Below are positions 1 to 49,095 of a DNA stretch of 49,095 bases, one piece after another (positions within the stretch are counted from its first letter, which is position 1; each line of letters begins with the position of its first letter). The DNA is from Theionarchaea archaeon. GTDB taxonomy: Archaea > Methanobacteriota_B > Thermococci > Methanofastidiosales > SZ-28-30. Position numbers and translations under genes: made by a program. The stretch covers positions 1 through 49,095 of the forward strand of contig JACVGW010000012.1 of NCBI GenBank assembly GCA_018992565.1, read 5' to 3'. The notes beneath the pieces were generated by a model. It saw only the letters and a list, made by a program, of their open reading frames with translations. It did no database searches and was not told the origin of the DNA.

Positions 1-250
1 AAGCTCGATGAGCGACGGCGGAATTCTGCAACTGCGTACTGTCCCGACAATGAACTCTCGTCCCTCTTGATCTGCGGAAGAAGAGGTCCCTTTCGGAGGG
101 AAGTGGATCAATCTTCTTTATCTTGTGAACCCCGTCAGGTCCGGAAGGAAGCAGCGGTAGTAGGAACGTTGGATGCTTGAGGGGTAGCGGGGAGGAGAAA
201 GGCTGTACTGCAAGTACAGGAGGAAACCCCCATCATCGAGCATGTCTTTT
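1..250 (+). ncRNA. ffs: Archaeal signal recognition particle (7S) RNA, 5' end (Alu domain) probably upstream of the window
   Basis: Helix 8 motif CCCGTCAGGTCCGGAAGGAAGCAGCGG (131-157) has the GGAA tetraloop. Helix 6 has a GGAG tetraloop (95-98). A long helix 5 closes with GCTCGATGA (3-11) / TCATCGAGC (233-241). The 3' end is approximate. Confidence 0.93.
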
Positions 251-283
251 CCCTCGCAGTGAGAATAATCTGGGGTTTCCAGT

Positions 284-961
284 CTATTTCCTGGCTATTC
301 CCCCCATAATTTTCTTCATGTTGTCGTAATCATGAAACTTCTTTTCATCTCGTTTGAATTCGAGTGTGTGAGCCCAGAGTCTCCCTCCCCTCTCCTGAAG
401 GCCGTGTTTCTTGTGCAACAACTCATGATACATGATGAAGTCCAGAAATTCCTCAGGGACTTCACGCGAATCCAGGACAGGAGAAATAGACACTACATCC
501 CGCTGTGGGTCATACCTGCCCAGAGTCCGCCGGGCCTGGGCTCTCCCCCAGGTCACGGTTGGCTTTTTCATTGATCCACCAAAATACGTTGCGTTAACCC
601 GTTGAAAGCTGTCTGTCAGGCTTCTGTGATTTCCTTCAACAATGGGTACACTCCTTCTGCGCCCTGAAAGCAGGGTGGCAGCCTTCTCCTGCAGCTCCTC
701 ACCTGCAACGTACCTGCTGTATACAGCCCGGTCTTTCTTCGAGACTGGATTTCTTTTCAGCTTCGCCAGTAAAATCCTCCCCAGAGCCAGTAATACATCC
801 TGAGGAGCATCATAGAATGTGTCACTTATTCTGATAAGGATTTTCCCTTTTCTTTTGCGAATTGAATGCTTTATTCCTGCATAAGGATAAAATTCAACTT
901 TGATATTCTCTTTTGCTTGCAGCGGCCTGAAAATCTTTTCGAGATCACGGGTCATCATCAC
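284..961 (-). CDS. SprT-like / YgjP-like zinc metallopeptidase domain protein
   Basis: HELLH zincin motif with a downstream H..F and an upstream 'RTLGRYD' segment. Confidence 0.75.
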   Translation of the reverse strand: MMMTRDLEKIFRPLQAKENIKVEFYPYAGIKHSIRKRKGKILIRISDTFYDAPQDVLLALGRILLAKLKRNPVSKKDRAVYSRYVAGEELQEKAATLLSGRRRSVPIVEGNHRSLTDSFQRVNATYFGGSMKKPTVTWGRAQARRTLGRYDPQRDVVSISPVLDSREVPEEFLDFIMYHELLHKKHGLQERGGRLWAHTLEFKRDEKKFHDYDNMKKIMGGIARK

Positions 962-979
962 ATGCTCATCTCTCCGCTA

Positions 980-1124
980 AAAAAGGTTTCCTTCGACTCT
1001 CATGGTCTTCCCATCTCTTGGCTTGAACCCGGGTAGGTAGCCAGGAACCATTTCTCTGGTTCCACTGGGCTGCCCATGGTGCCCGAACATGCCTGTATCC
1101 AGGGCCCTCAGCAAGGACCTTTTT
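980..1124. other. Long imperfect inverted repeat (rod-like fold), candidate ncRNA or structured UTR
   Basis: Nested complementary arms: AAAAAGGT/ACCTTTTT, CCTT/AAGG, CGGGTA/TGCCCG, GGTAGC/GCTGCC, and GGAACCA (1044-1050) / TGGTTCC (1057-1063). Confidence 0.45.
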
Positions 1125-1189
1125 CTCCACGACTTACTAGTGGAATTGTCTCCGCAAACCTTTAAAAGTCTACGAAACCACAGACTCAC

Positions 1190-3436
1190 ATGCCTCACAA
1201 TCGTCGTACTCTTATCATTATTGCGGCATTGTTGGCCGTGATGTGTCTGGGCCTCTATGTTAGAAGTTATTACATTAGAACAGAAGGGAAGTATCTTCTG
1301 GCTTTTGATCCTTACTATCACTACAGGATGGCAGAGACTATTGTTGAACAGGGCTCGCGTCCCGAATGGGACACCATGGCAGTGTACCCATCTGGTGCAC
1401 CTGTAAGGCATCCCCCTTTTTTCCATTACTATCTGGCATACTCCTATCTCATGGTTCGCGCAGTCTCCGACATCTCACTCTTTCAATGGACTGTGTATGC
1501 CAATGTTATCCCGACTATACTGGCTATTCTCTTTGCGTACCTGGCAGGGAAGACTCTGACAAACGATGTTGGTGGGCTGTTCACTGCTCTCTTCATGTCG
1601 GTGAATGGATCCATAGCTTCCCGCACTGTTATTGGCTACACAGATACTGATATCTGGATTGTCATGTTTTCTTTTGCAGTAGCCTACTTCTTCTTCAAGA
1701 GCATCAGGAGTGAAAAAGCCAGAGAGAAGGTAGTCTATCCTGTTCTACTGGGATTCTCCTTATTCCTGTTTTCGATCACGTGGATAGGTCACTGGCATCT
1801 ATTTATTTTGGTAGTGGGTGCTTTCTGTCTTTCTCTGCTCATAGATGTTGCAAGGAGGAATATCAGCAGGGATATACCCCTGGCTGCGACCGTGACTGTT
1901 TTTTCATTCATTCTTCCCTATGCACTGTACAAGGAATACTTTGCCATGGCAGGGATACTGGGGGTACTGGCAGCAGTATGGATACTCTCATCCCGGATAG
2001 GAATCCCACGCGTGCAGAGAATTGCGATTCCCGCAATAGGGCTGGCTGGAATTGCAACAGCTGCAATCACCCTGGTATCTGACGGAATGGTCAGTAGAGT
2101 CACACAGGTATTGAAAGCCCTGCTGGGGCAGTCTTCACCAGGAACCTCTCCACTGGTTCTGCCCGATATTTCTGTTTCTATTGTGCAGAGATTTGAGGTC
2201 ACATTTGCCAGTGTCACCCAGTTGTTCAGTGCACTGCTGCTTATTGCACCTCTGGGCGTAGTGGTTCTCCTGTGGAAGCGGGATCGCTTTTCCCTGATTA
2301 CTCTGGGATATCTCGGACTGTATTATGCTGGCACTGGTGTGCTCCTCCTGATGGGAGGACGATACCTCATGCTCTTTGCCATACCACTCGTTCTTGCAGG
2401 CGGCATTTTCTTCGGGAAGTTGCCTGAGACCCTGGGAACCCGTGTCACAACCAGGGGAATGTGGGCTGTGGGATTTGTGTGTGCGCTGAGTATTGTTCCC
2501 TGCTACCTTGGGGCTTCAGATGCCAGTCAGGCAGAGGCAGTCATGGACGGCAACCTGTGGGAAGCACTAACCTGGATCAGGGACAATACCCCTGAGGACG
2601 CGGTGGTAATTTCGGGGTGGGATTCAGGATACTGGATCGAGTCTATTGCCAAACGGAGAACAGTGATGAATGGATCGCACCACGATATCTGGTGGAGGAT
2701 AGTCAAAGCTGGAAAGATCGTAGAAACAACAGATGAGGAAATCGCAATGAAGGAAATTTACGGGTTTGACAGCCTTTCTGAAGTCCGAGGGCTGAGAGAA
2801 TTCCCTGAAGGAAATACCAAAGCTGTGACAAAAGAAATGTCTGGGTTCGCAGAGGATGATGCGTACATCCTCATCAGTGAGTGGACAATTTTGACTTTTT
2901 ACTGGCTGTCCTACTTCGGTAACTGGGACTACGTTGCTGGAGAGGGCGAGGGTCGGATATACAACCCACTGTGGATTCAGGGCGCACGAAAGCTGTATGT
3001 GGGCACTGACTATGTATACGGAGACCAGAGCATTGCCTTTTCTGTCATCAGAGAAGGTGAGAATTACCACAGTTACATAATTGACCAGAATTCAGGTTAT
3101 GTGCCGACCATAGGAACTCTATTCATCAAGGATGATGTCATGTACTTCTTCAGTAGAGAAAATGGGGAATTTGGCGTAATTTTTGTACCTCCTGAAAGCT
3201 TGCAGTACTTCGAGGTCCAGAAAACGTGGGAGGATATGCCCAACCAGGTTTTCTTGATAAAGGAGGAAGACCTGGGATGCATGCTCACAAGGATGTTTTT
3301 CTTTAACGGAGAAGGACTGCACTATTTTGAGCTGGTGAAAGACTGTGGAACATCAAAAGTATTCAAGGTGCACAAGGTTCCTCTGGACTTTGATCAGGGT
3401 GTCATAGCAGTAGAAGACACATACACGCCCGTGTAG
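1190..3436 (+). CDS. aglB: STT3/AglB-family oligosaccharyltransferase-like membrane protein with divergent motifs
   Basis: AFDPYYHYR and DTD motifs, many TM helices, and a C-terminal domain 'ALTWIRDNTPEDAVVISGWDSGYWI' (WWDYG variant). TATA (TTTAAAA, 1161-1167) lies ~23 nt upstream of the ATG. Confidence 0.85.
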   Translation: MPHNRRTLIIIAALLAVMCLGLYVRSYYIRTEGKYLLAFDPYYHYRMAETIVEQGSRPEWDTMAVYPSGAPVRHPPFFHYYLAYSYLMVRAVSDISLFQWTVYANVIPTILAILFAYLAGKTLTNDVGGLFTALFMSVNGSIASRTVIGYTDTDIWIVMFSFAVAYFFFKSIRSEKAREKVVYPVLLGFSLFLFSITWIGHWHLFILVVGAFCLSLLIDVARRNISRDIPLAATVTVFSFILPYALYKEYFAMAGILGVLAAVWILSSRIGIPRVQRIAIPAIGLAGIATAAITLVSDGMVSRVTQVLKALLGQSSPGTSPLVLPDISVSIVQRFEVTFASVTQLFSALLLIAPLGVVVLLWKRDRFSLITLGYLGLYYAGTGVLLLMGGRYLMLFAIPLVLAGGIFFGKLPETLGTRVTTRGMWAVGFVCALSIVPCYLGASDASQAEAVMDGNLWEALTWIRDNTPEDAVVISGWDSGYWIESIAKRRTVMNGSHHDIWWRIVKAGKIVETTDEEIAMKEIYGFDSLSEVRGLREFPEGNTKAVTKEMSGFAEDDAYILISEWTILTFYWLSYFGNWDYVAGEGEGRIYNPLWIQGARKLYVGTDYVYGDQSIAFSVIREGENYHSYIIDQNSGYVPTIGTLFIKDDVMYFFSRENGEFGVIFVPPESLQYFEVQKTWEDMPNQVFLIKEEDLGCMLTRMFFFNGEGLHYFELVKDCGTSKVFKVHKVPLDFDQGVIAVEDTYTPV

Positions 3437-3593
3437 CGATGATACCTGAACTGAGATAGGAGAACACTTCAATTCGCTGTATCACCTCAGATTCCAGAGG
3501 GCTGAGTTGTCTGTCTACTACAGACTGTGGCAGCCATGTAATCACAGATATGAAATATGATTATGAAGAATAACCCAGCACAAAGGTGATCAT

Positions 3594-4178
3594 GTGAATG
3601 AGCTCTTGGAGAAATTACGAGGGGGGGATCTGCGTTCAGACGGGCGAGCCAATGAGGTAGTGAAAGACGTCCTGGAATCCCGTCATCTGCTGCCCATGGT
3701 GATCCAGGGATTGGATGAACCTGATGATGTGGTGCGTCGAAGAACAGCTGATGCTCTGGAGAAGATTTCTCGGATAGCTCCAGAATTGCTGAAAGAGTTC
3801 ATGAGAAAACTCACGGATTTGATGGTGCATGATGATGTCCCCATGGTACGATGGCATCTGGTAATGATATGTGGGAATGTTGAGTTGTCTCACGAAGAGG
3901 CTCAGGAAGTGGTGTCAGTACTGGTTCACCTCCTGCAAGACAGGAGTACCTTTGTCAGGAGCTGGACAGTAGCCACCCTCTGTATCCTTGGATTGAAACA
4001 TGAGGGCAACCGCAGAGAAATCACAGAGAGAATACGGACCCTCACAGATGATGAGAGTATTGCAGTCAGGTCAAGAGTCGCCAGAGCACTTGATGTTCTG
4101 GAGTTCAAAAGTGACGTTCCAGCAGGCTGGCGCAAGGGTCAAAAAGGATCTTCTTACCGCATGGACAAAGGTGTGTAA
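3594..4178 (+). CDS. HEAT-repeat domain protein
   Basis: Repeated L.D....VR units (DDVVRRR, DVPMVRW, STFVRSW, SIAVRSR). RBS AGGTGA precedes the GTG start. Confidence 0.75.
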   Translation: MNELLEKLRGGDLRSDGRANEVVKDVLESRHLLPMVIQGLDEPDDVVRRRTADALEKISRIAPELLKEFMRKLTDLMVHDDVPMVRWHLVMICGNVELSHEEAQEVVSVLVHLLQDRSTFVRSWTVATLCILGLKHEGNRREITERIRTLTDDESIAVRSRVARALDVLEFKSDVPAGWRKGQKGSSYRMDKGV

Positions 4179-4188
4179 TCAGGTTGCA

Positions 4189-5016
4189 TCAGGTAGACTG
4201 GGAGTTAGACAGTGCCCTGTATTCTTTCATTCTCTTCAGCAGAATGTAAGGGACCTTCATGCACCCCAGATCAATGTGGGGTTTGTGCGATCCATGGAAG
4301 TCAGATCCTCCTGTTATGAACAACCCATGCTGCTTTGCCAGGAATTTAAAGTGATCAACGTTCTCTTCAGTGTGCGAGGGGTAGTAGACCTCAATTCCTT
4401 TGAGCCCTTCTTTACACAGTCTTTCTACAGTCTTTTCAACGTCAAAGACTGTCACAGGGTGGGCAAGAACTGGAATCCCTCCTGCCCCTATAAGTGACCG
4501 TATTGTTGCTCGTTCCGACAATTTTTCACGTTCTACATATGCGGAAGCTCCCCTTTTCAGGTATTCTTCAAATGCTTCGTCAATAGTGCTGCAGTATCCG
4601 GCTCTCACCAGAGCTTGAGCAATGTGAGGCCTTCCCAGATATGCATTGTGCAGGAAAAGTTCTTTCTCAATAGACATCCCCATGACCTCAAGAGCTCCAA
4701 TGATGGAGATATTTCTTTCCCTCCTCTTTTTCTGGAGAAAAACTGTTGCTTCTGTGATAGAGTAACTTCTGGAGTCGACAAATAGCCCCAGAATGTGCAA
4801 GCTTCCTTTTTCACACTCTGCAGAGAGTTCGACTCCTGGAACGACTTCAATCCCTGTAGATACTCCTTCCTGGATTGCCCTTTCATTTCCAGCTACAGAA
4901 TCATGGTCAGTAACAGCAATAGCTTCCAGGTTTTTTTCTCTGGCATACTGGACCAGAGCTTCCGGGCTCAAGGTTCCATCTGAGCAGGTAGTATGAGTAT
5001 GGAGATCAATTGACAT
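4189..5016 (-). CDS. PHP-domain phosphoesterase (TrpH/YciV-like)
   Basis: DLHTHTTCSDG, AVTDHD, LAHP and GGSDFHG motifs. Confidence 0.9.
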   Translation of the reverse strand: MSIDLHTHTTCSDGTLSPEALVQYAREKNLEAIAVTDHDSVAGNERAIQEGVSTGIEVVPGVELSAECEKGSLHILGLFVDSRSYSITEATVFLQKKRRERNISIIGALEVMGMSIEKELFLHNAYLGRPHIAQALVRAGYCSTIDEAFEEYLKRGASAYVEREKLSERATIRSLIGAGGIPVLAHPVTVFDVEKTVERLCKEGLKGIEVYYPSHTEENVDHFKFLAKQHGLFITGGSDFHGSHKPHIDLGCMKVPYILLKRMKEYRALSNSQST

Positions 5017-5063
5017 GGTGATACTTGGTCACGGTCTTTTTAAGTAATAGGTTATAGTATTAC

Positions 5064-5990
5064 TCAATCCTTCAATAGCCGTGCATTTCTTCCAACGTGG
5101 AGAGAACATGTTTCTACGCCCATATCTCTGATTCTTTGCTCAATTGTTTCTCTATCCTCAGGATACGAGTTAATGTACAACCCAATCCAATCAGCGTTGA
5201 AATAGGCTGTTACCCCCTCCTCACGCAGCACCGTCACTTCACGGAGAACTCTCAGGACATCAGGTGACCACAGGACCTGGTCGCTTCCTGCAGCAGCAGC
5301 GTGAAGCAGTAGTGAATCTTTTTCTGCCAATTCACCAATTCCCTCTATATCATGATTCCTGATGGCTCTCTCCATCTCAATGACACCAGTACGGCATGTT
5401 TTCAGCCGCGCTTCGGCAAGAGGAGACTTTGCTATTTCAAAATCACTCATGAACAGGTCCACAAACACACGGACCATTCCTATTTCCAGTTCTTCCTCAA
5501 TGACTACTGAGTGAGAAAACTCCTCCTGCAAGCCAGCCGTCCACTTCGAAACCCACCCCACGACTGCCCCAGGTGCAGATTCTGAGCCCTTGGAAGCAAT
5601 CCGTGATAATTCCTTGTGGCTCAAATCCAGTCCACAGGCTTCGGCAGAAGCTGCAGCTACGGCAGCGATGAACGAAGGTTCATCAAGGGTAGTATCCATG
5701 GGCAGGTTGCTCTTCCCCAGAACAGAACACTCGCTCTCAATCCCGGATAGCCTCTTGACGTGAGAGATTACTGCGTCAACTCCGCGCCTCACTTTCCGGG
5801 TTACAGCACGCCCCTCAAAGATGATGTCTCTCGCTTCTCTTTCTTCCTGAAATTCCACAGTAACCATTGTCTCTAAGGGAGCTGTGCACACTGAAATACT
5901 GCCAAGAAAGGGTATATGTGCACCTGGCGTGGCCAATGGAAGTGGGCCTATCCAGGTTTGTACTGGGTGAGCATGTGCTGTGGCCTTCAT
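5064..5990 (-). CDS. GHMP-family (di)phosphomevalonate decarboxylase-like protein with degenerate motifs
   Basis: N-terminus MKATAHAHPVQ, 'SISVCTAP', 'LAEKDSLLLHA' and 'LREEGVTAYF' match the archaeal MvaD pattern. Start moved to the ATG at 5990. Confidence 0.7.
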   Translation of the reverse strand: MKATAHAHPVQTWIGPLPLATPGAHIPFLGSISVCTAPLETMVTVEFQEEREARDIIFEGRAVTRKVRRGVDAVISHVKRLSGIESECSVLGKSNLPMDTTLDEPSFIAAVAAASAEACGLDLSHKELSRIASKGSESAPGAVVGWVSKWTAGLQEEFSHSVVIEEELEIGMVRVFVDLFMSDFEIAKSPLAEARLKTCRTGVIEMERAIRNHDIEGIGELAEKDSLLLHAAAAGSDQVLWSPDVLRVLREVTVLREEGVTAYFNADWIGLYINSYPEDRETIEQRIRDMGVETCSLHVGRNARLLKD

Positions 5991-6086
5991 ATTGGTATTC
6001 ACTTTTCGGCAATTATAAAAGCTCTCCAACGATGCTCTCACCCTTGTCTTCAAAACCTATTTATGCGTCAAATTCACATAGTCTTT

Positions 6087-6689
6087 ATGGATATTGAATG
6101 GGTATCTGGTGTGGCTTTCGTTGTAATGTTCGTGGGTTACAATCTGGTCTACTTCAGATACACCAAGATCTATCCCAAGAAAACCCAGAAAGGACGCCAG
6201 AACATATACAGGGAGTACTGGATTGAAAATGTTCTCAAGGGAGAAAGAGGGATGGTTGCAGTGCAGCAGATCAGAAATATGACCACCATCACCACATTCC
6301 TGGCTTCTTCCACTCTGATCTTTATGGGTGTTGCAGTGAGCTATGCCAGGGGATCTCTTCCTGGCCTGCAGGATTACTACGACTACAAATTGTATGCTCT
6401 GATAGGAATCATTGCCCTGGCTTTCTTCAATTTCCTCTTCACTTTGAGGACAGCCAATGAGATTACCATTCTGATAGAATCGTCTCCCTCGAAGATTGAG
6501 GAACTGGAGGGAATTCCAGCTGTGGAGTACCTTACTAAGAAAACAAACCAAGCCTTTCTCCACCATACTTTTGGAATGCGGTGCCTGTACTACAGTATCC
6601 CGCTGTTTTTCTGGTTTTTCAGTCCTGTAGTCTTTGTGGCACTGACTGTAGTCATAACAGCGGGGATTGCAAAGTTCCTGGATTTCTGA
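6087..6689 (+). CDS. DUF599-family membrane protein
   Basis: AVQQIRN...TFLASS and G.R.LYYSIPLFFWFFSP motifs with four TM segments. Start reassigned to ATG 6087. Confidence 0.8.
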   Translation: MDIEWVSGVAFVVMFVGYNLVYFRYTKIYPKKTQKGRQNIYREYWIENVLKGERGMVAVQQIRNMTTITTFLASSTLIFMGVAVSYARGSLPGLQDYYDYKLYALIGIIALAFFNFLFTLRTANEITILIESSPSKIEELEGIPAVEYLTKKTNQAFLHHTFGMRCLYYSIPLFFWFFSPVVFVALTVVITAGIAKFLDF

Positions 6690-6772
6690 CTACTCCCGGA
6701 AGCTTCTCCTGTTAGGGGAAGTTCTCTCCTCCAGACAAGAAACCTTTTTTATGTGGATTCCAACCCCACCAT

Positions 6773-7597
6773 ATGTTTGAAGAAGTTGTGGCCCAGCTCA
6801 ATAGCCAGTACTCACATAAACAGACGTATTTTGTCACTCCAATCTCGGGTGAAGAACCAGGGACCTTAGCTGCAGTAGATGGAGGAGCTGCAATCCTGTG
6901 GAGCAACACTGTCCAGAGTATTGGAGTGGTGACTGCAGGATACATTGTATATGATGAGAATCACCGTATTGTGCGTCATCAGGTGCGCAGTAAGGCGATC
7001 CTCCTCTCTGGAGAGGATATTGATGTGTTTCGATTTGACTATGAGCTTGAGCATCTTGAGGCGGCTGCCTCTTTCTCTGACTGTGTTTTGTTTGATGGAG
7101 CATTACAGGATATACCCAAGACATCATTCAGGAAGGTCATTGAAGCCTTGGGTGACACCACAACTGTCATAGGGATTTCTAAGAAGACGCGGCTGGATAC
7201 TCTGCAGGAAGGTATTCCTGATACTCAGGTTCTGGACTATCCGGGAACGTGGTATTACAGGCTCTCCGAGAAGGCGTGTGCATCAGTGAAGCCTCTGGGA
7301 GACATTTACATTGCCAGGCTGCATGAGGGTGGACCATCTTTCAGAGTTGATGTGAAAGGAATCCCCTTGTTTTCACGGTTGGCCTATTTTTCCCGCTATC
7401 TCTTCTGTTTGGGGTATCCATATCCTCTAACGGAAATACACAGGGCTACCACGCTGAGGGACAAGAAAGAATACTACCAGAGTGTCCTGCAAAATGCCAT
7501 GATTCAACAGGGGCTTGAAAAGGAATATTTCTCAGGAATCTACTATCTTGAGAGGCAGAAAGAGGAATTCCACCATGTTCTGGATGGATTGATCTGA
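6773..7597 (+). CDS. nurA: NurA-domain nuclease
   Basis: AAVDGG, LFDGAL, GISK and GYPYPL...H motifs of NurA. Confidence 0.85.
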   Translation: MFEEVVAQLNSQYSHKQTYFVTPISGEEPGTLAAVDGGAAILWSNTVQSIGVVTAGYIVYDENHRIVRHQVRSKAILLSGEDIDVFRFDYELEHLEAAASFSDCVLFDGALQDIPKTSFRKVIEALGDTTTVIGISKKTRLDTLQEGIPDTQVLDYPGTWYYRLSEKACASVKPLGDIYIARLHEGGPSFRVDVKGIPLFSRLAYFSRYLFCLGYPYPLTEIHRATTLRDKKEYYQSVLQNAMIQQGLEKEYFSGIYYLERQKEEFHHVLDGLI

Positions 7598-7756
7598 AAG
7601 TTGTTCCTGATTCTCGCTATTGACGAAACATGAAGAATCAGCGTATGCATTCTGAAAGACCCCTTGGTAATTCCTTTAAAGGCCCAACTGAACCCAAACA
7701 TTTAAAAAGCAGGCAGACTTGATACAATATAGAATTCTCAAAGGAGAAAGGAGGAA

Positions 7757-10700
7757 ATGGATATGCAGAAGTCGACCAAGCTCGTAATGGCTGTAGCACT
7801 TGTTCTGCTGCTGGTAGGTTCAGGTATCACCTACGAAACCAAAGCCAGCGGACCCCGACCTGTAGAGTTACAGGTCAACGAGAACAGTGTGCTCCTCCGT
7901 TCTGCCTCTATCGATGTCAGGTTTGCTGATAACTTGAGAGGGAACCAACAGCTGCCGGTGGACGGCGGATACTACCTCGTGCATTTCAAGGACATGCTGG
8001 GAAAGGATACGGCATCCCGGTTTGTTCTGGCTGTGTCACAGGGAAATATCAAAGAATACATTGGATACAGTACCTATCTGTGTCGATTAAGTAGTTCTCA
8101 CATGGCAGCATTGAATTCCATGAAGGAAATTGACTGGATAGGTCCGTGGAAACCTGAGTACAAGATCAGCCCTGATGTCTATGAGACTGCCAAGACAACG
8201 ACTACCTCAGAAGGGATGCCCTTCGATGGGGATCAAGCGCCGAAGTTCAATGAGCTTTCGCAGCCTGAGAATGAGTTTGCGATTACGTTTTTCACGGGAG
8301 AGAACTCCGCCAACTATATACCTCAGATCAGAGCAATAGGTGGTTATATTCACAATTATACTGCTGAAAGGATGTATGTAACCCTGGACAGGGAGAAAGT
8401 GGTCCAGCTTGCTGATCTGAATGGTGTGTACTTCGTGGAGAGACGATACTTGATGGCACCTGTAAACGACAATGACACCTGGATCGTACAGACCAACCAA
8501 CTTGGAAACAGGAAGGTGTTTAGCAATGGTATTACTGGTTCGGGGCAGGTTGTCGCAATTTCCGATACGGGTATTGATGCAGACCACCTGATGTTCTGGG
8601 ATTCTGTACAGGGACTGCCCTCCCACACGTATAATGCAGCTCAGAGGAAGGTTCTATCATACTACAACTGGTATCAAACCGGAGTCTATACCGTGGCTAC
8701 TCCTTACAACTATTACAATCCTGGAGACGGATACTACCCAGGAGCCGCAGATCCCATGTACAACGTGTACGACTGGGATATTGAGAATCCCATTGGGACC
8801 AACTACGCCGCAGGCCATGGTACACACACATCTGGTACTATTGCAGGTGAGTGGGTGACTGGTAGCGTGTTGCCCACATGGGGTATAACTCCTACTGCCG
8901 GATATGACTTCTACGAGGGAACTGCTTTCCAGGGCAAGCTGGTATTTCAGGATTTGGGACGGTCTGATTCACCGTATGTGTATGGACCTCCAGATCTCAA
9001 TGACCCGACACCTGCAGGGACGCTGAATGGTGTCGCATTCCCTGGGACTGTTGGATTGTTCCCCCAGGCCATGGCAGATGGTGCATACATTCACTCTAAT
9101 TCCTGGGGAGGAGGAGCGTATGGAGCATATGACCCTTACTCCAGGGATGTTGATGAGATGATGTGGGCCAACAAGAATTTCCTGGTGGTATTCTCAAACG
9201 GGAATGACGGGCCCGGTACTACGACTATCACTCCCCCCGCCACTGCCAAGGACTGCCTGAGCGTTGGAGCCTCTGAAACCTCAAATGACGGGTATGGCGA
9301 CAATTCAGAGGACGTGGCTTCATTCTCCAGCTGGGGACCTACTGGAGGCTGGGGAAGAATAAAGCCTGATGTGTGCGCCCCTGGACAGATCATATTCTCA
9401 GGAGCCAACAACAATGTTACAGATGGCACATCACCCAACGATGGATTGGTGGGCCTTCAGGGAACCAGTATGGCGGCCCCCGGTATTGCAGGATGCTGTG
9501 CGTTGGTACGAGAATACTTTATGACTGGGAGTTACACACCTGTAGGTTCATCAACAGGATTCCAGGCTGGAGGAGCTTTCACTCCCTCAGCTGCCATGAT
9601 GAAAGCAGTCATCATCAACAGTGCCCAGCCCATGACTGGATACAACATAGGTGGGACTATCCCCGGTGATGGCCAGGGATGGGGCCGCGTGCTACTTGAC
9701 AATGCACTGTACTTCTCTGGAGATACCCAGTCCCTTCTGATAGATGACAACACTGCAGGATTGGATGGAGCTGCCATCGTACAACCCTTCTTCAAGGCGT
9801 ATACAGCTGTTGTTGGACCTGGAGGATATCTTGACGTCACTATGGCCTATACCGATCCCCCAGGAACAGCAGGTTCCGCTTTCCAGATGGTCAACTACAT
9901 GTACATAGAGGTAGATCATCCTAACGGGATTACATACTACTTGAGCGGAGCCGGCAACTTTTCCGGCGGCTGGACAGTGCCCAATACTGCCTTTATATAC
10001 CCTGATACAGTGCAGAAGGTTCGCATCAACAACCCAACACCCGGTTTATACACCATATTCGTTGTAGCGTTCCAGACGAATCAAGTGACTCCTGGCTGGA
10101 ATGTGCAGCCCTATGCTCTCTCTGTCTCAGGGAACATTGTTCAGTCACAGGGCGTGGTGCAGTTCGATCAGGATTACTACGGGACTACTGATACGCTGGG
10201 AATAACACTCACAGATGCAGACCTGGCAGGAACAGGTACAGCAAGTGTCACAGTTTCCAGTGCTGCCACAGGAGACAGTGAATCTGTCACTGTGAATGAA
10301 ACTGGCGGTGCTACTGGTATTTTCCAGGGGACACTCGGTTGCCTCCCGGGTACGGCAAATCCAGGAAATGGTCAACTGGAAGTATCAGATCCCGACACTC
10401 TCACTGTGACCTACAATGACGCCAGTCCTGCAGGAACAAGGACGGATACTGCCCAAATTGATGGAGTGCCTCCAGTGATCACCAATGTGGCGGCCAACAC
10501 CTGTAATGGGTCAAGTGTCGAGATTACCTGGGACACTGATGAGAACGCCACAACTGTGGTCAACTGGGGAACAACTACCGCATATGGGAACACAATCTCA
10601 GACTCAAACCTGGTGCTCAACCACTATGTTGAATTCGACGGGCTACAGATGGGGACTACCTACTACTACGAGGTATGTTCAACAGATCAAGCAGGGAATT

Positions 10701-11617
10701 CCGGGTGTTCCGGACCGCACACTTTCACTACACCCATGATATATACGCCACTTCAGTACCACGCAGGCTACGTGGCAGAAACAGATTATGGTGTAGTCCT
10801 GGACGATGATGACATGTGGACAGGACACAATACCAGCTATGCAGGTACACGAAACGGAGTATTCCAGTTCAATTTGAACAACCTTCCCCCGAAATCCTAC
10901 ATCCAGAGTGTGCAGGTGGTTATCTTCAAGCAGGCAGATCAATTAGATAGTGGCCAGGCTGATACCTGGAGTTGTAACCTCATTGATTTCAGAGGAGACC
11001 TCTACCTTATGGGTACTGTAGGCAGTATCATGAATGCCCCCGTACTTGTAACGTTGACTCCCACCTGGACTACTGCACAGCTTCTGTCAGATGCTTCAGG
11101 TACAATGTATACCTTGACTATCAGCGACCCCTCGCAGCTCAAATTCTTCAACAAGACTGGTTGTGCCAACAGTCTCTTGACCTTCAGGTTGGACGGTGCA
11201 ACGACAGGAGACACCATCATGAGCTGGGATACAGGATTCCGACAAGATCTGGGCAGCCTTGGTGTATGTTACAAGCCACAGCTGATCATTACCTACGATG
11301 ATTCGGGCACCTGCGAAGATGTCTTTACCACTCCTCAGAACCCTTCACCTTCACTGTGCCCCCTGGCCAAGTACAATATTCGGCAAACACAGAACCTCAA
11401 AGAAGAAGCAGAATCTCTCCTTGCAGAAGCTCAAGGGCAGGGACTGGATACGTCTGCTGTGGAAGAGCTGATGAACGAAGCACAGAAGTTCCTAGAAATC
11501 GCTCAGCAGTTCTGCAATGAAGGTTCCAACTGTGTTGCTGGAAATTGGAATGTCCTCAAGGCCATGCAACTCTATAAGGAAGCCATTGACGAGCTCAACG
11601 AAGTGCTTGGAAAATAG
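7757..11617 (+). CDS. Secreted S8 (subtilisin-like) serine peptidase with C-terminal beta-sandwich/FN3-like domains
   Basis: Signal peptide; catalytic triad DTG, HGTHTSG, GTSMAAP; SNSWG, FSSWGP and KPDV motifs; FN3-like 'ITWDTDENAT...WG'. Confidence 0.92.
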   Translation: MDMQKSTKLVMAVALVLLLVGSGITYETKASGPRPVELQVNENSVLLRSASIDVRFADNLRGNQQLPVDGGYYLVHFKDMLGKDTASRFVLAVSQGNIKEYIGYSTYLCRLSSSHMAALNSMKEIDWIGPWKPEYKISPDVYETAKTTTTSEGMPFDGDQAPKFNELSQPENEFAITFFTGENSANYIPQIRAIGGYIHNYTAERMYVTLDREKVVQLADLNGVYFVERRYLMAPVNDNDTWIVQTNQLGNRKVFSNGITGSGQVVAISDTGIDADHLMFWDSVQGLPSHTYNAAQRKVLSYYNWYQTGVYTVATPYNYYNPGDGYYPGAADPMYNVYDWDIENPIGTNYAAGHGTHTSGTIAGEWVTGSVLPTWGITPTAGYDFYEGTAFQGKLVFQDLGRSDSPYVYGPPDLNDPTPAGTLNGVAFPGTVGLFPQAMADGAYIHSNSWGGGAYGAYDPYSRDVDEMMWANKNFLVVFSNGNDGPGTTTITPPATAKDCLSVGASETSNDGYGDNSEDVASFSSWGPTGGWGRIKPDVCAPGQIIFSGANNNVTDGTSPNDGLVGLQGTSMAAPGIAGCCALVREYFMTGSYTPVGSSTGFQAGGAFTPSAAMMKAVIINSAQPMTGYNIGGTIPGDGQGWGRVLLDNALYFSGDTQSLLIDDNTAGLDGAAIVQPFFKAYTAVVGPGGYLDVTMAYTDPPGTAGSAFQMVNYMYIEVDHPNGITYYLSGAGNFSGGWTVPNTAFIYPDTVQKVRINNPTPGLYTIFVVAFQTNQVTPGWNVQPYALSVSGNIVQSQGVVQFDQDYYGTTDTLGITLTDADLAGTGTASVTVSSAATGDSESVTVNETGGATGIFQGTLGCLPGTANPGNGQLEVSDPDTLTVTYNDASPAGTRTDTAQIDGVPPVITNVAANTCNGSSVEITWDTDENATTVVNWGTTTAYGNTISDSNLVLNHYVEFDGLQMGTTYYYEVCSTDQAGNSGCSGPHTFTTPMIYTPLQYHAGYVAETDYGVVLDDDDMWTGHNTSYAGTRNGVFQFNLNNLPPKSYIQSVQVVIFKQADQLDSGQADTWSCNLIDFRGDLYLMGTVGSIMNAPVLVTLTPTWTTAQLLSDASGTMYTLTISDPSQLKFFNKTGCANSLLTFRLDGATTGDTIMSWDTGFRQDLGSLGVCYKPQLIITYDDSGTCEDVFTTPQNPSPSLCPLAKYNIRQTQNLKEEAESLLAEAQGQGLDTSAVEELMNEAQKFLEIAQQFCNEGSNCVAGNWNVLKAMQLYKEAIDELNEVLGK

Positions 11618-11665
11618 AATCCTTTTCTTTTCTCTTTCTATTTTATTTCACCTTTTCTTATTGGA
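11618..11665 (+). terminator. T-rich archaeal terminator
   Basis: Multiple T tracts immediately after the S8 peptidase stop codon. Confidence 0.55.
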
Positions 11666-11766
11666 TCTTGTTGGCTATGTGTTACGCTCCCTAATCTTTT
11701 TGTAGGCTAGTCCATCCACCAGATCCGCCAGTAAACCTTTAAAAATGCAGCTCTCAACACATATAC

Positions 11767-13236
11767 ATGCTTGGCAAGGTAATCTCATCCTCTACCCAGA
11801 CAGTACAGTTTCGGATTCATGACGCAGAGGAATTTGAGAACGTGAAAGTAGGCGATCTGGTAGTTATTGAATCAAAATATATATATCTGGCAAGAATAAA
11901 CGAATTGGAAGCCAGGCACCTGGGTGAATCTGTTCTTCCTGACAAGATTGCAGCCCTCACCTTTTCTGACACTGTGGATTCTATTCAGGGAGTGTATGGT
12001 CCTCAATTCTACTATACGGCTCTTGCCAGTCTCCTGGGCATCCTGGATGAGAATTCAAGGCGCATCAGGGGAGCAAAATCCCTTCCTAAATACCTCGCGC
12101 CTGTTCGCAGAGTGACAGAAGAAGATCTCGCCTTCCTGCCTACAGGAGTGTCTCAGATCTGTGTAGGAACAGTGAGAGATATGTCAGTTCCAATTCACCT
12201 GGATGTTGATACCTTTGTTTCCAAACACGCAGGTGTTTTTGGGAAAACGGGTTCAGGTAAGTCCAATGCAGTAAAAGTCATTCTGAGAGAAGTGAAAGCT
12301 CGATCCATTGCAACAGTTGTATTTGACGTCCACTCTGAATATGGATACCACCCAGTCGGCCTGGGGGGACTGGAAAACGTATTTGTTCTGGGATTGAGAG
12401 GAGCTGAGTGTGATGTTTCCTTGCATATCCCCCGTACTCTGATTAACCCTTCAGAATTGGCAGCTATTACAGACATCACATCAGCACAGCAGGATGCACT
12501 TGATTTGATCCACAACAGGGAAAGAGACTGGCTGGACTACCTTGCCACGCGGGGAGCAGAACACATTTATGAGGACTTCGAGAAGGAAATCCACCTCGAG
12601 ACAATATCTGCTCTAAAGAGGAAAGTGTCCCGCATCACCCATTACGAATTTGTTGGAGAGCAGTTCGATTCTCTCACTTACATATTGAAGAAGATATCTC
12701 AAGGGGGGACAGTTATCATTGATTTTGGTGAATACGAGAACAATGACTGGGTGATCCGCCTGGTGTCCAGCATTGTGGGACGGTATTTACTCAACCAATT
12801 CAGAACAGCGCGCAGGAAAAATAACCCCTTGCCAAAGACCCTGCTGGTTTTGGAAGAAGCCCACAAGCTCTTGAGCAAGGAACTGGCACGTGGGACTGTT
12901 TTCGAGAAAATCGTACGAGAAGGCAGGAAATTCAATTTGGGATTATGTATTATTGACCAGATGCCCAAGAAAATACTGGATGAGATAATTTCACAGTTGA
13001 ATACTATCATTATTCTCCTCTTGACAAACCTCAAAGACAGGGAGCAGTTGATTAATTCTTCAGAGAATGATCTCACTGATTTAAAAGAAGAAATGAAAAG
13101 ACTGGACATTGGAGAGGCTATCATCACTGGAATTTCAGTTCCCATACCCATCCCAGCTCAAATTGATCTATTTGACAGGAGAACTCTGGAGAAAAAAGAG
13201 GAAAAAGAAGAGTTCAGGGAATTCGACTGGAACTAG
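11767..13236 (+). CDS. herA: HerA/FtsK-like ATPase (HAS barrel + DUF87)
   Basis: Walker A GKTGSGKS, VFDVHSEY, Walker B LEEAH, REGRKF and Q motif; N-terminal HAS-barrel pattern. Confidence 0.9.
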   Translation: MLGKVISSSTQTVQFRIHDAEEFENVKVGDLVVIESKYIYLARINELEARHLGESVLPDKIAALTFSDTVDSIQGVYGPQFYYTALASLLGILDENSRRIRGAKSLPKYLAPVRRVTEEDLAFLPTGVSQICVGTVRDMSVPIHLDVDTFVSKHAGVFGKTGSGKSNAVKVILREVKARSIATVVFDVHSEYGYHPVGLGGLENVFVLGLRGAECDVSLHIPRTLINPSELAAITDITSAQQDALDLIHNRERDWLDYLATRGAEHIYEDFEKEIHLETISALKRKVSRITHYEFVGEQFDSLTYILKKISQGGTVIIDFGEYENNDWVIRLVSSIVGRYLLNQFRTARRKNNPLPKTLLVLEEAHKLLSKELARGTVFEKIVREGRKFNLGLCIIDQMPKKILDEIISQLNTIIILLLTNLKDREQLINSSENDLTDLKEEMKRLDIGEAIITGISVPIPIPAQIDLFDRRTLEKKEEKEEFREFDWN

Positions 13237-13309
13237 GCTGGCACTCAGGACTCGCATGAGATGAGAAGCCCTGGCAAACATTTAAATGTGCTTTCTGGAA
13301 ATGATGACT

Positions 13310-13648
13310 ATGAAAGTGTTTGATTATACTGAAATTCCAGCCCAGAAAGCTGAAGAAGGTGCCAGTAGCGTAACAGTGCGCTGGCTCATCACCAAGGATA
13401 CAGGCGCACCTCATTTCGCCATGCGGCTTTTTGAAATGGGTGTTTCAGGATACAGTCCATACCACGAGCACGATTGGGAACATGAAGTGTTCATCCTGGA
13501 AGGAGAAGGCATTGTGAGAAGTGAACAGGGAGATCACCCTTTCAAACCTGGTACGGTGGTTTTTATCCCACCCAATGAAAAGCACCAGTTCCGGAACACG
13601 GGGAAGACTCCGGTGCGCTTTCTGTGCTTGATCCCCTATAAGACGTGA
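13310..13648 (+). CDS. Cupin-domain protein
   Basis: HEHDWEHEVFILEGEG and FIPPNEKHQFRN cupin motifs. Start could be 13301 or 13310. Confidence 0.88.
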   Translation: MKVFDYTEIPAQKAEEGASSVTVRWLITKDTGAPHFAMRLFEMGVSGYSPYHEHDWEHEVFILEGEGIVRSEQGDHPFKPGTVVFIPPNEKHQFRNTGKTPVRFLCLIPYKT

Positions 13649-13652
13649 TTTC

Positions 13653-14759
13653 ATGGCTGCAGACATTCATCTGGCCCGGATGGCCAAGGTGCTGGTGGAT
13701 TATTCTGCAGAGATCAAAGAGAAAGACAAGGTCATGATACAGGGCACAGTACTGGCTGCCCCCCTCATAGAAGCACTCTACAAGGAACTGATAGTGAAAG
13801 GAGCGTACCCTGAGTTGCTCCTTCTGATGGACAATATTGAGACAATCTTCTACACATATGCGCAGGACCACCAGCTCACCTATGTGTCCCCTTTCAGAAA
13901 GTACTATGTAGAGAATGTGGACATCATTATCAGCATTATTGCAGACTACAATACAAAATGTCTGACAGCTGTACCTCCAGCAAAGATTGCCCAGAGAGCG
14001 AAAGCCAACCAGGAGATCAACACTACCATCTTTGAAAGGACATATCAGGGGCAGATGAAATGGACTCTCACCTTGTTTCCCACCCATGCTCTGGCTCAGG
14101 AGGCTTCCATGTCGCTCATGGAATATGAGGAGTTTGTGTACAAGGCATGTTTTCTGGACAAAGAGGACCCTGTGGCAGCATGGAGGGAGCTGTCCAGAAA
14201 CCAGGAAAAGGTGGTCTCATTCTTGCAGGGTAAATCAGAGCTGCACATCCTGGGAGAAGACACCGATCTCACTGTCAGTGTCAAGGGGAGAACCTGGGTC
14301 AACTCTGATGGTCGTCGAAATTTCCCCTCTGGCGAGGTGTTCACCAGCCCTGTGGAGACCTCTGCTGAAGGTCGTATCCGCTTCACATACCCAGGGATCT
14401 ATATGGGGAAAGAAGTTGAAGACATCACCTTAACCTTTGAGAAGGGTCAGGCGGTTGAAGCTTCGGCTCAGAAGGGTGATGACCTGTTGCAGGAAATGCT
14501 CAATACAGATGAGGGTGCCAGAAGACTGGGAGAGGTTGCCATTGGCACTAATTACGGGATTACGCAGTTTACCAAGAACATCCTGTTCGACGAGAAAATT
14601 GGGGGGACGATGCACCTGGCAGTTGGCCGCTCTCTGCCCGATGCTGGAGGACAGAACAATTCAGCCATCCACTGGGACCTGATAAAGGACATGAAGCGGG
14701 ACAGCCAGATCTATGCAGATGGTGAATTATTCTACGAGAATGGCGTTTTTGTGTTCTGA
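13653..14759 (+). CDS. M29-family aminopeptidase (AmpS/AmpT-like)
   Basis: NFPSGEVFTSP, LGEVAIG, LFDEKIGGTMHLAVG and SAIHWD motifs. Confidence 0.92.
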   Translation: MAADIHLARMAKVLVDYSAEIKEKDKVMIQGTVLAAPLIEALYKELIVKGAYPELLLLMDNIETIFYTYAQDHQLTYVSPFRKYYVENVDIIISIIADYNTKCLTAVPPAKIAQRAKANQEINTTIFERTYQGQMKWTLTLFPTHALAQEASMSLMEYEEFVYKACFLDKEDPVAAWRELSRNQEKVVSFLQGKSELHILGEDTDLTVSVKGRTWVNSDGRRNFPSGEVFTSPVETSAEGRIRFTYPGIYMGKEVEDITLTFEKGQAVEASAQKGDDLLQEMLNTDEGARRLGEVAIGTNYGITQFTKNILFDEKIGGTMHLAVGRSLPDAGGQNNSAIHWDLIKDMKRDSQIYADGELFYENGVFVF

Positions 14760-14874
14760 TTAACGCTTTAAATCTGGACCAGTTCAGGAGCCATACCACT
14801 CTCAATGCAGAATTGGCGTTGAAGGTTGTCCATGATACAGAAAACCATTTAAATGGACAGGGGAGAAGAGGGTC

Positions 14875-15276
14875 ATGGATTGTAAGTATTGCCGCATAGC
14901 TGCAAATCAATATCCTGCTCATATCCTCTATGAGGATGAGAATGTCGTGGCATTTCTGGTAGAGAACCCTGTATCCAAAGGACATTCTGTGGTAGTCCCC
15001 AGAGAACATGCAGAACGGTACACTGAGATACAGAATGTATCAGGGTTTGCTCGCGGATTGAAGAATTTTCTGCTGCTCATGGAGGAATATATCTGTCCTG
15101 ACCTGCACATTGTAGTCAATCCTGGAAGGAAGGGAGGACAGAATAATCTCCACTTCCAGATGCACATTATTCCTCAGTATGAAGGTGAGAAGATATTTGA
15201 GTGGACCTGGCACCAGCTGACAGAGGATGAAGTGGAGGAAATAACCCGAAAAGTAAAAAATAAAAGTAAGGATTAA
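14875..15276 (+). CDS. HIT-family protein with variant triad (H-F-Q-M-H)
   Basis: CxxC start, 'LYEDE', 'GHSVVVPREH' and 'GQ...HFQMHIIP'. Confidence 0.85.
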   Translation: MDCKYCRIAANQYPAHILYEDENVVAFLVENPVSKGHSVVVPREHAERYTEIQNVSGFARGLKNFLLLMEEYICPDLHIVVNPGRKGGQNNLHFQMHIIPQYEGEKIFEWTWHQLTEDEVEEITRKVKNKSKD

Positions 15277-16181
15277 CCCGTGGAAAGAGCCTCAATGACC
15301 TTGTGAGCTACTTCTATTCCAGCCTTCTCCTGGGCTTCTTCAGTTGAACCTGCAATGTGAGGAGTCAGCACGATATGTGGTGCAGTGAGCAGCGGCGATC
15401 CAGTAGGAGGTTCCTGTTCAAATACATCCAGAGCTGCCTCCACATCCCCTGCGATGAGGGCAGCACAGAGTGCTTTCTCATCTATGACTCCTCCTCGAGA
15501 TGTATTGATAAGAAGTGCTCCTTTTTTCATGGTTCTCAGTTGCTGTTCAGATATCATATTGCGGGTGGATGGGAGCAAGGGTACGTGGAGCGTCAGAAAG
15601 TCGCTTTCCTGAAGCAGGGTCTCCAGCGTAACCACTTCAGCACCAACCTCCTGTGCCCGCTGCGAGATGTCAATCACATCGTACGCCAGCACCCGCATCT
15701 TGAATCCCTTGGCAATTTCTCCCAGGCGTGACCCTATTCTCCCGAACCCAATGATGCCCAGAGTCTTCCCGTACAGCTCCCGCCCCATCAGCTGCTTCTT
15801 GATCCAGTTCCCCTCTCTCAAGGCCTGATCCGCACGGGGCACATCTCTGGCCTTGGACAGGAGGAGTGCAAAAACATGTTCCGCCACAGATTCAGTGCTG
15901 GCTTCGGGAGTGTTGACCACGTGTATCCCACGCGACCTGGCATACTCCACATCGATGTTATCAAGACCAACACCTGCCCGGCCTATCACTTTCAAGTTGG
16001 TAGCCGCGTCAATGATCTTCTGCGTGATCTGAGGTTTTGACCTGACGATCACAGCTTCATATTCAGGGACTTTCTTGAGGATTTCTTCTTCTTTAAGGTC
16101 GTAAGCCTCTTCTACTTCAGCATGCTCTCTGAGTACACGTAACCCCTCAGGGTGCAATTTTGCCAGTACCAATACTTTCAT
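15273..16181 (-). CDS. serA: D-3-phosphoglycerate dehydrogenase / D-2-hydroxyacid dehydrogenase (short form, no ACT domain)
   Basis: RAGVGLDNID, GIIGFGRIG, INTSRGG and TPHIAGST. RBS GGGTGA precedes ATG 16181. Confidence 0.8.
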   Translation of the reverse strand: MKVLVLAKLHPEGLRVLREHAEVEEAYDLKEEEILKKVPEYEAVIVRSKPQITQKIIDAATNLKVIGRAGVGLDNIDVEYARSRGIHVVNTPEASTESVAEHVFALLLSKARDVPRADQALREGNWIKKQLMGRELYGKTLGIIGFGRIGSRLGEIAKGFKMRVLAYDVIDISQRAQEVGAEVVTLETLLQESDFLTLHVPLLPSTRNMISEQQLRTMKKGALLINTSRGGVIDEKALCAALIAGDVEAALDVFEQEPPTGSPLLTAPHIVLTPHIAGSTEEAQEKAGIEVAHKVIEALSTG

Positions 16182-16186
16182 GAGTA

Positions 16187-16417
16187 TCACCCATACGAAC
16201 CTAGGGAAAAGCTGTAGTCACAAAAAGGGCATTTGAAGGGTTCTGTTGTCACATAAAAATCCTTGTCACATTGGGGACAGTGGATTTTCTTGGCATTTCT
16301 GGGCAGTTCCAGGTCTTTAGGGAACATTCTCCCTCTGCATCGCGGGCAAAATGGCTCTTCCTTGCCTTCAACATACACTACCGTATGACAGCTTTCACAT
16401 TCATGCGCAGTAATCAT
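16187..16417 (-). CDS. Small double zinc-ribbon protein
   Basis: Four CxxC pairs (CESC, CPRC, CPQC, CPFC). RBS AAGGTGA; lies within the pyrG-phi-serA run. Confidence 0.75.
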   Translation of the reverse strand: MITAHECESCHTVVYVEGKEEPFCPRCRGRMFPKDLELPRNAKKIHCPQCDKDFYVTTEPFKCPFCDYSFSLGSYG

Positions 16418-16433
16418 ACTGTTCACCTTTACT

Positions 16434-17063
16434 CTACTCTAATACTGCGTGTCTCGCCTTCATATCCTTTTCGCCTTTCTCAAGCACTTCCATCAAGGAG
16501 GCTACAATGCCTTCCAGGAAGATCATGCAGCAGTCCTCGAACAAGGTACCCATGGGAGTGAGTTGTTGATACGGATGGAGCTCCCGCTCAATATAAGAGA
16601 CAGGTACATCGTCCTTGGTTCTCCCTTTGACAATGACCAGGCAATCTGCAGTCTTACCCAGGGATGAACTGGGATACGAGGTGATGGTTACCACCTTTCC
16701 TCCTCGCTGCTTGGCCACACGGGCAGATGTCAGCACTGAATTGGTTTCCCCTGATCCGGAGATGGCTATCAGGACATCCTGGTCTGTGAAAGCAGGAGTC
16801 GTCGTCTCTCCCACCACAAACACATTCAGATCCAGGTGCATCAATCGCATGGCAAATGCTCTCCCCACCAGACCAGATCTCCCGGCTCCCATAATAAAGA
16901 TCTTGCGAGCCTCCAGAAGCGTCCTGATCATCTGGTCAATGTCTTCATCTCGGATACGGTCTATGTAGGACCTCACATGATCCAGAATACTGATCATGCA
17001 TTGCTTGACAGTCTCGGCTTGTTCTCCGTAGTTCATTTCATTTACCTTTTTTGTCTCAATCAT
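16434..17063 (-). CDS. hxlB: 6-phospho-3-hexuloisomerase (Phi/HxlB)
   Basis: [29 protein letters not shown] and C-terminal RHAVLE. Start is 17063 or 17036. Confidence 0.92.
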
Positions 17064-18627
17064 GCCTTTCACCCATTGCTTTGACGAATCCCACAAATGG
17101 CGGAGACGGATTCTCCAATCGTGACTTGAATTCAGGATGAAACTGGGTTCCCAGGAAGAACGGATGAGTTTTCAATTCTCCGGCTTCCATTTTCTTGATG
17201 TCTGATGATCTGGCTGAGAAAGTGAGACCTCCATCTTCTAGGAAAGGAATGAACTCGGGGTTGACCTCGTACCGGTGCCTGTGGCGTTCCCGGATCACGT
17301 TCTCATTGTACAGTGAGTGAATGAGGGTGTCTTTCTCCAGAAGGATGTCAGTATCCGCTCCCAGCCTCATGGTACCCCCCATGTTGTCTATACTACGCTG
17401 TTCAGGAAGAAGATCAATAACGGGCGTACATGCTATTGCCAGTTCACGGGCCACCTCCGTGCTGTTGGCGTCCTCCATTCCCAGGAACCGTGCATACTCC
17501 ACACAGGCCAGCTGAAACCCATAGCACAACCCCAAAAAGGGAATTTCATGCTCGCGAGCGTACCTGACTGCCTGTATCTTTCCCTCAACGCCGCGGGAAC
17601 CAAATCCGCCTGGAACCAGAATGCCATCGACATGGGCAAATGATGAATCTTCCACTGTCTCAGTATCCAGCATTTCGATTTCCACGTCGATTCCTGTGGC
17701 AAATGAGGCATGCTTCAGGGCTTCTTTTATAGAGATGTATGAATCCGGCAGGTCAACGTACTTCCCCGCCAGACCCAGGTGGACAGTTTTCTCCATCTTT
17801 TTGGAGATAATGGATTTCCAGCGGTTGAGATCGGGTTTTCGTCTTAATCCAATGGTGCGAATGATCTTTTCTCCCACTTTTTGCTCGTTAAGGACCAGTG
17901 GGATCTTGTATATGTCATCCACATCATGGTCACTTATCACCTGGTCTTCATGCACATTACAGAATAGGGCCAGTTTCCTGCGGGTCTTCTCCTCCAGCTC
18001 TTGATGGCATCTGCAGACGATCAGGTTTGGGGATATTCCCGCTTCCCGCAATGTCTTTACTGAGTGCTGGGTGGGTTTCGTCTTCTGTTCCCCCACGACG
18101 TCCAGGGAGGGAACCAGCGTGACGTGGATAAATATGACATCTTCCTCCAGAGAGAGTTGTCTCGCTGCTTCAAGAAAAGGCATTGACTCAATATCACCCA
18201 CTGTTCCTCCCACCTCTATCACGGTAAAATCCTGTTTCTCAGCCACAGAACGTATTTCTTCTGCAATCTCATTGATGACGTGGGGGATAACCTGCACCGT
18301 TTTCCCCAGATAGTCACCTCTCCTTTCCTTCTCGATAACCTGTAAATATACCTTACCTGTTGTAATGTTGTGATCACGGGTCAGGTTGACATTCAAGAAT
18401 CTCTCGTAATTACCCAAGTCGAGGTCAACCTCACCGCCATCTTCCATGACAAATACTTCCCCATGTTCAAAAGGGGACATAGTACCTGCATCAACATTCA
18501 AATATGGATCAATTTTGATGGCAGTGACTTTGTATCCCATGCTCTGCAGAATTTTTGCGACAGAGGCGGTGGTCACCCCTTTTCCTAGGCCTGACATCAC
18601 GCCGCCTGTGACCACAACATACCTCAT
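17056..18627 (-). CDS. pyrG: CTP synthase
   Basis: [39 protein letters not shown] and QFHPEF. Start reassigned to MRYVVVTGG. Confidence 0.97.
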
Positions 18628-18896
18628 GTCAAATGGTATTGGATCATGCTTAAATAGGTTTTGGTTCTCTGTCATTCTGCCGACTGGCATGATCACTATC
18701 TGGGGTCATTGAACCTGTGTAGATCACACATCCTGGAAAGCAACAGACATTGTGAGCTTGAAAGAGACTAAATTCTGATATATATTTCTCTTTATATTTT
18801 AATATTGTGATTCGAAATACTCAATGTGATTTCGCAAAATACTATGAAGTCGTCTGACCTCTATTTATAGAGTATACTTGCTTTTTCTGCAGAAAT

Positions 18897-19079
18897 TTGC
18901 TTTTTTGTACTTTCGAGTTCATTGTACTGGATAAGAACGGCAACATACTGTGGACTGATCGGAGTCTGGACAGTATTTATGCAGTCGCAATCAGTCCTGA
19001 TGGAATCTATATGGCTTACAGTAATGGTCTTGGGAAGTCATACACATTCTCCAACCCACCAGAACAGAAGAGCTCCTGA
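18897..19079 (+). pseudogene. Fragment of a WD40/PQQ-like beta-propeller gene (last blades only)
   Basis: 'LDKNGNILW...VAISPDG' blade motifs in a 60-aa ORF with a TTG start and no RBS, inside AT-rich sequence. Confidence 0.5.
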
Positions 19080-19273
19080 TGACAATCGAATGCTGAATCT
19101 CAGTGAGAAGAGAAGGTTATTGTTTCTTCTTTTTCTCTTTTGCCTATTATGATATGTCGCTGCATCACCTTGGGATCTCTTTGCTGAATCAGGAACTCAC
19201 AGGGATAAATCTTTTATATAAGAAGAGTTTAGGTACTGCAGCTAACCACCCGGCAGAAAAGAGGAGGAATAGC

Positions 19274-19777
19274 ATGATTGAGATAAAAATCCGTCCCTAT
19301 GCTTCAGAAGACTTAGAAGAATGCAGAACCTTATGGGAAGAACTCACCCAGCATCATCGAGAAATCTATGATGATCCCTCCATTGGTGGAGACAACCCTG
19401 GACTGTACTTCGACAAGCATTTATCAGATGTGGGTGCTGATCATATCTGGGTTGCAGAGTTCTCTGGTGATGTCGTAGGAATGACCGGACTGATCATAGA
19501 AGGTCAGGAAGCGGTAATAGAACCTGTCATAGTCAGCCGTGAATATCGCGCCCGGGGAATCGGCAGGGCCTTAGTTGCCCGTGCAGTACGGGAAGCTCAA
19601 ACCCTTGGCATCTGCTATGTATCCGTAAAGCCTGTGGCAAGGAATGTACATGCACTATCTTTCTTTCATGAATGTGGATTCCAGATAGTGGGTCACATCG
19701 ACCTATTTGTGGACCTCTCGATAAAAGGCAAATGGAAAGAAGGGTTATCCTTGTTTGACAATGATTTCAAGTATTAA
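19274..19777 (+). CDS. GNAT-family N-acetyltransferase
   Basis: Motif A 'VSREYRARGIGRAL' and 'NVHALSFFHECGF'. RBS GAGGAGG precedes ATG 19274. Confidence 0.88.
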   Translation: MIEIKIRPYASEDLEECRTLWEELTQHHREIYDDPSIGGDNPGLYFDKHLSDVGADHIWVAEFSGDVVGMTGLIIEGQEAVIEPVIVSREYRARGIGRALVARAVREAQTLGICYVSVKPVARNVHALSFFHECGFQIVGHIDLFVDLSIKGKWKEGLSLFDNDFKY

Positions 19778-19783
19778 GAAGAA

Positions 19784-21898
19784 CTACTCCATCTCATGAG
19801 AGTACAAGACGAGAGAGTCAATATAGAAGGAAGATGCATACGGAAAAAGGGATATCCTAATGTCCTCACCAGGAGGCAACACAAAAAAGGCCACGAAGTG
19901 ATTGTCAGTGTTGAACCTAAAAATTGTCCCCGCGTATACATCATTGATTTCAATGTCCACATTTCCCTTTCCAGTATCTGCATAATGAATGCCCAGGAGG
20001 ACAGCCTCCCCTGCAGGAAGACTGAAATAAGATCGTACTCCGTGAGGTACTGATCCAGCACTCAGGTAAAGAAGGGGCGTATACAGAACTGGGTCTTCAT
20101 CTGTTACTGAAAGAATGTAAATGTCATTTTGATGAAATTCAAGGTTATACAAAGGAGAGTCTTCAACCATTTCAGGATCAATCCCGTCCTCCTCTTGAAT
20201 ATACACATGCGTAATCCCATACTTTTCCAGAATGCTCTTGCTGAACTCCGAAGAGGGTAGTGTCTTCAGAGTAGCCAGGTCGGTAAACCGTTCAGGAAGG
20301 TTCAATTCACTCATGGCATTGTCTCCCTTGTAGTAGAGATGATAAGGTAGTAGCACCCGCCTTCCAACTACTGCTGGAATCCAGGTAGAGGAATCTCCAG
20401 ATGATTGAAAATTCAGTATTGTGTCCTGCGGAGTGGTATTATTTGATAACCACCTGTATGCAGCGAGGGCGTCATCACTGATAGTGGGTTGCTGCTGCGG
20501 TAGTATGAAGAAGGGATCACTGACGTGAAGGATACAGGCTACCAGGACAAGCCCAGACAAGAACCACGTCATGTTCCTTTTTTCCAGTATCTGAGCCAGG
20601 AATAATCCTGCGAGCACAGACAATACTATGATTACCATTCTCATAATGAAAACAGGATCAAAGACCCACCATACTGGCACTAGTATACTGCTCAGGAGTG
20701 GAATACACAAACATACCGTATACAATCCTCCTACAGCCACAGGGAAAGAAACCACCTGTCTCACCCTGCGAACGGTGCATACCTGAAAGAGCGCAAATAT
20801 CAGTAACAAGGGCCCCATGGAAAAAAAGAATGTATTAAACTCCTTTAAACTATTCAAACTCTGGCTAAACCACTCTCCAGCAAACATGACCTCTAGGGGC
20901 TCGAGTGGGGGAAAGACGATTCTCGCCAGGGGGGGAAGACTGAACAGCAAGAAAGAGGCCAGAATATAGAAGGTAGACCGATAGACAATCATGAATCCCA
21001 CCAGAAAGACAGCAAGGGGAAGAAATGCATTCAAATCAACGCAAAAGCAGGCAGCGCAGGCTAATCCTGCCACTGCAAATTGAGAACGCGATTTCTGGGT
21101 AACGGCCTGAATGACCAGCGAAACAGCAAAGACCTGCAGAGTGATCCCTATGAGAAGAGGGTAGCTACCTGACAAGGCAACCTGGTGGAAGAGAAAAGAC
21201 AGTCCTGCAAAGGAGAATGCAGAAGTCAGCCCCACTTTCTCTGAATGTAAGGTCTTCCCCAGCATATAGACAGCAACACATCCCAGAGAGGCTGCAAGAA
21301 TGCCTACCATAGTACTGACTGGAACAAGGGGGCTGCGTGATGCCTGTGCCACCATGACAGCCATTCCATGGTATCCCAGAGGCTGGGTTACATGATGAAT
21401 CTCTGGATATAATGGAGCGTAACCGGAAGGAAGATTCATGGACTCCAGGATAGTACTGCAGTGCAGAAGGTGAAGCTTCATCTCATCCCCTGGTGGGAAA
21501 AATGCCACGTAATCTGTCCAGGGGTATACGTACGTCAACATGAAAAGGATACACCCCAGGAGATATACTGTTTTTCTGTCTATCAGAGGAAGAGGCGTAT
21601 CTCTCTTCAGTAGTATCATGGCAGAACCAAGGGATAACCCCAGGGGGATGGGGGCCCACACAATCCATGCACAGTAGTACACAACAACAGTGAGGAGTGC
21701 TGTACCACACAAAACACACACCAAAGGCGTTTTCTCTTCAAACCCCGCATACTCCCAGATCAAGAACCCGGGGAAGAAGGTCATCAGCAGCAATGCAGCA
21801 CCAATTCGGATGATACCTACAGGGATCAGTAGTGCACCTGCCAGTACAGCCCAGGCACTTAGGATAGAGACTCTGTTTCTGGTGAGATGTTCTCTCAT
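19784..21898 (-). CDS. Multi-pass GT-C-fold glycosyltransferase-like membrane protein
   Basis: Many TM helices, an acidic 'GDE' in the first loop, 'PLGYH', and a C-terminal extracellular domain 'AYRWLSNNT...WIPAVVGRR...KYGITHVYI'. Start reassigned to 21898. Confidence 0.6.
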   Translation of the reverse strand: MREHLTRNRVSILSAWAVLAGALLIPVGIIRIGAALLLMTFFPGFLIWEYAGFEEKTPLVCVLCGTALLTVVVYYCAWIVWAPIPLGLSLGSAMILLKRDTPLPLIDRKTVYLLGCILFMLTYVYPWTDYVAFFPPGDEMKLHLLHCSTILESMNLPSGYAPLYPEIHHVTQPLGYHGMAVMVAQASRSPLVPVSTMVGILAASLGCVAVYMLGKTLHSEKVGLTSAFSFAGLSFLFHQVALSGSYPLLIGITLQVFAVSLVIQAVTQKSRSQFAVAGLACAACFCVDLNAFLPLAVFLVGFMIVYRSTFYILASFLLFSLPPLARIVFPPLEPLEVMFAGEWFSQSLNSLKEFNTFFFSMGPLLLIFALFQVCTVRRVRQVVSFPVAVGGLYTVCLCIPLLSSILVPVWWVFDPVFIMRMVIIVLSVLAGLFLAQILEKRNMTWFLSGLVLVACILHVSDPFFILPQQQPTISDDALAAYRWLSNNTTPQDTILNFQSSGDSSTWIPAVVGRRVLLPYHLYYKGDNAMSELNLPERFTDLATLKTLPSSEFSKSILEKYGITHVYIQEEDGIDPEMVEDSPLYNLEFHQNDIYILSVTDEDPVLYTPLLYLSAGSVPHGVRSYFSLPAGEAVLLGIHYADTGKGNVDIEINDVYAGTIFRFNTDNHFVAFFVLPPGEDIRISLFPYASSFYIDSLVLYSHEME

Positions 21899-22032
21899 AT
21901 ACACACCACAATTCTGGTTGGAGTCTATAAGAATGTTGCCATCCTCTCCTGCTCTGTGCACCACATAATTTTCTTTCTTTAAGCTACTATCATAACCGTA
22001 AGTTTTATAAGGTATTGTGATATAGTACTGGC

Positions 22033-24333
22033 ATGAGAAGAGTGCTGGCTGCAGTACTGGTGCTGTTGCTTCTTTCGGGAAGCCTGGAAATGGAATCCAA
22101 GAAAATCGTGGTAGTCTCAAACTCGATTGACTATTCCTCAAGTCTTATCACGTATCTGGGCCAGTCATTTGAGGTTATATCCATTACCGCACAGCAGCTC
22201 CCCAGCTACCAGAATTACCAGCACTACGTCATTCTGGGTGGTCCAGATGCCCCTGAGGGGGTTGGCGAAGTGGTGCGCACATTGCTTGACCCTACTGAAC
22301 AGGAGTTTATCAGGACCCCAGGTGCATCTAATCTTTTCATAAGAGAGATCAGGGGAAAGACCTTTTTCATTTTCGCGGGAGCGACCCGGGAACTGACAAG
22401 GGAAGTCACAACTTCCAATAAGCGCCGGATTTTCGAATACATTCCCCGTGGCCCTGTATTGTGGCTGAAAGACCTGGATATCCAGCGCGTTACAGCCATG
22501 GATATTACAGATCTCGACCGGGACACCAGGTATGATTACGTTTTTGGCTGCCTGCGAGTCGTTTCAGACCCCTGGGACAGGGGCGCCATCTATGTTTACG
22601 AGAATAATGACCTCATGTGGTACTACCACGTGTCCAGAGAAATCAAGGCCTTAACCTGTTTTGATCTGGATCACAATGGGAAGGAGGAGATTATTGTCGC
22701 CTGCGATGTCCTCCTGGGTAATGAGGGTGATCTTTACGTTTTCGATCACAAAGGAATCCTCAAATGGAGGACTCATGTACCAGGATCTCCTCGAGGGCTG
22801 TACTGCTATGATCATTATGTAGCAGTAAACCTGTATGGGGGGGGAAACCGTGTCTTGATCTTTGATAATGAAGGGACCCGGGTAGCAGATTTGCCTGTGA
22901 ATGGGCGAATTTCCAAATTCATAATATCTGACATAAACAAGGATAGAAAGAAAGAGCTCGTGGTCAGTGGCATCGTGGATGAGAACTGGGAGCATTTCTT
23001 GACTGTGTATGACATGAGGGGGAATGTTCTGTGGAACTACACCACGTTCGAACATATCAATGATTTCCAATTTCATGACGTAGACAACGATGGCATGGAA
23101 GAAGCGCTCTTCATTTCCTATGACACGCTGTATGTGACCAGGGGAGGAGAGCTCCTGGGAAAAGTACATTTGCCCCCTGCCCTCCTGCATATGGAGGTTA
23201 TGGGTGATCAAATCTTGCTGGTTAACAGTGCCACCATGTTTGTTATAGAGGTACAGGCAGTAGCATCTCTGGAAGGAGAGAGTATTCCTCTTTCCGACTT
23301 CTCCCAAATGGTTACGTCATCTATTTCCCTCAGTTCTCAGCCGGAGTTTTTCATCGTGGAAGACATCGATCTGGACCATGTAGATGAAATTGTGGTTGGG
23401 AATGGTCAGGCGCTGGAAATCTACGTTCTGGAAGATTTCGGGCCTGGCATCAGTGGGTTCGTCACTGCGGCTGAGAGGATAATTCAGGGAGTGGCTGAAG
23501 AACGAGAAGAACTTCCTGATGCTGACTTTATAGTATATGAGGATTCGAAATTAGGGTTCAGAACAAAGTACTACAACCAATGGACAGAAGAACAGGTAGA
23601 GGGGGCAAATGCAGTTGTCTTTTACAGTCCTCTTGAGAGCGAACAGGATGTACTTCGAGAGAATGTGCTGGTATCAGTCTACAAGCTTCAGCCGGGAGAT
23701 CCTACAGATATTCATGAGTATGTTGAGCGAGAACTTGAAGAAATGAGAGAACAGAGTCCCGATTTGCGAGTCATTGAATCCACTGCAACTACTATGGGGG
23801 ACAGCCCTGCTCGCAGGGTTGTCTACATTGAAGGTGAAGAAATAGGCGGTGAACTGATTATAACTGTGCAGGTTGGCGCTATAAAGGAGAGCAACCTGTA
23901 TCTTATGACGTATATATCTGTGATCAGCACCTACAACCGATATTTACCCATTTTTGAGAAGATGGTATCTTCCTTTGAAATAATTGAACAGGTTCGACCA
24001 GTTGTTATTTGTCAGGTTCAATTTGATCCTGAGGGAGATGATAATGCAGACCTCAACAAGGAATGGGTGAAGGTCTGCAATAACAGTGATACTGATGTTG
24101 ATCTGTCGGGATGGACTCTGGAAAACGACGTTGGGGGGCTTTTTGAGTTTCCCCAGGGATTTGTAATCAAGGCAGGAAGCTTCGTTTTTGTATACACCGG
24201 TTCAGGTACCAACAGTGACGTTGCACTGTACTGGGGTTCTCCAGTGGAGAGGTGGAACAATTCAGGAGATACAGCTGTCTTGCGGGATGCAGAGGGGAAT
24301 GTGATGGACGAGTATGAATGGACTCCTCAGTAA
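22033..24333 (+). CDS. Secreted multidomain surface protein (S-layer-like N-domain, FG-GAP/propeller repeats, PsbP-like domain, C-terminal lamin-tail domain)
   Basis: Signal peptide; 'VILGGPDAPEG'; DLDxxGxxEI repeats; LTD signature 'EWVKVCN...VDLSGWTL...WNNSGDTAVLRD'. Confidence 0.75.
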   Translation: MRRVLAAVLVLLLLSGSLEMESKKIVVVSNSIDYSSSLITYLGQSFEVISITAQQLPSYQNYQHYVILGGPDAPEGVGEVVRTLLDPTEQEFIRTPGASNLFIREIRGKTFFIFAGATRELTREVTTSNKRRIFEYIPRGPVLWLKDLDIQRVTAMDITDLDRDTRYDYVFGCLRVVSDPWDRGAIYVYENNDLMWYYHVSREIKALTCFDLDHNGKEEIIVACDVLLGNEGDLYVFDHKGILKWRTHVPGSPRGLYCYDHYVAVNLYGGGNRVLIFDNEGTRVADLPVNGRISKFIISDINKDRKKELVVSGIVDENWEHFLTVYDMRGNVLWNYTTFEHINDFQFHDVDNDGMEEALFISYDTLYVTRGGELLGKVHLPPALLHMEVMGDQILLVNSATMFVIEVQAVASLEGESIPLSDFSQMVTSSISLSSQPEFFIVEDIDLDHVDEIVVGNGQALEIYVLEDFGPGISGFVTAAERIIQGVAEEREELPDADFIVYEDSKLGFRTKYYNQWTEEQVEGANAVVFYSPLESEQDVLRENVLVSVYKLQPGDPTDIHEYVERELEEMREQSPDLRVIESTATTMGDSPARRVVYIEGEEIGGELIITVQVGAIKESNLYLMTYISVISTYNRYLPIFEKMVSSFEIIEQVRPVVICQVQFDPEGDDNADLNKEWVKVCNNSDTDVDLSGWTLENDVGGLFEFPQGFVIKAGSFVFVYTGSGTNSDVALYWGSPVERWNNSGDTAVLRDAEGNVMDEYEWTPQ

Positions 24334-24550
24334 TGGAGAGCGCTGCTGGGCACTGAGAATGAGGAGCCTGTAGGGTCATACGAAACGTACTGCTGAAAGA
24401 ATTCAGAAATACTCGTTCTCATGGATATATCTTTCAAGATTATCAGTTGTTTTCCTGCACGGTATGGAGCAGTCGAGATCAGGCTGCATTAGGAGGTTCT
24501 TTGCCGAGACAACCCATATCTTTATATACAATACTAACCCCCTTTTTTTC

Positions 24551-25159
24551 ATGGAAGATCCCCGAGGGAAGTACATCAGGTGGAGTGAAGAGTGTGTCTG
24601 GCAGCCTTTCGGTTCATCACTGGTTATTCTCAACCCTTCTCACTCTCACACAGAACTTGTGGATCCGTATGTGAGCCTCAATGAAACGGCAAGAGACATA
24701 TGGAACTGGTGTGATGGTACCAGGACCTTTGAGACTATTGTTGCCCTCATACAGCAGGAATACGAGGGAGATCCCGATCACATCAGTGCCAATGTGCAGT
24801 CTGTTATTTCTCAGCTTCACCAACAGGGACTTCTCAGCTATGAAGATGTCCCGTGCGTCCCCTCAGAACTTACTGTTTCCCCTCACGATTTCATCATGTG
24901 GGCAGATACTGTCCTGTGGGAAGAAGTCGAAGGCAAAATCATTGTCCTGGACAATCATACAGGAACCTCTTACACTCTCCCTGAGGAAGCAACAGACCTG
25001 TGGAAGCTTCTCAATGGACAGGCTGCGCTTCTCATGGTTTTACGCACCCTGAAAGAGAAGGGGACTATTAATGAGGATATGCCCTCAGCCAGATTCAAGC
25101 TGCTTCTCAAGGAGTTTATCAAACTGGGATTACTGACAGTAAAAGACGAACCCTGGTGA
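24551..25159 (+). CDS. Tandem PqqD-like / RiPP recognition element (RRE) protein
   Basis: Two PqqD-like units: 'LNETARDIWNWCDGTRT...IV..I..EY' and 'LPEEATDLWKLLNG'. TATA TTTATATA at 24521. GTGA overlap with the next gene. Confidence 0.85.
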   Translation: MEDPRGKYIRWSEECVWQPFGSSLVILNPSHSHTELVDPYVSLNETARDIWNWCDGTRTFETIVALIQQEYEGDPDHISANVQSVISQLHQQGLLSYEDVPCVPSELTVSPHDFIMWADTVLWEEVEGKIIVLDNHTGTSYTLPEEATDLWKLLNGQAALLMVLRTLKEKGTINEDMPSARFKLLLKEFIKLGLLTVKDEPW

Positions 25160-26514
25160 AATACATGCAGTCCCTCAAGAGAAAAATCATCATCAAAGTG
25201 GATGAACAGAAATATCTTCTCGTGAACCCTTACACTGGGTTGGCAGATATAATTGATGAAGAGACCTGTCAGCTCCTCCAGCATGATTCTATATCCGTAG
25301 ACAGTGATACAATCCGTACCCTGCAGGCCAGGGGTCACATAGTACATGAGGGAGATGAGGAAGACCTCCTGGACTATCTTGAGCAACAGGCAAAGAAACT
25401 ACACCAGGAGGCCTTACAGTACCACAATCACTGTCTCATCCCCACCTATGGGTGCAATCTTCGCTGTCTTTACTGCTATGAGAAGCACATGTACAAGAAC
25501 GAGGTAAAACTGACACCAGTCATGAACAAGAAGACTGTTGATGCCTTTTTCAGCACCATTCTGTCTATGGATTCTGATGGTCCTCAACGGTTGATAACTC
25601 TGTATGGAGGGGAACCTCTTCAGCTCAAGAACAAGGAGATCATCCAGTACATTCTCTCCTTGGGGAACTCTCATGGATACACCTTTGAAGTGGTAACCAA
25701 TGGAGCTGATTTCCAGCACTTCGTCCCTCTTCTCAGCACTGTTTCTGTAAAATCTGTTCAGATTACTCTGGATGGGCCGGAACGTATTCATGATGCCCGC
25801 AGGTTTCGTCCTGGCAAAAAGGGAACCTTCCAGGATATAACCAGGGGAATAGACATGGCTGTTGACCATGATATCCCCGTAAAGATACGAATCAATGTGG
25901 ACTCTGACAACCTTGATCATATCCCTGAATTTGCTGACTTCTATCAGGAAAAGGGCTGGTACCCGGCTGCGAAGGCGTATGCCTGCAGTGTGCGTTCCTC
26001 AAGCTGTTCACCATATACCCGGGTCATCCCCCCAGAGGACTTTTCCAGGAAAATGATTGACCTTTTTGTGCATGACAGGAGAATGGAATTATTCCCTGGC
26101 ACATTTGGGAGTTTCAACTTCGTGTTCGGTCATCTCTTTCTAGGAACACCTCTCAAGAAACGATTCTGGGGATGCAGTGCGCATACTTCTCTGTTTTTCT
26201 ATGATCCCTTCGGCGATATATACGCCTGTGGGGAGGCTGTAGGGCATAAAGAACACCGAATTGGCACATTCCTTCCCGAACTCACTCTTAATGAGAACTA
26301 TCATAACTGGAGGGGCAGGACCATCCACACAGTACCTGAATGCGCAGACTGCAGCCTGAGTCTCTTCTGCGGTGGAGCGTGTGCATTCAAGGCATACCTC
26401 AAGAATGGCTCTATATACTCCCCGTACTGTGATCATGCCAAATCATCCGTGGAACATGAAGCGAAATATCTGTACCATCTAATGGAGACTCGAGGTACAA
26501 TGCTTTCACATTGA
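25156..26514 (+). CDS. Radical SAM/SPASM peptide maturase 1 (N-terminal RRE-like domain)
   Basis: CNLRCLYC, YGGEP, TNG and QITLDG; SPASM C..GDIYAC..CxxC..CGGAC..C. Confidence 0.92.
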   Translation: MKYMQSLKRKIIIKVDEQKYLLVNPYTGLADIIDEETCQLLQHDSISVDSDTIRTLQARGHIVHEGDEEDLLDYLEQQAKKLHQEALQYHNHCLIPTYGCNLRCLYCYEKHMYKNEVKLTPVMNKKTVDAFFSTILSMDSDGPQRLITLYGGEPLQLKNKEIIQYILSLGNSHGYTFEVVTNGADFQHFVPLLSTVSVKSVQITLDGPERIHDARRFRPGKKGTFQDITRGIDMAVDHDIPVKIRINVDSDNLDHIPEFADFYQEKGWYPAAKAYACSVRSSSCSPYTRVIPPEDFSRKMIDLFVHDRRMELFPGTFGSFNFVFGHLFLGTPLKKRFWGCSAHTSLFFYDPFGDIYACGEAVGHKEHRIGTFLPELTLNENYHNWRGRTIHTVPECADCSLSLFCGGACAFKAYLKNGSIYSPYCDHAKSSVEHEAKYLYHLMETRGTMLSH

Positions 26515-26589
26515 TAATTGGCCGCACTTTTTGCAGGGAAACTTCGAATAAAGACAACATTTTTAAATCCGCTCGCTGAATGTAATATA

Positions 26590-26631
26590 GAAAGATATTT
26601 AAACCTACAGAGAGAAAGAGTTCAGAGGTGA
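26590..26631 (+). promoter_or_regulatory. BRE/TATA promoter and RBS of the precursor peptide gene
   Basis: Purine-rich GAAAGA followed by TATTTAAA (26596-26603). RBS GAGGTGA at 26625-26631, 4 nt before the GTG. Confidence 0.7.
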
Positions 26632-26635
26632 TTCA

Positions 26636-26776
26636 GTGGAAGTCAAGCGACTCAACAAGAAGACCTGGGCTGACGGTGTTATAAAGCCCCTTGGCGCTCC
26701 TCCCACTCCTGCTGCCATTGATGGCTGCGGCGGCAGCTGTTGCAGCTGCTTCGATTATACCTGTGACCACTGGTAG
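26636..26776 (+). CDS. Putative RiPP precursor peptide, 46 aa: MEVKRLNKKTWADGVIKPLGAPPTPAAIDGCGGSCCSCFDYTCDHW
   Basis: Translated by hand; absent from the ORF track. GTG start after GAGGTGA, TAG stop at 26774-26776. Basic K-x-L-N leader, Pro/Ala linker, and a core with 5 Cys. Lies between rSAM/SPASM genes. Confidence 0.85.
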   Translation: MEVKRLNKKTWADGVIKPLGAPPTPAAIDGCGGSCCSCFDYTCDHW

Positions 26777-26849
26777 AACTCAATGGTTCTGGTGTAGAGA
26801 AGGAGTAGCTCCAGGTCAAATCTTGAAAAAGAGAGATCAAGTCTATCAG

Positions 26850-26899
26850 GGCGGTGGGGTGAACCCAGCATTCGCGGGTTCTCACTGCCTCCCTTTTTT
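26850..26899 (+). terminator. Stem-loop plus T tract between convergent precursor and rSAM2 genes
   Basis: GGCGGTGGG (26850-26858) pairs with CTCACTGCC (26881-26889), with inner AACCC/GGGTT, followed by TTTTTT (26894-26899). Confidence 0.6.
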
Positions 26900-26906
26900 G
26901 TGAATG

Positions 26907-27989
26907 TCATCCATTCTGGGTGGGAGTATATGGGCACTGGGGATCTGGCTGGAATGGATCATCATAGACTGCATACGCAATACAGGTGGCACCTCCACTG
27001 CAAATGTTGGGCGCTCTCTTGCAGAAGTAACAATCTCGACATTTTCCTTTGACAATGAGATGTTTCTGGCGGAGGTTCCATAGGACTGGATGACTCCAGA
27101 TCGTAACAAAGTCCTCTTTGAGGAGGTTTCCCAGGAAGACAGGCATCCTCCGACAGGGATAGACATCACCGTTCTCCATGACGCAGATGTGGGATAGCCC
27201 AGCACTGCACCGGTGGCCATTCTTGGTGAGAGCATCAGGATGGGAAGGGTCGAAGATAACTGGCCAGTCGCACCTGTCCCTGGCAATGTGCAGGCCAGAT
27301 GGTTTTTTCGTCGAGAGTTCGTCGAAATCATGGCTTAATTTTGTATATAAGGTCAAGATTTGTTCTGGAGAAAGCATCAATTCTTTGAGTGCCTTCCCCC
27401 TTCCCCAGGGGACAATCCGCGTGACAGTGAGAACATCTGCCCCCATAGCCACTGCAAGGTCTGTTATGTTGAAGGCATCTTCATAGTTGTCTTTGTGGAC
27501 TACATAGTGCATGTGAGTGACGATCTTGGACTTGCTGAGATGGTTCAGTGCTCTCAGTGCCTGGAGAAATGTGCCTCTTCCCCGTACTGCGTCGTGGATT
27601 TCTGAAGTCGCACCATCAAAGCTGATTTGAACATCTATGCGCATGGAGTATTTCTCAAGGCGGTGCACCATCTCTTCAGTCATGGTAGTCCCGTTGGTCA
27701 GTATGGCTGCATAGCAGGGAGACGAGGGGCTCTCCTCAATGTAGTCAAGTATATCCCAAAACTGAGGATGCAGTGTGGGTTCTCCTCCTGTCAGCCAGAT
27801 GACAGGCATCCTCTCAAACCTGGAGCAGTAGTCCAGAAATGCACGTATCACTTTCTTACAGTCCTGAAACCCCATATGATAGTGGGTTTCTGCATCATCA
27901 TAACAGTGGATACACCGCAAATTGCACTGGCCAGTGATTCCCACCTGCATGATGAAGGGATGTTTTCTGGACTCAGGATCATCTCTCAC
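26907..27989 (-). CDS. Radical SAM/SPASM protein 2 (PqqE-like architecture, no fused RRE)
   Basis: CNLRCIHC, LTGGEP, CSAG, GDVYPC and CRDCYFC..CSGGATC..DPQC. GTG 27989 overlaps the upstream stop (GTGA) and follows RBS AAGGTGA. Confidence 0.9.
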   Translation of the reverse strand: MRDDPESRKHPFIMQVGITGQCNLRCIHCYDDAETHYHMGFQDCKKVIRAFLDYCSRFERMPVIWLTGGEPTLHPQFWDILDYIEESPSSPCYAAILTNGTTMTEEMVHRLEKYSMRIDVQISFDGATSEIHDAVRGRGTFLQALRALNHLSKSKIVTHMHYVVHKDNYEDAFNITDLAVAMGADVLTVTRIVPWGRGKALKELMLSPEQILTLYTKLSHDFDELSTKKPSGLHIARDRCDWPVIFDPSHPDALTKNGHRCSAGLSHICVMENGDVYPCRRMPVFLGNLLKEDFVTIWSHPVLWNLRQKHLIVKGKCRDCYFCKRAPNICSGGATCIAYAVYDDPFQPDPQCPYTPTQNG

Positions 27990-29326
27990 GGTATCACCTT
28001 CTTTGCTTCCATGATCCTCCACAGGAGCGGGTAATATATGGTGCGGGCCTGCTTTGAAAACGTGCAATCAGGCCTCAGGAGCGTGCCTTTCTCATGATAC
28101 ACATAGTGGGCACATCCTCCTCCGCAGATCATGGCATACTTGCACGAGTGGCAAGGGTTCATGGTGAAGATCGTTCTCTCCTTCCACTGGTGGTAGTGTC
28201 GATTCAACACAAGTTCAGGGTAGTATCTCCCCACAGCATGCTCCCTGTCACCCAGAGTATCAGTGCACATGTAGATATCTCCATGGGGGTCCAGCCATAC
28301 TTGAGAAGGATTCTGTCTGCAGTAGGTAGTACAGGGAATCCAGGTGTCAACTCCCAGTCCAAGTTTCTTCCGTATAGGTTCCAGCCCAACCCAGAAAGCG
28401 TCCCGGACTGACTCCTCCTCAACCAGAAAATCCAGGTCTTCCTCATGAAGGTTACACACGAAATTAAAACATCCCCCCTCTGTATGATGGCGCTGCGGAG
28501 TTAGGAACACGGATACGTAGGCGCTGTTCTTCCATCCTTTCTCTTCTGCAAAGTCCATGAATGAGGGTAAGTCCCTTACCGTGGAATGGTCAAAGACTAC
28601 ACGCACATATACGCGTATCTTCTCATCTGCCAGTGCATCAACTGATGCCACAATTTCCTGAAAGGATCCCGTTCCATCCAGTTTCTTTTTTCTGGAATCG
28701 TGAACAGGTGGTAGCCCATCCAGGGTGACCTGCACTGAGGTAATGTCATGCTGCGACAGAAGAGGAATGAATCTTTTTGCTTCCAGCCCATTGGTGACTA
28801 TAATGAATGATTTTTCCTGAGATGATCCTTTTTCCAGTACATATTTGACCAGATCATAATTCCGGTAGAGGAGAGGCTCCCCCCCAAACAGATGAATGGG
28901 AGTATCAGCTTCAGGGTTCATGGTTTCCATGATTTCAAATGCTTTGTCTACATGGTCAAAACTCATGGTGTTCTCAAGCCAGTTCTTCTCTCTCTCAAAA
29001 ACATAAGACTCAAAGCAGTAGTCACACCGCATGTTGCAGGCATAGGTGAGGATCAGCACAAAGAACAAGTTGTCTTGGACAGGGTTGAAGGATGTGAGGC
29101 AATCGTATGCATGGATGATTTCCTCTCTGGGGGACATGGTAGTCAGAAACCCTGACTCCTGCAGTATTTTCACAGCCTCGGCGTCACATGCTTCTGGATT
29201 CTCACTGTCCAGAATCTCTTTCAGATGGTTCTTCCCCTGCAGAATGTGACCGGTGAATGTATTGACGAACAGGTAGTCTTCATCAGAGACCGGGATGACC
29301 ACAGCGTATCGGCTACGGGTCAACAT
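27986..29326 (-). CDS. Radical SAM/SPASM peptide maturase 3 (N-terminal RRE-like domain)
   Basis: CNMRCDYC, FGGEP and QVTLDG; SPASM GDIYMC..CHSC..CGGGC..C. Confidence 0.92.
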   Translation of the reverse strand: MLTRSRYAVVIPVSDEDYLFVNTFTGHILQGKNHLKEILDSENPEACDAEAVKILQESGFLTTMSPREEIIHAYDCLTSFNPVQDNLFFVLILTYACNMRCDYCFESYVFEREKNWLENTMSFDHVDKAFEIMETMNPEADTPIHLFGGEPLLYRNYDLVKYVLEKGSSQEKSFIIVTNGLEAKRFIPLLSQHDITSVQVTLDGLPPVHDSRKKKLDGTGSFQEIVASVDALADEKIRVYVRVVFDHSTVRDLPSFMDFAEEKGWKNSAYVSVFLTPQRHHTEGGCFNFVCNLHEEDLDFLVEEESVRDAFWVGLEPIRKKLGLGVDTWIPCTTYCRQNPSQVWLDPHGDIYMCTDTLGDREHAVGRYYPELVLNRHYHQWKERTIFTMNPCHSCKYAMICGGGCAHYVYHEKGTLLRPDCTFSKQARTIYYPLLWRIMEAKKVIP

Positions 29327-30641
29327 GGCTCTTTTTCACCGCCCTGTAGAGGTGGGGAACCACACTTGAAAACACTTCTTCGTAGTTGTAGCACACTGGC
29401 CTACACAGGGTCCCAAACCGCGTCAAGGCTTCATACCCACATCCTCCCCCGCAGAATAAAGCGTATTTACATGTTCTGCACTCGGGGATGGTGAAAATAG
29501 TCCGATTCCTCCACTCGCTGTACATGTCATTCCACACCAGATCCGGGTAGTACCTCCCTACTCTAGCCTGTTCTTCCCCCACATGTTCAGTGCATACGTA
29601 TATGTCTCCAAAAGGATCAAAAACAAACGTGCCGCTCTGTGCATCGCAGTACCAGAAGCGGGGAGGTCCCAGTTCTCCTTTTTCAAATACCTGTTCAAAC
29701 AATTCTGCCCCTTTCAAGTCGAACGATACGTGCATAATATCAGGAGATTTCTGTGTTTGGGCTATGACTGTATCATACACTGTACTCCTGGGGACAATGG
29801 GGGTGTACTGGATTCCCGGTTTCTTGAAGACAGGTGACACATGCATTGATACCTTTGGATGGTGGAGCCAGCCCTTCTCATGGTAGAGCTGCACTACTTC
29901 AGGCAGGACAGACAGGTTGTCTGCATCAATGTTTGTGCGCAGCAGACAGGTCAGCCCTGCTTCCAGAGCAGCATCAATTCCTTCTATGATTTCTGAAAAA
30001 GTCCCAGATCCATTTTTTTTGAACCGTCTCTTGTCATGAATTTGCTGGGGCCCATCTATGGTGGTCTGTACGGCTACCTCATAGGGCTGGAAGTCCTCTA
30101 CAAAATCGCGGAGCAAGACACCATTTGTTAGAACCAAAAAGGAATACCCGAGATCATCTCCTGTCTCCAGTATCTTCTTCACAGCATCTCTGTTCTTCCT
30201 AAGGAGAGGCTCTCCTCCGTACAAGATGATTCGGTAGCGAGATTCATCCAGCCGGGCGATTATACTGAAAATAGTGTCTATGTGGGGACCATCGATAACT
30301 GTGGATTCTCTCTTTGACTGTATATCAGAAAGGTAACAATACGGGCACTGTAAATTGCACTCGTACGTGAGAACAATGAAATGCTGATGCAATACAGGGT
30401 GCCCCTGCACATATGTGTCGTACATGGTCTTTATGCACTCTGACTCCTGATAAGGTGTCAGTTCTGTAAGATGCCCTCTCTCGGTGAGAGTATCAAGAAT
30501 TGTTTCATCCGGAGGAATTTCATTCCTGAGTACTCTCAGGACTTCTTCATCTACCAGATCTAGTGCACCTGTTCTTGAATTGATAAGAAGGTACGTGTTT
30601 TCGTCGAGCTGCAGCGGAATGCTGTACACACTCACGTTCAC
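29313..30641 (-). CDS. Radical SAM/SPASM peptide maturase 4 (N-terminal RRE-like domain)
   Basis: CNLQCPYC and YGGEP; SPASM CDA..GDIYVC..CRTC..CGGGC..C. RBS GGAGGTGG. Confidence 0.92.
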   Translation of the reverse strand: MNVSVYSIPLQLDENTYLLINSRTGALDLVDEEVLRVLRNEIPPDETILDTLTERGHLTELTPYQESECIKTMYDTYVQGHPVLHQHFIVLTYECNLQCPYCYLSDIQSKRESTVIDGPHIDTIFSIIARLDESRYRIILYGGEPLLRKNRDAVKKILETGDDLGYSFLVLTNGVLLRDFVEDFQPYEVAVQTTIDGPQQIHDKRRFKKNGSGTFSEIIEGIDAALEAGLTCLLRTNIDADNLSVLPEVVQLYHEKGWLHHPKVSMHVSPVFKKPGIQYTPIVPRSTVYDTVIAQTQKSPDIMHVSFDLKGAELFEQVFEKGELGPPRFWYCDAQSGTFVFDPFGDIYVCTEHVGEEQARVGRYYPDLVWNDMYSEWRNRTIFTIPECRTCKYALFCGGGCGYEALTRFGTLCRPVCYNYEEVFSSVVPHLYRAVKKSHVDP

Positions 30642-30779
30642 CAGACCACCTCCTTGCCAGTCAATGCATCCTGGAATGGGTTATCATATAAATGTTTGCT
30701 CATCGTGGCTGGCTCTCTGAGCCAAGGAAGCATCGGCATAGAGACTGAAAACCTTTTTAACAGTACTGATTGACAGAAA

Positions 30780-31574
30780 ATGATGGATCATGATGATTTT
30801 GTCAGGTATGTAGAGGATTCACATACGGTATTTGTACTATATTCCATCAAGGAACGATTGGTAGGTATAGATGAGACCACAGACGTTGCTATCAAGAAGA
30901 TAGGGTATCCTGGAAGGATGGAGAATATTCTGAGGAAGCTCTTTTTTGGAGAAGGGATTCCTGGAATTGTGACAAGGAAGACCCGTCCGTATTTTCACAG
31001 TCTGATTTCCATTCCTTTGCGGAAGATCGACATATGTGCCTTTGCTCATGCTTCTCTTGAGACTCAGCTGGAGGAGAAATGGAAGGTTGAAATGGAGCAA
31101 GCACACGGGAGGAAAAGGATGTTGTTTGAATTTGCTGCATCACTGAGAGACATTTTTATGAAGCAGGAGATTCTGGCATCAGCTATCAGGGGTTCAACTG
31201 TCATTGAGGGAAGGTATCCCTCCCCTGTGGATGCTGTAAATTTCGTCATTTTCACCGAATTCGATTTGAAAGAATATTTTGAAAGGGAAATCACTCAACA
31301 TAAAGAGATCAGCTTTTTTAAATGGATTGACTGGGGATTTAGGGATGTTGTCGCAGGGAACAGAACAAGGAAAACACTCATAGAGCAGAAGACTGTTTTG
31401 TTCGAAAGGAATGGGATGTACAGGATTGATGTGCGATCTTTCAACCCTGAACAGTGGTTCTGGCTCAAGAAGGCTCCCAGAGTGACCCGGCTGGTATACC
31501 TCAAGAGCCTGGAAGGGATCTACCCTTTCAAAGGAGAAGAGCTCTTGCAGGAGTTCTGCAGTCTCATCACATAA
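30780..31574 (+). CDS. Hypothetical protein, possible degenerate nucleotidyltransferase-like fold
   Basis: 264-aa ORF upstream of rSAM5. 'AIRGST...PVDAVNFVIF' weakly resembles the Pol-beta GS...DxD motif. Confidence 0.6.
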   Translation: MMDHDDFVRYVEDSHTVFVLYSIKERLVGIDETTDVAIKKIGYPGRMENILRKLFFGEGIPGIVTRKTRPYFHSLISIPLRKIDICAFAHASLETQLEEKWKVEMEQAHGRKRMLFEFAASLRDIFMKQEILASAIRGSTVIEGRYPSPVDAVNFVIFTEFDLKEYFEREITQHKEISFFKWIDWGFRDVVAGNRTRKTLIEQKTVLFERNGMYRIDVRSFNPEQWFWLKKAPRVTRLVYLKSLEGIYPFKGEELLQEFCSLIT

Positions 31575-31619
31575 GTGGAAAGGATTTTAACTCTGAAAAC
31601 AGAGAGGAATGATAGTCCC

Positions 31620-33008
31620 ATGTATGCCAGTACGTACAACAGCGTGATACCCATGGACTCGGGTGAAGCAGTGTTATTCAATTCGCTGAGCGGAGCTCTT
31701 TTTGTGCTGGATAGAAGAATTGCATCTGCTATAGGGAGGGGGGATTGTGGATCAGTGGACAATTCAATTCTTCAGTATCTTAAGAAGGACAATATCCTGT
31801 ATGATAGTATTGACGATGAGAAGGCTCACGTCAGCTTCACTGCAGAGATGGTGAAGAAGTCTCAGGAAAGTGAACGAATACGGTATCATGTGGTTCCCAC
31901 TCTCGGGTGCAATATTTCGTGTTCTTACTGCGATAGAGGAGGGGACAGAGACAGTATGTCTGCCAGCCAGGCTGCAAAGGTAATTGAGGCTATAGAGTAT
32001 GTTGAAGAGTTGACTTCTGGTAGCCATGCACCCCTTCTGATTCTGGATGGTGGTGAGCCGCTGTCTCTCCAGGAAGAGGTGAGAGAGAGTTGTTCCACTT
32101 TGCTGGATCTGGCCGACGAAAGGGATTTTCACGTAGCTTTCAGGACAAATGGAGTCACCTTGTCCGAATATGCTGCAGACCTGACACAGTACTATGTTGA
32201 GTACGTGGATGTTCCTGTAGATGGCACGAAATCATATCACGATAGGAGACGAAGATCCCAGAAAGGGGGAACCTTTGACGATATTGTGACAGGCATTGAG
32301 ACAGCTCTGGATTGTGGGTTACAGGTGAACCTGCGTCTGCAGGTATCATCTCACAACCTCATGGAAGCACCTGCAATGGCGGAGTTCATCATGGACAAGA
32401 CATGGCACCTGGCCAGGAATTTTCGTGCACTTCTTTGCCCACTTGAGGACTTCTCCTGTTATGGGTTTCGTACATGTAGGCCAGACTATAGTATCCTGAA
32501 GGATGTTCTTGAGTTGTACCAGGCGCATGCAGCAATGGAGCTTTTCACGCTAACTGGATTCTTTGAGATTTCAAGCCTGTTGTACCTTCTGGAGAGTGGA
32601 GTGAGTCTTCGCCCTCGGTTGTCCCCCTGTGATGCAGGAAAAGCACTGTACTGTTTTGACCCTTACAACACCATCTACCCCTGCGTGGCAGCCTGCATGA
32701 TGCGGACGTCACCTGTGGGCATGTACCAGCCCGAAATGACAGTATTTCCTGCCCTGGATCAGTGGCGAACCCGTAGCGTCTTCACTGTGGATTCCTGTCT
32801 ATCGTGCCCCTTCTGCTTTGTATGTGGTGGAGGGTGTACTCTGCAGGCGACGACCCATGGTGCTGTGACCAAACCTCAATGCCGTCCTGTAGACACGGCC
32901 TTACAGCTAGCATGTGCAGAATACTTGAGTGAGAATAGAGCAAGAGAGAGTTCTTTCATCTATTTTGATAACATTTTTATCCCAAAAAAAGAAATAACCT
33001 TCCCATGA
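31620..33008 (+). CDS. Radical SAM/SPASM peptide maturase 5 (N-terminal RRE-like domain)
   Basis: CNISCSYC and DGGEP; SPASM CDAG..IYPC..CLSC..CGGGC..C. The N-terminus aligns with those of rSAM3/4 from ATG 31620 (alternative GTG 31575). Confidence 0.9.
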   Translation: MYASTYNSVIPMDSGEAVLFNSLSGALFVLDRRIASAIGRGDCGSVDNSILQYLKKDNILYDSIDDEKAHVSFTAEMVKKSQESERIRYHVVPTLGCNISCSYCDRGGDRDSMSASQAAKVIEAIEYVEELTSGSHAPLLILDGGEPLSLQEEVRESCSTLLDLADERDFHVAFRTNGVTLSEYAADLTQYYVEYVDVPVDGTKSYHDRRRRSQKGGTFDDIVTGIETALDCGLQVNLRLQVSSHNLMEAPAMAEFIMDKTWHLARNFRALLCPLEDFSCYGFRTCRPDYSILKDVLELYQAHAAMELFTLTGFFEISSLLYLLESGVSLRPRLSPCDAGKALYCFDPYNTIYPCVAACMMRTSPVGMYQPEMTVFPALDQWRTRSVFTVDSCLSCPFCFVCGGGCTLQATTHGAVTKPQCRPVDTALQLACAEYLSENRARESSFIYFDNIFIPKKEITFP

Positions 33009-33031
33009 TACGTTATGGAAGAAAAACAGTC

Positions 33032-33481
33032 CTATCCATATGTTTCAATTTCGGGATGAGATCTGGCTTTTTCTACTATAGGGCCTTCCACGATGAATCC
33101 GAGAGCAATGCCGCTGCCACGCACTGAAAGAAGGCAGTCATTTGGTTTAATGGAATATCTCTCGAGGGTCACCACGGGAACTGTGAACTCTCTGTCCCGT
33201 ATAGTAATAGAGCAGCAGGGCTTTCCATCAATCTCAATGAGGGTTCCTTCAGGCACAGACGTGCTCAGAACCGCATCTACCATGCGTCTCATGGGTGAAT
33301 CCCTGGCCAATGACTGGGTGGTCACTGCAAATCCTTTTGATGATCTGCTTCCTGGCATGAGAACACCTGGACCTTCCAGCCTGTATTCTTGTGCTGCCTC
33401 CTCAGGGATGATGATTCTTCCTTCTCTTCCCACCCTTGACCATCCAAATATGTACTTACCACCCTTTGCAATTCGGGGCAT
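33032..33481 (-). CDS. Tandem AbrB/MazE-like swapped-hairpin domain protein
   Basis: 'SRVGREGRIIIPEEAAQEYRL' and a second unit 'FTVPVVTLERYSIKPND'. Confidence 0.6.
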   Translation of the reverse strand: MPRIAKGGKYIFGWSRVGREGRIIIPEEAAQEYRLEGPGVLMPGSRSSKGFAVTTQSLARDSPMRRMVDAVLSTSVPEGTLIEIDGKPCCSITIRDREFTVPVVTLERYSIKPNDCLLSVRGSGIALGFIVEGPIVEKARSHPEIETYG

Positions 33482-33739
33482 GATGTAGATTGAACCTCTA
33501 CCTTATATAATGAGTGCGTGACAGCAGGAGATGGCTACGTATGGGCCTTCTAGGATTCGTTGTCTCATTCTTTAAGTCTACACGGAACAGTCTGTACGCG
33601 AAGAGTTCAGGGATCAGAAAAAGCACAAACAAGGGTTGCAGATTTATATACTGCGCTATTGGGAGATGATGTCATGAGAAGGAATAAAACGAAATGCTTA
33701 TATATAAGTTAACCTATAGAAAAGTTCAGGACAGAAGAG

Positions 33740-34240
33740 GTGATAATCATAGACAAGAAACAGAAGTTGGGAATTGTAGTGATTCTTGCAGTCCTGGTGT
33801 TTTCTACGGTCACTTTCACTGCAGCTGATTTCTCAACGTTCTTCACGCCGCTATATACTGTGAGAATGGAGCAGGCAAGCAGCAAAATGAACTTCTTATC
33901 CACTCCAGTAAACGAGTTCACGTATTCTACTGAAGGAGGGCAAACATTTGGTTACCATATTACTGGCAGAACATGTGCTTGCTGGGGCGATCAGACCCCT
34001 CAACTGCCGCTGACATGCAACACCTGTGATGATTACTATTGCGAAGAACCTACGCATTGTGGCACCTGTGTTACCTGCTACAGCACATGCCAGGACACAT
34101 GCCCGAATACGTGCTCCACATGCTCCACGTGCAGTGGTTCTACATGTGAGCCTGCTACATGTCCATGGACGCAATGGCCCTACTGTGCAGAAACCCTGAG
34201 CTGGCCGACGTGCTACTGGGCAACCTGCTACTGGTGCTAA
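33740..34240 (+). CDS. Signal-peptide-bearing Cys/Thr-rich repeat protein (possible second rSAM substrate)
   Basis: Basic then hydrophobic N-terminus, 19 Cys in the C-terminal ~90 aa (mostly TC dipeptides), TATA at ~33699-33707, and a T-tract terminator after the stop. Confidence 0.75.
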   Translation: MIIIDKKQKLGIVVILAVLVFSTVTFTAADFSTFFTPLYTVRMEQASSKMNFLSTPVNEFTYSTEGGQTFGYHITGRTCACWGDQTPQLPLTCNTCDDYYCEEPTHCGTCVTCYSTCQDTCPNTCSTCSTCSGSTCEPATCPWTQWPYCAETLSWPTCYWATCYWC

Positions 34241-34249
34241 TCTCACATC

Positions 34250-34266
34250 ATTTTTTTCTTTTTTTT
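34250..34266 (+). terminator. T-tract terminator
   Basis: Two T runs separated by a single C, just after the stop at 34240. Confidence 0.6.
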
Positions 34267-34441
34267 CCTGATAGGCAGCAGCTATCATATGAAAGAAGAA
34301 TATGACTGCAGATGTCTCAGGGATCTTCTTCTGCGTCTCGTATTTCACTTCATGAGAGGTTACTATATTTGCACAAGGAGAGTCTGTTTATTCATCTCAG
34401 TGATCCTTGGGGTGGCTCTTTGTGTGTTCATCTGTCTTCCT

Positions 34442-35980
34442 TCAGAATTCCCAGAACTGGCTGGTCTTCTTGATGAGGATTCTCTGGTGAACAAGATTTC
34501 GCATTTCTTCCACTTCAGGATAGAGATATCTGTCTTCTTCCAGAAATGGGATGTGTTGGCGGGTCATGTCATAGACTCCGCGACTTCCCGCCCCCAGGTC
34601 ATCGGATGAGAATCCCTCATTTTTCCTGAGATCAACACCCTGTGCAGCACACAGAATTTCAATCCCGGTGATAGTCTCTGTATTCTTGATAATCTCCCTT
34701 GCTTTCCGGGCGGCAATGGTAGACATACTCACATGGTCTTCTGCATTGGCTGAGGTAGGTATGGAATCCACACATGCGGGATGAGACAGCACTTTGTTCT
34801 CCGATACCAGAGCTGCTGCTGTATATTGGGCAATCATGAGCCCACTATGTAGCCCTTCTTTTCCTTTTGGGATAAGAAAAATCGGAAGCCCATCAGAATG
34901 ATGAGAATCGACCAGCTTTGCTGTGTGCCGTTCTGAAATATTCCCTATTTCTGATACTGCGATCCCCAGAAAATCCATTGCCAGGGCCAGGGGTTGCCCG
35001 TGAAAATTCCCGCCTGAAATTGGATACTCATCAATAATCAACGGGTTATCTGTGGCAGAATTGATCTCTGTTTCTACAATATGGTGAACGTACTCAATAG
35101 CGTCAAGGGAACTTCCCAGTACCTGTGGGAAACACCGAACAGAGTAGTCGTCCTGCACCTTCTTCTCCATGGAATCAATGATCTTACTCCCCCGGGTAAG
35201 GTCTCTAATGTGTCGTGCAATCCGTATTTGCCCCTCATGGGGTCTTAACTGGTGAATTCTCTCATCAAATGCTTTGGAGGTGACCTTGAAAGCTTCAAAA
35301 CTCAACGCTGCTGCCAGTACTGCACTCTTGATAAGTGCTTCTGCATCAGAAACAGCCAGAGCCGCAATTCCTGCAGTGAATGTGGCTCCGTTGTTAATGG
35401 CCAACCCTTCTTTAGCTTTCAATTGTAACGGCAAAATACCCGCCTTCTCCATGGCCTCTTGTCCAGTCATTCTCTCTCCCTTGTGGTAGGCTTCACCTTC
35501 ACCGACCATGACCAGTGCCAGATGGGATAATGGAGCAAGATCTCCACTTGCACCCAGAGAACCTTTCTCCGGGACGAAAGGGGTGACATCTTTGTTCAAC
35601 ATCTGCAGCAGGGTCTCCACCACAGTGGTCCGAGCACCTGAATATCCCTTGGCTATAGTGTTGGCTCTGATTAGCATGGCTGCCCGCACCACTTCTTCAG
35701 GGAAGGGATCTCCGGTACCTACAGAATGGCTTCTGATGAGGTTAACCTGGAGCCTGCCTACTTCCTTCCGATCGATCTTTGTGTCCCGAAGAGGGCCAAA
35801 TCCCGTATTAATACCATAGACGGGTTCATCTCTTTCTACAATTTCCTGGACAGCTTTTTCAGTGACTTCCATCTTGGTTCGTGCTGCAGGGTCAAGAGCA
35901 GTATTCCAGTGATGGCGGGCAACATTCACCACCTGTTCTACGGCAAGATGTTCACCATCAATCACGACTTTTTCATCCAT
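34442..35980 (-). CDS. hutH: Histidine ammonia-lyase
   Basis: YGINTGFG, RSH specificity residues, the MIO-forming GASGDLAPL, and SGGNFHG. Confidence 0.95.
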   Translation of the reverse strand: MDEKVVIDGEHLAVEQVVNVARHHWNTALDPAARTKMEVTEKAVQEIVERDEPVYGINTGFGPLRDTKIDRKEVGRLQVNLIRSHSVGTGDPFPEEVVRAAMLIRANTIAKGYSGARTTVVETLLQMLNKDVTPFVPEKGSLGASGDLAPLSHLALVMVGEGEAYHKGERMTGQEAMEKAGILPLQLKAKEGLAINNGATFTAGIAALAVSDAEALIKSAVLAAALSFEAFKVTSKAFDERIHQLRPHEGQIRIARHIRDLTRGSKIIDSMEKKVQDDYSVRCFPQVLGSSLDAIEYVHHIVETEINSATDNPLIIDEYPISGGNFHGQPLALAMDFLGIAVSEIGNISERHTAKLVDSHHSDGLPIFLIPKGKEGLHSGLMIAQYTAAALVSENKVLSHPACVDSIPTSANAEDHVSMSTIAARKAREIIKNTETITGIEILCAAQGVDLRKNEGFSSDDLGAGSRGVYDMTRQHIPFLEEDRYLYPEVEEMRNLVHQRILIKKTSQFWEF

Positions 35981-36130
35981 GTAATTCCCGTTTCTTCATG
36001 GAGTTCGATTTTAAAAAGGTTGGTGCTCCAGCGAAGTCCATCGCATGGTGGAAAGAAACGATGCACAACGAGGGCTCCCAAATGCACTGGATTGGCTCTT
36101 TTCTGAATCGAATGAGATGCTAACCGAAAT

Positions 36131-36263
36131 CCTTATATACCCTTGCCTGTCTATGAGGCCAGGTGACAAAAATGCTCAGAAGGGATTGCCTTCACCCGGA
36201 CTAAGTCAGAATTTCTGTTGGAGGTAGTTGGACCTGGGCAGCTTTTTTTCGAATTGAGGTGGT
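36131..36263 (+). promoter_or_regulatory. hisS promoter and structured leader with small uORF and internal T tract
   Basis: TATA CTTATATA (36132-36139); AGGTGA followed by uORF MLRRDCLHPD (36172-36204); T7 at 36243-36249; hisS RBS GAGGTGG. Confidence 0.45.
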
Positions 36264-36266
36264 TTT

Positions 36267-37775
36267 ATGGTAGAATTTAGCTTACCGCGAGGTACTATGG
36301 ATTTTCTCCCTGAGGAGATGGCCCAACGCCGATATGTGGAGGACATTGTCCGCAAGACCTTTGAGTCATTCGGGTTTCAGGAAGTTCAGACCCCCATATT
36401 TGAGGAATTTGCTTTGCTGGCAGCCCGGTCTGGGGAAGAAATCAGAGAAGGAATGTTCACCTTTATGGCAGATGAGGTAGAGTATGCACTGCGACCAGAG
36501 GTGACAGCAGCAGTATGCCGAATGATCGTCACAGGGAAAATAGCCCTTCCCAAGCCGTACAAGGTCTACTACCTTGGTCCCTGTTTCAGATACGAGGAAC
36601 CTCAGGCAGGTCGGTACCGTCAGTTCTGGCAGGCAGGCATTGAATTGATGGGCTCTCAGTCTCCTGTGGCAGACGCAGAGGTAATCTGTGTGGGAGCCAA
36701 AACCCTGGAAAATGTGGGTATTACTCCTTACAGGCTAAAGGTGGGTAATATTGGCATTTTTAGAGGTATTCTGGAAGATGTGGGGCTCGATCTGGAAGAT
36801 CAAAACCGCATCATTGGCAACATTGATGGAATCATGTCTAACAGGGAGAAATGTGCACTCATTGCAGAGAAGAAGGAACTGGGGATAGACGATCAGAATT
36901 ATATCAAGACGTATCTCAACCTGCTCTACGACATGCAGATGGGCCTAATCAATGAAGGGATAGAGGTTGTTGGTGAATATGAAATCCTACCCTCTGCCCT
37001 TGAGAATCTCTCTTTATGGGTGGATACGTTGCCCACCGTTATGGAACAGACGTACCGGGCTGCATGGATTGCAGAAGGGATGCCTGAAAAGACTGTCGAC
37101 TTGCTGCTGGAAGTGTCAAGGGTGAGTGGAGCTCGTTCTGATGTAATGCCCAGAGCACAGGTTCTCCTCAAGGGGAGTGCAGCAGAAACTCCATTGCAGG
37201 AACTGGACAAGGTTCTGTCAAATCTCGAAGCCTTCGGGGTTACCAACTATGAGGTGGTCCTGGGTGTGGCGAGAGGGCTTGACTATTACACAGGGACTGT
37301 CTTTGAGTTTGATGTTCCCCTGCTGGGTGCTCAGAAACAGGTGTGCGGAGGAGGACGATATGACAGGCTTGTAGAAGAATTCGGAGGACCTCCCACTCCT
37401 GCCACAGGGTACGCTTTTGGGTTCGACCGGATTGTCTTGTCCCGGCTGTTGGTTAAAGAGATTCCCGTTCCCCGGAAAGTGGATGTATTCATTGCAGTAG
37501 TAGATGAGAGTCTCGGCCAGAACGCAATACAGATTTCCCAGGGTCTGCGCGAACGAGGATATAAGGTAGAAATTGAGATGACCCAGCGGGACCTGAAAGG
37601 GCAATTGGGGTATGCCTCCGAAATCAAAGCAAAATACTGTGTTATTCTGGGACCGAGAGAACTTAGAGAGGGAAAGGTCATGCTTAAAAACCTGGATACA
37701 GAGGAACAAGCAGCCGTTCTCCTGGGAGAACTGACTGAGGTTATTGGGAAGGAAAAAGCAGGGATTGAGGATTGA
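36267..37775 (+). CDS. hisS: Histidyl-tRNA synthetase with an enlarged insertion domain
   Basis: PRGT.D, LRPEVT, FRYEEPQAGRYRQF, RGLDYY, GGGRYD and a C-terminal anticodon-binding domain. Confidence 0.95.
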   Translation: MVEFSLPRGTMDFLPEEMAQRRYVEDIVRKTFESFGFQEVQTPIFEEFALLAARSGEEIREGMFTFMADEVEYALRPEVTAAVCRMIVTGKIALPKPYKVYYLGPCFRYEEPQAGRYRQFWQAGIELMGSQSPVADAEVICVGAKTLENVGITPYRLKVGNIGIFRGILEDVGLDLEDQNRIIGNIDGIMSNREKCALIAEKKELGIDDQNYIKTYLNLLYDMQMGLINEGIEVVGEYEILPSALENLSLWVDTLPTVMEQTYRAAWIAEGMPEKTVDLLLEVSRVSGARSDVMPRAQVLLKGSAAETPLQELDKVLSNLEAFGVTNYEVVLGVARGLDYYTGTVFEFDVPLLGAQKQVCGGGRYDRLVEEFGGPPTPATGYAFGFDRIVLSRLLVKEIPVPRKVDVFIAVVDESLGQNAIQISQGLRERGYKVEIEMTQRDLKGQLGYASEIKAKYCVILGPRELREGKVMLKNLDTEEQAAVLLGELTEVIGKEKAGIED

Positions 37776-37817
37776 TACTAGATAGAGGAGTAAAATTGAA
37801 TGAAATGAGATGATACT

Positions 37818-39110
37818 ATGGAAAAACCGATGATCAACCTGATCATTGCAGGACATGTGGACCACGGCAAATCCACCTTGGTCGGGCGCCTTTTTGAGGA
37901 CTTGAACCTTGTCTCCAAGGCTGAAAAAGACAAAGCAGAGCGCGACGCCAAAGACCTGGGGAAAGAGACCTTTAGATATGCATTTGTCATGGACACCAGT
38001 CTCGAAGAGAGGAGACGTGGGCTCACCATTGAATTGGGATTCAAAGCATTTGAAACCCAGAACAGGAGGTTCAACATCATTGATGCTCCGGGGCACTCTG
38101 ACTTTGTGAAGAATATGATCACAGGTGCTGCTGAAGCCGATGCAGGTGTTCTGGTGGTAGACGCTCAGGATACTCTGGAAAAGATCATGCCTCAGACAAA
38201 AGAACATGCCATACTCATGTTAACCCTGGGAGTTGACCAGCTCATTGTTTTCATCAATAAAATGGACCTTGTCTCCTATTCCAAAGATGCCTTTGAGACG
38301 GTCAAAGGAAGGATAAAGGAGTTCTTGTCTTCCCTGGGCTTCTCCAAGATGGAAAACATAATGTATATACCAGGGTCTGCTTTCCACGGAGAGAATGTGT
38401 CCCGCCCTTCATCAAAGATGGATTGGTATAAGGGTCCAACCTTTCTGGAAGCTCTGGACACGCTTGAAGAACCACCCAGACCAGTTGATAGACCCTTCAG
38501 AATGCCTGTACTGAGGACGTTTACGTCTCGCGGTATGGGGAAGATCATTGTCGCAGGGAAGGTGGAGAGCGGTGAAGTGAAAGAAGGAGATACCATACAG
38601 GTGGTCCCCTATGGTGGTACTGGGAAGGTCCTCTCTATTGAGTGGCAGCACAAACGACTGGCCAAGGCTGAACCTGGATTCGATGTAGGGTTAGCTTTGT
38701 CAGGGGCAGTAAACAAGCGAGAAATCAAGAAAGGATACATGGTGTGCAAGACTGGAGAGTTGTCCCAGATGGCAGATCAATTCAAGGCCAGGGTGATGGC
38801 ATGGAACAGGTATCTTGGAACAGGATACTGTCCTCTGATACACTGCCACCAGGCCGTGGTGCCTGTGCAGGTTATGAAGGTGGAGAGCACATTTGATATT
38901 TCCACAGGAGAGGTGCTCTCTGGCAATGTTGAGGGAATACAGCCCGGTCAGGGGGGGATTGTGTGGATTAAACCTCTCAAGCCGCTGGTAATTGAGAAAG
39001 CCTCTGAATTCCCTCGATTATCTCGATTTGCCTTGAGGGATGGAGTTACCACGGTGGCTGCAGGAGTATGTGTGGAAATCATGCCCAAGAAAGAAGAAAA
39101 GAAGAAGTAG
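37818..39110 (+). CDS. Divergent EF-1alpha-family translational GTPase (probable paralogue)
   Basis: GHVDHGKST, ERRRGLTI, DAPGH.DFVKNMITGA and NKMD, with three-domain EF-1alpha length but divergent domain II/III motifs. Confidence 0.88.
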   Translation: MEKPMINLIIAGHVDHGKSTLVGRLFEDLNLVSKAEKDKAERDAKDLGKETFRYAFVMDTSLEERRRGLTIELGFKAFETQNRRFNIIDAPGHSDFVKNMITGAAEADAGVLVVDAQDTLEKIMPQTKEHAILMLTLGVDQLIVFINKMDLVSYSKDAFETVKGRIKEFLSSLGFSKMENIMYIPGSAFHGENVSRPSSKMDWYKGPTFLEALDTLEEPPRPVDRPFRMPVLRTFTSRGMGKIIVAGKVESGEVKEGDTIQVVPYGGTGKVLSIEWQHKRLAKAEPGFDVGLALSGAVNKREIKKGYMVCKTGELSQMADQFKARVMAWNRYLGTGYCPLIHCHQAVVPVQVMKVESTFDISTGEVLSGNVEGIQPGQGGIVWIKPLKPLVIEKASEFPRLSRFALRDGVTTVAAGVCVEIMPKKEEKKK

Positions 39111-39124
39111 GGATTGATTGATAA

Positions 39125-39238
39125 CCCAGCCTGGCATTCGCAGCCATTGATAGTCTGCACCCGTTCAGGTGTGCTTTCAGTATTGAATTCTTCACAGTAC
39201 ACAGGATTCAGCTGGAAGACGGGCCATGCTGGATGGGT
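39125..39238 (+). other. Multi-stem structured 3' region after the EF-1alpha paralogue
   Basis: CCAGCCTGGC/GCCATGCTGG closing stem, GCACC/GGTGT hairpin, and a hairpin of CTTTCAG/CTGGAAG plus TGAATTCT/AGGATTCA. Confidence 0.4.
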
Positions 39239-39306
39239 GGAGGATCTCTTGGTGAGGGACTGACCTGCCTGAGTAAACCTTAAAATATCATCTCCCTACC
39301 TGTACC

Positions 39307-40434
39307 ATGAACCTGGATGATATACGAGCCCGCATTCCCGCTTCCAGACAGTACGTTTATTTGAATCATGCTGCCTGTGCCCCCCTTCCTGTAGACGTAC
39401 AAGCTGCCCAGAAAGAATATGTGGAGGAACGGGCACTCCACGGAGATGTGGTCTACGAACAATGGATAGAGAAAACAGAGGCCACCAGAAGACTTGTAGC
39501 AGACTTCATTGGAGGCCATCCTGAAGAGATTGCTTTTCTTAAGAACACGTCGGAAGGCATAAACCTTGTGGCCACCATGTTGCCCTTTGCTGAGAACGAT
39601 AATGTTGTCACAACTGATCTGGAATTCCCCTCCAATTTCTTGCCCTGGTATGATCTTCAGAGAAAAGGAGTGGAATTCAGGGTGGTGAAAAGCAGAAACC
39701 ACGTGCTGGAGCTTGCAGACTTTGAGAAAGCAATTGATGATAATACCAGGTGCGTGGCTGTCTCTCACGTGGAATTTGCCACCGGATTCAAGAATGATAT
39801 TACTGCTTTGAGTAAGCTGTGCAGCGATCATCATGCATATTTCTTTGTGGACCCCATTCAATCCATGGGTGCACTTCCCTTCAATGTAAGAGAGACTCCC
39901 ATGGACTTCTTTTCAAGTGCCTGTTACAAGTGGCTGATGTCAGAGCTTGGTATTTCCATTTTCTACATTAAGAGAGATCTCATAGACCACTTCCATCCTT
40001 CATATATTGGATGGTTTTCCCTCAAAGACTACCTGGACTATGAGAAATTTAACAGAGAACATCCTGAGATTACCACCACAGCACGGAAATTCGAATGTGG
40101 GAACCTCAACTTCTACGGGGTTTGTACCCTCCACGCCTCTCTCCAGTTCTTGAATCAGTTTTCAAGTACGTGGGTGGAGGAGCGAGTCATGAACCTGGCA
40201 GCTCATGTTATTGATGCTGTGAGCGAAAAAGGGTTTGAAGTCCAGACTCCCTCAGACCATGCAGGCATCGTGAACTTCAAGGTCAAAAATCCAGGTCAGG
40301 TGGTAGAGGCTCTGAAAGCGCGCAACATCATTGTCAGCTCGCGAGCGGGAGGTATCAGGGTATCGGCACACTTCTGGAACACTTGTGAAGAGGTGGATAG
40401 GTTAGTTGAAGCTGTTGAGGACATATGCTGTTGA
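39307..40434 (+). CDS. Class V PLP-dependent enzyme (cysteine desulfurase/lyase-like)
   Basis: YLNHAA, EFPSN, VDPIQ, PLP lysine in SACYKWL, and IRVSAHFWN. No desulfurase active-site Cys loop is evident. Confidence 0.88.
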   Translation: MNLDDIRARIPASRQYVYLNHAACAPLPVDVQAAQKEYVEERALHGDVVYEQWIEKTEATRRLVADFIGGHPEEIAFLKNTSEGINLVATMLPFAENDNVVTTDLEFPSNFLPWYDLQRKGVEFRVVKSRNHVLELADFEKAIDDNTRCVAVSHVEFATGFKNDITALSKLCSDHHAYFFVDPIQSMGALPFNVRETPMDFFSSACYKWLMSELGISIFYIKRDLIDHFHPSYIGWFSLKDYLDYEKFNREHPEITTTARKFECGNLNFYGVCTLHASLQFLNQFSSTWVEERVMNLAAHVIDAVSEKGFEVQTPSDHAGIVNFKVKNPGQVVEALKARNIIVSSRAGGIRVSAHFWNTCEEVDRLVEAVEDICC

Positions 40435-41243
40435 AGATTGCGTATGTGGGAGATAAATTCCGTGGAGTTGCCAGACAGCCAGGACTCCGGACAGTGGAAG
40501 GTGACATCATGAGAGCACTGGAAAAGACGAGGTGCCCCACTGGAGTGCAGGTAGCATCCCGGACCGACAGGGGGGTGTCCGCTCTGGGAAATGTAATTCA
40601 GGTTGAGAGCAGCAGAACCGACCTGTGCAGGATTCTGACCTGCTTGCTGGAAGACATTTGGGTGTACGCATGGACAGAGAGAGCAGTGCCCCTGCGCATG
40701 TGCACCAAGCATTACATGTACGTTCTCCCACAGGAATACGAGAGAAGTCTCGCAAAAGACTGCTGTTCTCTCTTCAGTGGGACTCACAATTTTCGTGCCT
40801 TCTCCAAGGAGAAGAAAAGAGGGGAAAAGGCAAGTACAATCCGCACCATAGCTGTTTCATATGAAGTGGAGGATGGGATGACTCTCTTTCATTTCAGAGG
40901 GAGGAGTTTTCTGTGGCACATGATCCGCTGCATCATGACTGCCATGGTGAGATACATGGAGGGCCAGTGGACAGCAGAAATCATTACAGGTCTTCTGGCA
41001 CAGGATACCAGGATTGACACCACAACACAGGGATGCAGTCTGGCAGTAGGTCCCCGGAAACAAGAAAGACTCCCACCAGCTCCAGCCACCAACTTGCTGC
41101 TTCTGGATCTGGAGTATGGAATTCCTTTTTCAACCGACAATTTCAGCAAAGAAAGGATGCGAACAGAGTTTTCTCACCGTATTGAGTCTCTCCTGGTGCA
41201 AGAACGTATATTTGAGAAAATGATGACTTATGAGAAGAAATAA
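40425..41243 (+). CDS. truA: tRNA pseudouridine(38-40) synthase
   Basis: KIAYVG..F.G..RQP, SRTDRGVSA, GTHNFRAF and FLWHMIR. Confidence 0.9.
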   Translation: MLLKIAYVGDKFRGVARQPGLRTVEGDIMRALEKTRCPTGVQVASRTDRGVSALGNVIQVESSRTDLCRILTCLLEDIWVYAWTERAVPLRMCTKHYMYVLPQEYERSLAKDCCSLFSGTHNFRAFSKEKKRGEKASTIRTIAVSYEVEDGMTLFHFRGRSFLWHMIRCIMTAMVRYMEGQWTAEIITGLLAQDTRIDTTTQGCSLAVGPRKQERLPPAPATNLLLLDLEYGIPFSTDNFSKERMRTEFSHRIESLLVQERIFEKMMTYEKK

Positions 41244-41265
41244 AAAAGAGAAAGAGTCATTTGAT

Positions 41266-42996
41266 CTACTCCTTCTCCAACACCGACTTCAGCTTTTCGT
41301 ATTCCTCTTTGCCAATTTCTCCTTTGGCGTACCGTTCGTCTAGGGTCTCCAGAGCACTTTTCTCTCCTTCTGCAGGTGGAGCAGGTTGTTCTGGTGCAGC
41401 AGATTCTGCTGGCTTGGGCTTTCTTCTCTTCACCAGGAGCACTACTACGACCACGAGAACCACTACAATGACTACCACCACAACGATAACCATCATCCTG
41501 AACTTCTCGATCCTGGCGATTTCCTGGTTGCACAGGTCGATCTTCTCCTGACAGGTGGTTTCCTTCTCTGGATCATCATATTCTTCCCACTTGGCCTTGG
41601 CCTGTTCGAATAGTGCCTTACTCTGCTGGTATCCTGAAGCATTGAAGGTACTGGGAGCTGTCTTGAGGGATTCCTCACCCTGTTCAAGTAAGAGAGATGC
41701 CTCTTCTCTGAGGGCAATCCAATCCTGGCTTTCTTCCACCTTGGCTGCACACTCCTGAGATCGTTCCGTGTACTCTATTTCTTGATATTTCTCCTGTGCC
41801 TTGTTGAACTCCTCGATAGCATTCTCGTATTCCCGCTGGTTATAGTAGTCCATCGCCTGGTCAAAGAGGCTGTTGGCTTCATTTCCGACATTGCACTTCT
41901 CAATGTAGGCGTTGGCATCCTCGATTCCATGGCTGGCATCTGTATTGGAATATATTTCGTTGGATCCCTCAAAGCTCTCAATAGCTTTCTCAAATTCCGT
42001 AATGGCTTGAGAAAACTTGTGGTTCTGATATAATGAGATTGCATTAGACAGTGTCCCCTGTGCCTGTTCATTCATGAGCTTGTATTGCTTGTAAGGACCA
42101 CCTGTTTCGCCAAGCCATTCCACTGCATTGGCCAAAAGATCCATATTCTCTTTCTCTTTTTCAACAATGCAGTTCCAGAACGACTTTTGGCTTGAGAAGA
42201 AGACAGCTCTACCTTTGCCCATTTCCAGAGCAAGCAGGAGGTCCAGAGGTCCTTCTTCCTCATCATCATCTTTGGAGCCCTGTCCAGTTCCAGATAGGTC
42301 TGCGTATGTTTCATCTCCAGACGTAGCCAAAACTTTTCCTGACTCGTAACTGGCAATGGGAATTCCGCTGTACATACCAAATTCAGTGATCCCTTGGGTA
42401 ATGGGATGAGATTTGAAGTCTTCGATTTCCACGAAGTATGCCGCAGGAACGCTCAAGATGATGCCCCTTTCCTCCCAGCGATACTGTCTTCGTGCAGATA
42501 GACTAGACTTTTCTCTTGCTATGGTCACTGTTTCTGAGGAAAACTGAACATCGAAGGAACGTGAGATACTATTGTTTGAGGCTGCAGGATCTGCCAGCAG
42601 CAACAGGCCTCCGCCATTCTCCACAAACTGCTTGATGGCCGATGCTTCATCAGAGCTGTAGCTGTTCTCAAAGGAAGCGATTATCAGCACATCATAGTTC
42701 TTGAGAGTATTGTAGCTGAGTTTTCCTGATCCCCTGACATCGACATAGCCCACATCCTGAATCTTCCTTGAAAGAGTACCTAGCCCCCATGCCTCATCAT
42801 TGTTATTAAAAGAATAACCCCAATTGGTGGACCTGGAGAAGTCTAGCTCCTCAATCAAATACTTCTGCTCTGTATCAGAAATTGCAGATATTCGCGACTC
42901 ATCCACAAGTACCTTAATGTTATCTGATCCACTTGCGATTGGTATAGTACTGAGCAGGAACAAAACTACACATGCACAAACTATTACTTTTTTCAT
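41266..42996 (-). CDS. Secreted/membrane protein: GldG/DUF4350-like domain, TPR-like helices, TM anchor, C-terminal SHOCT domain
   Basis: Signal peptide; 'IKQFVENGGGLLL' and 'GKGRAVF'; helical repeats; poly-Val TM; SHOCT 'LDERYAKGEIGKEEYEK'. Confidence 0.75.
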   Translation of the reverse strand: MKKVIVCACVVLFLLSTIPIASGSDNIKVLVDESRISAISDTEQKYLIEELDFSRSTNWGYSFNNNDEAWGLGTLSRKIQDVGYVDVRGSGKLSYNTLKNYDVLIIASFENSYSSDEASAIKQFVENGGGLLLLADPAASNNSISRSFDVQFSSETVTIAREKSSLSARRQYRWEERGIILSVPAAYFVEIEDFKSHPITQGITEFGMYSGIPIASYESGKVLATSGDETYADLSGTGQGSKDDDEEEGPLDLLLALEMGKGRAVFFSSQKSFWNCIVEKEKENMDLLANAVEWLGETGGPYKQYKLMNEQAQGTLSNAISLYQNHKFSQAITEFEKAIESFEGSNEIYSNTDASHGIEDANAYIEKCNVGNEANSLFDQAMDYYNQREYENAIEEFNKAQEKYQEIEYTERSQECAAKVEESQDWIALREEASLLLEQGEESLKTAPSTFNASGYQQSKALFEQAKAKWEEYDDPEKETTCQEKIDLCNQEIARIEKFRMMVIVVVVVIVVVLVVVVVLLVKRRKPKPAESAAPEQPAPPAEGEKSALETLDERYAKGEIGKEEYEKLKSVLEKE

Positions 42997-43253
42997 TTTG
43001 TCACCTCCCTTAATGTGGCTTGAGATATCCGCGCCTCGGCCCAGAACTGCCCGAGCAATTATCCTGAGTCGACTGATGGAATGTCTTTACTCAGGTATAT
43101 ATAGGTTTCGGATGGAGAGAAAGGAAAGAGAAAAAAGGCAGGATTCTTCAAGAGAAATCATTCCTTCTCTCATCAACGGGGGATTTTAGATCATGGTTAA
43201 GACACTCTTCACCAGAGCATCTGATGTAGAGAAAAATGAGAATAAGTAAAAAA

Positions 43254-44138
43254 CTAAATGTAGTAGATTTCCCGTCCAATCGGAGTACCTGAGCTGGAAT
43301 TATCTGATTTTAGGTCATGATATTCCTTGTCGTTAAACCATCCCCAGATGTCAGGTGTGTAGAAGCTGTAGTACAAATCCTGTTCGAAGTAGTTGCATGA
43401 AGCACATGTAGATTCCAGTGCATACCAGGTGTCTCCCATCTTGAATTCAATCCACGCATGTCCACTCTGGCCTCCTGGGAAGTGGACTACTCCCAGTACT
43501 ACCTTCACATCAGAGGCTGGCACACCTGCTATTCTCATCATGGCACAAAGCAGGATGGATCTATCCTCGCAATCACCCTTTCTCCACTCAATGGTCTCTC
43601 TGGGCAACTGCCAGAAGTCAAACTTGAAGGCCAAAAACTCTTTGGGATATTTCCACTCTTTGGGATTTCCTTCTGTCACATATTCTATCTCTTTACGGAC
43701 ATATTCAAAGATGGCCTGCTGTTTTTCTTCAGTTGTCCTGCACAGACGAGTCACTTCCTCCACTTTTTCGATGACAACGGGATCATCTGTCGTAATGAGG
43801 ACCCGGGGATCTTTAGTCAGAATTTTCTTTTGAAGAGATACTTCACTTTCCAGAACAGATTTCTGGGAATCTAGTTCATCAATCTGCTGCTGGAGTTCTG
43901 CCTGTCTCTGCTGCTCCAGGGGAATACGATTCTCTGTTTCTATAATTTTCTGTTCAGTCTCCTGAAGCTCAGACTCGATGGAAGCAACTTCATCTGTCAC
44001 CTTCTGGGTTTCTTCTGTTATGGAGAAGCTCTTGGTGTGCTCTTCCTGCTGTAAGGTGTAGTACTGGTAGGTTGTACCCATGAAGACAATCATGACTGTA
44101 GCCAGTCCAGCGATCAATAATACTAGTCTCTTGTTCAC
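43254..44138 (-). CDS. Membrane-anchored coiled-coil transglutaminase-like protein (triad intact)
   Basis: TM segment, coiled coil, GDCED, GHAW and LEST. GTG 44138 follows RBS GGGTGA. Confidence 0.85.
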   Translation of the reverse strand: MNKRLVLLIAGLATVMIVFMGTTYQYYTLQQEEHTKSFSITEETQKVTDEVASIESELQETEQKIIETENRIPLEQQRQAELQQQIDELDSQKSVLESEVSLQKKILTKDPRVLITTDDPVVIEKVEEVTRLCRTTEEKQQAIFEYVRKEIEYVTEGNPKEWKYPKEFLAFKFDFWQLPRETIEWRKGDCEDRSILLCAMMRIAGVPASDVKVVLGVVHFPGGQSGHAWIEFKMGDTWYALESTCASCNYFEQDLYYSFYTPDIWGWFNDKEYHDLKSDNSSSGTPIGREIYYI

Positions 44139-44142
44139 GATA

Positions 44143-45114
44143 TCACCCTCTCCGGTATTGCGTGTCGTTGAACCACCACAGCACTCTGACTGTGTGCTCA
44201 TCATAGAACTCATCCCGCGGAGTAGTCGTGAAGGCAAATCCCTTGAAGGGATCCAGTATCCACCAGGTGGTTCCATCGTAGACCTCCACCCAGATCCATC
44301 CATCATTCCCGTCAACTTCTGCAGCTATGAATTTCACGTGTTCAGAAGGCGTTCCCGTTATGCGCAGCATGGTTAGAAGCAATAGGTACTTATCTTCGTA
44401 GTGTCCTTTCCCTCGTCTGAGAATGTCCTCCGGATACTCCCACAAGTCTGTTCTGCCGAACCGGAAAATTGACTCATCATCTTCAATCTCATCCCGGACG
44501 AAGTTGAATAGTGCCATTTGCCTCTGCTTTAACGTGGTCAGTCCGGACGTAATCTCATCTGTCTTTGCCTTCAGGTAGGGGTTATCCACTGTCACGAACT
44601 TGTCGGGGGTACACTGTTCCAGACACTGAAAATACGAGAGCTCTTCTTGCACAGCATCCAATGACTGCTGCGAGGTATTGAACGATTCTTCTAACTGAGA
44701 AGTCATGTCCTCTTCGTCTGTCAGTTCACCCAGGATGGATTGGTATCTGGTTTCTGTCTGGGCAGCCTGTGCTTCTAGCTGGGAAAGCTGAGAATCAACC
44801 ACCTGTTTCTGATGGAGGAGCGTTTCATTCTGGTTCAGCGCCTCTGCATATGCAGAGTAGTACTGGGCTGATAGCAGAATGAATATGATAATAGGAACAA
44901 CCAGCAGACTGGCCAGTATGTAGCCTTTTTGGGACACATTCCCCCGTCCCTGCTTGGTTATAAACCAGGCCCCCTGTTTGTTCTCTGCTAGATTCTTCTC
45001 TTCCAAAGTGATGAGAGTCTGGGCCAGATTCTTGTTGGGAAAGTCCGCTTGCAGTCCCTCGTAGGTTCGAGGTCCCCTGCTCAGAGTTCTCAAAATATCT
45101 TTCTCTAATCCCAC
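44143..45114 (-). CDS. wHTH-TM-coiled-coil transglutaminase-like paralogue with catalytic residues lost
   Basis: N-terminal wHTH ('WFITKQG'); GHYED and GWIW replace GDCED and GHAW. Confidence 0.75.
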   Translation of the reverse strand: MGLEKDILRTLSRGPRTYEGLQADFPNKNLAQTLITLEEKNLAENKQGAWFITKQGRGNVSQKGYILASLLVVPIIIFILLSAQYYSAYAEALNQNETLLHQKQVVDSQLSQLEAQAAQTETRYQSILGELTDEEDMTSQLEESFNTSQQSLDAVQEELSYFQCLEQCTPDKFVTVDNPYLKAKTDEITSGLTTLKQRQMALFNFVRDEIEDDESIFRFGRTDLWEYPEDILRRGKGHYEDKYLLLLTMLRITGTPSEHVKFIAAEVDGNDGWIWVEVYDGTTWWILDPFKGFAFTTTPRDEFYDEHTVRVLWWFNDTQYRRG

Positions 45115-45274
45115 GTAATCACCAGAAGATTATCCTGCCGTAGAGTAATATAAACTTTTCCTCTTCCTTCCATACTGATAATGAGAGGTGTACGGTACAC
45201 TGTGGGCTGCTGAATGCTGTACTTCCTACCTCCACAGGAGAAATCCTTTTATGAGGAAAGGAGAAGGTCTCTGC

Positions 45275-46435
45275 ATGGTAGGTACGGAACCCATGTCGCG
45301 CAGGGATTTCATCAAGAAGTCTGTAGTGGCAGGAGCCGGCCTTGCTCTGGGCGTGTACGGCGTGTCCCGGCTGCTGCAGCACGAGTCCCCTTCTGCGTCC
45401 GGTGACAGTGGACAGCCCTGGAAGTGGTCAAAAGAAGGGTACCACTATATTACTCTGGGAGACTACGTCCAGTGTCAGATCTGCCCCAATCAGTGTGTAC
45501 TGAGAGAAGGAGTCAGGAGTGTATGCCGCAACAAAACCAACTACAAGGGCACCTTATACACACTAGCCTATGGAAACCCGTGCGCAGTTCACGTGGATCC
45601 TGTGGAGAAAAAGCCTCTCTTTCACTTCCTTCCCTCTTCTTCGGTTTATTCTGTAGCCACTGCAGGGTGCAACTTCAGGTGCTTGAACTGCCAGAACTGG
45701 GAAATCTCTCAGAAAAGCCCGGAAGAGACCACAAATATGGAATTGTTCCCTGAGAATGTGGTGATGAAAGCAGAGCAAGCAGGGTGTCAGTGTGTCGGAT
45801 ATACATACAGTGAGCCTACAGCCTGGTATGAGTACATGTACGATACAGCTCGAATTGCCTCACAGAGAAGAATCAAGAATATCTGGGTGACCAATGGCTA
45901 TATGAATGAGCAGCCTTTGAGAGATTTATGTCAGTATCTTGATGCAGCCAATGTGGATGTGAAGAGCTTTGATGAGAGGATCTATCATGAGCTCAATTCT
46001 GGAATGCTACAACCTGTGCTTAACACTTTAAAGATATTGAAAGAGGAAGGGGTGTGGATTGAAATGACTAATCTGGTGATACCAACGTGGACAGACGATC
46101 TGGACATGATCCGTGAAATGTGCCAGTGGCTGTACGAGAATCTGGGTCCTGACTATCCACTGCACTTCTCCCGATTTCATCCTGATTATAAACTGCAGCA
46201 TTTGCCCCCCACTCCCATTGAAATCTTGAAAGAAGCGCACACCATAGCTGAAGAAGAAGGGCTGCACTACGTTTACATTGGGAATGTGCCAGGTGTTGAG
46301 GAGCAGAGCACGGTGTGTCCTTCATGCCAGAGAGTGGTGGTGGAAAGGAATGGGTTCTTCATTGTGCAAATGCATATTCAGAATGGAGCATGTGAATTTT
46401 GTGGAGAGACGGTGGCAGGTGTGTGGTCAGGATGA
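45275..46435 (+). CDS. amrS: AmmeMemoRadiSam system radical SAM enzyme with twin-arginine-like N-terminus
   Basis: SRRDFIK, CQICPNQC, DPVEKKPLFHF, CNFRCLNCQNW, YTYSEP and YVYIGNV. Confidence 0.92.
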   Translation: MVGTEPMSRRDFIKKSVVAGAGLALGVYGVSRLLQHESPSASGDSGQPWKWSKEGYHYITLGDYVQCQICPNQCVLREGVRSVCRNKTNYKGTLYTLAYGNPCAVHVDPVEKKPLFHFLPSSSVYSVATAGCNFRCLNCQNWEISQKSPEETTNMELFPENVVMKAEQAGCQCVGYTYSEPTAWYEYMYDTARIASQRRIKNIWVTNGYMNEQPLRDLCQYLDAANVDVKSFDERIYHELNSGMLQPVLNTLKILKEEGVWIEMTNLVIPTWTDDLDMIREMCQWLYENLGPDYPLHFSRFHPDYKLQHLPPTPIEILKEAHTIAEEEGLHYVYIGNVPGVEEQSTVCPSCQRVVVERNGFFIVQMHIQNGACEFCGETVAGVWSG

Positions 46436-47907
46436 AGAGCGTGAAGAGAAAATACTGGGGAGTCATCATGGTGGGTATCCTGGCTGTTAGTGTGTACTGT
46501 GGAGTAAGAGTCTTCCATTCTGAAGAGTCTGGAACATCTGGAGTGGAGGATGAGGTACGAATAGTGCGACCTCCTGCTGTGGCAGGCCAATTCTACCCTT
46601 CTTCTGAAGAAGAGCTGCAGCAATCTGTAGCTATGTACCTGAATCAAGTTCCAGACCTAGATATATCTCATATTCGCGCCCTGGTGTGTCCCCATGCAGG
46701 ATACGTTTACTCGGGACTGACTGCAGCGTACTGTTATAAGCAGCTTGACGATGTGTACGATACTGTCATATTGATAGGGCCTTCCCATTACGTGTGGTTT
46801 CAGGGAGCATCTGTCCCTGATTATACGCATTACAGGACACCTCTGGGCCTGGTCAGAATATCTGATATTGTGTCTGACATGAAAGAGAACGGGTTTACTA
46901 CAGTTCCTCATGTACATGTTGAGGAGCACTGTCTGGAAGTACAGCTTCCTTTTTTGCAGACTGTGCTCTCTGATTTTGAGATTGTTCCCATCGTGGTGGG
47001 TGATATTGATCCTCAGGAACTTGCCTCCGCACTTCATCCCTACATTGATGAGCGGACTCTGGTCATTGCCTCCACTGATCTCAGCCATTACCACCCATAT
47101 GGGGAGGCGCAGGAGCTGGACGAGGCCTGCACTGCAGCTGTGCCTGCCCTGGATTTTGATAGAGTGTCGCACTGCGAAGCTTGTGGCATCAGGGCTGTGG
47201 AAGCTGTCATGCACCTGGCCCAACAGAATGGATGGCAGGGGAATCTCCTGGATTACAGAAATTCAGGGGATACTGCAGGAGGAAGAGACCAGGTGGTAGG
47301 GTACATGGCTGTGGCATTCTGCGGAACACTCTCAGAGGATAGCTCCTCACTTCTGGATGAACAGGAACAGGCATGTCTGCTGCAGTTGGCAAGGCAGACT
47401 CTTCAGCAGTACCTGACTGAGGGCACCTTTCCTGATGTTGATGAATCAGTGATGTCACCACGGTTGAAAGAGAACAGAGCATGTTTTGTGACGTTGAATA
47501 AGGAGGGAATGCTTCGAGGGTGTATTGGAACTTTCACTGCAGAGACAATGCTGTATCAGGCTGTTATGGAGAATGCAGTGAATGCTGCGCTGAGAGACCC
47601 TCGATTTGTTCCTCTTACCAGCGATGAGCTTGAGGAGGTCACTATCGAGATATCTGTTCTCACGACACCGTACCGCATATGGTACAGGGACAGTGACGAT
47701 CTCTGTGAAAAAATACGAGAGAAAGGTGTGATTATTACCTGGGGGAGGCAGAGGGCAACCTATCTTCCACAGGTGTGGGAACAGCTTCCGGATCCTGGGG
47801 AGTTTCTTTCTCATTTATGTGTCAAGGCGGGCCTTCCTTCCCTTTACTGGAAGCAAGGGGGTCTGGATGTCCAGATATACACAGCTCAGGTGTTTGGAGA
47901 AGAGTGA
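46432..47907 (+). CDS. amrB: Fused AmmeMemoRadiSam protein B (MEMO1) and protein A (AMMECR1) with N-terminal TM segment
   Basis: RPPAVAGQFYP, PHAGYVYSG, EHCLEVQLPFLQ and STDLSHY, then LRGCIG, DPRF and ATYLPQVW. ATGA overlap with amrS. Confidence 0.92.
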   Translation: MKSVKRKYWGVIMVGILAVSVYCGVRVFHSEESGTSGVEDEVRIVRPPAVAGQFYPSSEEELQQSVAMYLNQVPDLDISHIRALVCPHAGYVYSGLTAAYCYKQLDDVYDTVILIGPSHYVWFQGASVPDYTHYRTPLGLVRISDIVSDMKENGFTTVPHVHVEEHCLEVQLPFLQTVLSDFEIVPIVVGDIDPQELASALHPYIDERTLVIASTDLSHYHPYGEAQELDEACTAAVPALDFDRVSHCEACGIRAVEAVMHLAQQNGWQGNLLDYRNSGDTAGGRDQVVGYMAVAFCGTLSEDSSSLLDEQEQACLLQLARQTLQQYLTEGTFPDVDESVMSPRLKENRACFVTLNKEGMLRGCIGTFTAETMLYQAVMENAVNAALRDPRFVPLTSDELEEVTIEISVLTTPYRIWYRDSDDLCEKIREKGVIITWGRQRATYLPQVWEQLPDPGEFLSHLCVKAGLPSLYWKQGGLDVQIYTAQVFGEE

Positions 47908-48086
47908 GGTAGTCTTCAGCCTCTGGTGGGTGGGCTGGAATAGAAACGGTCTACTTTCTTAGAGCTGCGATATAGGCCACAAGTTAAACTGTTTCTTGAC
48001 AAATCTGATTTCAAATGAAACATCGGTCAAAAGAGGTTACTAGAGAAAAAAACAGAAGAAAATACAAAAAAGAAAGAAAAATATGA

Positions 48087-49094
48087 TTACAGCTGGTCAA
48101 TCAGGTCTTGAGCTGCTTCTCTGGTGGCGTCTCTGTCAGCACCTGCGATGATCAGGATGTCACAGTCACCGTATGGGTCGGTGATGTACTCCCATTCACC
48201 TGGTGAGGTGGTCCAGTCAACTGTGGATACTCCCTCGTCAACCAACTGCTTGACGACGATGTTAGCCACAGGTCCACCAATCAGGACCAGGTTGTATTCG
48301 CAGGCAGCTTTCCAGCCAGCAAAGTCGAGCTCAGTGTCCAACATGACTATGCCGATCTCGTCTATATCAGCCGGAGCAACTGTTGTGAAGGTTGTGGTCT
48401 GGACTGCTTCCATGATGGTGTCATAGTAGATACCATCAAAGTCAGGACATTCCATGCCAATAAGTCCACCAAACAGCACATCAGTTACTTCGATGGTGAA
48501 GTAGGGTGGGTCTCTTGGGTAGGGTCCTGGGATAGGCCACTTGTACTCACAGCCAGGGGCACACATCTTGTCACACAGAGCAATGTTGATCTCTACAATG
48601 GGCTGCCCAGCGCCTGTCCAGAGGACTGGGTCCTCAATATCGTAGAGGTCGATTGCACCTGCCTGTAATACCCAGTTCATGTCTCTACCATCGTTGAAGG
48701 TAGTGACACCTGCAACATCGTCCCTGTCCAAGTTGTCCTGTTCTGGGAAGTAGAATCCGGCACCATTCAGAGCGGTCCACTCGTATCCGATGTGACCGTC
48801 ATTGTTGTCCAGGAATCCATCTCCAATGAAGTTTGCAGGTCCAACCTGCAAGGTCCACCAGGCAAGACCTATCTGTGGCCAGGATCCAGTTCCAGGGGGC
48901 TGGTACAGGTAGTAGCCATTGACATCGTATGCGTCCCATCCAGACTCGTATGCGTCCAGGTACATCTGGTAGTTGTTGGCTTCTGTTACCCATGGGTCGC
49001 AGCACAGGTGGTTGTAGAACACTTTCTTGTTCTCCAGCCAGTATACCTTGATCTCAATACCAATCGTACCCTGGGCACCAATGAAGATCTTGAC
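48087..49094 (-). CDS. S-layer protein, C-terminal part (5' end beyond the window)
   Basis: 'NLVLIGGPVAN' and 'LIIAGADRDATREAA' are typical of the Methanococcales/Thermococcales S-layer C-terminal domain. The frame is open to the window end. Confidence 0.85.
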   Translation of the reverse strand, partial: VKIFIGAQGTIGIEIKVYWLENKKVFYNHLCCDPWVTEANNYQMYLDAYESGWDAYDVNGYYLYQPPGTGSWPQIGLAWWTLQVGPANFIGDGFLDNNDGHIGYEWTALNGAGFYFPEQDNLDRDDVAGVTTFNDGRDMNWVLQAGAIDLYDIEDPVLWTGAGQPIVEINIALCDKMCAPGCEYKWPIPGPYPRDPPYFTIEVTDVLFGGLIGMECPDFDGIYYDTIMEAVQTTTFTTVAPADIDEIGIVMLDTELDFAGWKAACEYNLVLIGGPVANIVVKQLVDEGVSTVDWTTSPGEWEYITDPYGDCDILIIAGADRDATREAAQDLIDQL

Positions 49095-49095
49095 A

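Follow-up and report, generated by a model that had tools for sequence, protein, structure and literature searches.

To our knowledge, the radical SAM crosslinking of peptides has been described almost entirely from bacteria and usually with one enzyme per peptide, and both CteB and CrpC make Cys thioethers. The type of system in which an RRE is combined with radical SAM (rSAM)/SPASM enzymes acting on Cys-rich substrates is already known, and has been surveyed in archaea (PMC12144867). According to a further report (PMC13692751), CrpC, a member of TIGR04463, places ranthionine crosslinks on CrpA, a Cys-rich substrate with a leader-like N-terminus, the pair forming an archaeal RRE-rSAM-SPASM system in Methanococcus voltae; CrpA is a 28.8-kDa repeat protein, served by one enzyme and without a separate PqqD, whereas the candidate precursor considered below has 46 amino acids. 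CteB/SCIFF (thermocellin) and PapB consist of an N-terminal peptide-binding domain, an rSAM core and a SPASM domain that carries two auxiliary clusters, an architecture that the long enzymes of the present locus resemble, and each known system of this kind deploys a single maturase on a precursor of ~45-55 amino acids whose leader is conserved and whose C-terminal core is rich in Cys, as here. PqqE works with a separate PqqD; like it, MftC/MftB, SynChlorMet (ScmD/E/F) and GeoRSP pair a short SPASM enzyme lacking an RRE with a separate chaperone of the PqqD family. Sactipeptides follow a hairpin plan, in which a Cys-rich first half precedes a mostly hydrophobic second half.

The locus described here lies within a 49,095-nt stretch of DNA (the window), and is likely to be a RiPP-type biosynthetic cassette carried on a 10-kb accessory island in the genome of an uncultured sediment archaeon of the Theionarchaea type. 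Its features, in window positions, are as follows.

24334..34441, no strand: accessory island of 10.1 kb between the LTD766 gene and hutH, with all of the genes below inside it
24551..25159, plus strand: tandem PqqD/RRE protein, 202 aa, starting at M30 of the longest ORF (from 24464)
25156..26514, plus strand: rS452, long radical SAM/SPASM enzyme, its start overlapping the PqqD stop (GTGA)
26636..26776, plus strand: pep46, candidate precursor of 46 aa with a GTG start, a leader of about residues 1-29 and the Cys-rich core GCGGSCCSCFDYTCDHW
26907..27989, minus strand: rS386, short radical SAM/SPASM enzyme that lacks an N-terminal domain (longest ORF to 28067)
27986..29326, minus strand: rS446, long radical SAM/SPASM enzyme (CefB 160.2 bits, TIGR04463 129.4, TIGR04085 50.3 with a cut-off of 27)
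29313..30641, minus strand: rS442, long radical SAM/SPASM enzyme, first in the minus-strand operon (CefB 129.6 bits)
30780..31574, plus strand: hyp264, rare, locus-specific protein with four relatives in 1.84e9 representatives
31575..33008, plus strand: rS477, fifth radical SAM/SPASM enzyme, divergent and locus-specific (CefB 116.4 bits, TIGR04463 101.6)
33032..33481, minus strand: orf149, conserved hypothetical protein with full-length homologs at 33-38% identity
33740..34240, plus strand: TC166, with a predicted N-terminal membrane/signal segment and a Thr-Cys-rich tail

Positions 24551-33008 hold five intact radical SAM/SPASM genes, the gene for the two-domain PqqD (RRE) protein and the 46-codon Cys-rich gene. 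Gene order gave three multi-gene units: PqqD-rS452, in which the GTGA overlap sets the start of one gene on the stop of the other; rS442-rS446-rS386, with overlaps of 14 nt and 4 nt; and hyp264-rS477, the genes of which abut. The M30 start of the PqqD protein agrees with the starts of its paralogs, and a TATA-like CTTTATATAC was read by eye about 25 nt upstream. The probable start of rS386 is the GTG at 27989, which overlaps the stop of rS446 in GTGA and is preceded by GGTGA, while pep46 has its own TATA-like boxes (also read by eye), the SD sequence GAGGTGA 4 nt upstream of its start and a T-run past its stop. The Pfam-searched island (24334-34441) contains no transporter or peptidase, which bears out the preliminary description, and no leader peptidase or exporter is kept across the sister cassettes. 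No repeats flank the island. On contig C29 of a congener (G001), an empty stretch of 175 bp separates the orthologs of hutH (81% identity) and LTD766 (82% identity); that genome lacks the island at the corresponding site, and the island is therefore dispensable.

All five enzymes matched Pfam Radical_SAM (PF04055) at 56.6-76.3 bits (cut-off 29.5), and each carries one CX3CX2C motif and a C-terminal 7-Cys pattern of the SPASM type, so that membership of the radical SAM/SPASM superfamily was established for every one; together with gene order, these data confirmed the initial count of five such genes in three transcription units over ~8.5 kb. Matches to TIGR04085 or PF13186 above cut-off were recorded for rS452, rS446, rS442 and rS386, TIGR04085 passing for three of the enzymes in one search and for rS446 in another and Pfam SPASM matching rS386, and rS477 was placed with SPASM proteins by its Cys pattern and family alignments only. 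None of the five reached the cut-off of any curated maturase family among the NCBIfam profiles. The best scores of the four long enzymes were nonetheless all with peptide maturases (CefB 116-161 bits, TIGR04463 102-129, PapB 71-120 against a cut-off of 340), and CefB, TIGR04463 (the CrpC family) and CteB are the nearest to them. CefB (NF038107, which we take from the model name to be a 'Cys-every-fifth' maturase) was the best-scoring curated family for all four, aligned from the N-terminus, and TIGR04463 the second-best for rS452, rS446 and rS477.

Assignment to several individual families was tried and rejected. Scores of 116.4-160.7 bits exclude the long enzymes from CefB (cut-off 600), and the Cys residues of pep46 (31, 35, 36, 38 and 43) are not at every fifth position, unlike what the CefB name implies; the window enzymes are not members of TIGR04463 because they score 101.6-129.4 bits against a cut-off of 525; the maturases reached 61.6-91.4 bits on the SCIFF/ranthipeptide model TIGR03974 (cut-off 425), the precursor having no match to TIGR03973; and all five gave 42-75 bits on the anSME model TIGR03942 (cut-off 349). 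AlbA, StsB and RumMC models scored 54-94 bits against cut-offs of 625-850, and SkfB was among the PDB matches. The core layout does resemble the hairpin plan of AlbA/SkfB/thurincin-type sactipeptides, from which the locus differs in having several enzymes per peptide. Since no enzyme reaches a curated cut-off and the peptide has no NCBIfam match, any chemistry proposed is extrapolated from distant relatives.

In an enzyme tree with SH-aLRT clade support, the types formed separate clades (SH-aLRT 99-100). The rS452 clade comprised seven rows (SH-aLRT 100), every one directly downstream of a tandem PqqD; rS452 itself scored 160.7 bits on CefB (cut-off 600) and 127 on TIGR04463 (cut-off 525), and its nearest solved structure was CteB (5WGG, E 4.6e-21). 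The rS446 and rS442 clades each comprised three rows (the window, C13 and L035; SH-aLRT 100 and 99, respectively), and the N-terminal domains of both groups gave a moderate RRE-like signal on comparison with PqqD (rS446 group, probability 83%, E 9e-6; rS442, 52%, E 1.5e-4), a signal absent from the equivalent domains of rS452 and rS477 in the profile comparison with PqqD (probability about 1%). On comparison with 43 other rows, rS477 was a lone long branch (1.18) with no more than 29% identity to any of them. The short enzyme rS386 was top-scored by AhbD (148.2 bits, cut-off 500; E 3.8e-43), followed by TIGR04053 (146, cut-off 395), ACGX (142, cut-off 400) and MftC (TIGR03962, 137.6, cut-off 265), with PqqE (TIGR02109) at 78 against 381; it also matched the ScmE and GeoRSP models below their cut-offs, and its nearest solved relative was PqqE (6C8V, E 3.9e-10). 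The refuting case set out beforehand, that the enzymes would fall with non-peptide SPASM families such as anSME or Ahb, does not apply to the four long enzymes, which favour peptide maturases; rS386 is the AhbD/MftC-like one.

The first half of the 202-aa protein matched PF05402 at 73.8 bits (cut-off 23.4), placing it in the PqqD/RRE family; the second half has no Pfam match, but the two halves align with one another (hhalign probability 97.9%, E 5.7e-13, 92 columns), and the protein is therefore a tandem PqqD, as its initial description as a two-domain PqqD-like protein had held. It also matched the ScmD, PqqD and GeoRSP PqqD models, in each case below cut-off. The tandem family is rare (seven clusters in 5.8e9 proteins), and some copies are not beside rSAM genes, there being none on contigs L031 and L032 and none within 3.4 kb downstream on L036. 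In the congener G001, one ORF of 616 aa combines a tandem PqqD with an enzyme of the rS386 type. On C140, a contig masked in part, two genes of that enzyme type have no PqqD nearby. The locus differs from PqqE-type systems in this tandem of two PqqD domains, in its three further RRE-type maturases, and in precursors that are hypervariable rather than fixed.

A predicted complex of the PqqD protein with pep46, similar to RRE-leader complexes already solved, gave an ipSAE of 0.73 (runs 0.61-0.82; best control 0.00), a mark that 116 of 157 solved complexes attained, as did 2 of 215 mismatched pairs. The runs, which agreed in no fewer than 43% of contacts, set residues 8-28 of pep46 on PqqD residues 38-47 and 69-89, in the first domain, the peptide's own pLDDT being low (48-62); the pass may reflect likeness to the solved RRE-leader complexes.

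The 46-aa ORF proposed at the outset as a precursor was upheld as a real candidate, being one of a conserved family with copies beside homologous enzymes. The leader follows the pattern M-K/E-x-x-x-L/V-N-K-K-x-W, while the cores are hypervariable, with 4-10 Cys in the last 25 residues (five in pep46). A pep46 query alone retrieved paralogs on C97 (E 2e-11), C29 (0.002) and, three times, C13; the genome has six family members, none of them more than about 500 nt from an rSAM gene, and an ortholog-type copy in the congener G001 adjoins two rSAM genes. Searches of 5.8e9 proteins gave 17 clusters alike in the leader but not in the core, the only organism names among them being Theionarchaea and Methanofastidiosia. 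None of the seven peptides of alignment A1 matched any NCBIfam model at E 10 or better; the family is unnamed and most likely previously undescribed. In one element of the general definition of a RiPP pathway, the precursor is encoded by a gene next to those of its modifying enzymes and joins a conserved leader to a variable core, and the locus has this arrangement.

The expected synteny was found, the same six-part set recurring at C13:43086-50336 (rS386-type 58% identical, rS452-type 46%, PqqD 39%, pep55, rS446-type 54%, rS442-type 50%) and on the metagenome contig L035 (rS386-type 45%, rS452-type 49%, PqqD 44%, pep54, rS446-type 54%, rS442-type 53%). The conserved unit is accordingly rS452, rS446, rS442 and rS386 with pep46 and the tandem PqqD; rS477 and hyp264 have no counterpart in either sister cassette. 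The multi-enzyme peptide-modification pathway suggested earlier therefore stands as regards a precursor conserved beside homologous enzymes, and is amended from five maturases to four that are co-conserved, and the locus is not a lone cluster: several paralogous cassettes occur in this genome, which has 67 SPASM-domain matches. Genomes of this genus have 33-67 SPASM genes against 1-5 in relatives, a 10- to 60-fold expansion. The sister cassettes carry swapped tailoring genes (methyltransferase, nitroreductase, B12-rSAM), and such swapping is typical of RiPP clusters. What distinguishes the locus from CteB and PapB systems, with their one maturase, is that a short precursor, a rare and separate two-domain chaperone and four different SPASM enzymes are conserved together.

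These comparisons support, at the level of sequence, a leader-dependent pathway in which several rSAM enzymes would act on one Cys-rich peptide. Leader binding, crosslink chemistry, step order, leader removal, export and role are what we infer, in the following terms. Translation of pep46 would yield a precursor composed of leader and core, and the first PqqD domain would bind the conserved leader (about residues 8-28, including N7-K8-K9 and W11) as an additional beta-strand, as probably would the N-terminal domains of the long enzymes. The tandem PqqD would present the peptide to enzymes without a clear RRE of their own, namely rS386 and, perhaps, rS452, the gene of which is in every case translationally coupled to that of the tandem PqqD. 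By H-atom abstraction with the SAM-derived radical, rS452, rS446, rS442 and rS386 would each introduce different crosslinks into the Gly/Cys-rich core, most likely Cys thioethers (sactionine or ranthionine), the product most likely being a heavily cross-linked peptide. As a locus-specific extra, rS477 and the nucleotidyltransferase-like hyp264 may contribute a fifth modification or act on another target. A divergent Pol-beta-type nucleotidyltransferase fold is probable for hyp264, given that one relative matched Pfam Polbeta at 1.5e-4; atlas leads to PF01909/PF04439 fell below the bar, both Asp of the relatives' G-S...D-x-D motif are replaced (A and N) in the window copy, and the homolog in genome G003 is not adjacent to an rSAM gene.

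An improbable alternative would make pep46 the precursor of an intracellular redox cofactor or metal/iron-sulfur-binding molecule, as with PQQ or mycofactocin, rS386 and PqqD performing the key step. The MftC score of rS386 and its PqqE structural relative, the separate PqqD chaperone as in PQQ and mycofactocin systems, the lack of exporter or peptidase in the cluster and the extremely Cys-rich cores of the family are all compatible with it, and CrpA was tied by its authors to growth on pyrite (PMC13692751). Cofactor precursors, however, keep their modified residues, whereas here the cores are hypervariable across paralogs and samples beneath a conserved leader; six different precursors occur in one genome, rS386 falls below both the MftC and PqqE cut-offs, and the island is dispensable in the congener.

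We hold it equally improbable that the target of certain enzymes, rS477 in particular, is not pep46 but a Cys-rich protein, with TC166 as the candidate. Within the island, TC166 is encoded 0.7 kb downstream of rS477, which lacks a neighbouring precursor gene of its own; the second-best family of rS477 is that of CrpC, which acts on the far larger CrpA (PMC13692751). Seven further tblastn matches to TC166 occur elsewhere in the genome, however, and none of the five that are best-hit ORFs is beside an rSAM gene, the nearest being a weak (25% identity) rS386-type gene 6.6 kb off on C147; the N-terminal membrane/signal segment of TC166 is not an RRE-type leader; and the opposite-strand, unrelated and conserved orf149 intervenes. 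TC166 is an island passenger, as is orf149, and a substrate role for TC166 is possible but unsupported. Matches to orf149 occur in 9 of 41 related genomes (G000 counted), with none in G001 or G002 and no Pfam match; the overlapping 131-aa plus-strand ORF is probably spurious.

It is very unlikely that the island is a paralogous copy that has fallen silent or is decaying and no longer has a function: its absence from the congener, the many paralogs in the genome and the Asp losses of hyp264 fit such a history, but all nine island ORFs are open and full length with intact Fe-S motifs, the start-stop overlaps and SD sites are retained, and the stretch recurs in 20 runs from seven studies at 95-99% of sampled words (15 of the runs being flagged as possible sources). 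Scarcely credible is the proposal that rS386 is an AhbD/NirJ-like enzyme of tetrapyrrole or other cofactor metabolism, co-located by chance, since its top match to AhbD, the heme b synthase, lies far below cut-off and is tied with TIGR04053, ACGX and MftC, its paralogs (45-58% identical) keep their position in both sister cassettes, it is translationally coupled to rS446, and its type is fused to a tandem PqqD in the congener.

For the RiPP-type cassette, the 46-aa peptide, the 202-aa helper and the four enzymes make up a clonable set with which to ask why a single small Cys-rich core should need several radical enzymes, and by what means these all receive their substrate from a free-standing tandem RRE. 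With a peptide that has no curated match and maturases below cut-offs, family-based mining would miss this precursor family. It is conceivable, although on balance doubtful, that the Theionarchaea possess a combinatorial peptide-crosslinking platform constituting a new RiPP class, in which the LNKKxW leader family would be directed via the unique tandem-RRE chaperone, in succession, to four or more specialised enzymes, some crosslink types (for example at Gly/Cys runs or a C-terminal aromatic residue, in cores of up to 40% cysteine) would be previously undescribed, and the expansion to 33-67 SPASM genes would serve that platform.

The window is of archaeal origin, as indicated by an archaeal SRP RNA at positions 1-251, and the names borne by close protein relatives are those of Theionarchaea and Methanofastidiosia. 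Its island of interest (24334-34441) lies among housekeeping or surface genes, namely those for CTP synthase, a secreted FG-GAP/LTD protein, hutH and hisS, and contains the following genes.

Gene content of the island (coordinates; strand; product)
24551-25159; plus; PqqD-domain protein
25156-26514; plus; rS452, radical SAM/SPASM enzyme
26636-26776; plus; pep46, 46-codon ORF
26907-27989; minus; rS386, radical SAM/SPASM enzyme
27986-29326; minus; rS446, radical SAM/SPASM enzyme
29313-30641; minus; rS442, radical SAM/SPASM enzyme
30780-31574; plus; hyp264, 264-aa ORF
31575-33008; plus; rS477, radical SAM/SPASM enzyme
33032-33481; minus; orf149, conserved hypothetical protein
33740-34240; plus; TC166, 166 aa with a Thr-Cys-rich tail

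All five radical SAM (rSAM)/SPASM genes announced in the preliminary description were present and intact, each product carrying one CX3CX2C Fe-S motif together with the 7-Cys SPASM pattern. Start-stop overlaps couple the PqqD gene with rS452, and rS442, rS446 and rS386 with one another, while TATA-like boxes were recognised by eye upstream of the PqqD gene, upstream of pep46 and within the divergent spacer 30642-30779. A Pfam search of the island returned neither a transporter nor a peptidase gene, in agreement with the earlier reading that none adjoined the cluster, and no integrase figured among its Pfam matches. No border repeats were found around the island at a seed of 11 and a length of at least 16. 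In G001, a congener, 175 bp separate the hutH ortholog (81% identity) from that of the LTD-protein gene (82%), and the whole of 24334-34441 is absent.

The 46-codon ORF is a real precursor gene, as the preliminary description had proposed, and belongs to a paralogous family. Deployed as the sole tblastn query, pep46 retrieved paralogs on contigs C97 (E 2e-11) and C29 (0.002) and three on C13, and all six family genes in the genome lie within ~500 nt of an rSAM/SPASM gene. The leader pattern selected seven of 43,036 ORFs of at least 20 aa, six of them family members; a profile built from those six scored its own members at 6e-18 or better, by construction, and the next ORF at 0.15. Of 133 genomes from the class, only the present one (six copies) and G001 (one) contained a match to the profile; there was none in the second congener, G002, the assembly of which is 84% complete. 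Among 5.8 billion proteins it recovered 17 clusters at E of 0.01 or below, which share the leader M-K/E-x-x-x-L/V-N-K-K-x-W-x-D and whose Gly/Cys-rich cores diverge strongly, the final 25 residues containing 4-10 Cys. The NCBIfam precursor models gave no match to the family peptides at E 10 or better, so that a supposed resemblance of the leader to SCIFF-type leaders found no support.

The true start of the PqqD-domain protein, an RRE-type peptide chaperone, is M30 of the longest ORF, at 24551. Its two halves aligned to each other by hhalign with a probability of 97.9% (E 5.7e-13), a match denoting a tandem RRE, so that the earlier description of the protein in those terms was right; both domains are predicted from sequence to adopt the RRE fold. 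Modelling of the complex with pep46, from alignments of 12 rows for PqqD and 14 for the peptide, gave an ipSAE of 0.73 (0.61, 0.73 and 0.82 in the individual runs), against 0.00 for the highest-scoring of three controls; 116 of 157 solved complexes attained that ipSAE mark, as did two of 215 mismatched pairs. At least 43% of contacts agreed between runs, with a partner pLDDT of at least 48. The modelled contacts bring pep46 residues 8-28 up against the first PqqD domain, at its residues 38-47 and 69-89, a placement which, in the model, is the classic RRE mode of leader binding. Because RRE-leader complexes have already been solved, this pass denotes likeness rather than proof.

The synteny check suggested in the preliminary description found the same six-part set at two further loci, C13:43086-50336 and the metagenome contig L035.

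Counterparts of the six-part set (component; C13; L035; percentages are identities)
tandem PqqD; 39%; 44%
rS452-type; 46%; 49%
family peptide; pep55; pep54
rS386-type; 58%; 45%
rS446-type; 54%; 54%
rS442-type; 50%; 53%

A tree was prepared from 44 hand-picked long enzymes (4 from the window, 26 from elsewhere in the genome, and 7 each from G001 and from metagenome loci), short enzymes of the rS386-type being left aside. It placed rS452 in a seven-row clade (SH-aLRT 100), every member of which is encoded directly downstream of a tandem PqqD gene, and assigned rS446 and rS442 to separate three-row clades of window, C13 and L035 sequences (SH-aLRT 100 and 99, respectively). The claim of a five-enzyme pathway accordingly stood for the four enzymes co-conserved with the peptide and the tandem PqqD protein, whereas rS477 formed a lone long branch with no more than 29% identity to any other row.

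Its partner gene product hyp264 proved similarly isolated, with only four relatives among 1.84 billion representatives. One of the four matches Pfam Polbeta at 1.5e-4, and both Asp positions of the relatives' G-S...D-x-D motif are A and N in the window protein. Judged from sequence profiles, the family resembles a divergent nucleotidyltransferase of the Pol-beta type. The profile from the hyp264 alignment found nothing in the PDB (best E 1), and the Atlas leads for the protein lay below the bar. Since rS477 is a lone branch, hyp264 is rare and its homolog in the related genome G003 is not adjacent to an rSAM gene, rS477 plus hyp264 is a local addition of uncertain role, and the conserved unit is one of six genes, not eight. 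The sister cassettes (L011, which is C13:33001-52500; L035; L012 on C97; and C140) carry instead a class I methyltransferase, a nitroreductase-family protein, B12-binding rSAM enzymes and flanking wHTH proteins. On C140 a putative ABC ATPase and permease pair, read by eye, adjoins the rS386-type genes.

Scores against curated enzyme families were uniformly below the respective cut-offs.

Scores of the four long enzymes on their best curated families (family; range; cut-off)
CefB (NF038107); 116-161 bits; 600
TIGR04463; 102-129 bits; 525
PapB; 71-120 bits; 340
anSME; 42-75 bits; 349

For rS386, AhbD (148 bits against a cut-off of 500), TIGR04053, ACGX and MftC (138 against 265) were nearly tied. 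None of the enzymes therefore belongs to a named family, and the affiliation with anSME or Ahb enzymes that would have told against a peptide-modifying role was not found. The nearest solved structure to rS452 is CteB (E 4.6e-21), and the nearest solved relative of rS386 is PqqE. For rS386 the decisive point is a Rosetta-stone fusion in G001, where a single 616-aa ORF (L016:8301-10151, contig C10) joins a tandem PqqD (~25-220) to an rS386-type enzyme (246-612, 43% identity). The G001 fusion cassette also has a 67-aa Cys-rich ORF with a different leader, and three long maturases. A strict pairing of PqqD with rS386-type genes was rejected as a rule, C140 having two such genes with no PqqD in view; full-length tandem PqqD genes (45% identity) on metagenome contigs L031 and L032 (~8 kb), which hold no rSAM gene, are an exception to the PqqD-rSAM pairing found elsewhere. 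Profile comparison of N-terminal domains with PqqD gave probabilities of 83% for the rS446 group and 52% for the rS442 group, so that a fused RRE is likely in these two long enzymes; for rS452 and rS477 the value was about 1%.

Of the remaining island genes, orf149 is a real minus-strand gene, the overlapping 131-aa plus-strand ORF being probably no gene. Its full-length homologs (33-38% identity) come from the same order and from neither of the two congeners, with matches in nine of 41 related genomes, the present one included. TC166 combines an N-terminal membrane or signal segment with its Thr-Cys-rich tail and has seven other tblastn matches in the genome; none of the five that appear as best-hit ORFs has an rSAM gene alongside.

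Elsewhere in the window, at 45188-47907, a Memo-AMMECR1 fusion gene comes after a radical SAM gene that gives a TAT-signal-like match, an arrangement resembling the AmmeMemoRadiSam system. The 785-aa protein encoded at 19784-22141 is matched by its G001 ortholog in two pieces, the short N-terminal one (L116 7363-7593; G001:C29:16366-16593) containing one in-frame TAG, which could reflect a frameshift, stop or start difference. Between 95 and 99% of the stretch's sampled words recur in 20 DNA runs from seven studies, mostly of sediments, 15 of the 20 bearing a possible-source flag; no RNA run appeared among the matches listed.

The genus has undergone an extreme lineage-specific rSAM/SPASM expansion. 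Matches to TIGR04085 (SPASM) number 67 in the present genome, 33 in G001 and 40 in G002, whereas each of 18 further relatives has between 1 and 5; the corresponding counts with rS452 as query were 41, 34 and 38, against 0-5 in relatives. Genome sizes in the genus are 2.5-3 Mb.

A survey of archaeal RiPPs lists ranthipeptide and sactipeptide clusters predicted in various archaea (PMC12144867), and a study of Methanococcus voltae reports that CrpC, which belongs to TIGR04463, introduces ranthionine into CrpA, a Cys-rich protein (PMC13692751). The literature searched on radical SAM enzymes or RiPPs in Theionarchaea and Methanofastidiosa, and on tandem RREs, offered nothing about this cassette. 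The cassette is real and intact and represents a known type of system, the leader-guided maturation of peptides by rSAM/SPASM enzymes; the chemistry of its crosslinks, the removal of the leader, export and the biological role we infer. Undescribed are the unnamed precursor leader family, the four maturase clades co-conserved per peptide, the rare tandem PqqD chaperone and the massive expansion in the lineage; what makes the locus stand out is the combination of a multi-enzyme set with a tandem RRE.

Follow-up and report, generated by a model that had tools for sequence, protein, structure and literature searches.

The part of a 2021 review used here (PMC8326336) gives the definition of the ranthipeptides, describes the contact of the CteB RRE with its leader and attributes beta/gamma thioethers to the SCIFF peptides. 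In Methanococcus voltae, a Cys-rich protein of 28.8 kDa receives ranthionine links from an enzyme of family TIGR04463, according to the portion available of a 2026 paper (PMC13692751). An Angew. Chem. paper of 2025, again as far as its accessible part goes, states that ranthi- and sactipeptide clusters are abundant in archaea and that identified archaeal RiPP products are scarce (PMC12144867). Archaeal radical-SAM peptides have been predicted by genome mining and are hardly characterised, and the only archaeal SPASM thioether enzyme found in print, in the accessible text of the Methanococcus paper (PMC13692751), acts on a large protein.

The locus analysed here lies in a stretch of 49,095 nucleotides (hereafter the window), contig JACVGW010000012.1 of assembly GCA_018992565.1 (Theionarchaea archaeon). 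The host is an archaeon, since on contig C127 the best-scoring rRNA models, SSU and LSU, are the archaeal ones. Related proteins carry the source labels Theionarchaea or Methanofastidiosia. Ordinary archaeal genes (STT3/AglB, EF-1alpha, HisRS and CTP synthase) flank an island that spans about 24.4-33.0 kb of the window and contains a 46-codon ORF, a PqqD-type protein and several radical SAM enzymes (Table 1). The upstream FG-GAP/LTD protein (22033-24333) was left outside the system as far as seen; the clusters on contigs C97 and C62 of the same genome differ at that place. A preliminary description had proposed that the ORF is a precursor of leader-linker-core layout within a radical SAM/RRE cluster, with a ranthipeptide-like core. 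The family alignment and the neighbouring genes support the precursor. We consider it probable that the ORF is a translated RiPP precursor whose leader is held by the PqqD-type protein and whose Cys-rich core is cross-linked by CteB-like SPASM enzymes, most likely through thioethers.

Table 1. Features of the precursor locus (positions in the window).
Feature	Coordinates	Strand	Description
PqqD-family leader-binding protein (RRE)	24551..25159	+	202 aa from internal ATG of ORF 24464-25159; PF05402, 73.8 bits
Radical SAM/SPASM maturase 1	25156..26514	+	452 aa; PF04055; CX3CX2C at residue 100; 7-Cys SPASM at 340-425
A/T-rich box AAAGATATTTAAA, candidate archaeal TATA/BRE region	26591..26603	+	Recurs 5' of the C97 paralog
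Shine-Dalgarno GAGGTGA	26625..26631	+	4 bases 5' of the peptide start codon
Precursor peptide gene	26636..26776	+	46 aa, GTG start, TAG stop; translation VEVKRLNKKTWADGVIKPLGAPPTPAAIDGCGGSCCSCFDYTCDHW
Leader and linker, residues 1-30	26636..26725	+	Family-invariant N7, K8, K9, W11 (15-sequence alignment); residues 8-28, predicted PqqD contact (complex prediction)
Core, residues 31-46, CGGSCCSCFDYTCDHW	26726..26773	+	C31, G32, C36 family-invariant; remainder type-specific (15-sequence alignment)
Hairpin (26849-26893) followed by T6 (26894-26899), possible transcript end	26849..26899	+	Between the convergent peptide and SPASM genes
Short radical SAM/SPASM enzyme	26907..28067	-	386 aa, no N-terminal extension; PF04055 and PF13186; start codon uncertain
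Radical SAM/SPASM maturase 2	27986..29326	-	446 aa; complete SPASM motif
Radical SAM/SPASM maturase 3	29313..30641	-	442 aa; complete SPASM motif
Protein of no family	30780..31574	+	264 aa; operon-like position 5' of maturase 4; divergent from maturase 3
Radical SAM/SPASM-like maturase 4	31575..33008	+	477 aa; CX2CX5CX3C core present, GX4C element absent

Translation reproduces the 46-residue ORF, which begins at a GTG that is the first start codon 3' of the preceding in-frame stop in the ORF listing. The composition claimed for its C-terminus was also found as described. The last 16 residues hold five Cys and two Asp together with F, Y, H and W, and one C-x3-D motif is present (C36 to D40). 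Since ORFs of such size are common by chance, with 159 ORFs of at least 30 aa overlapping positions 20000-34000 of the window, a 46-codon ORF alone proves nothing and its status as a gene rests on its relatives. The exact 46-aa protein is present in public collections (NCBI nr, five contigs), so that its hidden state concerns no more than the ORF track behind the preliminary description.

Relatives were found in the same genome. Contig C97 encodes a paralog with 57% identity to the window peptide (E 2.5e-10), and three more, two on contig C13 and one on C29, came to light when 62,614 small ORFs were scanned for the motif, so that the genome carries five family genes in total. The five peptides share the leader pattern x-x-x-[RS]-[LV]-N-K-K-x-W-x-[DE] and a core that opens with C-G-[GS]; the core start common to the family is C-G-[G/S]-x-x-C. 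A family profile recovered the five loci plus one (E 6.6e-16) in G001, a genome from another species of the genus, with no other match among 36 relatives, and it matched in two of the 133 genomes covered for the phylum. Public metagenome protein collections supplied nine more variants. The family alignment therefore holds 15 sequences of five types (the genome genes, the G001 ortholog and the nine public variants), in which M1, N7, K8, K9, W11, C31, G32 and C36 are invariant. In the six variants of the C97 type, substitutions are confined to residues 10-23, leaving MEVVRLNKK and the last 18 residues unchanged. The start position is equivalent across the family, being GTG in the window gene and ATG in the others. 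The ribosome-binding site GAGGTGA, which had been noted for the window gene, was confirmed there and lies 4-6 nt 5' of the start codon in all six family genes read as DNA; all six also have a radical SAM/SPASM gene less than 200 nt away. The features by which a RiPP precursor is recognised, a conserved leader, a variable core and adjoining modifying enzymes, were thus found over the 15 sequences and the six genes.

Searches further afield returned little. No ortholog of the window type was found in public protein collections, in which the window peptide forms a cluster of one sequence, and when 5.8 billion proteins were searched by word index, the window peptide matched only itself. A profile search with a two-sequence alignment against 1.84 billion representatives gave six matches at E<=0.001, namely the window peptide, one C97-type ortholog and four long repeat proteins that were judged spurious. 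With the single peptide as query against 60 relatives, the best E was no lower than 0.019. Pattern scans of genome contigs and metagenome contigs gave 66 and 53 matches, respectively, one of which passed in each case. The former, which passed tblastn, was a 19-residue stretch in Actinomadura and the latter lay inside an unrelated 213-aa ORF; both were taken as chance. The family profile had no match below E 2 among PDB chains, none of the NCBIfam models matched any of six family peptides, and a family precursor was searched for and not found in the C62 cluster and its G001 counterpart. A literature search, made over main texts and with queries other than the motif string, found no description of the peptide family. 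By these searches the family appears small, undescribed and restricted so far to one archaeal genus.

The mode of evolution was examined by the Nei-Gojobori method. The dN/dS was 0.18 between the C29 type and its G001 ortholog, 0.14 between the two C13 types and 0.36 between the window and C97 types, with synonymous sites near saturation in all three pairs (pS 0.54-0.67, and 0.58 for the window pair). Differences were in excess at third positions for the C29 type and its ortholog (p 0.001) and for the C13 pair (p 0.0002), and the codon-position test on the window/C97 pair alone was not significant (p 0.31). The G001 gene is syntenic with the C29 locus: both peptide genes lie between the same metallophosphoesterase and AAA genes and a pair of maturases. 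Identity between these two orthologous ORFs is 117/159 (74%), compared with 81/151 (54%) upstream and 70/157 (45%) downstream. The frame of the G001 ortholog is intact. The presence of paralogs and orthologs, the common Shine-Dalgarno sequence, the radical SAM neighbours and the dN/dS below 1 establish the 46-codon ORF as a gene. It is a real gene in a leader-conserved, core-variable family that always lies beside SPASM enzymes.

The other expression signals were less clear-cut. The peptide gene had been credited with its own BRE/TATA, and what exists is an A/T-rich box with a counterpart, AAAGATATATATA, at equal spacing 5' of the C97 paralog, where the flanks diverge; it stands as a candidate. 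Likewise, the hairpin and T-tract described downstream do exist, but the hairpin begins 73 nt past the stop codon, a consensus terminator scan called no sites, this hairpin included, and 26770-26910 folds only slightly better than shuffled sequences do (z -1.69; 9 of 200 shuffles equally good).

The maturase 1 gene overlaps at its start the end of the PqqD gene, and a gap of 121 nt separates it from the peptide gene. In the PqqD protein, the PF05402 match covers residues 54-124 of the 231-aa ORF and exceeds the gathering cut-off of 23.4 bits, which places the protein in the PqqD family; against the curated models for PqqD, ScmD and lasso B1 it stays under the cut-off each time. Public records carry the 202-aa form. 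Its C-terminal half (residues about 117-202) is conserved in four of five aligned paralogs, and in the fifth (L035:1150-1761) it is weak, with 23% identity.

Docking of the leader on the RRE domain had been suggested as a check and was addressed by complex prediction, using the 202-aa protein (5-row alignment) and the peptide (6-row alignment). The complex score was 0.57, 0.82 and 0.83 in three runs, with a median of 0.82 as compared with 0.01 for the best of three controls, a result that may reflect likeness to the solved RRE-leader complexes that exist rather than the binding of this pair itself. The mark for this score was calibrated: 58 of 80 solved complexes attained it, as did 2 of 110 mismatched pairs. 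Contact agreement between the runs was at least 50% and the partner pLDDT at least 52. The predicted contacts involve peptide residues 8-28, with residues 11-17 running along PqqD residues 42-47 and against the helix 69-92, and the invariant W11 is predicted to touch PqqD residues 46, 71 and 78. A leader strand placed beside beta3 and against alpha3, as predicted here, is the usual binding mode of RRE domains. The model thus predicts that the peptide leader docks in the PqqD groove.

Occurrence and expression were followed in public sequencing runs. The 3.7-kb stretch around the gene is present near word-for-word (0.89-0.97 of sampled words) in 18 DNA runs from 7 studies, labelled marine sediment, mangrove, soil or plain metagenomes, two of which may be the source. 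One run (X14) gave only a 35-nt piece of 90-95% likeness, which is uninformative, and in another (X15) 6 bases out of 3610 differed, all outside the ORF, a number too small for a selection test. Metatranscriptome evidence for the peptide, also proposed as a check, was not obtained: two metatranscriptome runs yielded one perfect contig each, over the PqqD gene (24592-24866) and over maturase 1 (25803-26019), and no RNA contig in them covers the peptide ORF. As the RNA evidence consists of contigs for which DNA carry-over is possible, it is a weak hint that the operon is transcribed and says nothing on the peptide gene.

These data bear on whether the ORF could be something other than a maturase substrate, either a chance or decaying ORF or a small Cys-rich, for example metal-binding, peptide that stays unmodified within the cluster. 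The GTG start, the window type without ortholog, the missing RNA contig and the non-significant codon-position test against C97 would fit such an ORF. We nevertheless hold this to be highly improbable, since the window peptide keeps all family-invariant residues, the Shine-Dalgarno sequence and the start position, its dN/dS against C97 is 0.36 (with the synonymous sites near saturation), and docking on the PqqD protein is predicted. Gene order is also the same in paralogous clusters. At C97 the order PqqD, maturase 1 homolog, (B12 radical SAM), peptide, convergent SPASM enzyme mirrors that of the window, with 44% identity for PqqD and 54% for maturase 1, next to the 57% of the peptide.

A translated precursor raises the matter of its enzymes. 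Five radical SAM enzymes are encoded in the island, three of which (the 386-aa enzyme and maturases 2 and 3) lie on the opposite strand, convergent with the peptide gene. CX3CX2C is found in all five, the full 7-Cys SPASM in maturases 1-3 and a Pfam SPASM match in the 386-aa enzyme. CefB (NF038107) is the best curated model for all four long maturases, and the match is near end-to-end for maturases 1-3; for maturase 1 it amounts to 160.7 bits (residues 8-439 against model positions 5-431), below the cut-off of 600. To our knowledge, CefB has not been characterised experimentally. TIGR04463 is second-best for maturases 1 and 2, with 127 and 129.4 bits against a cut-off of 525. SkfB, AlbA and RumMC models gave weak matches. 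The nearest solved structure to maturase 1 is CteB (5wgg, E 4.6e-21, residues 51-433 against 66-443), followed by anSME. The predicted N-terminus of maturase 1 has strands at 11-16, 19-24 and 29-34 and helices at 35-42, 50-58 and 67-88, the order of elements of a putative fused RRE (a winged helix of three strands and three helices), but at a pLDDT of 33-63 (model mean 54.6), too poor to confirm such a domain. The 386-aa enzyme has its best NCBIfam matches among AhbD, TIGR04053, ACGX and mycofactocin maturase types, all below cut-off, and its PDB matches are PqqE (6c8v) and SkfB. The 264-aa protein matches no Pfam or NCBIfam model and bears no relation to the PqqD protein; a nucleotidyltransferase lead is weak (Atlas score 0.85, TM below 0.5). 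Family-model searches recognised no protease or exporter in or beside the island.

Because the nearest relatives are thioether-forming (CteB, PapB and the TIGR04463/CrpC family) and invariant Cys occur in the core, Cys thioether rings are the most likely product. The maturases score far below curated cut-offs, and the chemistry of characterised enzymes can therefore not be transferred to them. We infer the thioether chemistry, its regiochemistry and the choice among the five enzymes acting on the peptide. The sequence does not discriminate between beta/gamma (ranthi) and alpha (sacti) thioethers.

The preliminary description likened the peptide to the SCIFF and PapA precursors. In its specific form this would mean PapB-like Cys-to-Asp beta-carbon links in the CX3D motif (C36-D40) and further beta/gamma thioethers. 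The core does contain two Asp and the single CX3D, no solved structure is nearer than CteB, and PapB model NF047865 matches three long maturases at 110-120 bits; the freyrasin with six Cys-Asp bridges and the SCIFF peptides with beta/gamma thioethers, as given in the consulted part of the review (PMC8326336), offer precedents. The scores themselves argue the other way. PapB reaches 119.7, 114.0, 109.9 and 70.7 bits on maturases 1-4 compared with a cut-off of 340, and the SCIFF-maturase model TIGR03974 reaches 86.8, 91.4, 90.3 and 61.6 bits on the same enzymes compared with 425. The SCIFF precursor model TIGR03973 (cut-off 50 bits) matched none of the six peptides at E<=10, and a six-frame search of the genome at the same threshold hit no family locus, giving only an unrelated place of 16.1 bits on contig C21. 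Repeated CX3D motifs of the PapA type are not found; the window peptide has one, and CX3D occurs in one of the five peptide types (the window type) and in none of the other four. What the family has in common in the core is C-G-[G/S]-x-x-C rather than a motif with an acidic acceptor. Moreover, the classical ranthionine acceptors Asp, Asn, Thr, Ser, Glu and Gln are all missing from the C97 core CGCGGGCCYGRW, while the C97 cluster keeps the closest paralogs of PqqD and maturase 1. Given the lack of a SCIFF match, the scores below cut-off and CX3D in one type of five, the narrower ranthipeptide claim fails, and we regard links of the SCIFF/PapA type in this peptide as unlikely. Of the likeness as first proposed, a RiPP precursor with CteB as the nearest solved enzyme stands and the SCIFF/PapA membership does not.

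The aromatic residues were considered as well. The chemistry could be mainly of another kind, with C-C, C-N or ether cross-links on F39, Y41, H45 and W46, C-terminal decarboxylation, epimerisation or Cys oxidation, the Cys serving for instance in metal binding or disulfides. The cores of all types in the 15-sequence alignment are aromatic-rich and end in W, F or C. Among the five radical SAM enzymes two or more architectures are represented, of which one comes closest to the PqqE, mycofactocin-maturase and AhbD types; models of cyclophane and dynobactin maturases match the long maturases at a similarly low level to the models above; and anSME, the second PDB match of maturase 1, oxidises Cys or Ser. 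A predominance of such reactions is nonetheless quite improbable, as Cys and Gly are the only invariant residues of the core and the enzyme adjoining the peptide best matches the maturases of Cys-containing peptides (CefB, TIGR04463, PapB and CteB). In addition to thioether rings, the other enzymes may carry out reactions of a non-thioether kind on the aromatic tail.

Thioether formation on the Cys-rich core can then be laid out as a sequence of steps. The peptide would be translated from the strong Shine-Dalgarno site and is probably transcribed from its own promoter. Its leader (about residues 7-28, anchored by N-K-K-x-W) would lie as a beta-strand in the beta3/alpha3 groove of the PqqD-type protein, which is discrete and whose gene stands two genes upstream; N-terminal domains in the long radical SAM enzymes perhaps hold the leader too. 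Held in this way, the leader would present the core CGGSCCSCFDYTCDHW to the CteB-like radical SAM/SPASM enzymes. Most likely, these enzymes abstract hydrogen at an acceptor residue, which they then bond to a Cys sulfur; several intramolecular thioether rings would result. Additional enzymes may add more links or other changes.

The C97 cluster suggests where the first enzyme may act. Its core lacks a classical ranthionine acceptor and yet the closest PqqD/maturase 1 pair is kept, so the target of this pair should be C-G-G-x-C-C, and with such a target alpha-carbon or not-yet-described links are as open as beta/gamma ones. A wider view can be built on this, in which the genus runs a diversifying combinatorial repertoire made of one leader code (N-K-K-x-W with two-part PqqD proteins), hypervariable Cys/Gly/aromatic cores and an expanded set of SPASM enzymes, and in which PqqD and maturase 1 act on C-G-G-x-C-C to form a novel first cross-link. 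We offer it as a doubtful extension. If it were true, the first cross-link would be unlike that of SCIFF or PapA, for example sulfur to the glycine alpha-carbon or a Cys-derived link. The number of enzymes in the genus is large. A block on contig C13 has eight radical SAM/SPASM genes, two PqqD genes, a methyltransferase, a nitroreductase and two family peptides. At E<=1e-20, maturase 1 has 29 matches in the 2.8-Mb genome, 15 in G001 and 8 in G002. Matches were present in five of the 41 genomes searched, being weaker in G007 (2) and G019 (1), which belong to the same order as the host and to a different family, and at that threshold the other 36 had none. Uncultured sediment archaea thus invest heavily in radical-SAM peptides.

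Several things come together at this locus: a short substrate that can be expressed, a leader whose code is defined, a leader-binding protein encoded separately and enzymes in a graded series. The four sister peptide types are natural substrate variants. With these components, the cross-link chemistry and the recognition of the leader become testable by co-expression.

Several known systems resemble parts of this locus. The PqqD/RRE domains of PqqD-PqqA and lasso B1 share PF05402 and the predicted leader strand with the window protein, which adds a C-terminal half. The 'Cys-every-fifth' maturase CefB is the best model for the long maturases, yet their scores are far below 600 and no precursor model matches the peptides. 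In CteA/CteB (SCIFF, Clostridia; 5wgg/5why), the enzyme resembles maturase 1 in its N-terminal extension, radical SAM core and 7-Cys SPASM, and CteA, like the window peptide, is a precursor of roughly 45 residues with C-terminal cysteines. Unlike CteA/CteB, the window has a separate two-part PqqD protein, five radical SAM enzymes and an archaeal host. PapA/PapB shares with the window the broad SPASM maturase clade (119.7 bits) and one CX3D, whereas the six Cys-Asp bridges of freyrasin (PapA), as reported in the review part consulted (PMC8326336), compare with one possible bridge in the window peptide and none in the other types. CrpA/CrpC of Methanococcus voltae is alike in being archaeal, in having RRE, radical SAM and SPASM parts and in the arrangement of an N-terminal recognition part and C-terminal cysteines; by the available portion of its description (PMC13692751), CrpA has a mass of 28.8 kDa and contains ten repeats of 17 residues as well as C-x-x-Q/D motifs, in contrast with the repeat-free 46-aa peptide of the window. 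Also unlike CrpA/CrpC, the window has a separate PqqD protein and several enzymes, and the maturase scores are below the cut-off of 525. Judged by sequence comparison, the precursor family is new and genus-restricted, its maturases lie outside all curated families, and it stands apart from SCIFF and PapA.

Matches to maturase 1, the radical SAM/SPASM enzyme encoded just upstream of the 46-aa precursor, were counted at E<=1e-20. The genome under study (2.8 Mb) contains 29 such matches distributed over 15 contigs, the second species of the genus has 15 and a further genome has 8, while two genomes of the same order that belong to another family hold 2 and 1, respectively. At least one such match was found in 5 of the 41 genomes searched. 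Judged by these sequence matches, the putative SPASM peptide maturases are very strongly expanded within one archaeal genus.

Besides its radical SAM/SPASM and PqqD genes, a block on contig C13 (L035) encodes one methyltransferase, one nitroreductase and two HTH proteins. In addition to its two family precursors, the block contains a third small Cys-rich ORF, the leader of which is unlike that of the family. Elsewhere in the genome, the two small ORFs on contig C4 share their Shine-Dalgarno context and have almost identical N-termini, MYI[KR]SEIEEISMEIDQCMCCA...; they sit immediately upstream of a radical SAM paralog (C4:5935-7179). This pair probably represents another precursor family. A radical SAM paralog (C140:14295-15569) also neighbours the small ORF on C140, at a distance of ~370 nt.

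Features in the window and on other contigs of the same genome
Feature	Location	Strand	Remarks
264-aa protein, no family	window 30780-31574	+	immediately precedes maturase 4
Thr-Cys repeat protein, 166 aa	window 33740-34240	+	~730 nt downstream of maturase 4
Radical SAM gene, then Memo/AMMECR1 fusion	window 45188-47907	+
Similar Thr-Cys repeat ORF	C125:7224-7511
Similar Thr-Cys repeat ORF	C147:63730-63999
Two small ORFs	C4:7390-7467 and 7764-7862	-	~300 nt between, same strand
Cys-rich small ORF	C140:15941-16096	+	Shine-Dalgarno site
Cys-rich small ORF	C15:1442-1585	+	Shine-Dalgarno site
L035, ~20 kb	C13:32500-52400		8 radical SAM/SPASM genes, 2 PqqD genes, 2 family precursors
Third small Cys-rich ORF in L035	C13:38944-39093	-	leader unlike family's

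The 40-aa paralog on contig C97 falls in a 90%-identity protein cluster that also lists a 174-aa protein and others 1418-1439 aa long. Comparison of the 174-aa member (P0014) with the peptide revealed no likeness, and the mixed cluster therefore suggests, as far as this member goes, an oddity of the collection's clustering rather than biology.

Within the window, perfect matches to metatranscriptome contigs from two studies cover 24592-24866 in the PqqD gene and 25803-26019 in maturase 1, a weak hint of transcription for the operon that precedes the peptide gene. The 166-aa protein has a hydrophobic segment at its N-terminus, Thr-Cys-x-x units crowd its C-terminal half, and searches of Pfam and NCBIfam assigned it to no family. 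Since it adjoins radical SAM genes, it could be a second substrate. Pol-beta-type nucleotidyltransferases, which it resembles only weakly (TM below 0.5, Atlas score 0.85), are the sole lead for the 264-aa protein. The radical SAM gene and the Memo/AMMECR1 fusion near the end of the window are not related to the peptide island; together they correspond to the AmmeMemoRadiSam gene set.
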